Made by a program: the position numbers and the translations under genes | Part shown: piece after piece, positions 1-45,420 of the stretch | How the letters are laid out: every line of letters starts with the position of its first letter | Position numbering within the stretch: the first letter of the stretch is position 1 | From: an uncultured Mycoplasmatota bacterium | Lineage (GTDB): Bacteria; Bacillota_I; Bacilli_A; RF39; UBA660 | NCBI GenBank assembly: GCA_947296775.1 | Contig: CAMYRF010000001.1 | Span: 1-45,420, forward strand | Direction: 5' to 3' | Length of the DNA: 45,420 nt | Notes under the pieces: model-generated | What the model was told of the DNA's origin: nothing | Databases searched by the model: none | What the model saw: the letters and a program-made list of their open reading frames with translations, nothing else

Positions 1-66
1 AACAAAAACCTTCTCACAGAATGAGAAGGCTTTGCGCAAATAGGCTCCGTAGAGTATCTATCGCTA
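1..66 (-). ncRNA. Wrap-around copy of the sRNA 3' part plus intrinsic terminator of the 117-bp cassette
   Basis: 1-66 is identical to the first 66 nt of the units at 45132 and 45249. Minus strand reads CCTTCTCA-TTCTG-TGAGAAGG followed by TTTTTGTT. The sequence upstream of this copy differs from the other copies. Confidence 0.5.
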
Positions 67-157
67 TTATATTCTATGCCCAAAACATCCTATTTATTCT
101 TTATTATTAAGATTTTATCACAGTTTTCTAACAATGTAAAATTTATATATATAAATT

Positions 158-186
158 AAAAAAACCTAGATCATTACGACCCAGGC
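158..186 (-). terminator. Intrinsic terminator at the end of the late operon
   Basis: Minus strand CCTGGGTC-GTAAT-GATCTAGG (8-bp stem with 2 G-U pairs) followed by T7. Confidence 0.65.
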
Positions 187-261
187 ATTTTTATATATTT
201 ATTGTTTACATAAATTTTTTCTCGTAATATTTACTTATTTTTCTATTATTAAATAAATCCA

Positions 262-699
262 CTATATATCAAAATTTTTCCATATTCTTTCATCGACCAT
301 CAGTGGATCATATACATTATCATTTATCATACTTTCATATTCTGTATTTTCCCTCATAACACGTTCACCAATAGCATAAATACCGATTCCACCAGCTCCA
401 TATGGTAACCCGTTCCACTGTTGCCACTCCTGGACTGTTGTAGGCGGTTCTAATGTCTCACCTTCTAATATAGATACACGATTAATTAAATTTTCTACAG
501 TTTCACCTAAAGATTTAATCTGCTTTTGTAAATCAGGATATTCATTATTTATGTTAATGTTATCAGTAGCTATTCTTTTTAATTCATCACTTTCGCTTTC
601 AGTAAGACGATTTTCTACCCATAATTTATTTATTTTATAAAGCATATCTTCTAATTTATATTCATTTTTATTTAGTACATCTTTTATAATGTTATACAT
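262..699 (-). CDS. Hypothetical protein downstream of the tail fibre (possible fibre chaperone, XkdX-like N-terminus)
   Basis: 145-aa ORF overlapping the fibre gene stop by 8 nt. The call rests on position and a weak N-terminal resemblance. Confidence 0.35.
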
Positions 700-2758
700 T
701 CTTTACCACCTCTGTTTGTAAGTTTAATAGTTTAGTTTCTAATTTTTGTTGTGCAAGTGCTAAATCTTTTGGATATTGAGCATTAATTATTGGCTTCACA
801 ACACCATCCACGATAATATTTGTGCATGGATTAAAGGTTTTTAACTGTCTTAATATTTCTAGCAACTCTGGTTCTAACGACTCTGTAACTGGATTTTCAA
901 GTACATATGAACATTGTATTGTCATTCCTGTATCTAACAAATATTTAATATAATTATTAAATGCAGTTCTTTTTTGTTCTGTAGGAGTTCCTTGTTCTAT
1001 CCCTAAACGTGAATTAGAAAATTTTAAATTAAACATATTGCTTGATTGACAACATCCTTCATCCGCAACACTTATTGCGCCAGCAACAAATTTTAAAATT
1101 GTACAAAACACTTGATTACCAGAACCAGTAGAAGCGTTTGGTAACTCTATGTATCGTCCATAATAACCACTTGTGTTTATATTATCACCATACCACACTT
1201 CTTTTCCAGTAAAAGTATAAATAGCCATTTTGTTCACTCTGTTTATTGATGTAATAACATCAATATATTTTTTGGTGCCTAATAATGGTTTTTTTAATAC
1301 ATACAAAATAGAATTTTCTGTATAACCAGCATACTCTGTTGGAATTTCTCCAACTTCTATTTGTAAATTTTTAAAATCACTTAAAAAGTTGGGAACCTTA
1401 GAGTAAGTAACATAAATATAGATTATGCTGTCTGTTTTCCTGGTAAAAGTATTAAAATTACTACCTTGGTTATTGTGATACAACCAACCATAGCTATTAG
1501 CAAGCCCATTGGTCGCATCCCATGAAATAAACGCATAATAACCCCAACCATCTAAAATTCTGTTACCAGATGTTGTAAGAGTTACATTAGATGGTACTCT
1601 TATTGGTAACACTGCATATCCACCATCTACTCTTGTCCAGTTATCCAAATTAGATGCATACTCCCAATTAAACAGATTTTTACCTACAATTTTTATATTA
1701 AGTTCTGTTACTCCCATAATTTCACTTGGATTTTCTGGAGTCGGACTTTCTTTTTGTATGGTATTTCCCATAATAGAATTTATTTTCAAGTTACCGTCCA
1801 TTGTACTATCTATTGCTGTATCATCGCTGATTACGATATCTACATATGGTTTATCCATCTTGTCCCTAAGCATATAATCCACCTCTTCCTGGGTGTATAA
1901 GTTTGGCTTATCTGTTATATCTTCCCATGTGCTGGCACCATCTTCACCCGCTGGACCAATAGGGCCTATATCCCCCTTTTCACCCTGAGGCCCTTGAATT
2001 CCTCTTTCTCCTTGTGGGCCAACAGGACCTATATCTCCTTTGTCTCCTTTTAAACCTTGCAATCCTTGCGGACCTTGTGGTCCAACTAATCCCTGGTCCC
2101 CTTTTTCTCCACGATCACCTTTTGCGCCAGTTAAACCAATAGGTCCTTGCGGACCCTGAATACCAGTATCCCCCTTATCGCCTTTATCTCCTTTATCACC
2201 TTTAGGTCCTTGTTCCCCGCATTCTCCTTTATCCCCCTTAGGACCTTTTATATTAACGGGTTCAGGATTTACTAATCCTTTATCATTGGACCAGGTTAAA
2301 TTACCATCAGCAGTTAATTCAGGTGTAAATGTCGCACCATTATACACACCATTATTTATATCATTTATTAAATTTCTTAGATCATCATACAAAAATTTTA
2401 AATTAGGGTCTAAAGGTAATTCGACTGTAGTATCTGAAATATTTACATTATTAATCTCAATTATAAACGGGTTAAAATTTCTTGTTTTAAAACCATTTCT
2501 AACTGTTAAAACACAACTGTATCTGCCGATATTTTGTGTTAAATCACCATATACTATATATTCATTTTTTTCTAAAGCAATACATTCAATTACCTTACTA
2601 CCATTAGAGATAGTAAGGTCGTATGTATTGTTTTCACCAGTAAACAATTCTTTGTTTAAAAATATAAGTTTAGTTACTTCATTGTCATTTTTATTTGCAA
2701 CTTTATAGCATTTTATTGATTCTTTCCCAAAAGTTAAATCAATTTTTATTTCATGCAT
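692..2758 (-). CDS. Tail fibre / baseplate upper protein (BppU-like N-terminus) with a collagen-like Gly-X-Y domain
   Basis: About 100 aa of uninterrupted GxY repeats ([35 protein letters not shown]...), typical of phage fibres. Confidence 0.8.
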
Positions 2759-2766
2759 ATTATCAC

Positions 2767-3756
2767 CTATCCAATATATTTTTTAGTTCCGTTAAATGCA
2801 CACACCCAGCCACTTGGTATACGCATCCAGATTTCATTGCCTATATTTTTTATTTCTTTACATGTTACTGTAACATTTTTGTTCAATTGTCCTTTGGCAT
2901 TGCAGTTTTTTTGTGCATTCGGAGTTAATTTAGAACGTGTTTTTTTAGTACAACTTGTACCAGCACCAGTTCTAATATTAAGTGCATCCACTAATGTTTT
3001 ATATTCATTTCCTACTATATAATTATTTTCTGTAATTCGTGTTAAATATTCCAGCGAACTCCATCCCTGATACTCCTTAACATATCCCCATCCATTATTT
3101 TCATTAATTACAGTGACCGTTTCTCCTTTTTGAATACGTTTTCCAGTATCATTACCATTTGGGTTGTCACGAACTCTTAATGTTGTTGCCTGAGTAGTTA
3201 CTTTGGCACGATATTCATTTTGTGTAGGTTGTATCACTGTTTCTTTAACTTCACCTATCAAACCTTTAACAATAGCATCTGACATTGTTTCACAATTATA
3301 AAGACCCACATCAATCTCACTGTCACAGAAACAACATTCAATTAAAATAGCTGGTGCTTTTGTTTTTTTAAGTACATATAAATCAGTTCTATCTTTTACT
3401 CCACGATTTTTAAATCCTAATTGAGCTATCGCATTACAAATATTTTGAGCTACTGTTTTAGTTTTATTTGAATACTGCAAAACTTCAACTCCATGACCCT
3501 GACCATTTGAAGCATTAAAATGAATACTTATATCTAAATCAACTGTATGATCATTGCATTTAGATACGATATTTTTAAGATTTTCATTTTGAGTCTTACC
3601 ACTGTCATCTGTACAATCATATACTGTATAACCTAGTGATTGTAATTTAGATATTACTGTATCTTTAACTTTTCTATCCTCTGTTACTTCGTTAAATTTA
3701 CCATTAGCTCCTGGAACAATAGTGTTATGTCCAGCGTGAATATTATAAATTCCCAT
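2767..3756 (-). CDS. Endolysin: N-acetylmuramoyl-L-alanine amidase (Amidase_3-like) with C-terminal SH3-like repeats
   Basis: N-terminus [11 protein letters not shown]...IHFNA...GVE is typical of the family. It sits next to the holin. Confidence 0.85.
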
Positions 3757-3757
3757 A

Positions 3758-3994
3758 TTATTTATCCTCCTTATCTTCTAAATCACTAATACGATGATTT
3801 GCCACTTTCATTTTTTCTTCTAATAAATATGTTCTCTCTACTACAGAATTATGTTTCTCAACTTTTTTATCAAGTTCATCTATTCTATATTGTAATAACG
3901 CATTAGCTTTATTGTTGCTCACCATAGTTGCTATAACTGAAGGTACTGCAACACACAACCCACTTACCAATGCAACTGCAATAGCTTCACTCAT
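3758..3994 (-). CDS. Lysis-associated membrane protein (XhlA/BhlA-like: N-terminal TM plus coiled coil)
   Basis: One N-terminal TM helix followed by a coiled coil. Located between holin and endolysin. Confidence 0.5.
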   Translation of the reverse strand: MSEAIAVALVSGLCVAVPSVIATMVSNNKANALLQYRIDELDKKVEKHNSVVERTYLLEEKMKVANHRISDLEDKEDK

Positions 3995-4003
3995 TTTTTT
4001 TAC

Positions 4004-4264
4004 CTACTTACCAGGTTCCTGATACTGCATTGCTCTAACTGAATCTGATACACCTTCTGTTGTAGGGTCGACTACAATTCCTAGAATCACTAGTAATGCA
4101 AATACTGAATTTACTACTATTAATAACTTATTGCCTAAATCTCCAAAATCTAATGTATAGCCAAACACTCCAGCTACTGCTTGTAAAACTAATAACACTG
4201 CTGGTATTAATGATAACCAAAATTGTCTGTTTGCAATTCTTACTTTCCAATTAATTTTATTCAT
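4004..4264 (-). CDS. Holin, phi LC3 / Phage_holin_1 family
   Basis: MNKINWKVRIANRQFW..., TM helices and DPTTEGVSDS match the family signature as I recall it. Confidence 0.85.
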   Translation of the reverse strand: MNKINWKVRIANRQFWLSLIPAVLLVLQAVAGVFGYTLDFGDLGNKLLIVVNSVFALLVILGIVVDPTTEGVSDSVRAMQYQEPGK

Positions 4265-4281
4265 ATTTTTTCCTTCTTTCT

Positions 4282-6066
4282 TTATCTAATATATCTGATA
4301 GTTATTCTGTATCGATTTAATGAAACCGTAGCTCCAGTACTAATACGAATCTCATCTTTGTATAAATCATAGTATACCTCTGCTTGTGCACTTGCTAGTG
4401 CTGTTCCATTACCAACATTTGGTACAGATGCACCAACACTTCGAGAATCGGTATAAATGAACATATATGTATTTTGCCAGTCTATCCATGCTTCCATTGG
4501 ATGCTCTACTCCTATCGGAATAGCTATACTACTTAATACCTTACCTCCACCATCCCCAAAAAACGTTTTTGTGTAAATAGGAGCTTTAAGTCCATCTAAT
4601 TTAAGGTAATCTCCAGTAAACTGTTCTTCCTCACTAAAAATAAACGCTTTACATTTAATATCAGCTCTTTCTCCACCAACTTGTAACACTCCACCAATTT
4701 TTTCATCATAAAATGCGCCAAATGCAACACCATTACGATGAATAGCCATATTAGGTATACCACTTGTTAAAATAGTTGTTTTTTCTGCATTTGCTAATTT
4801 ATCTGAAACAACCAGCTTAAAATCATAGTTATTTCCTACAGTGAATCCGTTAGCATCCAAATCACCTTTTATTTCCAAACTTCCATTAAATACATTAGAA
4901 GTTATTTTGGGGGTTATAGAAGTAGTTCCTTGTTTCCATGTTCCCATACCTTGTGCTTTATAAAAATACTGTACTTTTAAACTGTTGGTTAATTTTCCAA
5001 AATTTTCATCCCAAAAATTTCCTTCATATTTTAATGTAACATTAGAACCAATACCACCCTTTGCACGCTCTAAAGATAATGATGTAATTGCAGGTGGTGT
5101 ATACTGCCTATAATTGCTTATATTTAATATCTTTTCAACTGTATTTCCGCGTGAATCTTCTACATAAACTTTAATTATACTGTCATTTACATTCTCTAAA
5201 TTAAAATCACCATGAGTAGCACTTGTCTGAACTGTATTTCCACAGATAACCTTATACTGCTTAATCGTAGCTTCCTTTACTGGTGTAGCCTGAGGAACTG
5301 TAACAGTAATATTGCTATACCCCTTTATAACTGTTGAATTGCTAACTAAATCTAAATGATTTGTACTTTCCCATGTTGGAGTACCTACAGTCGGTATTGG
5401 GTCCTTGATAACAAAGGTTCTGTCATGATAGCTTGCCCATGTTGTCCCATTACTGTATAGTCCAACACGAATAGTACAGCTGTTGCCTTTACATGCCTGA
5501 CGCAACTGTTTACGCTCTGCTTCTGTTAAAGACCATGTATATCTTCCGCCAGTACCTCTAAAAGTACGCTCGCATAAATGCGGTCCACTTGGATTTGGCT
5601 CGAGCCATGCCCGCAATTCCCAGTTTGCTGGGTTAGTGTAATCAATCCATGGATTTTCTTCATCATTGAAACTTGCTGGTAAGTTAGTGATATTTGCTTG
5701 ACGAGGAATAGTCGGTAATGACCACGAACCGCTTGTATCTTCATTTACTGAACTTGTATATACCGCAGAGACAACATGTGCTCCAAATGAAGCGTTACCA
5801 TTAACATCATGCTGAATAGTTTTGTATCCGTTTGCCAGATCACCTTTGTACCTCTTGGTACGACTGTTACTGTTTACCAGAACTTCTCCAAATGCATCTG
5901 CATAGTCTCTATAATGATAATAATAAGAACTTGTTCCACCTACGACTGTAACACGCCAGTATATTGTAGATGTATTGCTTGCAATATTCTGACTTACCAG
6001 CGACCATGCAAACTCTAAATATCGTCCCTGATATCCGCCTCCACCTATTACTCCACTGTTAGCCAT
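4282..6066 (-). CDS. Tail / receptor-binding structural protein (DUF859-like N-terminus)
   Basis: 594 aa, overlaps the upstream tail-tip gene, lies in the distal tail module. Confidence 0.5.
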   Translation of the reverse strand: MANSGVIGGGGYQGRYLEFAWSLVSQNIASNTSTIYWRVTVVGGTSSYYYHYRDYADAFGEVLVNSNSRTKRYKGDLANGYKTIQHDVNGNASFGAHVVSAVYTSSVNEDTSGSWSLPTIPRQANITNLPASFNDEENPWIDYTNPANWELRAWLEPNPSGPHLCERTFRGTGGRYTWSLTEAERKQLRQACKGNSCTIRVGLYSNGTTWASYHDRTFVIKDPIPTVGTPTWESTNHLDLVSNSTVIKGYSNITVTVPQATPVKEATIKQYKVICGNTVQTSATHGDFNLENVNDSIIKVYVEDSRGNTVEKILNISNYRQYTPPAITSLSLERAKGGIGSNVTLKYEGNFWDENFGKLTNSLKVQYFYKAQGMGTWKQGTTSITPKITSNVFNGSLEIKGDLDANGFTVGNNYDFKLVVSDKLANAEKTTILTSGIPNMAIHRNGVAFGAFYDEKIGGVLQVGGERADIKCKAFIFSEEEQFTGDYLKLDGLKAPIYTKTFFGDGGGKVLSSIAIPIGVEHPMEAWIDWQNTYMFIYTDSRSVGASVPNVGNGTALASAQAEVYYDLYKDEIRISTGATVSLNRYRITIRYIR

Positions 6067-8152
6067 TGTCTATTACCTCTACTTCCTCTGAGTTTATTCT
6101 ATTTATTACTGTCTGATTATTAATATCCTGAATTAATAAATTTACTATCGTTGCTTTGTTTTTAACAACAACAGAATTAGCTACAAGTCCTTCATCATCA
6201 AAAGTAGCAATATACTCTCCTTGTTTATTCATAAATCCTATAATATCTGCATTTGCAACAAACACTACATCTGTTCCAACTGATGAAATACGAATACCAC
6301 GTCCTATTTGAACTGTATCAGACCATGTTTCATTTGGATTTAAAGACCATTCTACTGGTTGTTCTCCTTTATTTAACATTAAATTTATTATTGGGCATGA
6401 ATTATTTGCATCTGATACAAATTCTATTTCTATTGAATTAGTAGTAACAGTAAAAGTATGCTTAAATTCTGTATAATCATTGTTCGATAATATAAATTCT
6501 TCTCCATTTATAATAATTTTCACCTTTGCAAGATTGAGTAATTTTTTATATGTAAATGATAATGTGTAAGTACCATTGATTACCTGAATATGCTGTTTTA
6601 GACTGCCGTTTTTTAACAACAAAGCATAACCATACATATTTCTTATACGAGTTTCAGGTGTTGAGTCAACATTAAAATCACCTTCCCATGAACCATCATT
6701 AAAAACTCCGATACTGTCATGGATCAGGTTTTCTCCATAAGCATTAAAACCATTAATTTTTAGTTCCCCATTTTCATTTAAATAAAAACTTGGGTTGCTG
6801 ATCTCACCATTATCATCACGTTTACCGATTCTTATTACACCACTCTGTAAATCAAGTTCAAACATTTCACCTTGCAATACACCAGTAGTTATAGCATTAG
6901 CATTAAAATTACCATCCAAATCAAAAGCAATATTTTTGAATGTCTTTCCTCCATCCTCACTATAACCTAATCCTCCTGATGTAAATTTCCATAAACACGT
7001 ATCATCCCTTAATTCAGGTGTATTCATGATGGACCATCCACTCGGGAATCCATTTGCATTTAAATCTATTTTAAAATAACCACCCTGATTGCCTAAAATT
7101 TTATCAGTAGTGTTTTTAAATGCATCGGTTAATGTTCCATACAGTTTATTTATTTTAATTTCTGTTGGTGACTGATTCATCACTGCATTTATTTCTGTTT
7201 CACCCTTGCAGTTTATGCTTGATTTTATCCCAGTTAATGTTATTGAATGCTCACTTAATAAAACATTATGGAAACTGCCTTCCTTATCCTGAACTTTAAC
7301 AATATCTGTAATTTCTAAAGCTGGATTACCCCGCCATGCAACTGTACATGGTGTGTATGTAAACGGACATATTTTTTCATATATATCATCTAAAATTTCC
7401 TGAGTCATATACGGATTATCGAACGTTATTCCAAATCCATTTCCAGCAACAAATACATTTTCACTGCTACCGCTTGTCAATGAATTTATAACTATATCTT
7501 CATCAGATGTTCTATTAAATCCGCCCATTAACTGCAAATCATATGTTATTTCAAAACCGCATTCTTTGTACCAGTACGCTACTAATTTATTATCGGGATT
7601 GATTGTTCCATTGCATCCCATAAGTCCTAACATATAGCCTAGAAACTGATTACATGTAGTGTTCTCTACATATCCATCAATAGTAATATTAGGTATATTT
7701 TTTATATCGTGAGCTATATTGCACTGATTACATATATCGTTTATAACCGCAGATAAATTAGATGGATACTCTATATCAGGTTCATATATTTTATTTAATC
7801 TGTAGGCACTGTCATAAGCCATAACTGTAATAATATCACTGTTATCTGTTTTGCTTATTTCTGCTATGTAATATGTACCTTTGTTTATATATTCCCCGTT
7901 AATCCCGCTTAATATTTTTACAGAACCATTTTTAAGAGGTATCTTATCTAAGGGCATCTTAAATTTTATGGTTGCTTTATTGCTATTTATCTCACCGATT
8001 TTTAATTTTGATTCACTAAAAGAAATTTCATCCAAAGTTACCGATATAACTTCATCAGTTAATTCTCTGTTGTTATTAAAAATAGCCTTAACACCTATAT
8101 TACGATTAGGTGCTATGACTGTTTTTATAAAATCTGCACTTGTATTAATCAT
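6059..8152 (-). CDS. Tail tip / minor structural protein (prophage tail endopeptidase, Tal-like)
   Basis: 697 aa. The N-terminus MINTSADFIKTVIAPNRN is typical of siphovirus Tal N-terminal regions. Position is after the tape measure and distal tail genes. Confidence 0.65.
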   Translation of the reverse strand: MINTSADFIKTVIAPNRNIGVKAIFNNNRELTDEVISVTLDEISFSESKLKIGEINSNKATIKFKMPLDKIPLKNGSVKILSGINGEYINKGTYYIAEISKTDNSDIITVMAYDSAYRLNKIYEPDIEYPSNLSAVINDICNQCNIAHDIKNIPNITIDGYVENTTCNQFLGYMLGLMGCNGTINPDNKLVAYWYKECGFEITYDLQLMGGFNRTSDEDIVINSLTSGSSENVFVAGNGFGITFDNPYMTQEILDDIYEKICPFTYTPCTVAWRGNPALEITDIVKVQDKEGSFHNVLLSEHSITLTGIKSSINCKGETEINAVMNQSPTEIKINKLYGTLTDAFKNTTDKILGNQGGYFKIDLNANGFPSGWSIMNTPELRDDTCLWKFTSGGLGYSEDGGKTFKNIAFDLDGNFNANAITTGVLQGEMFELDLQSGVIRIGKRDDNGEISNPSFYLNENGELKINGFNAYGENLIHDSIGVFNDGSWEGDFNVDSTPETRIRNMYGYALLLKNGSLKQHIQVINGTYTLSFTYKKLLNLAKVKIIINGEEFILSNNDYTEFKHTFTVTTNSIEIEFVSDANNSCPIINLMLNKGEQPVEWSLNPNETWSDTVQIGRGIRISSVGTDVVFVANADIIGFMNKQGEYIATFDDEGLVANSVVVKNKATIVNLLIQDINNQTVINRINSEEVEVIDNG

Positions 8153-8165
8153 ACTATTACCTCCT

Positions 8166-8195
8166 TTGTTATAGCACCATCGTTAATGCTATAAT
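8166..8195 (+). promoter_or_regulatory. Sigma-A type promoter with extended -10 for the plus-strand moron
   Basis: TTGTTA, 18-nt spacer ending in TGC, then TATAAT. Confidence 0.55.
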
Positions 8196-8222
8196 AAAAG
8201 CAGAAAGCGAGGTGAGTAATTA

Positions 8223-8426
8223 TTGATTATAAAGTTTAAAGGCTTTTGCCCTATGCGTAAAACCGATGTGGAAATTAGCATTGATTACATTGATGCTAGT
8301 GATTTAAACGAAAATTACGCTATAAAGGGCACTGGGGATTGTCCACATATAAAAACTGGAAAACAATGTAGTATTTCCAATGATTGCCCAATTATTAAAC
8401 AAGCCCCTGAAAAAATATCGATTTAA
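8223..8426 (+). CDS. Cys-rich 67-aa protein of unknown function (opposite-strand moron in the tail module)
   Basis: TTG start 7 nt after GAGGTGA. Has its own promoter and terminator. Four Cys residues (FCP, DCP, QC, DCP). Confidence 0.55.
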   Translation: MIIKFKGFCPMRKTDVEISIDYIDASDLNENYAIKGTGDCPHIKTGKQCSISNDCPIIKQAPEKISI

Positions 8427-8440
8427 ACTCGATATTTTTT
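8410..8440. terminator. Bidirectional intrinsic terminator hairpin
   Basis: AAAAATATCGA-TTTAAAC-TCGATATTTTT with A and T runs on both sides. Confidence 0.6.
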
Positions 8441-8623
8441 CATTTTATCCGTTAGACAAGTAATATCTAATTGTTTAACTGGGAATGTTAACGTCATTCT
8501 TGGAACATCATTAACTGAATGCTCAATAGAATATTTATTAATCTTTCCAGCGAACTCTTCACCATCAATTTTTACTGATACTTCTCCTTGACCTTTATCA
8601 ACTATTTCTACTTTATTAATCAT
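8423..8623 (-). CDS. Hypothetical small tail-module protein
   Basis: 66-aa ORF on the late-operon strand, closely packed with its neighbours. Confidence 0.45.
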   Translation of the reverse strand: MINKVEIVDKGQGEVSVKIDGEEFAGKINKYSIEHSVNDVPRMTLTFPVKQLDITCLTDKMKKYRV

Positions 8624-8629
8624 GCTATC

Positions 8630-8995
8630 CTACCTTTCAATGAAATTTAAATTTATCGTTTCCCATATCCAGCATTGTTTTAATTTATCATATTTAAATA
8701 TTGGCATAGTTCTGTCACCGACATATGCAGTTATTGTTTTTCTAACGTTTTCTATAGGATCAGGATATTCCAAAGAAAAGAATACTGGTTCGACTGCTTT
8801 TAATAATTTACTTACCTGTGCATCTGTAAGCCCTACAAATGTACAATTAACTTTGCGTTTTATGGCTTTTCTGTCTCTAAACATATCTCCATTTTGGTTA
8901 CGTCCTGAACCTTCTTCTGAATCTAAATCATAAACTTGAAATTCTAATGAAGAAGGATTGAAACCTACTCCATTAATTTTAATAACATAGTCCAT
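8630..8995 (-). CDS. Tail component directly after the tape measure (distal-tail-like)
   Basis: Called from position only; 121 aa. Confidence 0.4.
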   Translation of the reverse strand: MDYVIKINGVGFNPSSLEFQVYDLDSEEGSGRNQNGDMFRDRKAIKRKVNCTFVGLTDAQVSKLLKAVEPVFFSLEYPDPIENVRKTITAYVGDRTMPIFKYDKLKQCWIWETINLNFIER

Positions 8996-9008
8996 TTCAA
9001 TCCCTCCT

Positions 9009-12000
9009 TTAAATTAGCAACGGACTTTTACCCGTCTGCCTTACTATTCCATTGTGTTGCTCGAATACCGATTTACCTACTTGTTTTCCGTCAAGCATTA
9101 CCGTAGTATGAATCTCGTACTTACCGCCACTGCTCATACCAGCCATAGCACTGCGCATAGCATTATATACTCCACCGCTTACCGCACTTACGATTTGGTC
9201 ATTATTAGCTACTGCGGTTTTTTTACCGATACGTCCTACTAACTCGGGTCCAGCTTCACGAGCTACGAACATTTCTCCCATGTCAGGGAATCCACCATTG
9301 GCACGTAAAGTGATTTCATATTCCTTTCCGTTTACATTTAAAGTATTTTTGTTCGCTTTTAAGTTAATGGTTACTTCTGGTTTAATTGTCTCAATTTTTT
9401 CTTTTATTGAATCTAATGTTATTTTACTTGGAGCTTTTACATCTACATTCACTTCTGGTTTACTATCTTCTGCAAGTTTTTCTATTTCTTCCATTATTTT
9501 CTTTGTTTCTTTTGTAGGTTTATCACCGTTTTCTTTTAGCTTGTTTGCTAGGTTTTCTATTAAACCTAGCCCTTGTGTATTTCCAGATTCTAACCACTTT
9601 TTAGTAATTTCTTCTAAAGTTTCTTTATCAGCTTTTTTTAACTTACTGTTAGAAATAATTTTTGTAGATTCTAATTTTTTGTAATCATTTTCTATTTTCC
9701 TTAGCTTATCTTCATTAGCTTTTTCCAAGTTACTTAATTGTTCTTTTAAATAATTTTTATCCGTCTCTGTTAATTTTGCTCCATTTTCTTCTACAGCACT
9801 TAACATTTCTTCATATGATTTATTAGTAGCAAAAGACTTCTCTGCCAAATCATTAAGAAGCTGGATTCTTGCTTCCTTGCTTGCTTGTTGTTCAGTTTCA
9901 CTTAACAGTTTCCATCTACTTCCGTTTTCATCACAAATTAAACTTAAATCGTTTAACCCGTTAGCAAGAGAAGTGAATGTATAATATCCATCGCCAGCCA
10001 TTTTACCATACTGTTCACAGATACTAGCAGTAACACTTGCTACCGTCCCATCCATAGCTCTTACTGCGGAAGTGTAATTATTTTGCGCTTCGGCATTATT
10101 AGTAAATGCTACTTCAGCTTCCTCTAAAGCTACTTCTGTATTTTCGAACACAGTTATTAAATCGCCATGTTGTCTCTTCACTCTATCTAAAGCTCCCCAA
10201 TAATTACCTGTTTTATTGTTAATTTCTTCGACGGATGCTCCATATTCCATCAATTTAGAAACTAATTCTTCATGTGCAATACTATAATCTTGCTGAGCAT
10301 TAGTTAATTGTTCACGTACTTTCTTTTCTTCTTTTATTGCATTTACATATTCTTCTTCATATGCTTGTACAAGCGCTTTCCTTTTCAAAATTTCTATACT
10401 TTGATTCATTACATCGATTTCTTCTTTGTAATTTTCTATAACACCATCTGTTATTTTTATATTTGTGCCTAATGCTTCATTAACTTTATCAGCATAGTAC
10501 TTAGCTTGTTCCATACTTCCGTTTACACGTCCGTTTTCATCCACTAATTTAGTTAATTCGTTTTTATATAACATTACAGTTTCATATTGCGTGTTTACTT
10601 TTTCGGCATTTTCTGCACCAATTTCGTTTAATTTCTTTTGTTCACTGGATAATTTTTTACACTCTTCTGCCAGCTCTTGCGATTTCTTAATCTGCTTTTC
10701 TTGTGCATCTGTTAATTTATTACTGTCACCCATTAATGCTACACAAGCTATACTTACTGCACCAAGAGCACCTACTACTGCTACCAAAGGGTTAGATGCT
10801 AAGAAACTCATTACACTTCCTAAAATTCCACTAGATGCAACTGCACCATCTGTTGCGACAGATAAAGCGCCCATTTTAACACCAACATTTTGAATTACAC
10901 TTCCCAAAGGAGCACATGCAGTATTTAATTTACCTACAAAATTAATCATGGAGCTTAGTGGTCCATTATTTGCTAACACAGCTTCTTTTATTGCCATGAA
11001 CGTCATTTGCGCACCACAATTTTTAAACAATGTAATTGTGTTTAATAATGTTTTAAACACAGTACTTGTACTTGAAATTTCCTTCACTTTCCAAGCACCG
11101 ATAAAAGCAACTACTAGCGGAGTCACCCCTGACACAAGTGGTTTCAATGCCTTAAATGTTATGCCTAACACCTCTATTACTGTAGCAACTGCATCAATAC
11201 CTTTCAAAATTGCACCACCACATAATTTTAATAATTCAGTAGCTAATTTCTGACACACAGAAATACCAGGTTTTATAGCATCTAATATTTTTGCTAATCC
11301 TTTCATAGCTTTGGATAAACTATTAATAATACTTGGTACTGCTTTTTCAATAGCCCATTTAGATAATGGTTCTAATACATTTTTATAAGCATCATATAAA
11401 TAATTACTTACTACAACCGCTATATCTTCAAACGCTTCACTTAATCCTCTTACACTCTTTAATGCTGGTGTAAAATCTAATTCCTTAGTAAACTTTTCAA
11501 TGTCTTCAGTTATAACTTCAACACATTCTAATAATGTATTAAAACTGTTCCATAAATTCTGTACTATCTGTGTACCATAGTTACAGTTATCCCATGCTTT
11601 CCTGAAATTTTGAGCTATATTCCCTATACTATTGTTTAAATTCGTAACTATTTTCAGTATACGGCTTATTGTTTCTTCACCAGTTCCATTCTGCCATACA
11701 GTACCAAAACTATTTCCAATACTACCTATTAATTTTCCTATCTCATCCCATTGATATTCGATAGAATCAAGAACACCTTTACCATATTTGTTCCAGCTTT
11801 CTGTAACTGGTTTAAATATTTCAGCCATTTTTTTAGATAATCGGTCCATCATTTCGGTAGTTTGGTTTTCAAGTCCTTTTAGAAAATCATACTGTGGTAG
11901 TTCTATATCACCTATAGAACCTCCTCCACCATTACCATTACTATTACCACCTGAATCACCATCATCAGGTTTACTTATTATGTTAAGTTCATCGAATCCC

Positions 12001-13520
12001 ATTAACTGTTTTTTTAATTTTTTAATTTTATCCGATGTTCCACCCACTGCATCACTTGCATTATCCGCAGAATCTTCTATATCATCTAAAGCCCCTCCAT
12101 TTATACCACTGTAGTCAATTTTAGGTAACTCGAATCCAAAGAAGTTAGCAATAGTATTAGCTAAAGAAGTTAGCCACTGTACTGCTATCTGTACATATGG
12201 AATTAACTTGCTTATAAATACACTTGCAATATTACCTACTGCACGTTTTAGCATCGTAAACTGTTGCGTTAAAATACGAACTGCATTCGCTGGTGTAGCA
12301 ATTGTACGTGCCATATCATTAAATACATCTACTTTAGATGCATTATCCATAATAGTTATGTAACGCATAATAGCTTGTGTGTTTTGGTCCCAGTCAGATA
12401 CTGCACCATCAAGCCCATATCTAAGCCCAGTTTGTTTAACCATAGCTACAGATACATTGTTACCATAATCTTTAAGACCTTTGATTTGTCCACTCATCGC
12501 TGAATTAATTTTATCGAATGATTCACTAGGATCAACATTCATCAACGATGAATAATCATAAGCTAACTGTGTTAAATTCTGTGACATGATCTGTGCTTTA
12601 TCACTTGCTACACCAAATCCAGTAATAAGGTTATTTAACCTACCTTGAAAACTCATCCATTCACTGGTATCAATCCCCATAGCTTCTTGAACCTTGTTTG
12701 CAAAGTCTAAAGCGCTTTGAGTGGTTTCACCCATTGCAACATTGAATAGGTTTAAGTTTTCTACATATTGTGATGATTCTTCAAATACACTTGTTACAGC
12801 ACTAGTTAGACCTTGTACAACAAATGTAACAGTTTTAAAACTCGCTACCGATTTACCTAATCGGCTCATTAAGCTACCGCTTGTTTTGCTTGCTTTAGAA
12901 GCACTTCTTGAATAGCTTTCCATTTGTGTAGTTGCTTTTTTTATGTGCCATGGTAAATTACTAAATGCTTTCCCTAACTTAATAGATACTCCATTAAGCG
13001 GTTTTATTGCACTCGCCAACTGTTTCATTTGTGAAGTGAATTTATTGAAGTCGACATCGTTTAAAGCTCTCTGCATTTCAGGTAATTTCTTTAATTGATT
13101 AAAGAAACTTCCTAGATTTGTTTTTCCTAATTCTTGCAGTGGTTGCATTGCACTAGTCAGTTGTTTTATATCATTAGTAAATTTATTGAAATCAACATTA
13201 CCAACACTTTCAGAAATCATTTTCATATCAGAAAGTTGTTTTAACAAACCAGTAGCACCAGTTTTAAATCCATTCAATTCCTTAAAACCAGAAGCCATAC
13301 GCTTAACTTTGTCACCGATGCTACCAAGTTGTGCTAAATTGTTGCCACCTGATACATCAGCTAGATTTTTTAATGCAGTAGAAAAACTTCTTAAACTGCC
13401 AGCTCCATTAAGATTATTTTTTAAATTTCCTAATGAGCCAGCTAATTTGTCTATCTCTTTACTTGCATTACTGGAATTACTTTCTATTTCAATACTTAGT
13501 TTGTCTATTTCTATTGACAT
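9009..13520 (-). CDS. Tape measure protein
   Basis: 1503 aa, coiled-coil and TM-rich with internal duplications (NVDFNKFT...QL.SA..PL). Lies after the chaperone pair. Confidence 0.9.
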   Translation of the reverse strand: MSIEIDKLSIEIESNSSNASKEIDKLAGSLGNLKNNLNGAGSLRSFSTALKNLADVSGGNNLAQLGSIGDKVKRMASGFKELNGFKTGATGLLKQLSDMKMISESVGNVDFNKFTNDIKQLTSAMQPLQELGKTNLGSFFNQLKKLPEMQRALNDVDFNKFTSQMKQLASAIKPLNGVSIKLGKAFSNLPWHIKKATTQMESYSRSASKASKTSGSLMSRLGKSVASFKTVTFVVQGLTSAVTSVFEESSQYVENLNLFNVAMGETTQSALDFANKVQEAMGIDTSEWMSFQGRLNNLITGFGVASDKAQIMSQNLTQLAYDYSSLMNVDPSESFDKINSAMSGQIKGLKDYGNNVSVAMVKQTGLRYGLDGAVSDWDQNTQAIMRYITIMDNASKVDVFNDMARTIATPANAVRILTQQFTMLKRAVGNIASVFISKLIPYVQIAVQWLTSLANTIANFFGFELPKIDYSGINGGALDDIEDSADNASDAVGGTSDKIKKLKKQLMGFDELNIISKPDDGDSGGNSNGNGGGGSIGDIELPQYDFLKGLENQTTEMMDRLSKKMAEIFKPVTESWNKYGKGVLDSIEYQWDEIGKLIGSIGNSFGTVWQNGTGEETISRILKIVTNLNNSIGNIAQNFRKAWDNCNYGTQIVQNLWNSFNTLLECVEVITEDIEKFTKELDFTPALKSVRGLSEAFEDIAVVVSNYLYDAYKNVLEPLSKWAIEKAVPSIINSLSKAMKGLAKILDAIKPGISVCQKLATELLKLCGGAILKGIDAVATVIEVLGITFKALKPLVSGVTPLVVAFIGAWKVKEISSTSTVFKTLLNTITLFKNCGAQMTFMAIKEAVLANNGPLSSMINFVGKLNTACAPLGSVIQNVGVKMGALSVATDGAVASSGILGSVMSFLASNPLVAVVGALGAVSIACVALMGDSNKLTDAQEKQIKKSQELAEECKKLSSEQKKLNEIGAENAEKVNTQYETVMLYKNELTKLVDENGRVNGSMEQAKYYADKVNEALGTNIKITDGVIENYKEEIDVMNQSIEILKRKALVQAYEEEYVNAIKEEKKVREQLTNAQQDYSIAHEELVSKLMEYGASVEEINNKTGNYWGALDRVKRQHGDLITVFENTEVALEEAEVAFTNNAEAQNNYTSAVRAMDGTVASVTASICEQYGKMAGDGYYTFTSLANGLNDLSLICDENGSRWKLLSETEQQASKEARIQLLNDLAEKSFATNKSYEEMLSAVEENGAKLTETDKNYLKEQLSNLEKANEDKLRKIENDYKKLESTKIISNSKLKKADKETLEEITKKWLESGNTQGLGLIENLANKLKENGDKPTKETKKIMEEIEKLAEDSKPEVNVDVKAPSKITLDSIKEKIETIKPEVTINLKANKNTLNVNGKEYEITLRANGGFPDMGEMFVAREAGPELVGRIGKKTAVANNDQIVSAVSGGVYNAMRSAMAGMSSGGKYEIHTTVMLDGKQVGKSVFEQHNGIVRQTGKSPLLI

Positions 13521-13568
13521 TTTAGATAACCTCCTTTCCTTAATATTTAAGGCTCTCGGTTCGGCTCA

Positions 13569-14257
13569 TTATTTAAATTTATTTACGAAGTTCTTTAACC
13601 ATACCTCAGCTTTTGCTGATTCTTCTATCTCACATTCTTCCTGAGATTTTACAACATCGAACTGGTATGGTTTTTCAGCATACTTTTGAGGTTGTGATTT
13701 ACCTCTACACCATACGTTATATACAACTGTACTAACTGCATCATATATATACATCCCCTGAATCCACATATCAGTATTCTTGCGTTCATTGCGTAACTTA
13801 TCTGCTTTGCGATAATATTTAGCAAGCGCTGGATCATCATCCCAGAACTGCTCATATGTCATTCCTATACTTAAATAAAATGGAAAAACTTCGTAAAATG
13901 TTTCTGTAAATGCTTTTGAGGACGGTTTTTCTAAAATGTCGCCGTCCAGCTGATTGCGTTTTTTTCTGTTTTTTCCTCAAATAAACTATTTAATGTTTCC
14001 ATTGCCATTTCACTTAATTTGTTATACATTTCATTTTTATTAGTAAATAAATCAAACATTTCTTCTACTAAATCTTTTGAAATTCTTTTATGATTAGCAA
14101 AGAAAGCATACTGAAATAATTTAGGTAAAATAGTTACTGGTTTTTTATCCATTTCAGATAATACAATACCATCTGCTTCCATTTTTTCTAATGTTTTTCT
14201 TGTGTATTCTAATGTGTAATCTACATCATTATAAGTAAAGTTAATTGTTTTTTTCAT
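13569..14257 (-). CDS. Tail assembly chaperone G-T fusion produced by a -1 programmed frameshift
   Basis: After A AAA AAC, the -1 frame reads RNQLDGDILEKPSSKAFTETFYEVFPFYLSIG without a stop and joins ORF 13569-13862 (MTYEQ...) in frame. Confidence 0.7.
13931..14257 (-). CDS. Tail assembly chaperone (gpG-like, zero-frame product)
   Basis: 108 aa between the major tail and tape measure genes. Contains the slippery site near its 3' end. Confidence 0.75.
   Translation of the reverse strand: MKKTINFTYNDVDYTLEYTRKTLEKMEADGIVLSEMDKKPVTILPKLFQYAFFANHKRISKDLVEEMFDLFTNKNEMYNKLSEMAMETLNSLFEEKTEKNAISWTATF
13958..13964 (-). promoter_or_regulatory. -1 ribosomal frameshift slippery heptamer A AAA AAC
   Basis: Minus strand reads gaA AAA AAC gca in the zero frame of the chaperone ORF. 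Confidence 0.7.
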
Positions 14258-14288
14258 GTTATTTTCCTCCTAATAAACTACACAAGGA

Positions 14289-14765
14289 TTAACCTTGTGC
14301 AGTAGTTGATTTTGTTTGCCATGTTGGCGCATTTGTTGGTGTAATATATAAGTTTGTTTCCAATACACTGTTTACCGACATTGCTGGTAAACCCATAGCA
14401 CTAGGCTGACCCGTAAAGAAAACTGACTTTTCTAATTTTGGATGTTCAATTTCAAACCAAACTGATTTATCCGATTCTGTTGCAGTTTTATAAGCACTTA
14501 CTAAAGTAGTCCATGCTTCTTCTAATTCGGTAGTAAAGTTCGCTAAAAAAGATAACGCACCTCCTAAGTCTTTTAAACCTTCAACATATGTTTTATACTC
14601 AGTTTCTGATAATGTAGTTGTTTCTAATGTTTCAGGTTCTGGGTTCATTTCAGGGACTTCTTTAATATCAGGTAAAACTTTATATCCACTTGTTGGTCTT
14701 GTCCCAGCAGTAGCTTCTACTGCATATTTAATTTTTACACCAGCTGTACTTAATGCAATTCCCAT
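14289..14765 (-). CDS. Major tail (tube) protein
   Basis: 158 aa, placed before the chaperones. Sequence starts MGIALSTAGVKIKYAVE... Confidence 0.7.
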   Translation of the reverse strand: MGIALSTAGVKIKYAVEATAGTRPTSGYKVLPDIKEVPEMNPEPETLETTTLSETEYKTYVEGLKDLGGALSFLANFTTELEEAWTTLVSAYKTATESDKSVWFEIEHPKLEKSVFFTGQPSAMGLPAMSVNSVLETNLYITPTNAPTWQTKSTTAQG

Positions 14766-14768
14766 ATT

Positions 14769-15158
14769 TTATATTCCTCCTATTGAGTTTGAATTTTTAA
14801 ACCTTGCGATTCTTCTATATATAGTACTGTCTGTACTTTTTACGCTTTGATTAAATGTTCTTAGATAACCAACATCAACAAATACATCATTTACAATACT
14901 GATTATCTTTTTACATTCTTCTTTTTCATAATTACTCACAACTTCAACCTTATAACTCTCGATTGATACATTTTCAGAATTTTCCAATGTGCAATATTGA
15001 GTGTTTATAAGGTTATCAGCCTGAGTAATGCTAACTGCTGGAAATTTAGAAGGTGTGTTTGATAATTCCTCTCCAATTATATAAATATTATCAACGCCAT
15101 ATTCTTCACGCAGTTTTGAAGCGACTACTTTAAATATATAATCTTCATGATCTATCAT
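14769..15158 (-). CDS. Tail terminator / tail completion protein
   Basis: Called from position between the HK97 gp10-like gene and the tube protein. Confidence 0.45.
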   Translation of the reverse strand: MIDHEDYIFKVVASKLREEYGVDNIYIIGEELSNTPSKFPAVSITQADNLINTQYCTLENSENVSIESYKVEVVSNYEKEECKKIISIVNDVFVDVGYLRTFNQSVKSTDSTIYRRIARFKNSNSIGGI

Positions 15159-15658
15159 TTAAACACCTCCCTGATAATCTTTTCCAGCTTGTTATAACGA
15201 AGTTCAATTGCAGTTTCATACATGAACGGACGTGAAGGCATACCGCTTGTAAAACGATAACCTCCGCTTCCATCAGGATAAAACCATCCAGTTACGCTAA
15301 CCCCATTTATAATATATTCTTTGATGTTATCACCAGTGTTATAATTCCATCCCATGCTATCACCTATGTATGGACTTGCCTCACCTTTAGGACCAGTACC
15401 AAATTCAACGAACATGGCACAATCTCCTACTTCTAACATCGCATAACAATTACCTGATTTCTTGGTTACAGAACTAAGCATATCGCCAGTTTCTATAGCA
15501 TCGAATTTAAATATTTTATCAATAATAATTGTATAGCCTTCATCAGCTAACCGCTGTACTAATAAATCTGCTTTTTTATTTATATCTTGTTTGTACTGCT
15601 CCAATCGCTTAATAGCCCTATCAACACTTTTATCACTCAGTTTTATTTTTATTTTCAT
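15155..15658 (-). CDS. HK97 gp10-like head-tail joining protein
   Basis: N-terminus MKIKIKLSDKSVDRAIKRLEQY is typical of the family; overlapping start and stop codons. Confidence 0.55.
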   Translation of the reverse strand: MKIKIKLSDKSVDRAIKRLEQYKQDINKKADLLVQRLADEGYTIIIDKIFKFDAIETGDMLSSVTKKSGNCYAMLEVGDCAMFVEFGTGPKGEASPYIGDSMGWNYNTGDNIKEYIINGVSVTGWFYPDGSGGYRFTSGMPSRPFMYETAIELRYNKLEKIIREVFK

Positions 15659-15995
15659 TAATATTTACTTTCTCGATAGCATACTTGATACAACTGTAGC
15701 TTGGAGCAACCGCTTTTACTTTATAATTGTATGGCTTGGTTTTTGGTATCCCAATCCATAAACGTGTAAATTCATCTATAGTACAAGACGTGTTGTGGGT
15801 TGTCATCGTCCTATCATACTTTAGATCATTTCCAAATATATCTTCATTTGCTTCACCTTTGTTTGAACTTACACATAAACGCATTGATTTAATATCGCCA
15901 TATCCTTTTACTGGATTGCCATATTTATCAACCGTTTCACCCACCCCGTAATCTTGATAGAAGATAGTCTGCTGATTAATTAATAAATCTCTCAT
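15633..15995 (-). CDS. Head closure / head-tail adaptor protein
   Basis: Called from position in the connector module. Confidence 0.45.
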   Translation of the reverse strand: MRDLLINQQTIFYQDYGVGETVDKYGNPVKGYGDIKSMRLCVSSNKGEANEDIFGNDLKYDRTMTTHNTSCTIDEFTRLWIGIPKTKPYNYKVKAVAPSYSCIKYAIEKVNINENKNKTE

Positions 15996-16312
15996 AATAT
16001 TTCACACTTAGGAATGATTCTATTAATAAGAGTTTTAGAAATATCAGCAGTATCATATGTACGTGAAATGCCGTTTTCATTTCTTTGCACTTCACCCTCA
16101 CTGCCTCGGCGATTGTACATTTCAACGCACATTTGAACCTGAATTTCTTTATATCTATCTTCTATAAATGTTTCTCCTAAATCATTTAATGGGTATTCTC
16201 CAAAAGGATATCTTTCGTTCAGAATGACACCTTTACTTAGTTCTAAAAGTACACTTATATCATCATCAGTTATTTCAGGTACTAATAATTTCAGCATTTC
16301 TCCTTGTGTCAT
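15992..16312 (-). CDS. Head-tail connector (gp6-like)
   Basis: Lies directly after the capsid gene; 106 aa. Confidence 0.5.
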   Translation of the reverse strand: MTQGEMLKLLVPEITDDDISVLLELSKGVILNERYPFGEYPLNDLGETFIEDRYKEIQVQMCVEMYNRRGSEGEVQRNENGISRTYDTADISKTLINRIIPKCEIL

Positions 16313-16325
16313 CCTAAATTACCTC

Positions 16326-17138
16326 CTATCCAGCAGTTGTTTTTTTAACTAATTTAACCGCTTGTGTTGTATCAGTAAAAGCAAATATTCCATACTTACG
16401 ATGATACATTGTATTTAAACGTTTATTTGCATCTGTACGTTCGTTTTCAATTTCTACACCTTTTTTATTGTAGTAAGTTACTGCTTTTTTTGTTGCTAAA
16501 ATTACACTTCCTTTTGTTGCAATGTTTGAAGTGTATAAATTAACTCCATTTACAGTTCCAATATATCCATGACGAACAAAATCAGTAATATATTTCAAAT
16601 CATCTTTTAAATTTTTACGAATTTCAGCCTTATCATCTTTATGAACAAAACCAAATATTTTTAAACTTTCATCCTCGTTATCAGGAAACAAAGCTACACC
16701 ATCAACGAAAGCATTAAAATCAAATTTATCTACTTCAGCTGTTAATTCAGCTCTAGCAAATTCAGCCATAGCTTTTTTATTTGAGGTGTTGTAAATATCT
16801 ACAACTGCATGTCCTTGTCCTTTAGCAATAATATTAGGATCACGCATTAATTCTTCATCGTACCATGGGAATCTGTTTTGTAATAATTCAATTACATATT
16901 CTTTTTCAGTACGATTAACTTCAATGTTTTTAGTGTTCCCTTCACCCATCTGCAATACTTCTGTACCATTTGTTGCAGTATATACTCCAATTTTTACTTT
17001 GTCTCCTACAGTTCCAGTTAAACTGTTATCAACTGTACAGAACTGCATTAAATCTAATTTGCTTTCGTACTGGTCCTCAAAATTTGTTTGTAATACGAAA
17101 TTATCATAACCAACATGTGTGTGATTTAATTCTGGCAT
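16326..17138 (-). CDS. Major capsid protein
   Basis: 270 aa, directly after the scaffold gene. Confidence 0.7.
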   Translation of the reverse strand: MPELNHTHVGYDNFVLQTNFEDQYESKLDLMQFCTVDNSLTGTVGDKVKIGVYTATNGTEVLQMGEGNTKNIEVNRTEKEYVIELLQNRFPWYDEELMRDPNIIAKGQGHAVVDIYNTSNKKAMAEFARAELTAEVDKFDFNAFVDGVALFPDNEDESLKIFGFVHKDDKAEIRKNLKDDLKYITDFVRHGYIGTVNGVNLYTSNIATKGSVILATKKAVTYYNKKGVEIENERTDANKRLNTMYHRKYGIFAFTDTTQAVKLVKKTTAG

Positions 17139-17143
17139 TTTTA

Positions 17144-17722
17144 TTACTCTCCTTTTACTATTTGTTTGAATGTTTCAGGGTCGTTTTTATATAATTCTTG
17201 TCTTTCTTGCAGTGACATTTTCTTTATCGACTCTCTTGTAATACCTTCATTTCCACTTCCACCCTCAGGTGTCTTAGTGTTTTTTAATAATTCATCTGTT
17301 GTATTCTTTTTTACTGATTCGGCAAATTTACTTTGATTAGCAATAACCTTTGAAAAATCGCCATCTGCCATAGCTTCCGCAGTTTCCTGAGCTAATTTTG
17401 CATCATACCCAAGTTCAACTAACTCTGCTTTTCTTTCAGCAATAGTTGTTTTTCTTAGCAGTGCATCATAGTTATTCTGTAATTCTTCATTCGCTTCATT
17501 TTGAGCAATCTCTAACTGCTCTTTTTCACTTAGCGTAGAATTATATTTCTTCTTCCAGGAACTCGCTTCTTTGCTTGCTTCATCTTTTAGCTTTTTTATT
17601 TTGTCGTATTCTTCTTTATCGACAACTGAATCAGGTTCAGGTAAATCAGCTAATGCTTGCTGGATTTCTTCAAATGTCATACCTTCTTTGTACTTTTTGC
17701 CTAAATATTTCTTTAAATCCAT
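17144..17722 (-). CDS. Scaffolding protein (DUF4355-like)
   Basis: Highly charged coiled-coil protein between the portal and capsid genes. Confidence 0.7.
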   Translation of the reverse strand: MDLKKYLGKKYKEGMTFEEIQQALADLPEPDSVVDKEEYDKIKKLKDEASKEASSWKKKYNSTLSEKEQLEIAQNEANEELQNNYDALLRKTTIAERKAELVELGYDAKLAQETAEAMADGDFSKVIANQSKFAESVKKNTTDELLKNTKTPEGGSGNEGITRESIKKMSLQERQELYKNDPETFKQIVKGE

Positions 17723-17724
17723 AA

Positions 17725-19194
17725 TTATTCTCCTTGCTCTTTTAAGTTTTTCTCTAACTCTTGCTCGTTATCGACCTTCTCCGTCGTTTGCTCCTTAACG
17801 TTCTTCTCCAACTGTTCCTCACTGTCTTTATAAACCTGTTGTGGATCAGGGAATAAATCAACAGTTTTAATTGCATGACGCATATTTATTCCAGCACTTT
17901 GTAAATTCATAAGTGCTTGTGTCTTGTTTAACAAATTACTTATTTTGTTTCTATTAAACTTAATATCTATATCAGCTAAACATAAGTTGCTAATGTTGTT
18001 ATCTTTTGAACGTTCAATAATGTTTTTTATTACCAAAAGCATCTGACGTTCACTGTCTCCAAATAATGTTTCTGCTGACTGAGCATTCTCCTCAGCTAAC
18101 TGCCAGCCTGATTCTCCCAACATTAACGCAACTCCAGTATTTCCACCTGATGACTGTCCTCTTGCTGGTGTACCAGTAATCTGCAGAACTTGCATATACA
18201 GATAATCCGCAAGTGTTTGTACTTCAGTTTGATTTAATTCAGTTTTAATGTACTGCAGTATTGGTGTGTTCCCATCACGTGATTTAGTAGCAATACCGCC
18301 TTCTTGACGCAGTTCAGCAAACTGTTCTGAATCAATTTCAATGTTGTTAAACCACAACAACGACTGAATAAACTGTGCCAACCCGTTCATTCTGTCTGAG
18401 GTGCATAAATTTATAGCTTCCAGTAAATCTAATACACGTTCAAAGCATCCCATTCTAGAAACATCGTTTTTATATTCGATTATTGGAATAGCCCCAATCC
18501 CGTTTATGAATTCTTTCAGCTCTCCTTCAGGTGTAAATATGTTTCCATATCTGCCTATTGTTTCATATACATGATTGGGAGTGTATATCGTGTAATGAGT
18601 AAGATTGTCATTATCAGTCCAGTAGCTAACACCAGCCATAGGTTCCTGAAATACATCTGCACTATAGATAACAAATGTATTCTTTGGGTCTAAATTAGTG
18701 ATTCGAAAATCACTAACACCCCTTTTAACCTTATATGGTGTAACCATTCGATAGCCTACACCGCAAATAGCAAACGTTCTAGCAAGTTCCTGATCTTTGT
18801 AATATTTCCCTTCTTCAAAAAGCATTTCATTTAGCGTATCTACAACCTCATCACCTTCTGATTCAGTATTAGATATATCTTTATTGGCACGCTGAACATA
18901 ACTTATTGGTTGTCCAAAAACATATCCAACTTTGAAATTAACAATTTCATGTGCGTGATTTTCTACAATCTTATTATTTATTTCAGGTCTTACATCCTTT
19001 ACCCGATAGAGAATGTTTTGATTGCCTTTTTCATATTCAAACAATCGCCTTATCTGCCCTCTGTTCCACTGATGTACGCTCATTGCTTTAGCCAAAACAT
19101 CATGGATATTTGCTTTGGTTATTTCATTTACATCTGTGGTGATGATTTTTCTACCGTTAAACTGATTTACTGCTAATTCTCCTATAGTGTTCAT
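17725..19194 (-). CDS. Portal protein (SPP1 Gp6-like)
   Basis: 489 aa, downstream of terL, with an acidic C-terminus. Confidence 0.8.
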   Translation of the reverse strand: MNTIGELAVNQFNGRKIITTDVNEITKANIHDVLAKAMSVHQWNRGQIRRLFEYEKGNQNILYRVKDVRPEINNKIVENHAHEIVNFKVGYVFGQPISYVQRANKDISNTESEGDEVVDTLNEMLFEEGKYYKDQELARTFAICGVGYRMVTPYKVKRGVSDFRITNLDPKNTFVIYSADVFQEPMAGVSYWTDNDNLTHYTIYTPNHVYETIGRYGNIFTPEGELKEFINGIGAIPIIEYKNDVSRMGCFERVLDLLEAINLCTSDRMNGLAQFIQSLLWFNNIEIDSEQFAELRQEGGIATKSRDGNTPILQYIKTELNQTEVQTLADYLYMQVLQITGTPARGQSSGGNTGVALMLGESGWQLAEENAQSAETLFGDSERQMLLVIKNIIERSKDNNISNLCLADIDIKFNRNKISNLLNKTQALMNLQSAGINMRHAIKTVDLFPDPQQVYKDSEEQLEKNVKEQTTEKVDNEQELEKNLKEQGE

Positions 19195-19210
19195 TTATCC
19201 ACCTCCTAAC

Positions 19211-19254
19211 AAAAAAAGCCGACTGCTACGTTTCATACACGTAACAAATCGGCT
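19211..19254 (-). terminator. Hairpin plus T7 between the small ORF and the portal gene
   Basis: Minus strand AGCCGA...TCGGCT with inner ACGT pairings, followed by TTTTTTT. Confidence 0.5.
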
Positions 19255-19406
19255 CAAGGCTCTACTTTATTTAAATTAATCTTTACTGCTTTTTTATCTT
19301 CCTTACACCATAGATATACTGTTCCTTTAGAACCTTCTTCTACAGCACCTAAAAGTTTCTTTTTACCCCTTTTAGCACATTCGGGGCAATATATATATTT
19401 TTTCAT
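19254..19406 (-). CDS. 50-aa small protein with a CPEC...WC motif (below the ORF-track cutoff)
   Basis: ATG 7 nt after AAAGGGG. Translated by hand: MKKYIYCPECAKRGKKKLLGAVEEGSKGTVYLWCKEDKKAVKINLNKVEP. Confidence 0.45.
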   Translation of the reverse strand: MKKYIYCPECAKRGKKKLLGAVEEGSKGTVYLWCKEDKKAVKINLNKVEP

Positions 19407-19459
19407 TCATATACCCCTTTTCTAATAATAGCGTACATACAGAAAACTTTGTTGTCAAG

Positions 19460-21100
19460 CTATATCCCTAAATTTTTTCTGCTAAAAGTCGTAATTGTTT
19501 TAAATCTTCCGCTTTCTCTAACCTCAGCAAGCATAGCCATACTATCAGGTGCATCATCGTTTTTATTTTTTCCTATTATTTTAAATGCATAAATATTATT
19601 CATGAACAACTGATACTCTTTGCTTCTGTGCCCGCTATCTAAATAATAAAATTCTCTAATCTCAGGCGCACGTTCAAATATACGTGCTTCTTTTCGCTTG
19701 TTGGTAGGTGCTGGCTTACTGGTTATCGTACATTTATAATCACGACGTTTTAACTCATTTTCTACCCATTCAGCATATTCACTACCTCCATTGTTAGCTT
19801 CAAACTGAACATATTTAACTTCATTTTTAATAATACAATCTACAATCAGTGGTCTTGTAATAGTTTTATCACCATTATTAAATACTACATCTGGAATAAA
19901 ATCGCCATTCTCTGTTTCTATACATACTGGTGCACTTACATAATCTCCACCACCCCATGCTACGTCAACTGTCATATATTTTCTTACAGATTCATCAGTA
20001 ATAACCCCATTGTAAAAATTCATTGTATCTGGTGTAAATAATGCCCCATCACGTTCAATCGGTTCTCCCATATACTGTGCTAACCACGAAGCCATATCAT
20101 TATTACGCTCAAACTGTGCTCTTAACTGTTTATAGTAGTCTGTATTGAAACCTACATTGTAATCATAATTAAAATTAGATTCATCATTTTCATTAAGTGC
20201 TGGTAAATTTATTATTTTGTATCTTACTTTCTTACCTTCTTCATCGTTTTGTAAAAAGTCCATTCTTAAACCAGCGGGATCGATAAGCGACCAGCGTGTA
20301 CCGATCCATATTTTTTTTGCAGTCTGTTTAGCACGTGGAATCAGGTTGTTAGAAACCTTGGACCATGCACCTATCATACGATCCTTGTTCAACGCTTCTT
20401 CAATACCGCCGATTAAATCGTCTGATATTAAATACCCCTTACAGTCACAAGCCCCGTTCAATGTTCCATACAATGAACGACAAGTCAATGTTGGGTAACG
20501 TTTTTTACGGTTTATATCGATTGTTTCCTTTTTAGCATCAGTATTAGCAATACCTGAATTATTAAATATTTTTTTCCAGTTGTATGTATAGCTGTCTGTC
20601 ATTACCTCCAATACACCAGTATACATAGCCGATGTAATCGTATCTGAAAATGCACTATATAAATTTGTGGCTTCACCATCACGCCCCATTATCCATGTGA
20701 TAAACAGCATCAATATTGTAGTTTTACCCGTCCTAGGGGGTTGAGATACAAATAATTCGTCTAATTCATCATCTGCCAGTGCTTGGAGTTGCTCGGTTAT
20801 AGCTTTTAACACTTTCCTTCGTGGCTGGTAAAATCTTTCCTCAGGTGGTCTATCAATTTCTAGATAAATTAAATAATCTTCAAAACAGTATGGTGCTCTC
20901 AATAATAAAACTTTTCTGTAAAGTTCATACCATTCCTCACCTTGTTTAACATTTTTTATTACTGCCTTTTTTACAAGCCCACTGGCTTTTTTTATACTTT
21001 GTTCACTTGTTTCTAGTCTACATAACTCAAAACAACTGTTTACTATCTCATAATTATTTCCTTTTTTATTTAACGCATTTGCTATTTTATCTACATACAT
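19460..21100 (-). CDS. terL: Terminase large subunit
   Basis: Walker A SQPPRTGKTT; 546 aa; lies upstream of the portal gene. Confidence 0.9.
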   Translation of the reverse strand: MYVDKIANALNKKGNNYEIVNSCFELCRLETSEQSIKKASGLVKKAVIKNVKQGEEWYELYRKVLLLRAPYCFEDYLIYLEIDRPPEERFYQPRRKVLKAITEQLQALADDELDELFVSQPPRTGKTTILMLFITWIMGRDGEATNLYSAFSDTITSAMYTGVLEVMTDSYTYNWKKIFNNSGIANTDAKKETIDINRKKRYPTLTCRSLYGTLNGACDCKGYLISDDLIGGIEEALNKDRMIGAWSKVSNNLIPRAKQTAKKIWIGTRWSLIDPAGLRMDFLQNDEEGKKVRYKIINLPALNENDESNFNYDYNVGFNTDYYKQLRAQFERNNDMASWLAQYMGEPIERDGALFTPDTMNFYNGVITDESVRKYMTVDVAWGGGDYVSAPVCIETENGDFIPDVVFNNGDKTITRPLIVDCIIKNEVKYVQFEANNGGSEYAEWVENELKRRDYKCTITSKPAPTNKRKEARIFERAPEIREFYYLDSGHRSKEYQLFMNNIYAFKIIGKNKNDDAPDSMAMLAEVRESGRFKTITTFSRKNLGI

Positions 21101-21143
21101 TATAAAAGCCCCTTTCCTTTCGGCTCAGGGCTCTAAATTTATT

Positions 21144-21830
21144 CTAAATCATTTTATGTGTGTTTTCAATACATAGTATTGTCTGCTCTATAAACAATTT
21201 GCCTTCATTGGTCCATTTTAACCAGTTGTGCTTTATTTTTACATAACCCCTATTTTTATATCTTCTATAAAGATGCCATCTTCCTTTACGAGAATACTGT
21301 ATCTTTTGGTTTTGTAAAACTTTATTTAATGCTTTAGCACTCATGTTATGCTCTTTGGCAATTTCCTCAGTAGACCATAAACGGTTTACTTTGTTTTCCT
21401 TGCATTCCAGTTTAAATTTAAGCTGGTTATTTTCTAAAATTAACTGCTGGTTATATTTAACTTCATCTACTAATCTTTCTAATGCTTCAAGATAATTATT
21501 AGGTAAAGCTGGTGTTTTTATTGCCTTTTCCATTTCCTCGAAACGATTAACGTATTGTGCAGTAAATATAATCCCCTTTTCACCAGTAAGTTTGTTAGCT
21601 ACCATTTCACAACCTTTCTTGGTTAAAAGATAGCATTTTAAAGTACGTCCAGTACTGTCCTCATACTCACTTGGTATGAAGAATTCTACTGAACGCAATT
21701 TTGCGTTGAGTAAAATACCCTCATACTTACGCACTTTTTTTAATAAATCACAATGTTTCATATCTATCATCCTAGCAACTTCTCTACTGTCGATCGTTTC
21801 AATATGATTAGCAATAATTAATTTACTCAT
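21144..21830 (-). CDS. Rha-family regulator fused to a KilAC antirepressor-type C-terminal domain
   Basis: IETIDSREVARMIDMKHCDLLKKVRKY is Rha-like. The C-terminus NNYLEALERL...SAKALNKVL...GYV is KilAC-like. Start reassigned to MSKLI. Confidence 0.65.
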   Translation of the reverse strand: MSKLIIANHIETIDSREVARMIDMKHCDLLKKVRKYEGILLNAKLRSVEFFIPSEYEDSTGRTLKCYLLTKKGCEMVANKLTGEKGIIFTAQYVNRFEEMEKAIKTPALPNNYLEALERLVDEVKYNQQLILENNQLKFKLECKENKVNRLWSTEEIAKEHNMSAKALNKVLQNQKIQYSRKGRWHLYRRYKNRGYVKIKHNWLKWTNEGKLFIEQTILCIENTHKMI

Positions 21831-21972
21831 GGCTACCACACTCCTTTTCACTATTACTATCAAAATCACGTACATAACGACATTGAGTATAATCAAAAAC
21901 CTTTTTTAAAGAAGTGTCACTCATTTCATTTAAAAGTTTATTTATATAAATTATATACTTTTCTCTATCCAT
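21823..21972 (-). CDS. 49-aa small protein (paralogue family with 21968-22093 and 41326-41445)
   Basis: Hand-translated: MDREKYIIYINKLLNEMSDTSLKKVFDYTQCRY... Start and stop overlaps with both neighbours. Confidence 0.4.
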   Translation of the reverse strand: MDREKYIIYINKLLNEMSDTSLKKVFDYTQCRYVRDFDSNSEKECGSHE

Positions 21973-22093
21973 GGCTAGCCACCTCATATGAACGATATTT
22001 TACTGCTTCTAAATATTTTACAACAAGCATTAAAGCTCTCTTGTCATTAATATCTTTTAAAATCGATGCGATATATTCTTTTTCTTCTTCCAT
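21968..22093 (-). CDS. 41-aa small protein
   Basis: AGAGGT RBS. Sequence MEEEKEYIASILKDINDKRALMLVVKYLEAVKY... Confidence 0.4.
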
Positions 22094-22215
22094 TTTTATT
22101 TACCTCTTTCGTTTAAAATTTAAGATAGAGGCTTATAAATTATTTATAATTATGCTATAATATATAAGCCTCGTAGTGGGCAATAGAACGTGAAACTTTC
22201 TCAGGGTAAAACGTT

Positions 22216-22392
22216 CTATTTTTTTATATCGTCTTTTAATTTTTTTATTCCTAATCGGATTGCTTCTGCTCTCGATACATTCTCTTGTTCGATGTATTTT
22301 TCCAATATCGATGAACACTCATTATCTAATCTAATATGAATAGGTTTTCCTTTAGGATTATTTGTAGGACGACCAATTTTTTTATCTGTCAT
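22216..22392 (-). CDS. Ribbon-helix-helix (CopG/Arc-like) DNA-binding protein, 58 aa
   Basis: AAAGGAGG RBS. MTDKKIGRPTNNPKGKPIHIRLDNECSSILEKYIEQENVSRAEAIRLGIKKL has the classic RHH pattern. Replaces track ORF 22133-22318. Confidence 0.7.
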   Translation of the reverse strand: MTDKKIGRPTNNPKGKPIHIRLDNECSSILEKYIEQENVSRAEAIRLGIKKLKDDIKK

Positions 22393-22424
22393 AAATCCTC
22401 CTTTCTTTTTTGTAGCCCATAATC

Positions 22425-22453
22425 ATTTTATCTTATGTAGCCCAAAAAGTCAA
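22425..22453 (-). promoter_or_regulatory. Promoter of the RHH gene, with flanking GGGCTACA direct repeats
   Basis: TTGACT-17 nt-TAAAAT. GGGCTACA occurs twice, on either side of the -10 element. Confidence 0.55.
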
Positions 22454-22472
22454 GCGTTTTTAAATAAATATT

Positions 22473-22510
22473 AAAAAAAACCCTTACTTAAATAAGTTTG
22501 GGTTTTTGTT
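22473..22510. terminator. Bidirectional terminator
   Basis: A8-CCC...loop...GGGTTTTT. Confidence 0.55.
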
Positions 22511-22781
22511 ACTTTTCGTACCATCGATTTCCGCAATCCATACAGAACCATTCTTCACTTACTTTTTTTCTTGCACCAGTCGCAAATAAAGATAAACCGC
22601 CAGTCATTAAAGCACCAGCAACCTTCCCCTTTGAAACAACTTTCTTTTGCTTCTTCTTTGTTTTAGTGACTGTTAATGGGTGAAGCGGATTTAAGTTTAA
22701 TGATGTTTTATAACCAGCTGGGGCATCATCAATTAAACATATATGTGTACTTTTACATTTAGGACATTTCATTTTTGCCAT
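22509..22781 (-). CDS. Zinc-ribbon protein (CPKC...CMDC) with a basic linker and a Gly-rich segment
   Basis: AAAGGAGG RBS; two CxxC pairs. Confidence 0.6.
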   Translation of the reverse strand: MAKMKCPKCKSTHICLIDDAPAGYKTSLNLNPLHPLTVTKTKKKQKKVVSKGKVAGALMTGGLSLFATGARKKVSEEWFCMDCGNRWYEK

Positions 22782-22797
22782 ATTTCTTTCCTCCTTT

Positions 22798-23023
22798 ACC
22801 TAAATACATCTTATGTTGTTATTAAACTCTGCTTGTGAAGTATCAATCTTGAAAACCGCCTTTATTTCAATACATCATATGTTGGTATTAAACTTAAAGT
22901 TAAATCAGCAAAACTTTGTGCCAATTCCATTTCAATACATCATATGTTGGTACTAAACAGTAAGAAAGCTGGAGAAAAAGCTAAAAAGAACTTATTTCAA
23001 TACATTATATGTTGATATTAATA
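22798..23023 (-). CRISPR. Cas-less mini-CRISPR array: 4 repeats of 30 nt and 3 spacers (36, 35, 35 nt)
   Basis: Repeats at 22798, 22864, 22929 and 22994. Minus-strand consensus is GTTTAATACCAACATATGATGTATTGAAAT. The region is non-coding. Confidence 0.8.
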
Positions 23024-23034
23024 GCTAATTAACA

Positions 23035-23901
23035 TCAATCGTTAGTTGTCGGCTCCTTTATTATTACTTTAACAGTGTTACTTTTTATTTCTTCTTTAGT
23101 AATCTTTGAAATAGCATAAAATTGTATTTCTGTTTCGCCAGCTTTAAGTGCTTTTAATGAATTCTCATCAGGATTGAACTCTATAAATTCTTTATCACAC
23201 TTAATTTTTAAATCGTAATTTTCAATATCATCTATTGGGTCAAAATCTATATCACCACCAAATGTATCGCCCACAGTTACATTTATGCAGTTGATATCAC
23301 TAGTATATTCGATTTTAGGTTTAGAATCTGTTTTTTCTTTCTGATTAGCTTTTATGAAGAACATATCACAATAACTATTTAATTTTTCTACTGTAGTTAA
23401 ACCGATACCACTAATAAAATCTAAAAAATAAAGAAAATTTGGCGCATCAGTACAAAAACTGTTTTTATTATCAGGATCTTGCAACGGACTATAAACAAGT
23501 ATCATATCATTTTCATCTATCGTTTCTGGAAGTGGATTAATAAAATTTTTCCTATAGCTACTACTTTCTAAATCATCTGCTGGTATTTTATAATCAGCAT
23601 CATAGAATCGGCAAGTAACCACACGGGGTTCCGTTACATCAGGCATGAATTGTACTTTAATTCCCTTTTCCCATGTTGTTGTATCTTGACTATCTGTTCC
23701 ATCATATAAAACCATATAATCAGGATATTTTTTATCATCACCATCATCATCAATAATATAAGAAAAATTATATCCTTTTTCTTTGGCTTTTTTAGTTACT
23801 TTTTCATAAAAATCCCAATCATGTTTATCTTTCTTCCCCCCGCACCCTACTACACCTACACATAATAATAAAACCAATATCCCTTTAATTATTTTTTTCA
23901 T
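23035..23901 (-). CDS. Lipoprotein with a C-terminal Big_2-like domain
   Basis: Signal peptide plus lipobox LLLCVGVVGC. Start reassigned to MKKIIKG. Confidence 0.7.
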   Translation of the reverse strand: MKKIIKGILVLLLCVGVVGCGGKKDKHDWDFYEKVTKKAKEKGYNFSYIIDDDGDDKKYPDYMVLYDGTDSQDTTTWEKGIKVQFMPDVTEPRVVTCRFYDADYKIPADDLESSSYRKNFINPLPETIDENDMILVYSPLQDPDNKNSFCTDAPNFLYFLDFISGIGLTTVEKLNSYCDMFFIKANQKEKTDSKPKIEYTSDINCINVTVGDTFGGDIDFDPIDDIENYDLKIKCDKEFIEFNPDENSLKALKAGETEIQFYAISKITKEEIKSNTVKVIIKEPTTND

Positions 23902-24232
23902 TCTCAATGCTCTCCTCTTCCTTTTTTGACACAACAGCTCTTAACAGTTCGTTATTGTCGCTTTGAAGCTGGATAAGTTCTCCAAATCCATATACCAGCC
24001 CGCTTGTAGCAGTAACAGCCATTAATGTTCCGAAAAATTTGGATGCATTAAATTTTGTAACTGTTTCAAAGCTTTCTTCCTCTTCTTCATACCACAGACT
24101 ATCACTTTCCTTTAATACCAGTTCATCTTCCTCAGCCATACCTATACTGCCGATTATACCAAGGGCTAAAAAAACCAAGCTACCGATTTTTAAAATTTTT
24201 GCAATTCTGCAGTTTTTAATTTCTTTTTCCAT
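23885..24232 (-). CDS. Two-TM membrane protein with an acidic loop
   Basis: GGGAGG RBS; two hydrophobic helices. Confidence 0.6.
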   Translation of the reverse strand: MEKEIKNCRIAKILKIGSLVFLALGIIGSIGMAEEDELVLKESDSLWYEEEEESFETVTKFNASKFFGTLMAVTATSGLVYGFGELIQLQSDNNELLRAVVSKKEEESIENEKNN

Positions 24233-24261
24233 AATATTCCTCCCTAAATATAGCTACTATA

Positions 24262-24290
24262 ATTATACCTTATTAAACATAATTTTACAA
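24262..24290 (-). promoter_or_regulatory. Promoter of the membrane protein / lipoprotein / CRISPR / Zn-ribbon unit
   Basis: TTGTAA-17 nt-TATAAT. Confidence 0.55.
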
Positions 24291-24333
24291 TATTTACCAT
24301 TACTGCTTAACAAAAAGGCACTATCTCAGCGCC

Positions 24334-24711
24334 TTACAATGCATATTCTACTTTTTCTTTATCAAACTGCTCTAATTTAGATATAATTTCTAGATATTTA
24401 TCTTCATATAAGTTTTTAAAATCACAAATAACTCCGCCTATTTCTTTTCTGTTAATTGTAACTTGTTTATGAGTTCTAATATAACTTATTTTATTTAAAT
24501 TACAGTCAGGATAATCTATGGGATTTATTTTTATATCATAGTCCTGATTCCTGCGTCTTTTATCAGAAATCGTAGATATTGGAAGTACAATATAATCATT
24601 GTCTAATACCCCATATCCAGCTATAACTAAACCAGGTCTAGATTTAAACTTCATAGCAGAACTTCTCGTATCATAAAATGGAGTAATTATTTTTCCTATC
24701 AAATTTAACAC
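24334..24711 (-). CDS. PemK/MazF-fold toxin-like protein
   Basis: KSRPGLVI...YIVLPISTIS...SYIRTHKQVTINRKEI fits the MazF/PemK pattern. Overlaps the upstream gene by 7 nt. Confidence 0.6.
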   Translation of the reverse strand: MLNLIGKIITPFYDTRSSAMKFKSRPGLVIAGYGVLDNDYIVLPISTISDKRRRNQDYDIKINPIDYPDCNLNKISYIRTHKQVTINRKEIGGVICDFKNLYEDKYLEIISKLEQFDKEKVEYAL

Positions 24712-25193
24712 TCCACATCATCAAATTCATCATAATACATATCCCATACTGCATCATATGGTCTAACTTTTCTTGCATCTATGGCAATATCCTCTATTTT
24801 CATTTCTTTATCTCCTGGATATCCTTCTGGTATTCCTATTCTACTATTTTTCCATGAATACTCCTCATGAGATAAATTTCTTAAATACCAGGAATCGTAA
24901 TAGCCATACTGTTCAAAAACATTCCTTACAATATAAGCCTCTTGCTGATCTAATTTTTTTGTTAGACAAACAATCCCATGTTCTTTATCATATCTTTTTC
25001 TTACTTCAGTAGAAACAGGACCATGTACCCATCCCTCAAAACTCTCATTAAACATAGGTTTTGAAGTTAATGCTATACTCTCACGTTGAATAAAATACAA
25101 TAGTTTCTGTAGTTTTAATTCATCTATTTTATCTCCAGTTTTTTCCTGATAATATTCATATAAATATTGAGCAACTGATAAAATACTAGTCAT
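24705..25193 (-). CDS. Panacea/DUF4065 (SocA/GepA-like) antitoxin-domain protein
   Basis: LKLQKLLYFIQ...GWVHGPV...RKRY are DUF4065 hallmarks. Confidence 0.65.
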   Translation of the reverse strand: MTSILSVAQYLYEYYQEKTGDKIDELKLQKLLYFIQRESIALTSKPMFNESFEGWVHGPVSTEVRKRYDKEHGIVCLTKKLDQQEAYIVRNVFEQYGYYDSWYLRNLSHEEYSWKNSRIGIPEGYPGDKEMKIEDIAIDARKVRPYDAVWDMYYDEFDDVEC

Positions 25194-25323
25194 GTTTCAC
25201 ACCCCCTTCTAAACATCTTTACTATAACACATTATTTATAATTTGTATAATGCTTTAATTATATTTTTAAAAGTGGTTTAATAGCATAATTTTCTAAATC
25301 TTTTTTTTACGTTTTGCACATCA

Positions 25324-25893
25324 TTAACCCCTAACATAATTATAATACGTTCTTTTACCAATACCTATTTTTTGGCATGCTTCAGTTACCTTACTACCGT
25401 TATTTACCATTCTAATTACTTCATCAACTTTATCCTTAACATCTGGTCTACCAAACTTTACCCCTCTTTTCCTAGCTGATTCAATCCCTTCACGTTGTCT
25501 TTCCAGCATTGTAAGTCTTTCTTGTTCAGCTACAGAACTCAATACCTCCAGTATTATATTGTTTATCATTTCAATAACCCATTCCTGACCATCCAGTTTA
25601 ATCATCGTTGTGGGCATGTTCATAATTCTTAATATAACTCCCTTTTCCTTGAAATAGTTAAATTCAGTTGCAATATCCCTCTTGCTTCTTGACAGCCTAT
25701 CCAGTGCATGAATATAAATCTCATCACCAGCTACTGCTATTTCTTTTAGCTTCTGATAATTTATTCTATCAGTACTCTTACCGCTCACCTTATCACAGAA
25801 TATATTTTCAGTTTTTACATATTTGTTTAAACTGTCAATCTGTCTGTCCAGCTTTTGTTCTCTGGTAGATACACGAGCATAACCGTAAATCAT
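25324..25893 (-). CDS. Small serine recombinase (resolvase/invertase family)
   Basis: MIYGYARVSTREQKLDRQ catalytic-Ser motif; C-terminal HTH. Confidence 0.9.
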   Translation of the reverse strand: MIYGYARVSTREQKLDRQIDSLNKYVKTENIFCDKVSGKSTDRINYQKLKEIAVAGDEIYIHALDRLSRSKRDIATEFNYFKEKGVILRIMNMPTTMIKLDGQEWVIEMINNIILEVLSSVAEQERLTMLERQREGIESARKRGVKFGRPDVKDKVDEVIRMVNNGSKVTEACQKIGIGKRTYYNYVRG

Positions 25894-25895
25894 AT

Positions 25896-26138
25896 CTATT
25901 CCTCCTCATCATTCAGAATAACCGATCTAGCTACCTTATTACTACCAGTTTTAGGTCTTAACACTATCTCATAACCTAATGCATCCATCATTTTGATTAG
26001 ATTATTAGCTTTAGGATTATTTGAGCTTAATACTGTACTTAAACTTGTTGATCTTGCATATCCCATTCTCTCGCTTAACTCTACCTGAGTTAGGTTTTCT
26101 TGTTTTAGAATCTTTTTTACTGCTTGTTTTATTTTCAT
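25896..26138 (-). CDS. XRE-type HTH protein
   Basis: LTQVELSERMGYARSTSLSTVL is an HTH motif. Lies 2 nt upstream of the recombinase gene. Confidence 0.7.
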   Translation of the reverse strand: MKIKQAVKKILKQENLTQVELSERMGYARSTSLSTVLSSNNPKANNLIKMMDALGYEIVLRPKTGSNKVARSVILNDEEE

Positions 26139-26156
26139 TTATATCACCTCAAATAC

Positions 26157-26185
26157 ATTTTACTTATATATACGTTAAATGTCAA
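26157..26185 (-). promoter_or_regulatory. Promoter of the HTH-recombinase operon
   Basis: TTGACA-17 nt-TAAAAT. Confidence 0.55.
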
Positions 26186-26239
26186 TGACCTTTTTAATTT
26201 TGCGGGTGGAAAAGGACCTTAGATATACTAATATAACAC

Positions 26240-26260
26240 AAAAAAACACCCCTAGGGGTG
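26240..26260 (-). terminator. Perfect 14-bp palindrome followed by T7 on the minus strand
   Basis: CACCCCTAGGGGTG with an adjacent A7 on the plus strand. Confidence 0.5.
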
Positions 26261-26316
26261 CATAAAGGCGGTATTTTATGCACAATTAAATTATACTCAT
26301 AAATAAGTAATAAGTA

Positions 26317-26345
26317 TTGTTTTATCACTCGTTTACAAGTATAAT
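26317..26345 (+). promoter_or_regulatory. Promoter of the plus-strand small-gene cluster
   Basis: TTGTTT-17 nt-TATAAT. Confidence 0.5.
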
Positions 26346-26403
26346 AATAGTGTGGTAAGTAAATTACTTATTCACAAGTATTTAGTAAAGGAGGTGATAA
26401 ACA

Positions 26404-26506
26404 ATGACAATAAAAAAAAAAAGTAGAGCTATATAAAGAGTGGTGCAACACTCTAGGACTTAAACCACAACATGGTAGTAACCTAATAGCCTACTTCAAA
26501 CGCTAA
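26404..26506 (+). pseudogene. Small gene frameshifted at an A11 tract; paralogue of 26577-26717
   Basis: Begins AGGAGGTG-ATG ACA ATA then A11. The +1 frame gives VELYKEWCNTLGLKPQHGSNLIAYFKR, which resembles IYFIWCKQKGYKPSRYLHKF in the next gene. Confidence 0.5.
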
Positions 26507-26576
26507 TATGTAGGGGCTTATATAGCCCTTACATAGATAGTATATCACAAACACTTAAATATATAAAGGGGGTGAT

Positions 26577-26717
26577 ATGATGCGATTGAGTGATAAAAGA
26601 AACTTTGCACTAAGACAAATATATTTTATCTGGTGCAAACAAAAAGGCTATAAACCAAGTCGTTATTTACACAAGTTTATAACCTTAACCAAAGAGCGTT
26701 ATAATATAACGTTCTAA
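26577..26717 (+). CDS. 46-aa small protein (WC..G.KP motif)
   Basis: AAGGGGGTG RBS. Hand-translated: MMRLSDKRNFALRQIYFIWCKQKGYKPSRYLHKFITLTKERYNITF. Confidence 0.5.
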   Translation: MMRLSDKRNFALRQIYFIWCKQKGYKPSRYLHKFITLTKERYNITF

Positions 26718-26770
26718 ATATATAGGGTGTTAGCGCACCCTATATATAATATAGCATAAAGGAGAAAAAA

Positions 26771-27004
26771 ATGGAAGAATTAAGAATAAAAGCATTTAAA
26801 ATCATTGATAAAAATTTTGAAGAACTATTAAAGGCTAAACAGAATGGAGATATTTGGAAAGTCCATCATCTAAGAGATAAAATTTATAATCAAATCTGTT
26901 TACTACTAGATTTAGGATTATTAAAGTGTATCGAATGGAATTTTATTTATAACGCTATAATGCACGTTTGGAACGGAAAGGAGGTGGCTTTATGTTTTGG
27001 TTAA
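26771..27004 (+). CDS. Hypothetical 77-aa protein
   Basis: AAGGAGA RBS; ORF from the track. Confidence 0.55.
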   Translation: MEELRIKAFKIIDKNFEELLKAKQNGDIWKVHHLRDKIYNQICLLLDLGLLKCIEWNFIYNAIMHVWNGKEVALCFG

Positions 27005-27096
27005 TAAAAGTAATGTTTAATCTTATATTTAATATATTTTTTCTAGCTCCAATTACATTTATTAAAGTATTTGGGGTATGTTCTAAAAGAAGATAG
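26992..27096 (+). CDS. 34-aa hydrophobic peptide with a basic C-terminus (type I toxin-like)
   Basis: GGAGGTGG RBS 5 nt before the ATG. Sequence MFWLIKVMFNLIFNIFFLAPITFIKVFGVCSKRR. A terminator follows immediately. Confidence 0.45.
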   Translation: MFWLIKVMFNLIFNIFFLAPITFIKVFGVCSKRR

Positions 27097-27117
27097 CTTA
27101 ACGGCTATCTTTTTTTA
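27090..27117 (+). terminator. Intrinsic terminator
   Basis: AGATAGC-TTAACG-GCTATCT followed by T7. Confidence 0.7.
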
Positions 27118-27123
27118 TATATT

Positions 27124-27146
27124 ACGTCGTATAAGCGACGTTTTTA
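27124..27146 (+). terminator. Second hairpin plus T-run
   Basis: ACGTCG-TATAAG-CGACGT followed by TTTTT. Confidence 0.5.
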
Positions 27147-27418
27147 TTTACCCTATAATTTACCGCAAACAACGCTTATACGTTAAACAAACCGCCATTT
27201 CAGCTATATAGATTTTATACGTCATTTCCAGCCACTACACACAACGTTTAATATTTTCACCAGCAACTACACCCCTAATACTAAAACAGCCCTCACAATA
27301 GCTAAAAATGAATATTTTTTTACCAAAAATATGAAATTAGCAACCATTTTCCAAATGCACTAATTAATTACTAAGCTCAAAATCCCTATTAATGCGATTT
27401 TCGTCAAATTTTAGTCAC

Positions 27419-27440
27419 AAAAAAACGGAGATTACTCCGT
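27419..27440 (-). terminator. Intrinsic terminator overlapping the terS stop codon
   Basis: Minus strand ACGGAG-TAAT-CTCCGT followed by T7. Confidence 0.65.
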
Positions 27441-28112
27441 TTCTACAACATCTGCATCTATAACCTTTAACAGTTCATCAGCTGATTTAGTTTCACCTAA
27501 ATTATTTTCATGTTTTACAACACTTTCTGTCTGATCTTTCATCCCGTAGTAGTTCTTAGCTCTAAAAATATATGCAACTGGGTTCAGTTTACCATTTACC
27601 AGCAAATTAGCGTCAAAATCAGCTAAAAGTTGTCTAATTCTTTTTGCTATATCATAGCGGTCTAATTCCAATTTTACCTCATTTTCACTCCATTTATGAA
27701 AAGTCTGAGTAGTAACTCCTATAGCTAAAGCACATCCCTCAATAGTAGGTTTCAATTGATTTTTATAACAGTCATTGAAATAGAATTCTACCCGCTGAGC
27801 TATTTCTTCATCAGTCTTAGCTGTTGGAACATTCCAGTATTTAAAAGCATGTTCTAACAGTTTGGCATTTATAGGATCACTTATTGACGATAAACTTGGG
27901 GTATTTGAACGTTTACCCCCCCTAGTTTCTTTAGAATTAACTGGTTCAGTAACACTGTTTATTTTAGTCTTGGTTCTGGCAATATCGTTAAGTGTATATA
28001 ATTTGTCAGGGATATCAATATTAAATTTTTCAGCTCTGACTAATAATGCTTCTTTAGTTCTTGGTTTACGCTTTAATTGTTCAGGTGGCAGTTTTTTAGT
28101 CACTGTCATCAC
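27432..28112 (-). CDS. terS: Terminase small subunit
   Basis: VEFYFNDCYKNQLKPTIEGCALAIGVTTQTFHKW...YIFRAKNYYGMKDQ is a typical TerS pattern. Confidence 0.7.
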   Translation of the reverse strand: MMTVTKKLPPEQLKRKPRTKEALLVRAEKFNIDIPDKLYTLNDIARTKTKINSVTEPVNSKETRGGKRSNTPSLSSISDPINAKLLEHAFKYWNVPTAKTDEEIAQRVEFYFNDCYKNQLKPTIEGCALAIGVTTQTFHKWSENEVKLELDRYDIAKRIRQLLADFDANLLVNGKLNPVAYIFRAKNYYGMKDQTESVVKHENNLGETKSADELLKVIDADVVETE

Positions 28113-28255
28113 ATCCTAATAAATTTAATAATTTATCGTAAATCTCATAACAAATAGGTATTCTGGTATTATTTGTTAAGTAAATTTCTGAAATATTAAA
28201 ATATAAGATTTCATTCGTATTAATGCAAATCCCGTCAAATTCTATAAACTTATTC
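28094..28255 (-). CDS. 53-aa hypothetical protein (below the track cutoff)
   Basis: Hand-translated MNKFIEFDGICINTNEILYF... Overlaps both neighbours in coupled fashion. Confidence 0.4.
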
Positions 28256-28256
28256 A

Positions 28257-28454
28257 TTATTTATTCAGCTCCTTCATAAAGAAATTTCTTTTATAAATAT
28301 CGGACACTTCTAATAAATCGCGAAATTCATCACTATCAGCTACAAAAGTTTGTCCATTTTTCATGTGAACAATATATCTATCAAAAGATGCTTGTTCTAC
28401 AAATGCAATGAAATTAATATCTACTATTTTTTTTCCAACTAAACTGTAAAACAT
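28257..28454 (-). CDS. Hypothetical 65-aa protein
   Basis: AAGGAGG RBS. Confidence 0.55.
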   Translation of the reverse strand: MFYSLVGKKIVDINFIAFVEQASFDRYIVHMKNGQTFVADSDEFRDLLEVSDIYKRNFFMKELNK

Positions 28455-28470
28455 ATTTTTTCCTCCTTAA

Positions 28471-28766
28471 GTACGACAGTACGATTGGTACGGATATTTT
28501 TCGGTCTTTTATATATATTTATATTTTATTATTTTATTATTTTTTATTTTATTTATTTTTATTTTAAACCGTACTATCCGTACTAAATAATAAAAAATAT
28601 ATAAAAAAGTAAGTAAAATCAAGGGTTTTGAGAAGGTACGGATATATTGTTTTTAACTGTACCTGAACCGTATTTTAACCGTACCTAATTAACCACTGTA
28701 TCATAAATTCAATAAAAATATGATTTTATGTATAAAAAGTACGGTTCAAGAATACGGATAAAATGA
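28471..28766. repeat. Putative replication origin: GTACGG/CCGTAC iterons flanking an AT-only tract
   Basis: At least 10 copies of the GTACG(G/A) core in both orientations, including GGTACGGATAT at 28487 and 28635. Positions 28509-28566 contain only A and T. Confidence 0.55.
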
Positions 28767-31187
28767 TTATTTAGGTTGTATCCGCACTATACATTTATCG
28801 TTTTTAATCTTCTTGTTTTGGATATCAGGACGATATTTTTCGGCTAAAGAATTAAATGTTCTTTTAAATGCATTTATTGGTTGCGGTTTAAATGGATAAC
28901 CGTTTTCTTCATACCATCGGCAATATTTTCTATATAATTCCCCGTTTGTCATTATCGAAACTTCATTGTAAATAGTGTTATAATCATTATCCATACTTCG
29001 GGATTCGAGAGTCCAGTCGAATCCCTTAACGAAAACAAGTATAGGATTTTGTGTTTCTTTGTATGCTTCAAGTTGTTCTAATTGATCATCAGGTTCAGTA
29101 AAACGTTTTGTATTTTTAATTATTTTATATCCTTCATACACCCAGTTAAAAATACCTGATAAGTTTTCAAGTGTTGATAGTCTTTCTTCGATTGTTTTAT
29201 CCATTAATTTTTCATTTTTCTTGGTAGGATTTTCCTTGAATGAGTATGGAAAGTTAAGAATACACATTCTGCGTGAAAATCCGTCAGTTAAATCACGTGA
29301 TTTTGGCAGTTCGTTACAAGCAAAGAATGTTTTGCAACGTGGCTCAAAGGTTATGTAATCCTTGCCTTTGAAGCAGGCACTTACCTTATCACCAGCAACA
29401 ATCAGTTTGAAAATTGCATCGTTGTTTTCGGTCGAAGATTTAGTGTCCGCCGATATATTAATTAATTTACCAAGCATATTTATCAACTGGAAATCCTGAT
29501 TAAACGATGTTAGTGGGATGTTTGATATATTTTCATCACCAAACACTTTTTGGAGTATGTTTAGATACACTGATTTGCCATTAGCTCCGCTTCCTACTAA
29601 ATAAAGTGCTTTCTGCATAGTGTTTTTTGGAAATAACACATATCCTGAATATTCCTGAAGCAGTTGTGTTTTTTTTGAATCATCGAATAAAGAATCGATA
29701 AAACTATCCCAGTCTTTAGAATGAACTTCTGGTTTATACGGATACGACAGTTCATAGGATAGAAAATCATTCTCACGATGTTCACGTAATATACCCGTTT
29801 CTATTTCAAAAGTACCATTAATGAAATTAATAAGCGGTTTTTCATTAGGAATTTGTTCTGTAGAAGTTTCAGCTTTAATGATGCCTAACACTGAATTTAA
29901 ACGTGAATTTGTTGCAACTCTCGGCATTTCTTTACGAATATAACGTTTAACTGTTTCATCTTTTATTTTTTTCCAGTAATGTCCATTATATTCCATGATA
30001 CCTAAAGATGGATTGTTAATGAATTTGTATTTTTTTAATACAACATCAGCCACTTCATCATCGCTTAATGGTTTTAATGCAGATTTTTTTACTTCTTTAA
30101 GCCATTCCTTTGTTGCGTTAGGAAATATATTTTCTCTGATAATGGTATCAAATACCGCAATAATATCTGTGTTTTTAATAAATCTGCGGTTATTTACTAT
30201 AAAATTTTCAAAATCTTCCTCATTTTTGAATAGCTGGCACATTTTCTTGATACCTTCGCTGGCATTTTCGACTAAATGCGATAAATTACCTCCGTCGCAG
30301 TAATAATCTGATATGTCCTTGTATTTTGATGGGAGATTGCATATTTTAAACGGTATATGACGTGTAAATAACTGTTTAGCCATTTTTAATGTAAATCCTT
30401 TACCTGATGTGTCGTTGTCGAATGTCAGCAGAACACAGTCAAAGTTTTTAGCGATATTAAGCATTTCTTTAGTCTGCTTCTTCGAATATGTACCACCAGC
30501 ATTAGCTATTGTTGCGTATCCTTCCTGATAGAACGATAAATAATCAAAAGCTCCCTCAGCTACAACTAATAATGATTTGTCTCTACTGAGAGTATCCAAT
30601 CCAAATAATGAATTATCGTTGAATTCATCTAAATACGGTTTTTTATATTTAGGATTAGTTTTAGTTACTTCCCCTAACGTTCGACCGCAGTAGTAACATA
30701 CATAGCCATTCTTCCACATCGGTATGATTATACGGTTTTCTTCAAATTTGAACCCTATTTTTAATTTGTTTATAGTTTCATCGTTTATATTACGATTATG
30801 TAAATATTTTCGGTGTTCATCGGTTAAATTCCTATGCCACAGCTCGATTTTATTGCATAAATTCTGCGTATATTCATGCCATTTCTGTGAATATTCACTG
30901 TTTGGAAGTGGTATGCCAGTAAATTCGCTAAGATGTTTGATTGCCTGACCTCTGTCCCCGTCATATGAGTGCAATGCCAATAGATCAATGACATCCCCGC
31001 CCTGAGCGTCTGAAAAACTATACCAGTAATCGTCATTAACGATAACTGAATTAGGATTCGACCCTGAGTGGATAAAACTTGGACACCTATCCCCTGATTT
31101 TTGTATAGGAAGTCCTAATGATGAAGCTATCGCAACGCATGATGTTGCGTTTTTGATAGCCTCAAGGGTTAATTTAAAATCATTCAT
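28767..31187 (-). CDS. Bifunctional primase-helicase (DnaG-like Zn-finger and Toprim fused to a D5/P4-type NTPase)
   Basis: Toprim motifs VVAEGAFD and FDNDTSGKG; Walker A GSGANGKS; 806 aa. Confidence 0.85.
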   Translation of the reverse strand: MNDFKLTLEAIKNATSCVAIASSLGLPIQKSGDRCPSFIHSGSNPNSVIVNDDYWYSFSDAQGGDVIDLLALHSYDGDRGQAIKHLSEFTGIPLPNSEYSQKWHEYTQNLCNKIELWHRNLTDEHRKYLHNRNINDETINKLKIGFKFEENRIIIPMWKNGYVCYYCGRTLGEVTKTNPKYKKPYLDEFNDNSLFGLDTLSRDKSLLVVAEGAFDYLSFYQEGYATIANAGGTYSKKQTKEMLNIAKNFDCVLLTFDNDTSGKGFTLKMAKQLFTRHIPFKICNLPSKYKDISDYYCDGGNLSHLVENASEGIKKMCQLFKNEEDFENFIVNNRRFIKNTDIIAVFDTIIRENIFPNATKEWLKEVKKSALKPLSDDEVADVVLKKYKFINNPSLGIMEYNGHYWKKIKDETVKRYIRKEMPRVATNSRLNSVLGIIKAETSTEQIPNEKPLINFINGTFEIETGILREHRENDFLSYELSYPYKPEVHSKDWDSFIDSLFDDSKKTQLLQEYSGYVLFPKNTMQKALYLVGSGANGKSVYLNILQKVFGDENISNIPLTSFNQDFQLINMLGKLINISADTKSSTENNDAIFKLIVAGDKVSACFKGKDYITFEPRCKTFFACNELPKSRDLTDGFSRRMCILNFPYSFKENPTKKNEKLMDKTIEERLSTLENLSGIFNWVYEGYKIIKNTKRFTEPDDQLEQLEAYKETQNPILVFVKGFDWTLESRSMDNDYNTIYNEVSIMTNGELYRKYCRWYEENGYPFKPQPINAFKRTFNSLAEKYRPDIQNKKIKNDKCIVRIQPK

Positions 31188-31314
31188 TACGTGAAAGCGC
31201 CTTTAACTGTTCAGGGGTTAAAGTTTTATATGTTCTATAAATGGAAATTTTTTCTATTGTGTCACATATAATTATTAAGGCAACAATTCCCGCTAATAAA
31301 AATAATGCATTCAT
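31180..31314 (-). CDS. 44-aa small membrane protein
   Basis: TAAGGAGG RBS. Sequence MNALFLLAGIVALIIICDT... Overlaps the primase start. Confidence 0.45.
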   Translation of the reverse strand: MNALFLLAGIVALIIICDTIEKISIYRTYKTLTPEQLKALSRNE

Positions 31315-31328
31315 GTTAATATACCTCC

Positions 31329-31520
31329 TTATGAAAATAGCATTTTAATACCAATAATAACCAAAAACATACCTAAAGACCAAAAAATATTAAATGTTAA
31401 TCCAAAGCAAATACATATCCCCCATATAATCCAAGCTGTTAAGGCAAAATAAATTAATAAATTAAGAATGAATATAAATAAAAAATTCCCCACCTTAATA
31501 TCCTCTATCTTGTCTCTCAT
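31329..31520 (-). CDS. Small membrane protein
   Basis: 63 aa with two hydrophobic helices. Confidence 0.45.
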   Translation of the reverse strand: MRDKIEDIKVGNFLFIFILNLLIYFALTAWIIWGICICFGLTFNIFWSLGMFLVIIGIKMLFS

Positions 31521-31977
31521 GATTGATTTTATTTTTATCTAAATATGTATGATATATTTCGTCCCATGTAAATCCAAAACGGTGTCCTAATTTAAATAAA
31601 TATTCGATTGACATACAGTGTCCAGAAAACGATATAACATTAGATAATTCATTGAATATTTTATTACGTATATAAGGTTCGTTATCAGATATACAGTCAT
31701 TATATGTAAAATCAATCTTAGCATCATTATAATTAAGCAAACTTACTGCGAAATGCAGACAGTCTACATATTCTTCTAAAGCCTTTTCTTTGTTGTCTGC
31801 AGATGTTTTCTTCCAGTACTTAAAATAGGTTGGAAGTTCATTCATCAGCTCTCCCAGTTCAACGAAAAGGGCAATACGTATTTTATCAGCTGGATATTCA
31901 ACACCATTTAAAATGTGTTTATCTAAATCATATTGTTGTTTACGTATATGTTCAAACTGTTCTTTAAATTTATTCAT
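31495..31977 (-). CDS. Dimeric dUTPase / MazG-like nucleotide pyrophosphohydrolase (dUTPase_2-like)
   Basis: LFVELGELMNE...EEYVDCLHF resembles the family's metal-binding motifs. Confidence 0.6.
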   Translation of the reverse strand: MNKFKEQFEHIRKQQYDLDKHILNGVEYPADKIRIALFVELGELMNELPTYFKYWKKTSADNKEKALEEYVDCLHFAVSLLNYNDAKIDFTYNDCISDNEPYIRNKIFNELSNVISFSGHCMSIEYLFKLGHRFGFTWDEIYHTYLDKNKINHERQDRGY

Positions 31978-31983
31978 TTTCTA

Positions 31984-32133
31984 TTACCTCCTTAAATACT
32001 TACTATAGCAGTTGTATCTACAGAATATTAATCCATCTTTTTTGTAAACCCATTCTTTTACATAAGGTATTACAAACAATCTCCCACATATTGGACATTT
32101 TTTTTCAGTGAACTTAAGTGGTCTGCCCGACAT
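31984..32133 (-). CDS. 49-aa zinc-binding small protein
   Basis: Hand-translated: MSGRPLKFTEKKCPICGRLFVIPYVKEWVYKKDGLIFCRYNCYSKYLRR. Confidence 0.45.
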   Translation of the reverse strand: MSGRPLKFTEKKCPICGRLFVIPYVKEWVYKKDGLIFCRYNCYSKYLRR

Positions 32134-32440
32134 ATGTATTATAAATCTGCTCTGCTTGCTCTACTGATCTAACGACAAACACAAGATGTCCTAACTTGCG
32201 TAATTCGTTGTGGAATCTGTCTTGTTTGTCACGAGTTACACCTTTTTTAGTTTTTATTTCATACCATAGCACTTTTCCATTAGGACAGATGATTTCTATA
32301 TCAGGTTCTCCTTCTGTTCCAATGTGAATAGGTATCATGTTTTGAGTATAAAATAACCCAACATTTCTACGCATTGGTATGCATCCTAACTCACTCATTT
32401 TAACCATGATTTCATTTTGTAGTTTTGTTTCAGGATTCAT
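32114..32440 (-). CDS. VRR-NUC domain nuclease
   Basis: GEPDIEII...WYEIKTKKG...DKQ...LGHLVFVVRS fits the VRR-NUC pattern. Confidence 0.7.
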   Translation of the reverse strand: MNPETKLQNEIMVKMSELGCIPMRRNVGLFYTQNMIPIHIGTEGEPDIEIICPNGKVLWYEIKTKKGVTRDKQDRFHNELRKLGHLVFVVRSVEQAEQIYNTYVGQTT

Positions 32441-32522
32441 GGGTTACCTCTCTGAGATAAAAAAAGGTTTATTTAAATGTATATTTTGCAATTCCTTTTC
32501 ACTTGTTCTTTTACATTCTTCT

Positions 32523-32735
32523 TTACTTGGCATCTTCTTTTACCTCTAACAATCCTTGTTTATAATTTTTGCTAAAACGTGATTTTCCATTATTAATCCA
32601 TTTATACCCTTTTGGATTAGTTGTTGCCCCTTTTATTATTTTCCAATCTTTCGGTAACTTGTCATAAACAATCACACCATTTTTACATAATTTTTCTAAC
32701 ACTTCATCAGCAACATTATTTTCCATCAAATCCAC
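32523..32735 (-). CDS. Hypothetical protein
   Basis: ORF from the track, on the early-operon strand. Confidence 0.5.
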   Translation of the reverse strand: MDLMENNVADEVLEKLCKNGVIVYDKLPKDWKIIKGATTNPKGYKWINNGKSRFSKNYKQGLLEVKEDAK

Positions 32736-33097
32736 CCCAGTTCTTTTAATTGTTTATCAATAGCAGTCAATAGTTCAATGTTCATTGCAAAGCCTTTATC
32801 TGTACTGGATATATTTACACCTTTAAATTCATGCCCTTTTGCATCGTTTTCCATAAATAGAATTGTTCTACCTGTCTTAAAATTTTTATACATTAACATA
32901 TCGAGAAAAAATGATTGTTCATACTCTAATTCCTCAAACATTTCTTCAGCACTTAATTCTTCATCTTTAGTTAATATTTTTTTTAGCTTTTTATATTCTT
33001 CAAGAAAATCTTTAACATTTGATATTTTTTCTTCTTTCAACATTTCTTCTAACAAAGCTATTTCATAATCTCTAAGCATCTTCATCACCTTTTTCAA
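32726..33097 (-). CDS. Hypothetical protein (true start possibly the ATG at 33085)
   Basis: ORF from the track; the TTG start is doubtful. Confidence 0.5.
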   Translation of the reverse strand: MKKVMKMLRDYEIALLEEMLKEEKISNVKDFLEEYKKLKKILTKDEELSAEEMFEELEYEQSFFLDMLMYKNFKTGRTILFMENDAKGHEFKGVNISSTDKGFAMNIELLTAIDKQLKELGWI

Positions 33098-33245
33098 AAT
33101 TCACACTAACACTTTTGCCACATCTTATTTTTTCAATAGCGCTAGAACCACATTGTTCGCAAAGCCAATAATTATCTTTATTACCTTTAAAATTAAAATC
33201 CACATCATCCAATTTCATTTCATTACCGCAGTATTTGCATTTCAT
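33072..33245 (-). CDS. 57-aa zinc-ribbon protein
   Basis: MKCKYCGNEM...WLCEQCGSS. ATGA overlap with the upstream ORF. Confidence 0.5.
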   Translation of the reverse strand: MKCKYCGNEMKLDDVDFNFKGNKDNYWLCEQCGSSAIEKIRCGKSVSVNFEKGDEDA

Positions 33246-33472
33246 TTTCTAATCACCTCATATTCTTTACCTTTTAACTCAGTTTTAATTTTTACTGGAT
33301 GCCCTAAAATTGTAGGTACATAGTTTTTCTTTACCTCTCTATATGAGTTGTTTAATGTCATATATGCATACATACAAGGAGAAACATATATAACAAAATC
33401 AGCAGACTTATCAATTATCAGATCATATATTTCATCTACCATGTTATAATAAGTCTTTTTATTTATTTTCAT
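33242..33472 (-). CDS. Hypothetical protein
   Basis: Start reassigned to MKINKK, after a GGAGA RBS. Confidence 0.5.
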   Translation of the reverse strand: MKINKKTYYNMVDEIYDLIIDKSADFVIYVSPCMYAYMTLNNSYREVKKNYVPTILGHPVKIKTELKGKEYEVIRK

Positions 33473-33833
33473 GCTTAAATATCTCCATATCTGTATTTTC
33501 AATCACCTCTACTAATAAAAATTCTTTTGTTATTTTATGTTTGGTCCTGGCACATAATTGTAGATGTTTTGTTGTTAATTTTGGAAAGTAATTATCACGA
33601 ATATACTTAATATTTCCAGTATCAATAATTCGATCTCTGCAATTGTATAAATCATATATCTTGTTTTTTCTAATTCTTAGATTTTTATAACCTAGATTTA
33701 TATAATAATTACCTAAATTACCATGTAACAGTTTTATCATCCTAGTGTTTATATTATTTTCTTTTAATATTCTTTCAGGAGGTAAACTGCCGTATTTTTT
33801 AACAAATTCAGCAATAAATACTTCTTTTTTCAT
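33459..33833 (-). CDS. Hypothetical protein (shortened from the 164-aa track ORF)
   Basis: AAGAGG RBS before MKKEVF. The upstream extension overlaps ORF 33835-34008. Confidence 0.5.
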   Translation of the reverse strand: MKKEVFIAEFVKKYGSLPPERILKENNINTRMIKLLHGNLGNYYINLGYKNLRIRKNKIYDLYNCRDRIIDTGNIKYIRDNYFPKLTTKHLQLCARTKHKITKEFLLVEVIENTDMEIFKHENK

Positions 33834-33834
33834 A

Positions 33835-34008
33835 TTAGTACCTCTTATTGTATGGGTCACTATTCCCACCAACTGCTTCAAACAAACTTTCTTGTTCATA
33901 TCTTTTCTCAAACTTACTACAATGCTTCTTAGTGAGCTGAATTTCCAGCCCACTAAGTTTACATTTATTTTTTATGTTATGTTTACAACACTTGCATATA
34001 TTATTCAT
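33835..34008 (-). CDS. Cys-rich small protein
   Basis: MNNICKCCKHNIKNKCK...HCSKF. Confidence 0.45.
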   Translation of the reverse strand: MNNICKCCKHNIKNKCKLSGLEIQLTKKHCSKFEKRYEQESLFEAVGGNSDPYNKRY

Positions 34009-34038
34009 CAGGATTCCACCCAATATTTAATTTGTCTT

Positions 34039-35379
34039 TCATAGTTTTATTCCTTTTCTTTTAGCAGTAACGAATATCCACTTAGGATTATAGTTACGCT
34101 CTTTCGCAATTCTAATTAAATCTTCCTTAGTCTTAGCCATTCCGACTTCCATTCTTTGCTTTTTCTTATGTTCAGCCATGGCTATTTTTTCTTGTTCGCT
34201 TATCTTTCTTAAGCGAACTTCCTCCATACACTGTAATTCTCTGCCCTTTACTACAAATTCGTGTCCGCAGTAAGGACATTTGTTTGCAGTTTTAAATATT
34301 CTGAAGCAGTTAGGACAGTTCCTGATTGTAAAACTACCATCTTCATTATTTGTTTTATATTTTTTAACTACCCCGCTTAGCGACCATTCTCTATCTTCAT
34401 CAGGTAACCCATGGCGCTGGTAATTGCCAACACAGTCTATTATTACTGCCTTTTTACCATTACCATCAGGAGTTAAAACCCTCATGGCTTGTTGGATATA
34501 TAACGCTAATGACTGTGTAGGTCTTAACAATAAACCTACACTAGCATTTGGCAGTGTAATACCCTCGCTTATAATATTTGCATTACATAATACTGTATAA
34601 TAACCTGAACGATATAAATCCATTATTTTTTTACGTTCAGTTTTATTCATTGATCCGTCGATATGTACTGCTGATATACCAGCGTTAATAAATTCTTCAC
34701 ATACCTTTTGAGAATGTTTAACACCAGCACAGTAGGCAATCGCTTGTCTACTATCACCTAGTCGTTTATAACTTTCGATTACATCGCCATAAATCGCACT
34801 ATTAAACATTAAATCATTAAGTTGCTTACCGTTGTAATCACCAGCCAATGTATCAATCTCGCTTAAATCTAACGCTATGTCAGGTGCGTAATAATCAAAA
34901 TCTGCTATAGCACCCTGATTAATTAAATATTTAACCGATACACCATTAATTAAAGTATCATACAAACTAAGTCTATCTCCATTTAAACGGGTTGGTGTTG
35001 CGCTAAACCCGATGATTATACATCCATAATATTCGGCTATTTTTTTATAACTATTTGCTTCACTTAAATGACATTCATCTATCAAAATTACTAGAGGATT
35101 TTTATGTTCCCCTAAACGATTAACTTCGGTAAAAACTGAAGCTAAACGACATTTATTTAATAATCCCAGACCCTCTATAAGCTCATTATGCTGGTTAAGA
35201 AGCTCGTTTCTGTGCGCCAGGATTAAACTATTACCCTTGCAAGTTTCAATGAACTTAGCCATTACATATGATTTCCCTGAACGACAAGGCAACTGTATCA
35301 GGATACCTCGACTACCATTATTAATGGCCTTTATAGTATCCTGATATACTGCTTCCTGATAATCTCTAAGCTGAATCAT
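34039..35379 (-). CDS. SF2 DEAH-box DNA helicase with a C-terminal zinc ribbon
   Basis: Motif I PCRSGKS, motif II DECH, and CPNC...CPYC. Confidence 0.85.
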   Translation of the reverse strand: MIQLRDYQEAVYQDTIKAINNGSRGILIQLPCRSGKSYVMAKFIETCKGNSLILAHRNELLNQHNELIEGLGLLNKCRLASVFTEVNRLGEHKNPLVILIDECHLSEANSYKKIAEYYGCIIIGFSATPTRLNGDRLSLYDTLINGVSVKYLINQGAIADFDYYAPDIALDLSEIDTLAGDYNGKQLNDLMFNSAIYGDVIESYKRLGDSRQAIAYCAGVKHSQKVCEEFINAGISAVHIDGSMNKTERKKIMDLYRSGYYTVLCNANIISEGITLPNASVGLLLRPTQSLALYIQQAMRVLTPDGNGKKAVIIDCVGNYQRHGLPDEDREWSLSGVVKKYKTNNEDGSFTIRNCPNCFRIFKTANKCPYCGHEFVVKGRELQCMEEVRLRKISEQEKIAMAEHKKKQRMEVGMAKTKEDLIRIAKERNYNPKWIFVTAKRKGIKL

Positions 35380-35381
35380 GT

Positions 35382-35939
35382 TTAGAATTGGATATCATCT
35401 TCTGGGATGTCAAAACTTCCGCTATTACTATCATTAAATGGATTGTTATTTGCTGGTAACTGATTTTTTAACAGTTTCTTTTCTTTAACTTTATAATCGC
35501 CTTTTCTAATTTTATCTGCACTTCTTACTTCATCGACGATAAGTCTTGTTCTTACTTTACCAGCATTAGGACCTTGTTGTGGTATATATTCTTCTTCACG
35601 AAGTACAATACCAATACGTTGTCCTTTTAATTTTTGTTCATCCCAGTTCCATTTAAATGATGAATTTGATTCCTCAACCGCAGTGATAAACCCTTTAAAA
35701 AATGACTGTGCAGTTTCCTTATACGATCTATAGAACGAACCGCCCCAAAAATTCATTGATTTATATAACTCCAAGTAGTAATCCTTATATTGCCCCTCAG
35801 CAATATCAAAACTGATTTTAAGGCATTCTTTTTGCGGGTCATCCTCTACGTTTTTTATTACCGCTACATATCCCCCAGCTGGCAAACTCTCAAATTCTCC
35901 AGCTTCTTTAATTTCATTCCAGTTATTGATTTGTTTCAT
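35382..35939 (-). CDS. DUF669-like protein (partner of the Sak4/Gp157 recombination module)
   Basis: Called from position and N-terminal resemblance to the family. Confidence 0.5.
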   Translation of the reverse strand: MKQINNWNEIKEAGEFESLPAGGYVAVIKNVEDDPQKECLKISFDIAEGQYKDYYLELYKSMNFWGGSFYRSYKETAQSFFKGFITAVEESNSSFKWNWDEQKLKGQRIGIVLREEEYIPQQGPNAGKVRTRLIVDEVRSADKIRKGDYKVKEKKLLKNQLPANNNPFNDSNSGSFDIPEDDIQF

Positions 35940-35953
35940 ATTTTTTTATCTCC

Positions 35954-36439
35954 TTACTTGATTTGTAAATTTTGTTTTTCTTCAACATGGGCATATAATG
36001 TCATATTGTTTTTTAAAAAATTCTTAGTTGCTTTTTTGTCAATTTTAAATTTAATTTCTTCTTTGACTAAATCAGTATCTTTGTACTTATTGACAAACTC
36101 AGTTTCATTATCAATGACAACTGATGATGATTTAGTAAACCGCAATACACATTTAGGTGTTTCGATTTTCTTAATACCGTGTTCAAGCATATATTTTGCT
36201 AAGAACGCTTTTGTATTTTCATTTCTATTTTCAATCGCTTTAGCTCTATCCAATAAAACCTTAGCTTCTTCTTTTAATGCATTAACATCAACGTCATTGT
36301 TTTTTAACACTACCGCAATAGCTTCTAACTTATCATTTTCAGCTAACTGCAACTCTTGAAATCTTGCAATATCGGTAATCTCGCCAGTTTCTTCATCTAC
36401 AAGTGAATTAATCTCTTGATTAATTTCGTATAGTTTCAT
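35954..36439 (-). CDS. Siphovirus Gp157-like protein
   Basis: MKLYEINQEINSLVDEETGEI... is a typical N-terminus. Start reassigned after an AGGAGA RBS. Confidence 0.6.
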   Translation of the reverse strand: MKLYEINQEINSLVDEETGEITDIARFQELQLAENDKLEAIAVVLKNNDVDVNALKEEAKVLLDRAKAIENRNENTKAFLAKYMLEHGIKKIETPKCVLRFTKSSSVVIDNETEFVNKYKDTDLVKEEIKFKIDKKATKNFLKNNMTLYAHVEEKQNLQIK

Positions 36440-36458
36440 TATTTTCTGTCTCCTATTC

Positions 36459-37001
36459 TTAATCCAATTTATGTCTTTTATTAGCATTTTGCATCGACGT
36501 TGTTGCCCATCTGCAATTTTCCGGCGAATAGCAACCATCATTATTGATTCTATCAATGCTCAATTCATCACTATAACCATTTTCTATCGACCATTGTTCA
36601 AACGCTTTAAAATCATTTAACCATTCGTCACATATATAAATGCCCCGCTTACCATAATATTTGTAATTATGATTTTTGATGTTATAGCATCGTTCTTTCA
36701 TACCCCAATAAATTCTATAAATCCTATTTTTAACTCTAGGGATATCATCAATCATTAACTCTTTGTTTCTTTTTACAATTCTTTCACTATTAATGCATCC
36801 GCAACTTTTTGTGTGCCCATTTTTCAGGTAAACCCCTTTAGTTGTTATAATGTTTCCACATGAACATTTGCATTTCCACATTGAAAAACCTTTTTTATTA
36901 CCACAATCTTCAATGACGGTTAGTCTTTCGAATTTTTCATTTAAAAGATTAAGTCTTTTTCTACCCAATTTCGTAATACTTCCTAATTTCACTATCAACA
37001 A
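36459..37001 (-). CDS. HNH-type homing-endonuclease-like protein (start uncertain)
   Basis: CKCSCG...CGC zinc motif and SIDRINNDGCYSPENCRW...Q..N. Lies between Sak4 and Gp157. Confidence 0.5.
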   Translation of the reverse strand: MLIVKLGSITKLGRKRLNLLNEKFERLTVIEDCGNKKGFSMWKCKCSCGNIITTKGVYLKNGHTKSCGCINSERIVKRNKELMIDDIPRVKNRIYRIYWGMKERCYNIKNHNYKYYGKRGIYICDEWLNDFKAFEQWSIENGYSDELSIDRINNDGCYSPENCRWATTSMQNANKRHKLD

Positions 37002-37593
37002 ACTTTAGATCATTATCAATTTCAATATCTTCGAAAAGACCGATTGGTGTCTTGACTGGATTTAACCCATCACTTTTGGTTACAAATTTATATACACCAT
37101 CATTATTTTTAGCCATTATGACTATCGTAAACAATCCCTCTAATGTGAGTTGACTATCAATCATTTTCCCTGATGTTTTAGCCTTTACATGTCCATTATC
37201 TGTGGTATCAGTGTGATGCAACAAATAAACAATTACGTCTTTATCTAAGTCAGCGATAAAATCCAACAAACCCTTAAATTCAACTGCAATATCAGTGAAT
37301 TTCCCATAGCCAACCTCTTTAGCTTTGTCGAACATTTGAAAAGCCATTAAATACTGACTATCATCAATTACAAATGTTTTACATTTTTTTTGATATTTAG
37401 ATAATTTTTGTTTTATAACTGAATATCTTTCGCTTCCGTTACATTGCCTTAAATCTAAATTATTAAGTTTTTTTCTAAAAGGCAGTGCTTTTCCAGCAAC
37501 GTTTAGAATAAGTACATCCTCTTTTTCAAAGTTTCTTAACGAAGTGGATTTTCCACTCCCTGAACTGCCTAGTACAAGTACTGCTAATCCCAT
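36961..37593 (-). CDS. Sak4-like AAA (RecA-fold) ATPase
   Basis: Walker A GSSGSGKST; Walker B FVIDDSQ. Confidence 0.7.
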   Translation of the reverse strand: MGLAVLVLGSSGSGKSTSLRNFEKEDVLILNVAGKALPFRKKLNNLDLRQCNGSERYSVIKQKLSKYQKKCKTFVIDDSQYLMAFQMFDKAKEVGYGKFTDIAVEFKGLLDFIADLDKDVIVYLLHHTDTTDNGHVKAKTSGKMIDSQLTLEGLFTIVIMAKNNDGVYKFVTKSDGLNPVKTPIGLFEDIEIDNDLKFVDSEIRKYYEIG

Positions 37594-37733
37594 TTCTTAA
37601 TCTTCTCCCTTACATTCTTAATTTCTTCTTTTAATTCACTTGCCAAATCAAAATCAGCACTATCCCAGTGATCTTTCATTTCAAGTTCAAACAACTGCCG
37701 TTCTAATTGAAATAATTTTTCTTTTAATTTCAT
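37584..37733 (-). CDS. Small coiled-coil protein
   Basis: GGAGGA RBS before MKLKEKLF. Confidence 0.45.
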   Translation of the reverse strand: MKLKEKLFQLERQLFELEMKDHWDSADFDLASELKEEIKNVREKIKKWD

Positions 37734-37734
37734 T

Positions 37735-38220
37735 TTATTCCTCCAGTATAAATATTTCTTTGTATTTTCTATCAAATTTACTGTGGTCAGTTACATATAT
37801 ATCTATTATCTGTCCCTTAAATGAGCCAGTATCCTCAGCTATGTAAACATGGTTGTCAATCATAATTTTAGAACCCAGAGGGATATAATCAGTATCCACC
37901 CCTATGGTTCTGCCTTCTACATAATCTGTACCTAAACGTGTTAAATATCCCGTCCATTTACCGTTACACTCATAACAACTGCAGTAGTTAGTTATTTTAT
38001 AAATTCCTAACGATCTTCATTTTGGTAATGAATTCTGGTATTCTTCTGCAAGTAATTCATTTTTAGCTTTTAGGTCATTGATTACATTCTCCAATCTGGT
38101 TACTTCATTATTTAATTTTAAATTTTCATACTGTAATGACTGTCCGTAAACATAGCCAATCGACAACAAAAATAACAAAATACTAATTATTAATACTTTA
38201 AACTTCTTCAATATTTGCAT
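37735..38220 (-). pseudogene. 3D-domain (MltA/YuiC-like) cell-wall protein interrupted by one in-frame TGA at 38017-38019
   Basis: The N-terminal TM plus coiled coil (67 aa) and the C-terminal 3D domain (ITNYCSCYECNGKWTGYLTRLGT...IGVDTDYIPLGSKI...AEDTGSFKGQIIDIY) share a frame. The 3D part has no start codon of its own. Confidence 0.7.
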
Positions 38221-38254
38221 TCCCTCCGTTTATCCTCTATAATGAAGATGGTTT

Positions 38255-38524
38255 TTATTTGTTAGGTACTGTTGGCGCAGTGCCTTTTTGTTTTATAATA
38301 ATTTCTGCTAAAGCCTGAACAAGTTCTATTGATGGGCTTGGATTCCATTTAGTCATGTAATCCTCAAACGCTGTTCTAGGGATTACAATAGATCTATGAC
38401 CGTTTTTATTCTTGGTACAGCTTCCAGGAAATACACCCTGCTCCACCGCATTTCTTACCCAGGCTGGATCCTTTTTTAAACGTCTAGCACATTCCTCAAC
38501 ACTTATTGTCTCCATCTTTCTCAC
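38255..38524 (-). CDS. Excisionase-like / MerR-type HTH DNA-binding protein
   Basis: ISVEECARRLKKDPAWVRNAVEQGVFPG is an HTH_17-like motif. Confidence 0.55.
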   Translation of the reverse strand: MRKMETISVEECARRLKKDPAWVRNAVEQGVFPGSCTKNKNGHRSIVIPRTAFEDYMTKWNPSPSIELVQALAEIIIKQKGTAPTVPNK

Positions 38525-38527
38525 CTC

Positions 38528-39322
38528 CTAATTTAGTGATAAATTTTGTTCAATCATAGGCAAAATATCATTTGCTTTTAATAACTCATACAGAAATAAC
38601 CGCCCTTTTTGTGTCCATTTAGTATTCATTTTTACATCAGGCATACCATTACTTCGAGTAATATCAATAGTTTCAGACTGTGTATAACCTTTGTTTTGAT
38701 ATTTACTATATAAAAGCCACTGTCCTGACTGTTTGTATTGAATACCTAAATTATGTAGTATATTATTAAGTGCTTTCCCACTTTTACCATAATCCTTAGC
38801 AATTTGAGAGATAGTTACTAAACCTTTATTTTTTAAAATCAGATCACAGTAATCTGCTTTTGGTTTTAACTCAGCTATCTGTTGATCTTTTATTTTATTT
38901 GAAAGTTCTAATTTCTCATTTTCTTCAATTCGAGCTAACAATTGAAGAAGCGCTTCTTTGTAATTACTTGGTAAAGCACTCGGTTTAGCTTCTCTTGATT
39001 TAAAATAGTGTTCGACCAAACTATCATATACCTCCCATGCTTTATCAGTGTTTAAAGACTTAGCATGTAAGAACGCTCCACGTTCTGTCCATAAATAAAT
39101 TGTTTTAGCATTTTTTAAACCTCGGTCAAATTGTCCTTGGTCTATAAATTCTTTCTTTTCTACACCTTCCAAAGTAAAATAATGCTTTCCTTCTTGGTAT
39201 CTTTCTTTGTTTCTATTAAAATTTTTAGTTACAACATCTGTTGTTGTACCATAGCTTTCAGCTAACTGACTTGTTAATAACACCCTTTGATTTTCGTACT
39301 CGATAATCTGTAATTGATTCAT
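38528..39322 (-). CDS. Antirepressor: ORF6N N-terminal domain plus KilAC C-terminal domain
   Basis: NQRVLLTSQLAESYG...FNRNKERYQEGKHYF at the N-terminus; SNYKEALLQL...ISQIAKDYGKSGKALNNIL at the C-terminus. Confidence 0.7.
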   Translation of the reverse strand: MNQLQIIEYENQRVLLTSQLAESYGTTTDVVTKNFNRNKERYQEGKHYFTLEGVEKKEFIDQGQFDRGLKNAKTIYLWTERGAFLHAKSLNTDKAWEVYDSLVEHYFKSREAKPSALPSNYKEALLQLLARIEENEKLELSNKIKDQQIAELKPKADYCDLILKNKGLVTISQIAKDYGKSGKALNNILHNLGIQYKQSGQWLLYSKYQNKGYTQSETIDITRSNGMPDVKMNTKWTQKGRLFLYELLKANDILPMIEQNLSLN

Positions 39323-39383
39323 AAAATAATTTCCTTTCTTTTGTGTTATAATGAGATAAAGTAACAAGAAAGCAGGATCGACT

Positions 39384-39707
39384 ATGAAAAATCAATTTGA
39401 TGATGTGATTCTCATGAAAGAAGAATTACAACTTCTTAAGAAAATCCATAAAAATCCACATTTTAATATCAACGATATCTCATTTGATAAATATAGATTG
39501 TTTTTAAGTTATGGTTTTATAGAACGTGACTATAGCGGTAAAATAGACTATAGGGGTCAAAATATTTTTGATAATACTGTTTGTACTACTGCAAATTACA
39601 AACGATTTTTAAAAAATCGTAAAAATAATTTTATAGAAAGGAAATTTCCTATAATAATTTCTTGTATTGCATTAGTTATCTCAATAATCGCACTAATAAA
39701 GCAATAA
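39384..39707 (+). CDS. Opposite-strand moron with a soluble N-terminal domain and a C-terminal TM anchor
   Basis: 107 aa with the hydrophobic C-terminus FPIIISCIALVISIIALI. A hairpin lies downstream. Confidence 0.55.
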   Translation: MKNQFDDVILMKEELQLLKKIHKNPHFNINDISFDKYRLFLSYGFIERDYSGKIDYRGQNIFDNTVCTTANYKRFLKNRKNNFIERKFPIIISCIALVISIIALIKQ

Positions 39708-39778
39708 TTGATATTACCAGGCTTGTTAATGAAACAATCAGCGGTGTCCAGTTTCGTTTCATATTTTTTATTCCTTTC

Positions 39779-40483
39779 TTAAAATTTAAAATCTTGTTGT
39801 TCATACCCTAAGACACCAATAATAGTCGCTCTTGATGGTTGCCAATCATTGATAAAATCTAAAATTTTGTAATAATCTTTCTTTAAAATTTGATTCCTAT
39901 GTTTTACACCACCGACAAGTAATACTTCATGATTAAATTCATTAAATAATTTTCTGCGCTGATTACCACGCACAATTAATCCTTCGTCTTTGATAACATT
40001 GTTAATACGTTTTTGTATTCTAGTACCAATCTCTGAATATTCATTTTGAGAAATCGTTTGTACCGATTCTAATTGAGTTACACGAGCTTCAATTTGTTCT
40101 GTTGCTTCAAACATTAGCCTTAATGCTTGCATTGGATCATGCTGAATAGAATATGTACCAGTTCTCCTCAATGTTGGTAATACTTCTGAGGTAACCCATC
40201 TTTTAAATTTTTTAGCCGTTGGTAATTTGCTTGATAACACTAGACTATACAATCCACTTTCATTAATAATGATTACATTTTGTTTTCCTCCTGGTGTCAC
40301 CATTTCAGTGACCCCTTTATCTTCTTCGTCAACATGTCTAGCTATCGCATTATTCAACGACTTGCCTTCACCATATCCCAACGCTCTTGCTACATCCTTT
40401 CCGACAAACCATGGGTCACTGTCAACGCTCAAACTTCTAACTTCTCCAAATTCTTCATTTTTGAAAATTTTTAACTCATTCAT
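39779..40483 (-). CDS. BRO-N domain antirepressor-like protein
   Basis: FGEVRSLSVDSDPWFVGKDVARALGY...INESGLYSLVLSSKLPTAKKFKRWVTSEVLP. Confidence 0.8.
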   Translation of the reverse strand: MNELKIFKNEEFGEVRSLSVDSDPWFVGKDVARALGYGEGKSLNNAIARHVDEEDKGVTEMVTPGGKQNVIIINESGLYSLVLSSKLPTAKKFKRWVTSEVLPTLRRTGTYSIQHDPMQALRLMFEATEQIEARVTQLESVQTISQNEYSEIGTRIQKRINNVIKDEGLIVRGNQRRKLFNEFNHEVLLVGGVKHRNQILKKDYYKILDFINDWQPSRATIIGVLGYEQQDFKF

Positions 40484-40506
40484 GTAATGTACTCCTTTCA
40501 TTCTTT

Positions 40507-40716
40507 TTAAGAAATCACTTTTTTAAGATCACCATTTTTAAAATTATAATCTTTCGGATTATTTTCTTTTTCAACCTGGTTCGTAGACATATGCAAACCT
40601 CTTATAAGCCAGGTTAAGCGATCTGAAGCTTGAGGGTCTCTTTCTTTAATTTCAACAAGCATAGTTACCACCTCAATAATATCTTGTTGAGTATCTAAAA
40701 ATTTTTCTGGTCCCAT
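40507..40716 (-). CDS. First early gene (in the Cro position), function unknown
   Basis: AAGGAAGTG RBS; start reassigned to the ATG (MGPEKF). Confidence 0.5.
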   Translation of the reverse strand: MGPEKFLDTQQDIIEVVTMLVEIKERDPQASDRLTWLIRGLHMSTNQVEKENNPKDYNFKNGDLKKVIS

Positions 40717-40748
40717 ACAATTCACTTCCTTTCTTGAGTTAATCCCTC

Positions 40749-40797
40749 AAACCTATATATCAGATTGGGGGAAGAGATAAAACTGATATATAGGTTT
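40749..40797 (-). promoter_or_regulatory. 15-bp perfect inverted repeat (19-nt loop) in the early-operon leader
   Basis: AAACCTATATATCAG ... CTGATATATAGGTTT. Confidence 0.5.
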
Positions 40798-40839
40798 CAA
40801 AAATTAAATTTTTGTTGTGTTTTCAAACTTTATAACCAC

Positions 40840-40868
40840 ATTATAGTTGCGTTTTAAACCTTTGTCAA
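40840..40868 (-). promoter_or_regulatory. Early (lytic) promoter with perfect consensus
   Basis: Minus strand TTGACA-17 nt-TATAAT. Confidence 0.7.
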
Positions 40869-40878
40869 TATAAAGTTG

Positions 40879-40907
40879 TTGCATTTTCAAACTTTTAGTT
40901 ATATACT
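40879..40907 (+). promoter_or_regulatory. Repressor promoter, back-to-back with the early promoter
   Basis: TTGCAT-17 nt-TATACT. A TTTTCAAACTT repeat lies in the spacer and recurs at 40820. Confidence 0.55.
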
Positions 40908-40929
40908 TTATTTAAGAAAGGAGAGAAAA

Positions 40930-41316
40930 ATGAATACAATAGAAAATAGAATAAAATTACTTAGAAAAACACTTGGTCTAAGTATGGAAAAATTTGGAGA
41001 AAAAATCGGATTAAGTAAAACTACTATTTCTAGAGTAGAAAGTGGCGATAGTCCTTTAACACAAAAAAATATTAAATTAATTTGTTCTATTTATAATGTT
41101 GACTATTTTTGGTTAACCGAAGGCACTGGTGAAATGTTTCTTGAATTTCCAGATGTAGCAATTGATATGATTGTCGAAGATTACAAGTTAGATGAAATTG
41201 ATCGTCTTTTGGTTCAAACGTATATTGAAACAAATGATGAAGATCGAAAAGTTATTAAGAATTTTTTACAAACATTTGCAAAAAAAATTGAACAAAAAAA
41301 AGACGAGAAAACTTAA
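40930..41316 (+). CDS. CI-like XRE-family repressor
   Basis: LGLSMEKFGEKIGLSKTTISRVESG is an HTH motif. Transcribed divergently from the early operon. Confidence 0.8.
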   Translation: MNTIENRIKLLRKTLGLSMEKFGEKIGLSKTTISRVESGDSPLTQKNIKLICSIYNVDYFWLTEGTGEMFLEFPDVAIDMIVEDYKLDEIDRLLVQTYIETNDEDRKVIKNFLQTFAKKIEQKKDEKT

Positions 41317-41328
41317 TCTCGTCTTTTA
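41301..41328 (+). terminator. Intrinsic terminator after the repressor gene
   Basis: AGACGAG-loop-CTCGTCT followed by TTTT. Confidence 0.6.
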
Positions 41329-41445
41329 GTCATAATGACTATTATAATACTTAATCACATAACAATACATCCTTTTAATATCATTAAGCGTCATTACCTT
41401 TAACATCATAAAAATCTTTCTTAAATATGCTTTTTTCTCATTCAT
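41326..41445 (-). CDS. 39-aa small protein downstream of the LytTR regulator
   Basis: AGAGGGGAAGG RBS. Sequence MNEKKAYLRKIFMMLKVMTLNDIKRMYCYVIKYYNSHYD. Confidence 0.4.
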   Translation of the reverse strand: MNEKKAYLRKIFMMLKVMTLNDIKRMYCYVIKYYNSHYD

Positions 41446-41558
41446 AATTCCTTCCCCTCTTAGTATATTTGTCCTTATATTTATTCTAGCAGTATAAATA
41501 TAAAATTTAAATATATGTGGGATACTTTTGATTTTTCTGGGGTACTTTTTTACAATTT

Positions 41559-42245
41559 CTATGATTTTCGCCATCTATACTGTTTGTAAGCCTCTAAAAC
41601 ATCTCTGTATCGTGCTGGACTAACAGAAATTTTTACATTATCATTCAGTATAACATAGTCTTTGTTAATAGCAGTTATATACGCAACATTAATAACATAC
41701 GACACATGGCATCTTATAAAATCATATTCCTTTAATGTTTTTTCTATTGCAGATATTTTTGCTCTTTGCTTTATTTTTCTGTTGTTATCTAAAGTGTAAT
41801 AAACATAATTAGACTTAGATTCAACGAATATAATCTGTGATACCTTAATTGTATCATCATTGACTTCAATTTTAGCATTTTTCCTTCTGTTCTTGTAATT
41901 TATTATATTCATACATTCTTTTAAATCCGTTACCAGTTTTTCTTTTCTTATAAAATACAAGGGCATTGCTACAAAAGAATAATGCACATAATTCTCATGT
42001 GAAGATACAAAAATAATATCAGGAGCATTACCACGCTGATTATAACGATAGTATTCAACTGCAAGATCAATACCATTTTCACTCCCAAGTTCGATATCTA
42101 AAAAAAGAGTTTTAATGCTATTATTTGCTAAAAAAACAGTGTCAAAATTTGTTAATATCTTTATTTCTTTTTCAATATAATATTTTTCTAATTCTTTTTT
42201 TAAAATTTCTGCAAAATCATAATCATCATCGATTATTACTATCAT
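41559..42245 (-). CDS. AgrA-like response regulator (receiver domain plus LytTR DNA-binding domain), orphan
   Basis: IIDDD, FLDIELGSENGIDL and IIFVSSH...YFIRK parallel the AgrA receiver. The C-terminus (FVES...FIRCHVSYVINV) is LytTR-like. Confidence 0.8.
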   Translation of the reverse strand: MIVIIDDDYDFAEILKKELEKYYIEKEIKILTNFDTVFLANNSIKTLFLDIELGSENGIDLAVEYYRYNQRGNAPDIIFVSSHENYVHYSFVAMPLYFIRKEKLVTDLKECMNIINYKNRRKNAKIEVNDDTIKVSQIIFVESKSNYVYYTLDNNRKIKQRAKISAIEKTLKEYDFIRCHVSYVINVAYITAINKDYVILNDNVKISVSPARYRDVLEAYKQYRWRKS

Positions 42246-42532
42246 AAATTTCCTCCTATAAGATTATTATGTGCTCTCGCACACTTTAATAATCCTTTTC
42301 TATCACCTCCTTTATTTTTATTTTGTTTATTTGCATTTTATGTTAATATGAAAACAAGCACAACACATTACATAGTTGTATTCTAATAGTAAAAAAATAA
42401 CAAATTGTAAATTTAAGATTTTAACAAACAATCGCAAAAAAAAGCACCTAAATTCTGGTGCTAATGTTTAACAATTTTTGGGACATTTTCAAATTCGCTT
42501 GACAGCAATTAAAGAAAGGACGTGATTTTATT

Positions 42533-43639
42533 ATGGCTAGAAAGCAGACTTTTAAGCGCAGACCAAACAAAGCGGGAACAGTAGTAAAATTATCAGGGAA
42601 GCGAAGAAAGCCTTACTGTGCAAAAATAACTGCTGGTAGAGACCAGATTACAGGCAGACAGATACAAAAATCTATTGGAACATATGAAACTTGGGAAGAA
42701 GCTGATGATGCTTTAACTTTATACCGATTAAATAAAAGAAAAATGATCAGTGATCAAGAGGCTATGTCTCTAGCCCCTGCAACATTTAATAAATTAGTAG
42801 AGCAGAGGAATAAAAGCATACCAACTTTTAAGGAAATTTATGACCTGGTATACGAAGAAGATTTATGTAAATTAGCCACTAATACAACAAAAGGATACAT
42901 TAACGCAGTAAAACATTTTAAGTCGATCTATAACATAAAAATAAACAATATAAGCCTAGCAATGCTTCAGGATCTTTTTGACAACGACAGCACGGGTCAT
43001 GGCATGAAATCATTAATGAAAATTTTATGTGCTAAAATTTTTAAATATGCAGTAATTCATAAATATATAAACCGTGATGATAACTACGTTGAATATATCA
43101 GATTAGGTGAATACAAAGAAAGTACATTACACTATGCTTTTACAAGTAAAGAAATAAAAACATTGATTAATGATGGCTCGCTCGATGCTAAAATAGTTTT
43201 AATTTATATTTTTACAGGCGTTCGAGCAAATGAACTTCTTAATCTGCCAAAAGAAAATATTACCATAAGTGAGATTTCTTATTTTGTTACAGGAATTAAA
43301 ACAACAGCTGGTAAAAATCGTATTGTCCCTATCCATGATTTTATAAAACCTTTTATTATAGAACTGATGGATGCAAGCAAAAAAGAAACGATAATAAATT
43401 ACAGCTATGACAATTTTAGAAGACGCCATTTTTCTGAATTGATGAAAAAATTAAATATGAAACACACATTGCATGATACTAGAGATACTTTTGCTACTCT
43501 CTGCCAAGAGAACAATATCGATATATTTATTAGAAAAAGAATTTTAGGACACAAGATGCGGGACATAACATTTGATACATATACTACAACTGTAATTGAA
43601 ACGTTATGCAAAGAGGTTAATAAGATTAAAATCCCATAG
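42533..43639 (+). CDS. int: Tyrosine integrase
   Basis: HDTRDTFATL, LGH and a C-terminal Tyr region; 368 aa. Confidence 0.9.
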   Translation: MARKQTFKRRPNKAGTVVKLSGKRRKPYCAKITAGRDQITGRQIQKSIGTYETWEEADDALTLYRLNKRKMISDQEAMSLAPATFNKLVEQRNKSIPTFKEIYDLVYEEDLCKLATNTTKGYINAVKHFKSIYNIKINNISLAMLQDLFDNDSTGHGMKSLMKILCAKIFKYAVIHKYINRDDNYVEYIRLGEYKESTLHYAFTSKEIKTLINDGSLDAKIVLIYIFTGVRANELLNLPKENITISEISYFVTGIKTTAGKNRIVPIHDFIKPFIIELMDASKKETIINYSYDNFRRRHFSELMKKLNMKHTLHDTRDTFATLCQENNIDIFIRKRILGHKMRDITFDTYTTTVIETLCKEVNKIKIP

Positions 43640-43850
43640 TTTTTTGTTACTTATTTGTTACTTATTAGGCACATTTCGTCACTTTTCATCGCCCAAGCAC
43701 CTTAAAAATACGTTATTTAGTATATTTTAAATATTATCTACAATAATATTTTTTTAGCGTATACCAACGTTTTTGAGATATTTGTTACTTATTTGTTATT
43801 TACAGAGTACATTTTATCACATTTTTTTATCACAAAAGCACCCAAGTTTA
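43640..43850. other. attP-like region with arm-type direct repeats
   Basis: TTGTTACTTATTTGTTA(C/T)TTA occurs at 43644 and 43782. Each occurrence is a tandem of an 11-mer. Confidence 0.5.
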
Positions 43851-43866
43851 TCGGGTGCTTTCTTTT
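43834..43866. terminator. Bidirectional hairpin terminator
   Basis: AAAGCACCC-loop-GGGTGCTTT. Confidence 0.6.
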
Positions 43867-43991
43867 ATTATCTTCTTTAATTTATCCCTAATTTCATGCA
43901 GTTCATCAACTGTCTTTTCAATATCCCTATCAGCTTTTAGCTCCTCTACAGTTTCGTTTAGCTTTTTACTTATTTCCCTTAACTCCTCCAT
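43848..43991 (-). CDS. 47-aa coiled-coil protein downstream of the Abi gene
   Basis: GGAGGGAAG RBS. Sequence MEELREISKKLNETVEELK... Confidence 0.45.
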   Translation of the reverse strand: MEELREISKKLNETVEELKADRDIEKTVDELHEIRDKLKKIIKESTR

Positions 43992-44150
43992 TTTTCTTCC
44001 CTCCTGAATATAATTATATAGACAAATTATAAAGTATTCTGCCATATTTTTGTAGACTGATAAGGACTGTAAAGCAGATTTAAAGGATAAAAAAACAGAT
44101 ACTGCAGAATTTAAAAGGATATTAAAAAATTTATACTAGGATTTAAATAT

Positions 44151-45110
44151 TTATTGAGGTAACTTCTGGACAAGATACCAATTATTTGGAAACCCTAGTG
44201 AAGACAATATATCATTACAACTAATTGTATTTAACCCTTTTTTTAGTACCCAAGCTCTTTTTCTTATTGTGTTATATATTTGTCCATATTGATTTTTAGA
44301 AAGAAAACACTGTAAAACCAAAAATACATTATACACATCTTGACGAGGAGAATTTTTATCAATATCATACTTACTATGTAATTCATCATTATATACTGTA
44401 TTTTGCCTGCACTTGAAACTTAAAACTCTATTATTATGGGCAACAATATTTCTCAACTCAACAATATTATTTAAATAAGATATTAACTGTTTAGGTTGTA
44501 ATAAGCATTTTTTTAATTCTAAATTTTCTATTAAAAATACACTAAAATCTTTTGCTATACGATTTTGAATAGACGGCTTTAGATATGTATAAAATTTAAC
44601 CACTTCACCAAAGCACATATAATTAATAACCACCCAAAATGGTACCTTTCCATAATTTATAAGATAATGTTTAATAGCATTGTTGTCGTTTTTTTTATTA
44701 TACCTATTTATAATATTGCTCATTTTAGATATAAGGCTAGTAACTTTTAACATATTATCTGAATTGTAATTTGTCGCAACCAAATAAGCATAATCATCTA
44801 ACTTATATTCTTCAGAAAATCTATAGGCTATAATAGATTTTAAATGCTTTTCAGCTTCAATTATTGCTTTAAATAATGCACTTTTTAATTCCTTATCAAA
44901 AAAATGAACATTAGTAATTTCATCAAAATTTGTACCTTTAATATATTCATCATCATGATCAATAAAAAATTTACCATAACAATTAATAACATTATAGTAA
45001 TTATTATTTAAAAGATATAACTTAGCTTTTTTAACATCAGTAAACTGTACTCCTCTATTTTGTAGTAATTCTAATTGCTCATCTATAGTTTTAAATGGTT
45101 TAGATTTCAT
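44151..45110 (-). CDS. Abi_2 (AbiD/AbiF-like) HEPN-domain abortive-infection protein
   Basis: N-terminus KPFKTIDEQLELLQNRG, followed by ELRNIVAHNN (R-x4-H HEPN motif). AAGGAG RBS. Confidence 0.75.
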   Translation of the reverse strand: MKSKPFKTIDEQLELLQNRGVQFTDVKKAKLYLLNNNYYNVINCYGKFFIDHDDEYIKGTNFDEITNVHFFDKELKSALFKAIIEAEKHLKSIIAYRFSEEYKLDDYAYLVATNYNSDNMLKVTSLISKMSNIINRYNKKNDNNAIKHYLINYGKVPFWVVINYMCFGEVVKFYTYLKPSIQNRIAKDFSVFLIENLELKKCLLQPKQLISYLNNIVELRNIVAHNNRVLSFKCRQNTVYNDELHSKYDIDKNSPRQDVYNVFLVLQCFLSKNQYGQIYNTIRKRAWVLKKGLNTISCNDILSSLGFPNNWYLVQKLPQ

Positions 45111-45131
45111 TTTATACTCCTTATTAAATTA

Positions 45132-45203
45132 AACAAAAACCTTCTCACAGAATGAGAAGGCTTTGCGCAAATAGGCTCCGTAGAGTATCTATCGCTACAT
45201 CGT
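45132..45203 (-). ncRNA. Roughly 70-nt sRNA unit, gene-proximal copy, ending in an intrinsic terminator
   Basis: Lies downstream of TTGACA-17-TAGAAT. Contains GUAG/CUAC and the palindrome TTTGCGCAAA. Ends with CCTTCTCA-TTCTG-TGAGAAGG-TTTTTGTT, 21 nt before the abi ATG. Confidence 0.6.
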
Positions 45204-45209
45204 ATAATC

Positions 45210-45238
45210 ATTCTATAATTATTTTTCTGTTTTGTCAA
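45210..45238 (-). promoter_or_regulatory. Near-consensus promoter of sRNA copy 1
   Basis: Minus strand TTGACA-17 nt-TAGAAT. Confidence 0.6.
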
Positions 45239-45248
45239 TAACATTAAT

Positions 45249-45320
45249 AACAAAAACCTTCTCACAGAATGAGAAGGCTTTGCGCAAATAGGCTCCGTAG
45301 AGTATCTATCGCTACATCGT
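45249..45320 (-). ncRNA. Second identical sRNA unit
   Basis: 100% identical to 45132-45203. Confidence 0.6.
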
Positions 45321-45326
45321 ATAATC

Positions 45327-45355
45327 ATTCTATAATTATTTTTCTGTTTTGTCAA
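45327..45355 (-). promoter_or_regulatory. Promoter of sRNA copy 2
   Basis: Identical TTGACA-17 nt-TAGAAT. Confidence 0.6.
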
Positions 45356-45420
45356 TAACATTAATAACAAAAACCTTCTCACAGAATGAGAAGGCTTTGC
45401 GCAAATAGGCTCCGTAGAGT

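What the first reader, a model, noticed from the sequence alone, without database searches (positions are those of the whole stretch)
21144..27431. A 6.3-kb multi-promoter accessory island splits terS from terL
terS (27432-28112) ends in its own terminator, and terL starts only at 21100. Between them lie at least five separate transcription units with recognisable sigma-A promoters and terminators. They are: a plus-strand small-gene cluster with a hydrophobic peptide; an HTH plus serine recombinase pair; a PanA-MazF-like pair; a membrane protein, lipoprotein, mini-CRISPR and Zn-ribbon unit; and an RHH gene followed by two small paralogues and a Rha-KilAC gene. Terminase subunit genes are normally adjacent and co-transcribed. 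This therefore looks like a cargo hotspot or an inserted mobile cassette, since a recombinase is present, packed with defence or competition functions.
Basis: partly seen in the sequence, partly recalled or inferred. Interest (0 to 1): 0.6.

Follow-up and report, generated by a model that had tools for sequence, protein, structure and literature searches.

The report
Swappable accessory-gene bay between terminase genes
The 6.3 kb between this gut phage's two DNA-packaging genes is an old, lineage-wide bay for swappable accessory genes, not a newly inserted mobile element; it is built around a conserved regulator and small recombinase and here holds a toxin-antitoxin pair, a small CRISPR array and an antirepressor unit.

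Summary
terS (27432-28112) and terL (19460-21100) are 6.3 kb apart, and the genes listed lie between them.

The "inserted mobile cassette" reading does not hold. The HTH regulator, the small serine recombinase and the divergent small-gene operon are conserved backbone. In 88 related loci with both terminase genes, 80 have a gap of about 1 kb or more. A same-strand small serine recombinase sits in that gap in 56.

The truly variable DNA is narrower:
- **Main slot, 21154-25320.** It runs from the recombinase stop codon to about 53 nt before terL. Ten close genomes show seven cargo states, including an empty 133-bp site.
- **Minor slot, 26570-26977.**

There are no boundary repeats and no compositional anomaly.

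Cargo here:
- a PanA antitoxin with a toxin whose MazF fold was confirmed;
- a membrane protein and a lipoprotein;
- a mini-array whose repeat matches type I-B CRISPR arrays that target this phage family;
- an RHH gene with a Rha/KilAC antirepressor.

A conserved hairpin that buries the terL ribosome-binding site closes the slot.

This scan has already reported the same layout in at least seven other genomes, and a moron locus between terS and terL is published for phage JBD26. The recombinase's role is unknown.

The parts
27432..28112 (-). terS (small terminase, P22 gp3-like)
   Evidence: Pfam GP3_package 41.7 bits, above the 29.4 cut-off; PHROG 606. The same family lies directly next to terL in eight relatives.
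27419..27445 (-). terS intrinsic terminator overlapping the stop codon
   Evidence: 10-bp stem plus U7, -12.9 kcal/mol, z -2.85.
26404..27146 (+). Divergent plus-strand operon. It holds a structured leader with a 33-aa ORF (frameshifted here), swappable small genes p46 (26577-26717) and p77 (26771-27004), the conserved hydrophobic peptide p42 (26968-27096), and a terminator at 27124-27146.
   Evidence: The relatives' ORF sets keep the ends and vary in the middle. Homology breaks at 26569 and 26978. The leader folds at -51.1 kcal/mol, z -5.1. The terminator was checked by folding.
26139..26403 (.). Conserved divergent control region with five TAAGTA boxes and the TTGACA-17-TAAAAT promoter of the HTH-recombinase operon
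   Evidence: Promoter matches 11 of 12 positions. TAAGTA occurs 5 times against 0.27 expected, the densest cluster in the phage. The region aligns with relatives.
25896..26138 (-). HTH_3 (Xre/Cro-type) regulator, conserved backbone
   Evidence: Pfam HTH_3 5.6e-6. 71-72% identical in all close relatives, and about 30% identical copies occur in distant ones.
25324..25893 (-). Small serine recombinase (resolvase type), conserved backbone
   Evidence: Resolvase domain 2.9e-29. Best PDB matches are Tn3, Sin and gamma-delta resolvases. Present between terS and terL in 56 of 88 loci.
21154..25320 (-). Hypervariable main cargo slot
   Evidence: DNA homology with eight relatives stops at 25320-25336 and resumes at 21136-21156. 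Ten genomes show seven cargo states; the empty site is L016, 133 bp.
24334..25193 (-). PanA antitoxin (24705-25193) and MazF-fold toxin (24334-24711), with terminator at 24315-24335
   Evidence: SocA_Panacea 2.4e-15. AF2 model pLDDT 93; top 45 Foldseek hits are MazF structures, TM-scores mostly 0.6-0.77. The same pair occurs in at least 35 IMG/VR contigs.
23035..24232 (-). Two-TM membrane protein (23885-24232) and lipoprotein (23035-23901)
   Evidence: ORFs; signal peptide and lipobox VVGC read from the sequence. No family hits. Relatives carry other lipoproteins at the same first position of the slot.
22798..23023 (-). cas-less mini-CRISPR array: four repeats and three spacers, with the last repeat degenerate and overlapping the Zn-ribbon RBS
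   Evidence: Repeats. Repeat 4 matches the 590-copy repeat of gut arrays in its first 25 nt; repeats 2-3 differ from it at 2-3 nt. Those arrays adjoin Cas6-Cas7-Cas3-Cas4-Cas1.
22509..22781 (-). Zn-ribbon protein, followed by a terminator at 22467-22516
   Evidence: PHROG 24502 and related families. Hairpin plus U8.
21144..22392 (-). RHH repressor (22216-22392), two small ORFs and a Rha/KilAC antirepressor (21144-21830), under TTGACT-17-TAAAAT
   Evidence: PHROG 876 at 2.5e-13; Phage_pRha 1e-22 and ANT 2.6e-11. Promoter.
21101..21169 (-). terL promoter-like site (21141-21169) and the conserved leader hairpin TTAGAGCCCTGAGCCG...GGGGCUUUU, which buries the terL RBS
   Evidence: Conserved in all relatives. 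Folds at -15.2 kcal/mol, z -3.2. The motif occurs twice in the phage against 0.08 expected.
19460..21100 (-). terL (large terminase)
   Evidence: PHROG 38 at 3.4e-49; T7-type RNaseH-like nuclease domain.

Best explanation
The terS-terL interval of this roughly 45-kb temperate siphophage is an inherited accessory-gene bay with a fixed scaffold and two swap slots.

**Scaffold, shown by comparison with relatives.** In order:
- terS with its own terminator;
- a convergent small operon that starts with a strongly folding, nearly invariant leader holding a 33-aa ORF and ends with a hydrophobic peptide;
- a divergent control region dense in TAAGTA boxes;
- an Xre-type HTH gene and a Sin/Tn3-like small serine recombinase;
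- the cargo slot;
- a conserved hairpin that buries the terL ribosome-binding site;
- terL.

**How it works, inferred.** Cargo units bring their own promoters and terminators, so they can be expressed from the prophage while the late genes stay silent. The hairpin and its U-run in front of terL insulate the packaging genes from read-through. Cargo turns over by ordinary recombination between related phages within the conserved flanks, namely the recombinase 3' end and the terL leader. The recombinase does not appear to do it.

**What this phage's cargo most likely does:**
- The PanA/MazF-fold pair is a toxin-antitoxin or abortive-infection module.
- The membrane protein and lipoprotein give superinfection exclusion.
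- The mini-array feeds the host's type I-B Cas proteins with phage-chosen spacers.
- The RHH gene with Rha/KilAC is a second immunity region of the P22 immI kind.

**The recombinase.** It most likely acts at a site in its own conserved control region, for example to resolve genome multimers. That step is a guess.
For: **Sharp homology breakpoints.** Eight close relatives share them at the recombinase stop codon and about 53 nt upstream of terL.

**Variable content.** Ten genomes show seven cargo states. The empty site in L016 is 133 bp and carries a TTGCAA-17-TATAAT promoter.

**Lineage-wide layout.**
- 80 of 88 loci have a terS-terL gap of about 1 kb or more.
- 56 carry a same-strand small serine recombinase in the gap, and 24 of those end within 174 bp of terL.
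- The minimal form, terS-recombinase-terL, is seen in L113.
- The isolated [Clostridium] innocuum phage Maintenon also has a 2.65-kb gap.

**Recombinase inheritance.** Recombinase divergence tracks TerL divergence about as well as TerS divergence does (Mantel rho 0.32 against 0.31).

**Cargo census.** The intervals hold defence, counter-defence, toxin-antitoxin and antirepressor genes.

**Exchange of cargo.** The PanA/MazF-like module occurs in many unrelated viral contigs, and in the same slot after the recombinase in L179 and L191.

**Insulation.** Terminators flank the units, and the terL leader hairpin is conserved.

**No sign of recent foreign origin.** There is no compositional anomaly.

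**Published precedent.** The tab/atab moron locus lies between terS and terL of Pseudomonas phage JBD26 (PMC10884400).
Against: - Prophage expression of the cargo and insulation by the hairpin are therefore inferred.
- Promoter-like matches are not enriched over shuffled sequence.
- No terminator separates the recombinase from PanA.
- The persistence of a recombinase immediately upstream of terL is not explained by a plain moron-hotspot model.
- The window's own three spacers have no detected target.
- No cas genes or matching arrays were found in the 81%-complete bin or in 200 genomes of its family.
Confidence: 0.75

Rival explanations
1. The recombinase, with a site in the adjacent conserved region, is a dedicated cassette-exchange machine. 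It would work like an integron but use a serine recombinase, and it would capture or swap the cargo.
For: The recombinase is always adjacent to variable DNA, and the left boundary of the slot lies within 4 nt of its stop codon. A divergently transcribed cassette-like operon has a palindromic hairpin after each small gene. Operator-like boxes cluster in the control region.
Against: No shared motif occurs at the five different left junctions, at the right junction or between units. In 24 loci the recombinase abuts terL with no cargo downstream. Gene gains and losses are exactly ORF-sized, as in ordinary phage mosaicism. Resolvase-type enzymes normally act on sites in cis.
Confidence: 0.1
2. The 6.3 kb is a recently inserted mobile cassette that brought its own recombinase.
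For: A recombinase is present, the block has autonomous transcription units, and terminase genes are usually adjacent.
Against: The recombinase, the HTH gene and the divergent operon are 71-85% identical in protein and syntenic in all close relatives. They are present in distant relatives too. There are no flanking repeats. Composition is ordinary: 62% of equal-sized windows deviate at least as much. The empty site still contains the recombinase.
Confidence: 0.04
3. The recombinase is an invertase that flips the divergent promoter region or the plus-strand operon, giving phase-variable expression.
For: PHROG 125 labels the protein a 'DNA invertase'. The neighbouring operon is oppositely oriented, and several weak inverted repeats lie in 26150-26355.
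Against: The nearest solved relatives are resolvases, not Hin or Gin. All nine independent relatives have the same orientation. The inverted repeats are 72-73% matches in AT-rich DNA, among 253 such pairs. Reads could not be examined.
Confidence: 0.06
4. The 226-aa ORF is not the working small terminase, so the 'split' is only apparent.
For: Only residues 101-196 match the family, and there is no PDB sequence match.
Against: The Pfam score is above the curated cut-off. Nothing TerS-like lies next to terL here. The same family sits directly upstream of terL in eight relatives, and upstream of it in 88 loci. Phage Maintenon's homologue is annotated as terS.
Confidence: 0.05

Closest known systems
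[quoted passage not shown]
   Same: Accessory defence genes sit between terS and terL. One has its own promoter on the opposite strand and is expressed from the prophage. The content differs among phages whose terminases are more than 90% identical.
   Different: The JBD26 locus is two small genes in a Mu-like Pseudomonas phage. It has no conserved regulator-recombinase scaffold, no multi-unit bay and no insulating hairpin described.
Hotspots of antiviral systems in P2-like phages and P4-like satellites (Rousset et al. 2022, PMC9122126; cited from the reference list read)
   Same: Fixed positions between conserved core genes where diverse defence genes are exchanged among close relatives.
   Different: The position differs, being the terminase interval. 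Here the cargo mixes defence with counter-defence and antirepressors. A recombinase is part of the scaffold.
Tn3, gamma-delta and Sin resolvases with res sites in their own divergent promoter regions
   Same: The protein is the same size and domain order, has the catalytic YARVS motif and scores E 1e-22 to 4e-25 against these structures. Its gene lies next to a conserved control region with clustered short boxes.
   Different: No transposase and no transposon ends. The gene is embedded in a phage packaging module. A res site was not demonstrated.
PanA-PanT toxin-antitoxin pairs with EndoA/PemK/MazF-like toxins (PMC8832971)
   Same: A Panacea-domain antitoxin lies upstream of, and overlaps, a small MazF-fold toxin. 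Such pairs were validated experimentally, and many are phage-borne.
   Different: This toxin family falls below the Pfam PemK threshold, and its activity is untested.
CRISPR arrays carried by Clostridioides difficile prophages and used with the host type I-B system (PMC4173771, PMC4556805)
   Same: A cas-less array in a temperate Firmicute phage, with the repeat of a host type I-B system.
   Different: It has only three spacers, lies inside the terminase-interval bay within a protein-coding operon, and has no identified targets.
Phage P22 immI region (arc, mnt, ant); from established knowledge
   Same: A small RHH repressor gene lies upstream of an antirepressor, placed in the late region away from the main immunity region.
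   Different: The antirepressor here is of the Rha/KilAC type. Two small ORFs intervene. No function has been tested.

Membership tests
Phage accessory (moron) hotspot | Flanked by core genes that are conserved and syntenic in relatives | tested here: met
   terS, the HTH gene, the recombinase and terL are conserved in all close relatives.
Phage accessory (moron) hotspot | Content differs among close relatives, including an empty site | tested here: met
   Seven cargo states in ten genomes. L016 is empty, with a 133-bp interval.
Phage accessory (moron) hotspot | Units have their own promoters and terminators | tested here: inconclusive
   Terminators are enriched and fold as expected. Promoter matches are no more frequent than in shuffles.
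Phage accessory (moron) hotspot | Cargo is expressed from the prophage | not testable with these tools
Mobile cassette or transposon carried by its recombinase | Terminal or target-site repeats at the boundaries | tested here: not met
   Only AT-rich promoter-like similarity was found.
Mobile cassette or transposon carried by its recombinase | The recombinase travels with the cargo and is absent from empty sites | tested here: not met
   The recombinase is present at the empty site and with every cargo type.
Mobile cassette or transposon carried by its recombinase | Foreign base composition | tested here: not met
   GC is 0.300 against 0.318 +/- 0.016. The tetranucleotide distance is below the mean for equal-sized windows.
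Integron-like cassette platform | A conserved recombination site (attC-like) at each cassette boundary | tested here: not met
   The junction sequences of five cargo types share no motif.
Integron-like cassette platform | An IntI-type tyrosine recombinase | tested here: not met
   The enzyme is a serine recombinase.
Small serine recombinase (resolvase/invertase) | N-terminal catalytic domain with the nucleophilic serine, and a C-terminal HTH | tested here: met
   Resolvase domain 2.9e-29 covering residues 2-145; YARVS motif; weak HTH_7/HTH_23 match at 151-188. Aligns with Tn3 resolvase and Sin.
Small serine recombinase (resolvase/invertase) | A cognate res or hix site | tested here: inconclusive
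   Five TAAGTA boxes cluster in the control region, but they could equally be operators of the HTH_3 protein.
Small terminase (P22 gp3 family) | Profile match above the curated threshold, and linkage to terL | tested here: met
   41.7 bits against a 29.4 cut-off. Directly adjacent to terL in eight relatives.
PanA-PanT toxin-antitoxin | A Panacea-domain protein directly upstream of a small toxin gene | tested here: met
   SocA_Panacea 2.4e-15. The two ORFs overlap by 7 nt. The pair is conserved in at least 35 contigs.
PanA-PanT toxin-antitoxin | Toxin with a recognised toxic fold | tested here: met
   MazF fold with TM-scores mostly 0.6-0.77. The sequence profile alone finds no PDB MazF.
PanA-PanT toxin-antitoxin | Toxicity, and its neutralisation by the antitoxin | not testable with these tools
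   Needs an expression assay.
CRISPR array (orphan, type I-B repeat) | The repeat is shared with cas-adjacent arrays | tested here: met
   36 gut-metagenome contigs carry GTTTAATAACAACATAAGATGTATTGAAAT. In L212 the array adjoins Cas6, Cas7, Cas3, Cas4 and Cas1.
CRISPR array (orphan, type I-B repeat) | Regular unique spacers | tested here: met
   Spacers of 35, 35 and 36 nt with no mutual similarity.
CRISPR array (orphan, type I-B repeat) | Spacers match a target | tested here: not met
   No match in the fetched loci, the bin, INPHARED or IMG/VR.
CRISPR array (orphan, type I-B repeat) | The host supplies Cas proteins | tested here: inconclusive
   No Cas1 and no array in the 81%-complete bin, and none in 200 genomes of its family. 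Arrays with this repeat carry 15 spacers against this phage family.

The most novel reading that the evidence does not exclude
The conserved HTH-plus-small-serine-recombinase unit is not a passenger. It may be functionally tied to the bay, as a site-specific cassette-exchange system that assembles the cargo (integron-like, but with a serine recombinase). Alternatively it may be a third component of the packaging module, given that it sits within 174 bp of terL in 24 loci and forms a terS-recombinase-terL operon in L113.
Probability: 0.1. Interest if true: 0.75.

Novelty: new variant of a known kind. Interest (0 to 1): 0.4.

Why it matters
Accessory-gene hotspots show where to look for new phage-borne defence and counter-defence genes. 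This bay is shared by a large lineage of uncultured gut Clostridia phages. A census of it already turns up ArdA, AcrIC5, Mrr-type nucleases, toxin-antitoxin pairs and many unknown genes, so it is a ready-made discovery site.

The unexplained constant is a resolvase-type recombinase wedged into the packaging operon. My literature searches found no description of such an arrangement, and it is directly testable.

The mini-array adds a case of a phage borrowing its host's type I-B CRISPR repeat while that same host system targets the phage family.

Tried and rejected
- **Near-identical DNA in isolated phages:** none found.
- **Single-protein TerL scan of species genomes:** nothing. A TerL alignment was needed.
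- **Boundary repeats:** only promoter-like AT-rich matches.
- **Rfam on 19000-28800:** no hit.
- **PADLOC on the cargo proteins:** nothing significant.
- **Lipoprotein relatives in IMG/VR:** none.
- **The 33-aa peptide and p42 in distant loci:** not found.
- **Covariation in the leader RNA:** one compensatory pair in 45. The sequences are too similar to test the structure.
- **Exact CRISPR-repeat searches:** nothing in the bin, in 200 genomes of its family, in IMG/VR or in metagenomes. A two-repeat degenerate pattern succeeded.
- **Targets of the window's spacers:** none.
- **MazF profile against PDB sequences:** no hit. The fold search was needed.
- **Integron-like reading:** considered and set aside for lack of shared junction sites.

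Full report
**What the window is.** The 45,420-base window is a whole contig whose two ends overlap by 55 nt, so it assembled as a circle. Its GC content is 31.6%, and it was binned into a 1.13-Mb genome that is 81% complete with GC 28.7%. It encodes a complete temperate siphophage on the minus strand:
- tyrosine integrase at 42533-43639;
- replication genes;
- primase at 28767-31187;
- terS at 27432-28112;
- terL at 19460-21100;
- portal at 17725-19194, followed by head, tail and lysis genes.

**Observation.**
- terS passes the Pfam GP3_package threshold and ends in a 10-bp hairpin plus U7.
- The recombinase has a complete resolvase domain with the YARVS motif. Its closest solved relatives are Tn3, Sin and gamma-delta resolvases rather than Hin or Gin.
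- The MazF-like toxin is below the Pfam threshold. A model built from 15 homologues has pLDDT 93, and its top 45 Foldseek hits are MazF structures, with TM-scores mostly 0.6-0.77.
- Terminators are enriched (10 found, 3.0 expected) and fold as expected after terS, the plus-strand cluster, the toxin gene and the Zn-ribbon gene. None follows the recombinase.
- Promoter-like matches are not enriched.
- The two small ORFs called paralogues show no detectable similarity.

**Relatives define a scaffold and two slots.** Nine IMG/VR contigs have TerL 86-90% and TerS about 80% identical to the window. DNA homology with them runs as follows:
- 28148-26978 is conserved (terS and the hydrophobic peptide gene).
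- 26978-26569 is variable.
- 26569-25320 is conserved (leader, control region, HTH gene and recombinase).
- About 25320 to about 21153 is variable.
- 21153-19463 is conserved (terL with a 45-nt leader).

The left break lies within a few bases of the recombinase stop codon. The right break lies about 53 nt before the terL start.

The main slot has seven states in ten genomes:
- this window's 4.2 kb;
- three different sets of lipoprotein, reverse-strand cI-like repressor, RHH gene and antirepressor;
- a dCTP-deaminase-like set;
- a lone 95-aa HExxH gene;
- an empty 133-bp site with a TTGCAA-17-TATAAT promoter (L016).

No repeats mark the boundaries, and composition is ordinary.

**The layout is lineage-wide.** An alignment-based scan added 80 prophage loci from gut Clostridia genomes, with TerL 33-61% identical.
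- Among 88 loci with both terminase genes, 80 have a gap of about 1 kb or more.
- 56 have a small serine recombinase in the gap, always on the terL strand. In 24 of these it ends within 174 bp of terL.
- L113 shows the minimal operon terS-recombinase-terL.
- Eight loci have terS directly beside terL. This confirms the identity of the TerS family.
- Recombinase divergence tracks TerL divergence as well as TerS divergence does (Mantel rho 0.32 and 0.31).
- The closest isolated phage, Maintenon of [Clostridium] innocuum (TerL 42%), has a 2.65-kb gap with two tRNA genes and no recombinase.

A census of 149 representative proteins from 80 intervals found Mrr-type nucleases, AntA, Bro-N and KilAC antirepressors, ArdA, AcrIC5, a dCTP-deaminase-like protein, LemA, FtsK/SpoIIIE, Panacea, an RnlA toxin domain, Fic/Doc, NYN and RNase H.

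**Scaffold details.**
- The divergent operon begins in relatives with a conserved 33-aa ORF. In the window this ORF is frameshifted by an 11-A run.
- This roughly 120-nt stretch is the best-conserved part of the block, at 86-98% identity against about 75% elsewhere.
- It folds strongly, with z -5.1. There is too little variation to test covariation.
- The 262-nt control region holds five TAAGTA boxes against 0.27 expected. One overlaps the -10 element of the HTH-recombinase promoter.
- The terL leader forms an 8-bp hairpin that includes the ribosome-binding site and is followed by a U-run.
- The leader's 16-nt motif, TTAGAGCCNTGAGCCG, recurs before the portal gene. In relatives it also recurs before the HExxH gene.

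**Cargo.**
- *Toxin-antitoxin pair.* The PanA and MazF-fold pair is a conserved two-gene module in at least 35 viral contigs of other kinds. In L179 and L191 it sits in the same slot, after the recombinase. PanA pairs with MazF-like toxins have been validated experimentally (PMC8832971).
- *Mini-array repeat.* A degenerate two-repeat search found 36 gut-metagenome contigs with arrays of up to 45 repeats. All use GTTTAATAACAACATAAGATGTATTGAAAT. The window's fourth repeat matches this in its first 25 nt, and repeats 2-3 differ from it at 2-3 nt. One such array adjoins Cas6, Cas7, Cas3, Cas4 and Cas1.
- *Those arrays target this phage family.* Fifteen distinct spacers from nine of the arrays match the window's close relatives at 94% identity or more.
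- *A second phage-borne array.* L207 is a related phage fragment that carries an eight-repeat array in its replication region. One of its spacers matches sister phages.
- *Open points.* The window's own spacers have no detected target. The bin has no cas genes and no matching array. The flanks of the Cas-bearing contigs are only 64-72% identical to the bin, so the bin may not be the true host.

**Interpretation.** The best-supported reading is an inherited, insulated accessory bay whose cargo turns over by recombination in the conserved flanks. The recombinase is scaffold, not vehicle, and its role remains open. Resolving multimers at a site in its own control region is my leading guess.

The same layout has already been reported by this scan in at least seven other genomes. 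A moron locus between terS and terL is published for JBD26 (PMC10884400). Two literature searches found no description of the recombinase-anchored version.

Noticed in passing
window 26404-26506 (A-run about 26411-26421): The conserved 33-aa ORF that opens the divergent operon is frameshifted in this phage by an 11-A homopolymer; relatives have A7-G-AA. The reading frame downstream of the shift stays open. This could be an assembly error, a slippage site or a recent mutation. The surrounding 196 nt fold at z -5.1 and are the most conserved DNA of the block.
   Followed up: partly
window 21121-21136 and 19250-19265 (-): The 16-nt motif TTAGAGCCNTGAGCCG occurs twice, against 0.08 expected. Each copy starts a terminator-like hairpin immediately 5' of a late gene's ribosome-binding site (terL and portal). 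In relatives it also precedes the HExxH gene. It may be a recognition element for late-gene antitermination or translational control.
   Followed up: partly
L207:53-539: A related phage fragment (helicase 89% identical to window 34039-35379) carries an eight-repeat CRISPR array with the host repeat in its replication module. One spacer, shared with array L219, matches sister phages at 97-100%.
   Followed up: partly
L199-L234 (e.g. L212:5-9661): Gut-metagenome type I-B loci with the same repeat hold 15 distinct spacers against this phage family, including protospacers in terS. Weaker, partial matches fall in the recombinase gene. The flanks of these contigs are only 64-72% identical to the bin, so the phage contig may be binned with the wrong host.
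   Followed up: partly
L045, L048-L051, L061, L143, L144, L023, L093: In several distant relatives terL matches in two pieces separated by about 0.5-1 kb. This suggests an intron, an intein or an endonuclease insertion in the large terminase gene.
   Followed up: no
window 19254-19406 (-): A 50-aa CxxC...C Zn-ribbon ORF between terL and the portal gene is conserved (83% identical) at the same place in all close relatives.
   Followed up: no
window 1-66 and 45132-45420: The contig ends overlap by 55 nt. A 66-nt core that includes a hairpin is present once at the start, and a 117-nt unit is repeated 2.5 times at the end. This fits a circular assembly, possibly with a repeat collapse or expansion.
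   Followed up: no
window 38528-39367 and 39779-40501 (-): Two further antirepressor-like genes (PHROG 63 and 463) lie in the early region, so the Rha/KilAC gene in the bay is a third such gene.
   Followed up: no

What the first reader, a model, noticed from the sequence alone, without database searches (positions are those of the whole stretch)
22798..23023. Phage-borne, cas-less mini-CRISPR array with a clostridial type I-B-like repeat
Four 30-nt repeats lie at 22798-22827, 22864-22893, 22929-22958 and 22994-23023. They are separated by 36-, 35- and 35-nt unique spacers in an ORF-free gap. The minus-strand consensus GTTTAATACCAACATATGATGTATTGAAAT has the GTT...AACAT..GATGTATT.AAAT look of Clostridium subtype I-B repeats, including an ATTGAAAT 8-nt handle. 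Both outer repeats are degenerate (5 and 4 mismatches). Even so, every spacer is still preceded by an intact ATTGAAAT and followed by GTTTA. The substitutions in the middle fall in the loop and keep the ACAT/ATGT stem, which is consistent with retained Cas6 processing. No cas genes occur in the genome, so the array would rely on the host I-B machinery, presumably against competing phages or mobile elements. The array lies in the same orientation as, and downstream of, the promoter at 24262-24290.
Basis: partly seen in the sequence, partly recalled or inferred. Interest (0 to 1): 0.78.

Follow-up and report, generated by a model that had tools for sequence, protein, structure and literature searches.

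The report
Phage mini-CRISPR array targeting sibling phages
A temperate phage of the gut bacterium Thomasclavelia cocleata carries a small CRISPR array with no cas genes of its own, and its spacers match the tail tape-measure gene of closely related rival phages, so it most likely borrows the host's type I-B machinery to keep those rivals out; this kind of element is already known.

Summary
Four 30-nt repeats with 35/35/36-nt spacers lie on the minus strand at 22798-23023. The core motif occurs 4 times against 0.00 expected by chance.

- **Repeat:** it differs by 1 nt from a 44-repeat array in Massilimicrobiota timonensis that sits beside a cas6 homologue, and by 2 nt from Thomasclavelia arrays. 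This repeat family flanks type I-B cas operons.
- **Host:** an integrated copy of the phage shows the host is Thomasclavelia cocleata.
- **cas genes:** the phage has none.
- **Relatives:** phages with an identical portal protein carry seven array versions. They share trailer-end spacers and differ at the promoter-proximal end.
- **Targets:** 10 of 13 distinct spacers map, on both strands, to a ~1.3-kb hypervariable cassette of the tape-measure gene of sibling phages, and never to the carrier's own genome.
- **Reciprocity:** window spacer 2 matches a rival allele 35/35. A rival's spacer matches the window 36/36.
- **PAM:** the 5' flanks are TCA/TNA-like, as in clostridial I-B systems (T at -3 in 10/10).

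[quoted passage not shown] Expression, processing and interference are untested, and the target of the conserved third spacer is unknown.

The parts
22994..23023 (-). Repeat R1, promoter-proximal. TATTAATATCAACATATAATGTATTGAAAT. The 5' end and the loop are degenerate; the 3' ATTGAAAT handle is intact.
22959..22993 (-). Spacer S1, 35 nt. AAGTTCTTTTTAGCTTTTTCTCCAGCTTTCTTACT. Its best match has 6 mismatches, in the tape-measure cassette of B-allele siblings (L006, L149, L150, L151), with a TCA 5' flank.
22929..22958 (-). Repeat R2. GTTTAGTACCAACATATGATGTATTGAAAT.
22894..22928 (-). Spacer S2, 35 nt. GGAATTGGCACAAAGTTTTGCTGATTTAACTTTAA. It is a 35/35 match to the tape-measure gene of sibling phages L007, L008 and L010, with a TAA 5' flank. 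It has no match in the window's own genome.
22864..22893 (-). Repeat R3, the consensus copy. GTTTAATACCAACATATGATGTATTGAAAT. It is 1 nt from the Massilimicrobiota timonensis repeat and 2 nt from the Thomasclavelia repeat.
22828..22863 (-). Spacer S3, 36 nt, at the trailer end. AAAGGCGGTTTTCAAGATTGATACTTCACAAGCAGA. It is shared by the array versions of the window, L007, L008 and L015. No target was found.
22798..22827 (-). Terminal repeat R4. GTTTAATAACAACATAAGATGTATTTAGGT. Its first 24 nt are identical to the Thomasclavelia repeat. Its degenerate 3' end runs into the ribosome-binding site (AAAGGAGG) of the downstream gene.
24262..24290 (-). Sigma-70-like promoter (TTGTAA, 17 nt, TATAAT) at the head of the operon that contains the array. 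In relative L015 the homologous promoter lies about 10 nt upstream of the first repeat.
23035..24232 (-). Two co-oriented genes between the promoter and the array: a 115-aa membrane protein (24232-23885) and a 288-aa lipoprotein (about 23902-23035; signal peptide MKKIIKGILVLLLCVGVVGC). Neither has a family match. The array starts 11 nt after the lipoprotein stop codon, so there is no leader.
22509..22781 (-). A 90-aa zinc-ribbon protein gene immediately downstream of the array. It is absent in relatives L006 and L009, where the terminator follows the array directly.
22473..22506 (-). Intrinsic-terminator-like hairpin followed by a U run, ending the transcription unit. The same element follows the terminal repeat directly in L005 (second array), L006 and L009.
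9324..10654 (-). Hypervariable cassette of the tape-measure gene (gene 9009-13520). Here the window shares no detectable nucleotide similarity with B-allele siblings, against 95-97% in the flanks, and protein identity is 21-32%. All mapped protospacers of the family's arrays fall in this cassette.
10366..10401 (-). Protospacer in the window's own tape-measure gene. It is matched 36/36 by the promoter-proximal spacer of sibling phage L006, with a TCA 5' flank. This is the reciprocal half of the targeting.

Best explanation
This is a genuine CRISPR array without cas genes, of the clostridial-type I-B repeat family, carried by a temperate siphovirus-like phage of Thomasclavelia cocleata.

**Shown:**
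- The anatomy of the repeats and spacers.
- Near-identity of the repeat to arrays in the host lineage.
- The type I-B association of the repeat family.
- The absence of phage cas genes.
- Spacer differences among near-identical phages.
- Spacer matches to a hypervariable tape-measure cassette of sibling phages, on both strands, with TCA/TNA-type 5' flanks and no match to the carrier's own genome.

**Inferred:**
- The array is transcribed from the promoter at 24290-24262 as part of an accessory-gene (moron) operon.
- Host Cas6 cuts each repeat 8 nt upstream of the spacer, leaving an AUUGAAAU 5' handle.
- The crRNAs load into host Cascade, and Cas3 then degrades incoming sibling phages that carry the other tape-measure allele.

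This would be heterotypic superinfection exclusion that benefits both the prophage and its lysogen. Because only spacers that do not match the carrier can persist, the targets pile up in the one large region where the siblings differ. New spacers probably arrive by recombination at the repeats, or by host Cas1-Cas2 acting without a canonical leader. That step is open.
For: - **Array is real and regular:**
- **Repeat matches the host lineage:** it is 1 nt from the 44-copy array of M. timonensis and 2 nt from Thomasclavelia arrays. The M. timonensis array is followed by an ORF 44% identical to a TIGR01877 Cas6.
- **Type I-B association:** other arrays with the same 3' 20-mer flank Cas1b (TIGR03641, 4.5e-122), Cas5b, Cas3 and Cas2.
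- **Host:** the junction between an integrated phage copy and the host chromosome, in contig L146, carries genes whose products are exact T. cocleata proteins.
- **No cas genes:** none among the 25 families PADLOC listed for 57 window ORFs; the 3 weakest of 28 were not shown.
- **Spacer turnover:** seven array versions occur in phages with an identical portal or 90-aa protein. Trailer-end spacers are shared and promoter-proximal ones differ. There are 13 distinct spacers of 34-36 nt.
- **Targets:** 10 of 13 spacers map to the tape-measure cassette of siblings, 5 on each strand. Two are perfect reciprocal matches, and no carrier matches itself.
- **Deeply diverged alleles:** the cassette shows no nucleotide similarity between alleles and 21-32% amino-acid identity, against 90-100% identity over most of the rest of the protein.
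- **PAM-like flanks:** TCA x4, TAA, TTA, TTG, TCT, TCC and TAC. T at -3 in 10/10 (p = 1.7e-5). Eight of 10 fall in the published clostridial I-B set (p = 1.5e-6). Published PAMs are TCA/TTG/TCT for C. pasteurianum and TCA/TTA/TAA for C. tetani, with spacers of 34-37 nt (PMC4860712).
- **Transcription context:** a promoter homologous to 24290-24262 abuts the array in L015, and a terminator closes the unit.
- **Precedent:** the same logic is described for virus-borne mini-arrays (PMC6858448; PMC11656645).
Against: - There is no expression, processing or interference data.
- T. cocleata's own CRISPR-Cas locus and repeat were not retrieved.
- The phage consensus has C at repeat position 9 where all close host repeats have A. 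Repeats within one phage array are also heterogeneous, unlike host arrays.
- There is no leader.
- Rfam CRISPR-DR3 scores are below the gathering threshold (24.3 against 41 bits).
- Only 2 of the 10 mapped spacers are perfect matches. The rest have 3-9 mismatches to the alleles sampled, and the two with 8-9 mismatches are individually weak.
- S3, the most conserved spacer, has no known target.
- No sampled host spacer convincingly matches this phage.
Confidence: 0.8

Rival explanations
1. RNA anti-CRISPR (Racr-like) decoy. The repeat-bearing transcript mainly soaks up host Cas6 and Cas7 to blunt host I-B immunity against the phage itself, and the spacers are incidental.
For: [quoted passage not shown]
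- The relatives L007 and L008 carry an extra solitary hybrid repeat.
- Unrelated IMG/VR contigs carry solitary or decaying units of the same repeat family.
- The repeats within the phage arrays are degenerate.
Against: - The window's units are full repeat-spacer-repeat modules with canonical 35-36-nt spacers and intact 8-nt handles.
- Ten of 13 spacers match sibling phages, with PAM-like flanks and no match to the carrier's own genome. A decoy needs none of these features.
- The two roles are not mutually exclusive.
Confidence: 0.08
2. A passively captured fragment of a host array. Recombination moved part of a chromosomal array into the phage, and it is now neutral and decaying.
For: - There is no leader.
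- The outer repeats are degenerate.
- The repeats are heterogeneous.
- The repeats appear to serve as recombination joints for neighbouring gene cassettes.
Against: - The same array versions recur unchanged in contigs from ENA, Logan, JGI and NCBI samples.
- The degeneration spares every handle and every spacer-flanking half-repeat.
- The spacers are specific for the rival allele of the carrier's own tape-measure gene and never match the carrier. That is expected under selection, not for a random slice of a host array.
- None of the 13 spacers occurs in the 1470 host spacers sampled.
Confidence: 0.07
3. A regulatory crRNA-like guide. One or more spacers, S3 especially, pair partially with a host promoter (cas or toxin genes) to silence host immunity, as proposed for viral crRNA-like RNAs.
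For: - S3 is conserved across array versions and across both tape-measure alleles, yet has no protospacer anywhere searched.
- Phage mini-arrays that encode regulatory crRNA-like RNAs have been reported (bioRxiv 10.1101/2024.10.29.618823).
Against:
- This reading does not explain S1, S2 or the ten spacers that target the tape-measure cassette.
Confidence: 0.04
4. Not CRISPR at all, but a tandem repeat of another origin, such as protein-binding iterons or RNA-processing sites.
For: - The stem-loop is weak.
- The Rfam match is below threshold.
Against: - The repeat is 1-2 nt from genuine arrays of 12-44 repeats.
- Unit length, spacer length, unique spacers, spacer turnover, protospacers and PAM-like flanks all fit a CRISPR array.
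Confidence: 0.01

Closest known systems
Virus-borne mini-CRISPR arrays of Saccharolobus portogloboviruses SPV1 and SPV2 (Medvedeva et al. 2019, PMC6858448)
   Same: - The arrays sit in a viral genome without cas genes.
- The repeats resemble those of the host.
- Related viruses have the array at the same position with different spacers.
- Close relatives target each other reciprocally.
- The carrier's own orthologous locus is diverged, which prevents self-targeting.
- The proposed role is heterotypic superinfection exclusion.
   Different: - This is a bacterial temperate tailed phage with a type I-B repeat, not an archaeal virus.
- The array has three spacers (one to three in relatives) rather than one or two.
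- There is no leader; the array is embedded in a protein-coding accessory-gene operon.
- The targets are concentrated in a single 1.3-kb tape-measure cassette about 12 kb from the array, not next to it.
[quoted passage not shown] 2019, as summarised in PMC6858448 and PMC11656645)
   Same: - The arrays in tailed phages and prophages lack a leader.
- The repeats resemble those of the host.
- The spacers target related viruses but not the carrier.
- Spacer gain by recombination with other arrays is the suggested mechanism.
   Different: - I could not check whether this Thomasclavelia phage family is in that survey. It is absent from INPHARED and IMG/VR.
- Here several co-circulating array versions and a defined allelic target are resolved.
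CRISPR arrays carried by Clostridioides difficile prophages, phiC2-like (Hargreaves et al. 2014, PMC4173771; Boudry et al. 2015, PMC4556805)
   Same: - The host is a Bacillota bacterium of the gut with dispersed type I-B arrays.
- Arrays are carried on prophages and their spacers match other phages of the same host.
- Spacer content differs between related prophages.
   Different: - The C. difficile prophage arrays are larger (7-24 spacers per prophage), use a different repeat and sit next to the tape-measure gene.
- Here the array is tiny, sits in an accessory-gene operon, and the tape-measure gene is the target rather than the neighbour.
Clostridial type I-B CRISPR-Cas, e.g. C. pasteurianum and C. 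tetani (Pyne et al. 2016, PMC4860712); Rfam CRISPR-DR3
   Same: - The repeat is 30 nt with the pattern GTT..AACAT..GATGTATT.AAAT.
- Spacers are 34-37 nt.
- The PAM is on the 5' side, with a conserved T at -3 (TCA, TTG, TCT, TTA, TAA).
   Different: - There are no cas genes and no leader.
- The repeat differs at about 7 positions from my recollection of the C. pasteurianum repeat, which was not checked with tools.
- The Rfam DR3 score is below the gathering threshold.
RNA anti-CRISPRs (Racr; Camara-Wilpert et al. 2023, PMC10651486)
   Same: Phage-encoded RNA that mimics host CRISPR repeats and depends on host Cas proteins.
   Different: Racrs are solitary repeat units without working guides and they inhibit Cas complexes. 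Here complete repeat-spacer units carry targetable guides.

Membership tests
CRISPR array (type I-B repeat family) | Several direct repeats of 23-50 nt at regular intervals, separated by unique spacers of similar length | tested here: met
   There are four 30-nt repeats at a period of 65-66 nt, with spacers of 35, 35 and 36 nt. The core motif occurs 4 times against 0.00 expected.
CRISPR array (type I-B repeat family) | The repeat sequence matches repeats of genuine arrays in the host lineage | tested here: met
   It has 1 mismatch to the Massilimicrobiota timonensis repeat (44 copies) and 2 to the repeats of Thomasclavelia sp. and T. saccharogumia. T. cocleata itself was not retrieved.
CRISPR array (type I-B repeat family) | Match to a curated CRISPR repeat model (Rfam) at the gathering score | tested here: not met
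   The best match is CRISPR-DR3 at 24.3 and 22.4 bits against a gathering score of 41. There were no hits at gathering threshold. Rfam DR models cover only some repeat variants.
CRISPR array (type I-B repeat family) | The repeat family is associated with type I-B cas genes (Cas6, Cas8b, Cas7, Cas5b, Cas3, Cas4, Cas1b, Cas2) | tested here: met
   Gene clusters of the sizes and order of a cas operon lie next to arrays in 11-24 loci. Cas1b, Cas5b, Cas3 and Cas2 were identified in L115 and Cas6 in L078. A cas6 homologue lies downstream of the closest array, in L081.
CRISPR array (type I-B repeat family) | Spacers match foreign protospacers that carry a consistent PAM | tested here: met
   Ten of 13 spacers match the tape-measure cassette of sibling phages, two of them perfectly. 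The 5' flank has T at -3 in 10/10 and TCA in 4/10, which agrees with PMC4860712.
CRISPR array (type I-B repeat family) | An AT-rich leader with a promoter directly upstream of the first repeat | tested here: not met
   The first repeat starts 11 nt after a stop codon, and the upstream sequences differ between array versions. The promoter is 1.2 kb upstream. It abuts the array only in L015.
CRISPR array (type I-B repeat family) | Adjacent cas genes | tested here: not met
   No cas family appeared among the 25 families PADLOC listed for 57 window ORFs; the 3 weakest of 28 were not shown. Pfam and PHROGs scans of the neighbouring genes found none. The array is therefore an orphan that depends on its host.
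CRISPR array (type I-B repeat family) | Transcription and Cas6 processing into crRNAs | not testable with these tools
   This needs small-RNA-seq or northern blots of a lysogen.
Virus-borne mini-CRISPR arrays (interviral conflict) | Carried on a viral genome without cas genes | tested here: met
   The window carries a portal, large terminase, tape-measure protein, lysis genes and an integrase. The assembly is circular. No cas genes were found.
Virus-borne mini-CRISPR arrays (interviral conflict) | Only one or two spacers (the definition used in PMC6858448 and PMC11656645) | tested here: not met
   The window has 3 spacers. Relatives have 1 (L015), 2 (L006, L008, L009, each L005 array) or 3 (L007). 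The difference is one of degree only.
Virus-borne mini-CRISPR arrays (interviral conflict) | Spacers target closely related viruses but not the carrier | tested here: met
   The window's spacers have no other match in the window. Carriers of the A allele target B alleles and vice versa.
Virus-borne mini-CRISPR arrays (interviral conflict) | Spacer turnover at a conserved genomic position among related viruses | tested here: met
   Seven array versions occupy the same accessory-gene region in phages with identical portal proteins.
Virus-borne mini-CRISPR arrays (interviral conflict) | Experimentally demonstrated exclusion of the targeted virus | not testable with these tools
   This needs co-infection or superinfection assays.
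RNA anti-CRISPR (Racr / solitary repeat unit) | A solitary repeat, or repeat mimic, without a functional guide | tested here: not met
   The window has three complete repeat-spacer-repeat units whose spacers have identifiable targets. An extra solitary unit exists only in L007 and L008.
RNA anti-CRISPR (Racr / solitary repeat unit) | Inhibits the cognate Cas complex | not testable with these tools
   This needs interference assays with and without the array.

The most novel reading that the evidence does not exclude
The arrays are the weapons in a reciprocal, population-level conflict that maintains, and perhaps drives, two deeply diverged tape-measure cassette alleles plus sub-alleles in otherwise 95-100% identical gut prophages. 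Under this reading, the leaderless arrays renew their spacers by recombination at the repeats, and the same recombination shuffles the neighbouring accessory-gene cassettes. CRISPR repeats would then double as a phage recombination module, and CRISPR targeting as an engine of phage allele divergence.
Probability: 0.3. Interest if true: 0.7.

Novelty: new member of a known kind. Interest (0 to 1): 0.55.

Why it matters
This is a clean natural example, in phages of a mammalian-gut commensal, of viruses using borrowed CRISPR immunity against their closest relatives. Both sides of the conflict are visible.

- Seven array versions are resolved in near-identical phages.
- There are perfect reciprocal spacer-protospacer pairs.
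- The battleground is a defined 1.3-kb tape-measure cassette.
- The flanks look like type I-B PAMs.

It gives concrete, testable reagents: the S2 protospacer with its TAA flank, and the L006 spacer's target with its TCA flank. These could be used for superinfection-exclusion experiments in Thomasclavelia, and to ask whether CRISPR-mediated competition between phages shapes allele diversity in structural genes. It also bears on how arrays without a leader gain spacers. It does not change the concept, which was established in 2019.

Tried and rejected
- **Rfam:** at gathering threshold there were no hits in the window. Only sub-threshold CRISPR-DR3 and DR27 hits appeared.
- **INPHARED phages:** megablast of the locus found nothing. 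Distant blastn of the array gave only chance-level hits.
- **Spacer searches:** the 13 spacers gave only chance-level hits against INPHARED and PLSDB plasmids.
- **S3 and S1 patterns:** patterns that allowed any base at every sixth position found nothing in IMG/VR or JGI metagenomes.
- **Repeat in IMG/VR:** the repeat pattern found only unrelated contigs, and a Thomasclavelia-type pattern found none. This phage family is therefore absent from IMG/VR.
- **Host spacers:** 1470 spacers from 119 loci gave no convincing match to the phage. The best, a Thomasclavelia spacer, has 10 mismatches in 36. No host-to-phage targeting link was established.
- **Phage spacers in host arrays:** none were found.
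- **cas genes next to arrays:** the first attempts, in L081, L062, L041, L036, L109 and L042, found only housekeeping genes. Those arrays are dispersed orphans. The question was resolved by clustering array-adjacent ORFs.
- **Reaching T. cocleata's cas locus:** Cas6 homology searches returned unnamed metagenomic or Lachnospiraceae proteins, or too few hits.
- **Host flank:** a nucleotide comparison of the host flank of L146 with the genome loci found no overlap; a translated (tblastx) comparison in the same call returned no output, and that tool may not be installed.
- **Cassette genes:** Pfam scans of the variable accessory genes flanking the arrays in relatives found no families.
- **Stem-loop:** folding does not support the ACAT/ATGT stem. 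Covariation could not be tested because my search pattern fixed those bases.
Full report
**1. Observation.**

The repeat finder returns four copies with start-to-start spacing of 66/65/65 nt. On the minus strand, which is the strand of almost every gene in the window, the order is:

- R1 (23023-22994): TATTAATATCAACATATAATGTATTGAAAT
- S1: 35 nt
- R2 (22958-22929): GTTTAGTACCAACATATGATGTATTGAAAT
- S2: 35 nt
- R3 (22893-22864): GTTTAATACCAACATATGATGTATTGAAAT
- S3: 36 nt
- R4 (22827-22798): GTTTAATAACAACATAAGATGTATTTAGGT

The core CAACATANNATGTATT occurs four times in the window against 0.00 expected in shuffles. Each spacer is preceded by ATTGAAAT and followed by GTTTA. The central substitutions lie between ACAT and ATGT.

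That 4-bp stem is not thermodynamically meaningful. The fold z-scores range from -0.9 to +0.9, and the minimum-energy fold pairs other bases. "Retained Cas6 processing" is therefore compatible with the sequence but not shown.

**2. Genomic context.**

The window is a circularly assembled genome of about 45.4 kb, with a 55-nt overlap between its ends. It is a temperate siphovirus-like phage and carries:

- an SPP1-type portal, a large terminase and Rha/Ant-type regulators;
- a 1503-aa tape-measure protein, a D5-like primase and a helicase;
- a tyrosine integrase and an AbiD/Abi_2 protein;
- a pair of genes resembling a SocA/Panacea antitoxin and a MazF-like toxin, and a resolvase.

The array sits in an accessory-gene (moron) operon. 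The order is: promoter-like site at 24290-24262, a 115-aa membrane protein, a 288-aa lipoprotein, the array starting 11 nt after the lipoprotein stop codon, a 90-aa zinc-ribbon protein, and a terminator hairpin. There is no leader.

No cas gene was found among the families PADLOC listed for 57 ORFs.

The phage has no close relative in INPHARED. The best portal match is 41% identical, from human-faecal phage contigs and a [Clostridium] innocuum phage. The family is also absent from IMG/VR.

**3. Host and CRISPR type.**

I ranked their consensus repeats against the phage repeat.

- Closest is Massilimicrobiota timonensis f30: GTTTAATAACAACATATGATGTATTGAAAT, 44 copies, 1 mismatch.
- Next are Thomasclavelia sp. 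17-1_25 (at least five arrays) and T. saccharogumia: GTTTAATAACAACATAAGATGTATTGAAAT, 2 mismatches. The first 24 nt of this repeat are identical to the window's terminal repeat R4.

Many of these arrays are dispersed and have no cas genes beside them.

I clustered the ORFs adjacent to arrays across all loci. This recovered gene families with the sizes and order of a type I-B operon. NCBIfam confirmed Cas1b (4.5e-122), Cas5b, Cas3, Cas2 and Cas6. The M. timonensis array is followed by an ORF 44% identical to that Cas6.

The host species comes from an integrated copy of the phage. Contig L146 (GCA_949455125.1) carries the window's integrase followed by host genes. Their products are exact Thomasclavelia cocleata proteins: phosphofructokinase WP_278928480.1, peptide deformylase and methionine gamma-lyase.

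T. cocleata's own CRISPR-Cas locus was not recovered. This is the main gap in the argument.

**4. Relatives.**

Exact-protein look-ups with the portal, the 90-aa protein, the integrase, a tail protein and the resolvase fetched about 35 contigs of the same phage from ENA, Logan, JGI and NCBI assemblies. All that span the accessory-gene region carry arrays of the same repeat in the same orientation, but in seven versions.

| Array version (example loci) | Spacer content |
|---|---|
| window, L004, L011 | S1, S2, S3 |
| L015 | S3 only |
| L008 | one new spacer, then S3 |
| L007 | two new spacers, then S3 |
| L006 and L009 | a shared trailer spacer with different first spacers |
| L005 | two separate two-spacer arrays |

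This gives 13 distinct spacers of 34-36 nt. Trailer-end spacers are shared and promoter-proximal spacers differ. In L015 the homologue of the 24290-24262 promoter lies about 10 nt upstream of the first repeat. This supports that promoter as the driver of array transcription.

**5. Targets.**

I aligned all spacers against all fetched phage DNA.

- Window S2 matches the tape-measure gene of L007, L008 and L010 at 35/35, with a TAA 5' flank.
- The first spacer of L006 matches the window's tape-measure gene at 10401-10366 at 36/36, with a TCA 5' flank.
- Eight more spacers match the same part of the gene with 3-9 mismatches.
- The matches are split five to each strand, as expected for DNA targeting.
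- No spacer matches the genome that carries it.

The targeted segment (window about 9324-10654) is a hypervariable cassette. Flanking DNA is 95-97% identical between siblings, while the cassette shows no detectable nucleotide similarity. At the protein level, residues of about 1000-1400 are 21-32% identical between allele A (window, L152) and allele B (L005, L006, L007, L149, L150). Most of the rest of the protein is 90-100% identical. Carriers of allele A hold spacers against B, and carriers of allele B hold spacers against A and against other B sub-alleles.

The 5' flanks are TCA (four times), TAA, TTA, TTG, TCT, TCC and TAC.

- T at -3 in 10/10: p = 1.7e-5.
- Eight of 10 within the published clostridial I-B PAM set: p = 1.5e-6.
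- TCA in 4/10: p = 1.1e-5.

Pyne et al. report TCA/TTG/TCT for C. pasteurianum and TCA/TTA/TAA for C. tetani, with a conserved T at -3 and spacers of 34-37 nt (PMC4860712).

S3, sp4 and sp11 have no match in any locus. INPHARED and PLSDB searches with all 13 spacers gave only chance-level hits. S3 and S1 were additionally searched in IMG/VR and JGI metagenomes, with no hits.

**6. Mechanism.**

Shown:
- a canonical array architecture;
- a repeat that matches the host lineage;
- the type I-B association of the repeat family;
- the absence of phage cas genes;
- spacer turnover among near-identical phages;
- reciprocal, PAM-flanked targeting of a rival allele that spares the carrier.

Inferred:
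- The operon transcript is cut by host Cas6 8 nt upstream of each spacer.
- The resulting crRNAs arm host Cascade and Cas3.
- Sibling phages that carry the other tape-measure allele are destroyed on entry, or on induction in a cell carrying both prophages.

This would be heterotypic superinfection exclusion. The clustering of targets follows from a filter against self-targeting, because the cassette is the one long stretch in which the siblings differ. Primed adaptation could add to the clustering.

How spacers are gained is open. There is no leader. Repeats within one phage array are heterogeneous, whereas 42 of 44 repeats are identical in the M. timonensis array. In L007 and L008 a 173-aa gene sits between the terminal repeat and a hybrid solitary repeat. 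These features favour recombination at the repeats, as suggested for leaderless phage mini-arrays (PMC6858448).

**7. Rival explanations.**

- **Racr-like decoy** (PMC10651486). Disfavoured, because the units carry full-length spacers with identifiable targets. It may be an additional effect, and it may apply to the solitary units.
- **Neutral captured host fragment.** Disfavoured by the recurrence of identical array versions across samples, by decay that spares the handles, and by spacers specific to the rival allele.
- **Regulatory crRNA-like role for S3** (bioRxiv 10.1101/2024.10.29.618823). Cannot be excluded without the host genome.
- **Non-CRISPR repeat.** Effectively excluded.

**8. Comparison with known systems, and novelty.**

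This is the phenomenon described for Saccharolobus viruses SPV1 and SPV2 (PMC6858448). It has also been catalogued for many phages and prophages (Faure et al. 2019, as cited) and has a gut precedent in C. difficile prophage arrays (PMC4173771).

It meets the functional definition of a virus-borne mini-array. It fails only the arbitrary limit of one or two spacers. Like other phage examples, it lacks a leader.

It is therefore a new member of a known kind. Its value lies in being unusually well resolved:
- the host is identified;
- seven array versions are seen;
- reciprocal perfect matches exist;
- a single allelic cassette is the battleground;
- the flanks resemble known PAMs.

**9. Verdict.**

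- Observation: confirmed.
- Confidence that this is a genuine phage-borne I-B-type array directed at sibling phages: about 0.9.
- Confidence that it works through host Cascade and Cas3 interference as described: about 0.7.
- Combined confidence: 0.8.
- Interest: 0.55.

Noticed in passing
window 9324-10654 (inside the tape-measure gene, 9009-13520, minus strand): The tape-measure gene contains a hypervariable cassette with two deeply diverged alleles. Amino-acid identity is 21-32% over residues of about 1000-1400, while most of the rest of the protein is 90-100% identical. Sub-alleles within type B are 75-93% identical.
   Followed up: yes
window 45132-45420 plus 1-65: A perfect 117-nt direct repeat, with two full copies and a partial third, spans the junction of the circular assembly. 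Each copy carries a terminator-like hairpin (CCTTCTCACAGAATGAGAAGG). Two full copies are also present in relatives L140 and L145. The window's two ends overlap by 55 nt, which shows a circular assembly.
   Followed up: partly
window 43643-43666 and 43779-43802: Repeats of 11 nt (TTTGTTACTTA) lie just downstream of the tyrosine integrase (42533-43639, plus strand). They are probably integrase arm sites or the attP region. In the integrated copy (L146) the junction with T. cocleata DNA falls here, next to the host peptide deformylase gene.
   Followed up: partly
window 24334-25193 and 44151-45110: The phage carries other defence-like cargo: a SocA/Panacea-domain antitoxin next to a MazF/PemK-like toxin, and an AbiD/Abi_2 abortive-infection protein (PADLOC E-value 5e-52). 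The array therefore lies within a cluster of defence and exclusion genes, next to a lipoprotein of unknown function (23035-23902).
   Followed up: partly
L007 3425-4041 and L008 1538-2154: A 173-aa ORF with no family match is bracketed by the array's terminal repeat and a hybrid solitary repeat (ATTTAATACCAACATATGATGTATTTAGGT) that precedes the 90-aa gene. This suggests the CRISPR repeats act as recombination joints for accessory-gene cassettes.
   Followed up: partly
L005 4968-5127 and 6675-6833: One relative carries two separate two-spacer arrays 1.5 kb apart, flanking three small genes of unknown function. Its repeats have different loop bases (AGG, GTG).
   Followed up: partly
L001 10253-10291; L003 4247-4436 (unrelated IMG/VR contigs): Other viral contigs carry units of the same I-B-like repeat family. 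L001 has a solitary unit in an intergenic region. L003 has four progressively decaying units spaced 64, 49 and 50 nt apart, just after a terminator. These are candidate solitary repeat units, Racr elements or remnants of mini-arrays.
   Followed up: no
L081, L036, L041, L062, L088, L109, L122 (Massilimicrobiota and Thomasclavelia genomes): These genomes carry many dispersed arrays of the same repeat set among housekeeping genes, with no cas genes beside them. This resembles the multi-array organisation known from C. difficile.
   Followed up: partly

What the first reader, a model, noticed from the sequence alone, without database searches (positions are those of the whole stretch)
41326..42532. 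Orphan AgrA-like (receiver plus LytTR) response regulator in the lysogeny module: possible phage hook into host quorum sensing
The 228-aa ORF between the repressor and integrase genes aligns by eye with AgrA through both domains: acid pocket IIDDD, FLDIELGSENGIDL (phospho-acceptor Asp), IIFVSSH, YFIRK, then a LytTR domain. No histidine kinase, AgrB or AgrD-like gene is present. The regulator would have to be phosphorylated by a host kinase, or act without phosphorylation. It is followed by a 39-aa ORF that belongs to a small paralogue family also found at 21823-22093. Phage genomes carrying parts of agr systems are known in clostridia. An agrA-only arrangement in the immunity region suggests that host cell density is sensed to control lysogeny or host genes.
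Basis: partly seen in the sequence, partly recalled or inferred. Interest (0 to 1): 0.6.

Follow-up and report, generated by a model that had tools for sequence, protein, structure and literature searches.

The report
Phage response regulator driving small antirepressor
A temperate phage of the gut bacterium Thomasclavelia carries a kinase-less two-component response regulator that appears wired to switch on one tiny gene belonging to the phage's repressor cassette. If so, host phosphorylation signals, not DNA damage, could decide when the prophage wakes up.

Summary
Window 41559-42245 (-) encodes a 228-aa AgrA/LytR/ComE-type response regulator (RR). LytTR scores 5.7e-16. The receiver is weak alone but reaches 2e-16 with a family profile, and the AF2 model has pLDDT 90. 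D6, D7, D50 and K101 are invariant and S81 nearly so. The gene lies on a circular 45.3-kb temperate phage with no kinase, AgrB, ImmA or S24 domain.

New here: in 13 Thomasclavelia prophage loci the RR is followed by the same series of elements:
- a direct-repeat pair with a 20-bp period;
- an extended -10 promoter;
- a 37-74-aa two-helix ORF (smORF) with a strong ribosome-binding site;
- a bidirectional terminator abutting the convergent XRE repressor gene.

The repeats travel with the RR. The smORF travels with the repressor/cro immunity cassette in three same-RR swaps. The repeat pair is unique in the phage and in a 3-Mb host genome.

Best reading: the phosphorylated RR turns on a cassette-specific small antirepressor. 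This parallels the Vibrio phage TF-smORF and VqmA-Qtip modules, but with a two-component input. A link to host agr quorum sensing is unproven, and control of host genes looks unlikely. All function is inferred from sequence. A first-stage note of this scan records another orphan LytTR regulator near a repressor in a different genome (unchecked).

The parts
41559..42245 (-). Response regulator gene (228 aa): receiver (residues 1-122) plus LytTR DNA-binding domain (125-207) and a C-terminal helix
42246..42442 (-). RR leader and putative own promoter. Includes SD TAGGAGGA and a conserved GNRA-loop hairpin TGTGC-GAGA-GCACA at 42270-42283. The promoter is not mapped.
   Evidence: The leader element GCGAGAGCACA is conserved between RR clades that are only 47% identical in protein.
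42443..42462 (-). Terminator-like hairpin upstream of the RR unit; it would insulate the unit from transcription coming from the int/attP side
41538..41549 (-). Direct repeat 1, AAAAGTACCCCA: predicted LytTR half-site. In read-through RNA its CCCC is predicted to pair with the smORF SD.
41518..41529 (-). Direct repeat 2, AAAAGTATCCCA. It starts 20 nt after repeat 1 and ends 29 nt upstream of the -10 hexamer.
41483..41511 (-). smORF promoter: weak -35 TTTAAA, 17-nt spacer, extended -10 TGcTAGAAT (activator-dependent type)
41450..41459 (-). smORF Shine-Dalgarno GAGGGGAAGG
41326..41445 (-). smORF, 39 aa, predicted two-helix hairpin. It is part of the immunity cassette and a candidate antirepressor.
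41298..41327 (.). Bidirectional intrinsic terminator between the convergent smORF and repressor genes; it overlaps the repressor 3' end
40930..41316 (+). XRE-type repressor, 128 aa: HTH_3 plus a short helical tail, with no S24 peptidase domain
42533..43639 (+). Tyrosine integrase, divergent from the RR gene
21965..22093 (-). 42-aa paralogue of the smORF family (two-helix core), upstream of a Rha/KilAC antirepressor-like gene
21823..21972 (-). 49-aa second paralogue of the smORF family

Best explanation
The element is a phage-borne signal-input module for the lysis-lysogeny switch, built from three parts.

(1) A kinase-less response regulator of the AgrA/LytR/ComE (LytTR) family. Its phospho-acceptor pocket is conserved, so it most likely needs phosphorylation by a host histidine kinase or by a small phosphodonor such as acetyl phosphate.

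(2) A pair of 11-12-bp direct repeats with a 20-bp period, just downstream of the regulator gene. They lie immediately upstream of a promoter with a weak -35 and an extended -10. The active regulator is proposed to bind these repeats and turn the promoter on.

(3) The only gene of that transcription unit: a 39-aa two-helix protein, followed by a bidirectional terminator that abuts the end of the repressor gene.

The small protein belongs to the exchangeable immunity cassette (smORF + repressor + operators + cro). It is proposed to inactivate its cognate XRE repressor, which has no self-cleavage domain and no ImmA protease partner, and so to induce the prophage without DNA damage.

Shown by sequence: the domain identity, the conserved architecture, and the co-inheritance patterns.

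Inferred: binding of the regulator to the repeats, activation of the promoter, the phosphorylation requirement, and the antirepressor activity.
For: Regulator identity and intact receiver.

No kinase, AgrB, ImmA (M78) or S24 domain on the phage contig. No Cheo/LexA box in the lysogeny module.

The same order (int ... RR -> repeats -> extended -10 -> SD -> smORF -> terminator <- XRE repressor -> cro) occurs in 13 loci. Their RRs are 39-100% identical, their integrases are tyrosine or serine type, and they sit at different host sites.

Repeat geometry: the period is 20 nt wherever the pair is clear, and in seven loci the automated scan puts repeat 2's end 28-31 nt from the -10 hexamer. In the other six the scan picked different repeats and I read the pair by eye. 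The repeat sequence differs between RR clades and always stays with the RR.

The exact repeat pair is unique in the 45-kb phage (0.31 expected by chance at up to 3 mismatches), in the binned genome, and, for a relative's own repeat, in the 3-Mb T. cocleata DSM 1551 genome.

Three same-RR pairs carry unrelated smORF + repressor: WIN/L008 (RR 94%, smORF 28%, repressor 22%), L016/L017 (100/35/35) and L020/L021 (100/35/36). The reciprocal pairs share smORF + repressor but not the RR: L016/L021 (41/69/80) and L017/L020 (41/58/51).

Breakpoints fall between repeat 2 and the first codons of the smORF. In the L016/L017 and L020/L021 pairs similarity resumes beyond the immunity region.

The smORFs have strong SDs, dN/dS of 0.22-0.39 and a confident two-helix model (pLDDT 91).

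The receiver is more conserved than the LytTR domain (56% against 43% mean pairwise identity).

Precedent: TF-smORF modules in which a phage transcription factor activates a neighbouring small antirepressor gene (Silpe et al., doi 10.1101/2022.09.16.508337). Also the LexA-controlled small antirepressors of the Gifsy prophages (PMC3121763, listed; the mechanism is from my own knowledge, I did not read the paper here).
Against: The smORF lies 0-50 nt from the repressor gene, so physical linkage alone would favour co-inheritance. The Mantel correlation between smORF and repressor identity is modest (rho 0.23, p 0.025).

The smORFs match no known antirepressor family and no Pfam, PHROG or PADLOC model.

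They show no detectable homology to the repressor C-terminus (hhalign probability 1.7%).

The 20-bp repeat period is 1-2 bp shorter than the 21-22 bp of the AgrA and ComE sites (those figures are from my own knowledge).

No terminator separates the RR gene from the smORF, so some co-transcription is possible.

The phage also carries three Ant-type proteins that could serve in induction.

The direction of the effect (induction or stabilisation of lysogeny) cannot be read from sequence.
Confidence: 0.55

Rival explanations
1. The regulator taps the host agr-type quorum-sensing kinase and makes lysogeny, or host gene expression, depend on cell density.
For: The binned host genome has an agr-like locus with AgrB (6.7e-32), an AgrC-type kinase and an AgrA-like regulator. 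T. cocleata DSM 1551 has about 4 strong AgrC-type kinase matches (7 at or above the cut-off) but 14 LytTR proteins, so orphans outnumber kinases. The receiver is well conserved across phage clades, which fits one shared input. Phage agrBCD without agrA is known in phiCDHM1 (PMC3901668).
Against: The phage regulator is only 26% identical to the host AgrA-like protein. No close non-phage relative sits next to a kinase. No phosphotransfer evidence exists. Acetyl phosphate or any other kinase fits equally well. No second copy of the repeat pair exists in host DNA, which argues against a host regulon. The binning of this circular phage contig with a 1.13-Mb MAG is itself uncertain.
Confidence: 0.2
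2. The regulator activates the smORF, but the small protein supports lysogeny rather than ending it. It could act as a co-repressor, an anti-Cro or a superinfection-immunity helper, or it could bias the decision at infection.
For: The same architecture and co-inheritance with the immunity cassette fit any partner specific to that cassette, including Cro or the operators.
Against: The repressor lacks S24 and there is no ImmA, so some dedicated inactivation route is needed. All characterised TF-smORF modules and small repressor-linked proteins of this layout are antirepressors.
Confidence: 0.15
3. The protein product is irrelevant. The regulator-dependent promoter fires convergently into the repressor gene and lowers repressor expression by transcriptional interference or antisense RNA.
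For: Convergent orientation is conserved in all 13 loci.
Against: Every locus has a strong bidirectional terminator between the two genes. The smORFs keep strong SDs, a shared two-helix core and dN/dS of 0.22-0.39.
Confidence: 0.05
4. An ordinary moron: a captured host regulator with no role in the phage switch, or one decaying.
For: Pfam Response_reg is below its cut-off for the single sequence. PHROG 8810 is annotated 'unknown function'.
Against: The catalytic residues are invariant across clades 41-57% identical to the window protein. dN/dS of the RR is 0.09-0.28. Its position and wiring are fixed in prophages with different integrases and attachment sites.
Confidence: 0.05

Closest known systems
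AgrA / LytR / ComE family (LytTR-type two-component response regulators)
   Same: Same two-domain architecture and fold. The D-D-D-S/T-K receiver pocket is present. The predicted target is a pair of direct repeats about two helical turns apart, just upstream of a promoter with a weak -35.
   Different: No cognate kinase gene is adjacent or anywhere on the phage. It is encoded inside a prophage lysogeny module. The predicted regulon is a single tiny gene, with no autoregulatory site upstream of the RR's own gene. The repeat period is 20 bp rather than 21-22 bp. The closest solved relatives share only 15-25% identity.
Phage TF-smORF induction modules and VqmA(Phage)-Qtip of vibriophage VP882 (Silpe et al. 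2022/2023, doi 10.1101/2022.09.16.508337)
   Same: The logic is the same: a phage transcription factor next to a small ORF near the repressor gene. In those phages the factor activates the smORF, and its product inactivates the cI repressor without proteolysis and independently of SOS.
   Different: Those are linear plasmid-like phages of Gram-negative hosts, with the module between repA and telN. Their factors are one-component regulators (XRE-like, LuxR, VqmA), and the paper mentions no response regulator, LytTR or kinase. Here the phage is an integrating siphovirus-like phage of a Gram-positive gut bacterium, the input is a phospho-receiver, the genes are co-oriented, and the smORF is convergent with the repressor. 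There is no sequence similarity.
LexA-controlled small antirepressors of Gifsy prophages (Lemire et al. 2011, PMC3121763)
   Same: A self-contained promoter, small ORF and terminator unit that would inactivate an uncleavable repressor.
   Different: Control there is by LexA derepression. No Cheo/LexA box exists here, and control is predicted to be positive, through a response regulator.
phiCDHM1 agr3 locus of C. difficile (Hargreaves et al. 2014, PMC3901668)
   Same: A phage carrying part of an agr-type signalling chain.
   Different: It is the complementary part. phiCDHM1 has agrB, agrD and agrC but no regulator. This phage has only the regulator.
SinI-SinR of Bacillus subtilis
   Same: A small helical protein encoded next to an XRE-type repressor that it could antagonise.
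   Different: SinI shares SinR's oligomerisation helices. No such homology was found here. The identical C-terminal residues seen in some loci come from the palindromic terminator.

Membership tests
LytTR-type response regulators (AgrA/LytR/ComE) | LytTR DNA-binding domain | tested here: met
   Pfam PF04397 5.7e-16, above cut-off. Foldseek to AgrA LytTR 4g4k gives TM 0.76 and rmsd 2.3.
LytTR-type response regulators (AgrA/LytR/ComE) | CheY-like receiver with acidic pair, acceptor Asp, Ser/Thr and Lys | tested here: met
   D6, D7, D50 and K101 are invariant and S81 is at least 90% conserved in 24 sequences. The family profile hits LytR REC 6m8o at 2.1e-16. AF2 gives a (beta-alpha)5 fold with pLDDT 90. 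Pfam PF00072 alone is below its cut-off (25.5 against 30.2 bits).
LytTR-type response regulators (AgrA/LytR/ComE) | Binds paired direct repeats about two helical turns apart, upstream of the target promoter | tested here: inconclusive
   A matching repeat pair (period 20) can be read in every locus: by the automated scan in about half of them, by eye in the rest. It varies with the RR clade. Binding itself was not tested.
LytTR-type response regulators (AgrA/LytR/ComE) | Phosphorylation by a cognate histidine kinase | not testable with these tools
   No kinase is on the phage or beside integrated relatives. Host AgrC-type kinases exist.
agr quorum-sensing locus | agrB, agrD and agrC encoded with the regulator | tested here: not met
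   AgrB and HATPase_c_5 match only host contig C29 and other host contigs, never C1. The 39-aa ORF shows no AgrD-like thiolactone-core and acidic-tail pattern (read by eye).
Phage TF-smORF induction modules (Silpe et al.) | Transcription-factor gene adjacent to a small ORF close to the repressor gene | tested here: met
   Seen in 13 loci.
Phage TF-smORF induction modules (Silpe et al.) | The factor activates smORF transcription | not testable with these tools
   Inferred from the repeat pair and the weak -35 / extended -10 promoter.
Phage TF-smORF induction modules (Silpe et al.) | The smORF product inactivates the cognate repressor | not testable with these tools
   Indirect only: the smORF swaps together with the repressor/cro cassette, and the repressor lacks S24 and ImmA.
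Phage TF-smORF induction modules (Silpe et al.) | Located between repA and telN (or beside partition genes) of linear plasmid-like phages | tested here: not met
   This is an integrase-bearing phage with the module between int and the repressor.
LexA-controlled antirepressor units (Gifsy type) | LexA/Cheo box on the antirepressor promoter | tested here: not met
   No GAAC-N4-GTTC site at up to 1 mismatch lies between 37704 and 45420.
SinI-type antagonists | The small protein is homologous to the repressor's oligomerisation domain | tested here: not met
   hhalign of the smORF alignment against the repressor C-termini gives probability 1.7%. Cognate pairs do not score above non-cognate pairs.
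Arbitrium (AimR-AimP-AimX) | TPR peptide receptor plus a secreted pro-peptide | tested here: not met
   The factor is a receiver-LytTR protein. The smORFs have charged N-termini, no signal peptide by eye, and fold as a two-helix hairpin.

The most novel reading that the evidence does not exclude
Thomasclavelia prophages use a kinase-less response regulator as a phospho-sensor of host physiology. This would be a sensory input not yet described for prophage induction. Each regulator drives one private promoter for an antirepressor specific to its own immunity cassette. The receivers stay conserved, which suggests a shared host signal. The DNA-binding domains and their repeat sites diversify, which would give each co-resident prophage private wiring. 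The same C-rich repeats would double as an anti-Shine-Dalgarno sequence that keeps read-through transcripts of the antirepressor untranslated.
Probability: 0.3. Interest if true: 0.78.

Novelty: new variant of a known kind. Interest (0 to 1): 0.6.

Why it matters
Most gut bacteria are lysogens, yet the natural, non-SOS triggers of prophage induction in gut Firmicutes are largely unknown. This module gives a concrete, testable circuit in which host two-component (or acetyl-phosphate) signalling could be read directly by a prophage. It would extend the TF-smORF induction logic from Vibrio plasmid-phages to integrating phages of Gram-positive bacteria. The natural module swaps (same regulator with different smORF + repressor, and the reverse) provide ready specificity controls for experiments. 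The predicted single-target regulator and its short binding site could also serve as a compact orthogonal switch.

Tried and rejected
(1) SinI-like mimicry. Several smORFs end with the same residues as their repressor (KKVD, QKADED, NKIN). This turned out to be the palindromic bidirectional terminator lying inside both coding 3' ends. hhalign of smORFs against repressor C-termini gave probability 1.7%, and cognate local scores were no higher than non-cognate ones.

(2) AgrD-like or AimP-like secreted peptide. There is no signal peptide, no AgrB on the phage and no AgrD-like core/tail pattern. The model is a two-helix hairpin.

(3) Excisionase. An HTH_17-like ORF lies elsewhere in the early region (38255..38524, read by eye; relatives carry PF12728 genes). 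The smORF has no wHTH.

(4) Autoregulation. The clade-specific repeat motif is absent upstream of the RR gene in the loci checked.

(5) Repressor control of the RR or smORF promoters. The operator-like TTTTCAAACTT occurs exactly only at 40820 and 40884.

(6) SOS link. There is no Cheo box, no S24 and no ImmA on the phage.

(7) Defence system. PADLOC gave no hit for the RR or the smORFs.

(8) Known RNA element in the leaders. Rfam gave no hit in 40500-43900.

(9) Known phages. tblastn against 50,697 phage records found only hits of 31% identity or less. One of these, a Ruminococcus phage, has a 430-aa gene directly after the RR, so it is not this module.

(11) Pfam and PHROG searches of ten smORFs gave nothing significant.
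Full report
**What the window is.** The window is the whole contig C1 of a 1.13-Mb, 193-contig binned genome. Its first 55 nt equal its last 55 nt. So it is a circularly assembled phage genome of about 45.3 kb, not an integrated prophage with host flanks. PHROG and Pfam hits give a siphovirus-like temperate phage. Almost all genes lie on the minus strand: portal, large terminase, tail proteins, endolysin, primase, helicase, several Ant/BRO-type proteins, a tyrosine integrase and an Abi_2 gene.

The lysogeny region has this layout:
- early genes, running leftward;
- switch region;
- XRE repressor, 40930-41316 (+);
- smORF, 41326-41445 (-);
- response regulator (RR), 41559-42245 (-);
- integrase, 42533-43639 (+).

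**Checking the observation.**
- Pfam LytTR scores 5.7e-16. Response_reg scores 25.5 bits, under its 30.2 cut-off. NCBIfam gives only weak LytR and BtsR matches. PHROG 8810, of unknown function, matches full length at 7e-28.
- The large protein search returned 41 relatives. Every one that carries a source name is from Thomasclavelia.
- In an alignment of 24 of them (A1), D6, D7, D50 and K101 are invariant, and S81, F98 and R100 are at least 90% conserved.
- A profile of A1 hits the S. aureus LytR receiver (6m8o) at 2.1e-16 over residues 3-121. It also hits LytTR domains, including AgrA.
- The AF2 model (pLDDT 90, pTM 0.72) is a canonical five-stranded receiver followed by a LytTR beta-fold.
- Foldseek ranks full-length ComE first (2.4e-12), then LytTR domains and the LytR receiver (TM 0.82).

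So the gene is a bona fide AgrA/LytR/ComE-type regulator with a receiver that looks competent for phosphorylation.

The phage contig has no HATPase_c, HATPase_c_5 or AgrB match.

It has a strong SD (GAGGGGAAGG) 4 nt before its ATG. It aligns with the small ORFs at 21965-22093 and 21823-21972 through a shared two-helix core. The 42-aa ORF matches a relative's smORF at a pairwise E of 3e-6.

**Relatives all sit in prophage lysogeny modules.** I fetched contexts for seven protein clusters and scanned genomes, viral contigs and metagenomes. In 13 distinct loci the order is the same:
- integrase (tyrosine or serine type, at different host sites);
- one or two variable genes;
- RR;
- small ORF of 37-74 aa;
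- convergent XRE repressor;
- cro-like gene and early genes.

Their RRs are 39-100% identical to one another. No kinase is adjacent. Beyond the integrase lie host housekeeping genes: a tRNA methyltransferase, ComG/T2SS genes, cotJ, an esterase and rubrerythrin.

One clade (P0038; L026, L102, L217) lies in another element without the XRE gene. Relatives below about 33% identity are ordinary regulators, many with a kinase beside them.

**The wiring between the regulator and the small ORF.** A conserved series of elements lies between the RR stop codon and the smORF start.
- A pair of 11-12-nt direct repeats with a 20-nt period. In the window these are AAAAGTACCCCA and AAAAGTATCCCA, at 41549-41518 on the minus strand.
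- An extended -10 (TGnTAnAAT) preceded by a poor -35. In seven loci the automated scan puts the end of repeat 2 at 28-31 nt from the -10 hexamer. In the other six it picked different repeats, and I read the pair by eye from the spacers.
- A 23-71-nt leader, then a G-rich SD and the ATG.

The independent consensus scan found the same promoter, TTTAAA-17-TAGAAT with an upstream TG. It also found a terminator directly after the smORF and another one upstream of the RR unit.

Paired direct repeats about two helical turns apart, just upstream of a weak -35, are the hallmark of LytTR activators such as AgrA and ComE. That statement is from established knowledge. Those sites have a 21-22-bp period, so the match is close but not exact.

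The repeat sequence differs between RR clades: GTAYCCCA, GYGYCCC, CYGCCCC, TTCTCCCA, TTTATCCC, TTTTCCCA. It always stays with the RR in recombinants.

The exact pair is unique in the phage. Only two places match at up to 3 mismatches (0.31 expected by chance), and the second has 3 mismatches inside a tail gene. It is also unique in the binned genome. The corresponding pair of a relative is unique in the 3-Mb T. cocleata DSM 1551 genome. No copy lies upstream of the RR gene itself.

The simplest reading is a regulator with one dedicated target.

**The small ORF belongs to the immunity cassette.** Pairwise identities show three pairs with the same RR but unrelated smORF and repressor, and reciprocal pairs with the opposite pattern.

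| Pair | RR % | smORF % | Repressor % |
|---|---|---|---|
| WIN / L008 | 94 | 28 | 22 |
| L016 / L017 | 100 | 35 | 35 |
| L020 / L021 | 100 | 35 | 36 |
| L016 / L021 | 41 | 69 | 80 |
| L017 / L020 | 41 | 58 | 51 |
| L008 / L012 | 57 | 47 | 49 |

L131 and L133/L134 add further combinations.

DNA comparison places the breakpoints as follows:
- WIN/L008: 15 nt into the smORF.
- L016/L017: at the smORF start codon, where identity drops from 98-100% to 55-70%.
- L020/L021: immediately after repeat 2.

In the L016/L017 and L020/L021 pairs similarity returns only beyond the repressor-cro region. WIN/L008 shows no similarity downstream within the 5 kb compared.

So the repeats are part of the RR module, and the smORF is part of the exchangeable immunity cassette (smORF, repressor, operators, cro).

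A Mantel test agrees in direction: smORF against repressor gives rho 0.23, p 0.025, and RR against smORF gives rho -0.13. It is weak because most pairs are at noise level.

Adjacency alone would also favour linkage of smORF and repressor. The argument therefore rests on the repeated placement of breakpoints on the RR side of the smORF.

The smORFs are under purifying selection (dN/dS 0.22-0.39). The window's smORF models as a two-helix hairpin (pLDDT 91).

**Why an antirepressor is the favoured function.** The repressor is an HTH_3 protein of 128 aa with a short helical tail.
- The phage has no S24 peptidase domain and no ImmA/M78 protease.
- There is no Cheo/LexA box in the lysogeny region.

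So neither of the two standard routes of repressor inactivation in Firmicutes is visible. The RR-smORF pair occupies the place where immA usually sits. That last point is from general knowledge of ICEBs1-type and phage modules.

Silpe et al. showed that phage transcription factors activate neighbouring smORFs. The products inactivate the cognate cI non-proteolytically and induce the prophage independently of SOS. Their paper contains no response regulator, LytTR protein or kinase. The present module has the same logic with a different class of input.

**Input signal.** The invariant acidic pocket, Ser and Lys argue for phosphorylation. The receiver is more conserved than the LytTR domain: 56% against 43% mean pairwise identity, and higher in 85% of pairs. 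That fits a shared input with diversified outputs.

Candidate donors are:
- the host's AgrC-type kinases. The binned genome has an agr-like locus with AgrB, a kinase and a regulator on contig C29. T. cocleata DSM 1551 has about four strong AgrC-type matches against 14 LytTR proteins.
- acetyl phosphate.

The phage RR is only 26% identical to the host AgrA-like protein. Nothing here identifies the donor, so the quorum-sensing reading stays a hypothesis.

**An additional layer (computational only).** No terminator separates the RR gene from the smORF.
- In folds of the read-through RNA, the smORF SD pairs with the C-rich tract of a repeat or just beside it in 12 of 13 loci.
- The mean SD pairing probability is 0.90 in the read-through RNA, 0.10 in the transcript from the predicted regulator-dependent start, and 0.53 when the upstream part is shuffled. 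The Wilcoxon p-values are about 2e-4 and 5e-4.
- The loci are not all independent; they represent about eight RR clades.
- The one locus whose repeats lack a CCC tract (L213) also lacks the GGGG SD.

The repeats may therefore also act as an anti-SD that silences read-through transcripts.

**Rejected ideas.** The shared C-terminal residues of smORF and repressor come from the palindromic terminator embedded in both gene ends. They are not domain mimicry. No defence-system, RNA-family or known small-protein family match was found.

**Verdict.** It is unproven for quorum sensing and probably wrong for host-gene control.

The more specific finding is a conserved, modular RR -> repeat site -> smORF unit attached to the immunity cassette of Thomasclavelia prophages. 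It is best explained as a phosphorylation-gated antirepressor switch.

It is a new variant of the known TF-smORF and antirepressor kind of induction module. I found no paper describing it.

Noticed in passing
window 1-55 and 45366-45420; 45132-45420: The contig ends overlap by 55 nt, so the assembly is circular. The right end holds 2.5 identical 117-bp tandem units upstream of the Abi_2 gene. Another agent of this scan has already followed up the Abi_2 region.
   Followed up: partly
window 41450-41549 (-) and 12 related loci: The C-rich direct repeats are predicted to pair with the G-rich SD of the smORF in read-through RNA. Mean pairing probability is 0.90, against 0.10 in the promoter-proximal transcript and 0.53 with shuffled upstream sequence. 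This suggests a DNA site that doubles as an anti-SD.
   Followed up: partly
window 42270-42283 (-); same element in L008, L210, L018, L020/L021: A conserved hairpin, TGTGC-GAGA-GCACA (GNRA loop), lies about 20 nt upstream of the RR start codon. It is kept between RR clades only 47% identical in protein. It could be an operator or an mRNA element. Rfam gave no hit.
   Followed up: partly
L012, L022, L016/L017, L213: 60-130 nt upstream of the RR start: A different RR leader in these clades. It has ACTTATTATCCCA (resembling a repeat half-site) followed by a terminator-like hairpin and a T-run just before the RBS. This may be an attenuator.
   Followed up: no
L016/L017 5691-5760; L025 4700-4735; L213 spacer: Five tandem copies (or an inverted pair) of AATGTGAATAAC lie between the RR stop and the repeat pair. 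In L016/L017 and L213 an extra small HTH_3 gene lies just upstream of the RR. These may be sites for a second regulator.
   Followed up: no
window 21823-22392 (-): A small operon runs RHH/CopG-like 58-aa gene, then two smORF-family paralogues (42 and 49 aa), then a Rha/KilAC antirepressor-like gene, just before terL. The paralogues have no LytTR repeat pair upstream.
   Followed up: partly
L026 / L102 / L217-L219 (T. cocleata DSM 1551 and relatives): An RR clade outside the int-repressor context keeps the repeat pair (TCTTCCC / TTTTCCC, period 20) and the extended -10. There the promoter drives a 19-aa hydrophobic ORF (MNIFTLLNKETFLYLVLFLIS) instead of an smORF-family protein.
   Followed up: partly
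L104 3363-5683 (IMG/VR UViG 3300028797_000239): A phage whose RR is only 24% identical has XRE repressor ->, <- a 45-aa ORF with the smORF two-helix motif, then a divergent RR -> and integrase ->. The trio may therefore exist beyond Thomasclavelia in a divergent layout.
   Followed up: no
L012-L015 2009-4939: The RR-smORF-XRE trio lies in what looks like a prophage remnant. Next to it are a second, shorter LytTR regulator (193 aa), a holin, an Amidase_2/ZoocinA_TRD lysin and another ZoocinA_TRD protein. This may be a regulated lysis or bacteriocin cassette.
   Followed up: no
G000 contig C29 (L129) 3439-6277: The binned host genome has an agr-like locus: an AgrA-like regulator, a 435-aa AgrC-type kinase and a divergent AgrB-like protein (6.7e-32).
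   Followed up: partly
T. cocleata DSM 1551 genome (G001): There are 14 LytTR-domain genes but only about four strong AgrC-type kinase matches. Three of these sit next to a LytTR gene, so most LytTR regulators in this species are orphans.
   Followed up: no
L017, L018, L020, L213 smORF/repressor junctions: The bidirectional terminator stem lies inside both convergent coding regions. The two proteins therefore end in near-identical peptides (for example LTKKVD, QKADED). This can be mistaken for homology.
   Followed up: yes
L027 4001-4676 (Clostridiales bacterium VE202-01): The nearest relative outside Thomasclavelia (33% identity) is split into 55-aa and 174-aa frames. It is probably a frameshifted pseudogene.
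   Followed up: no
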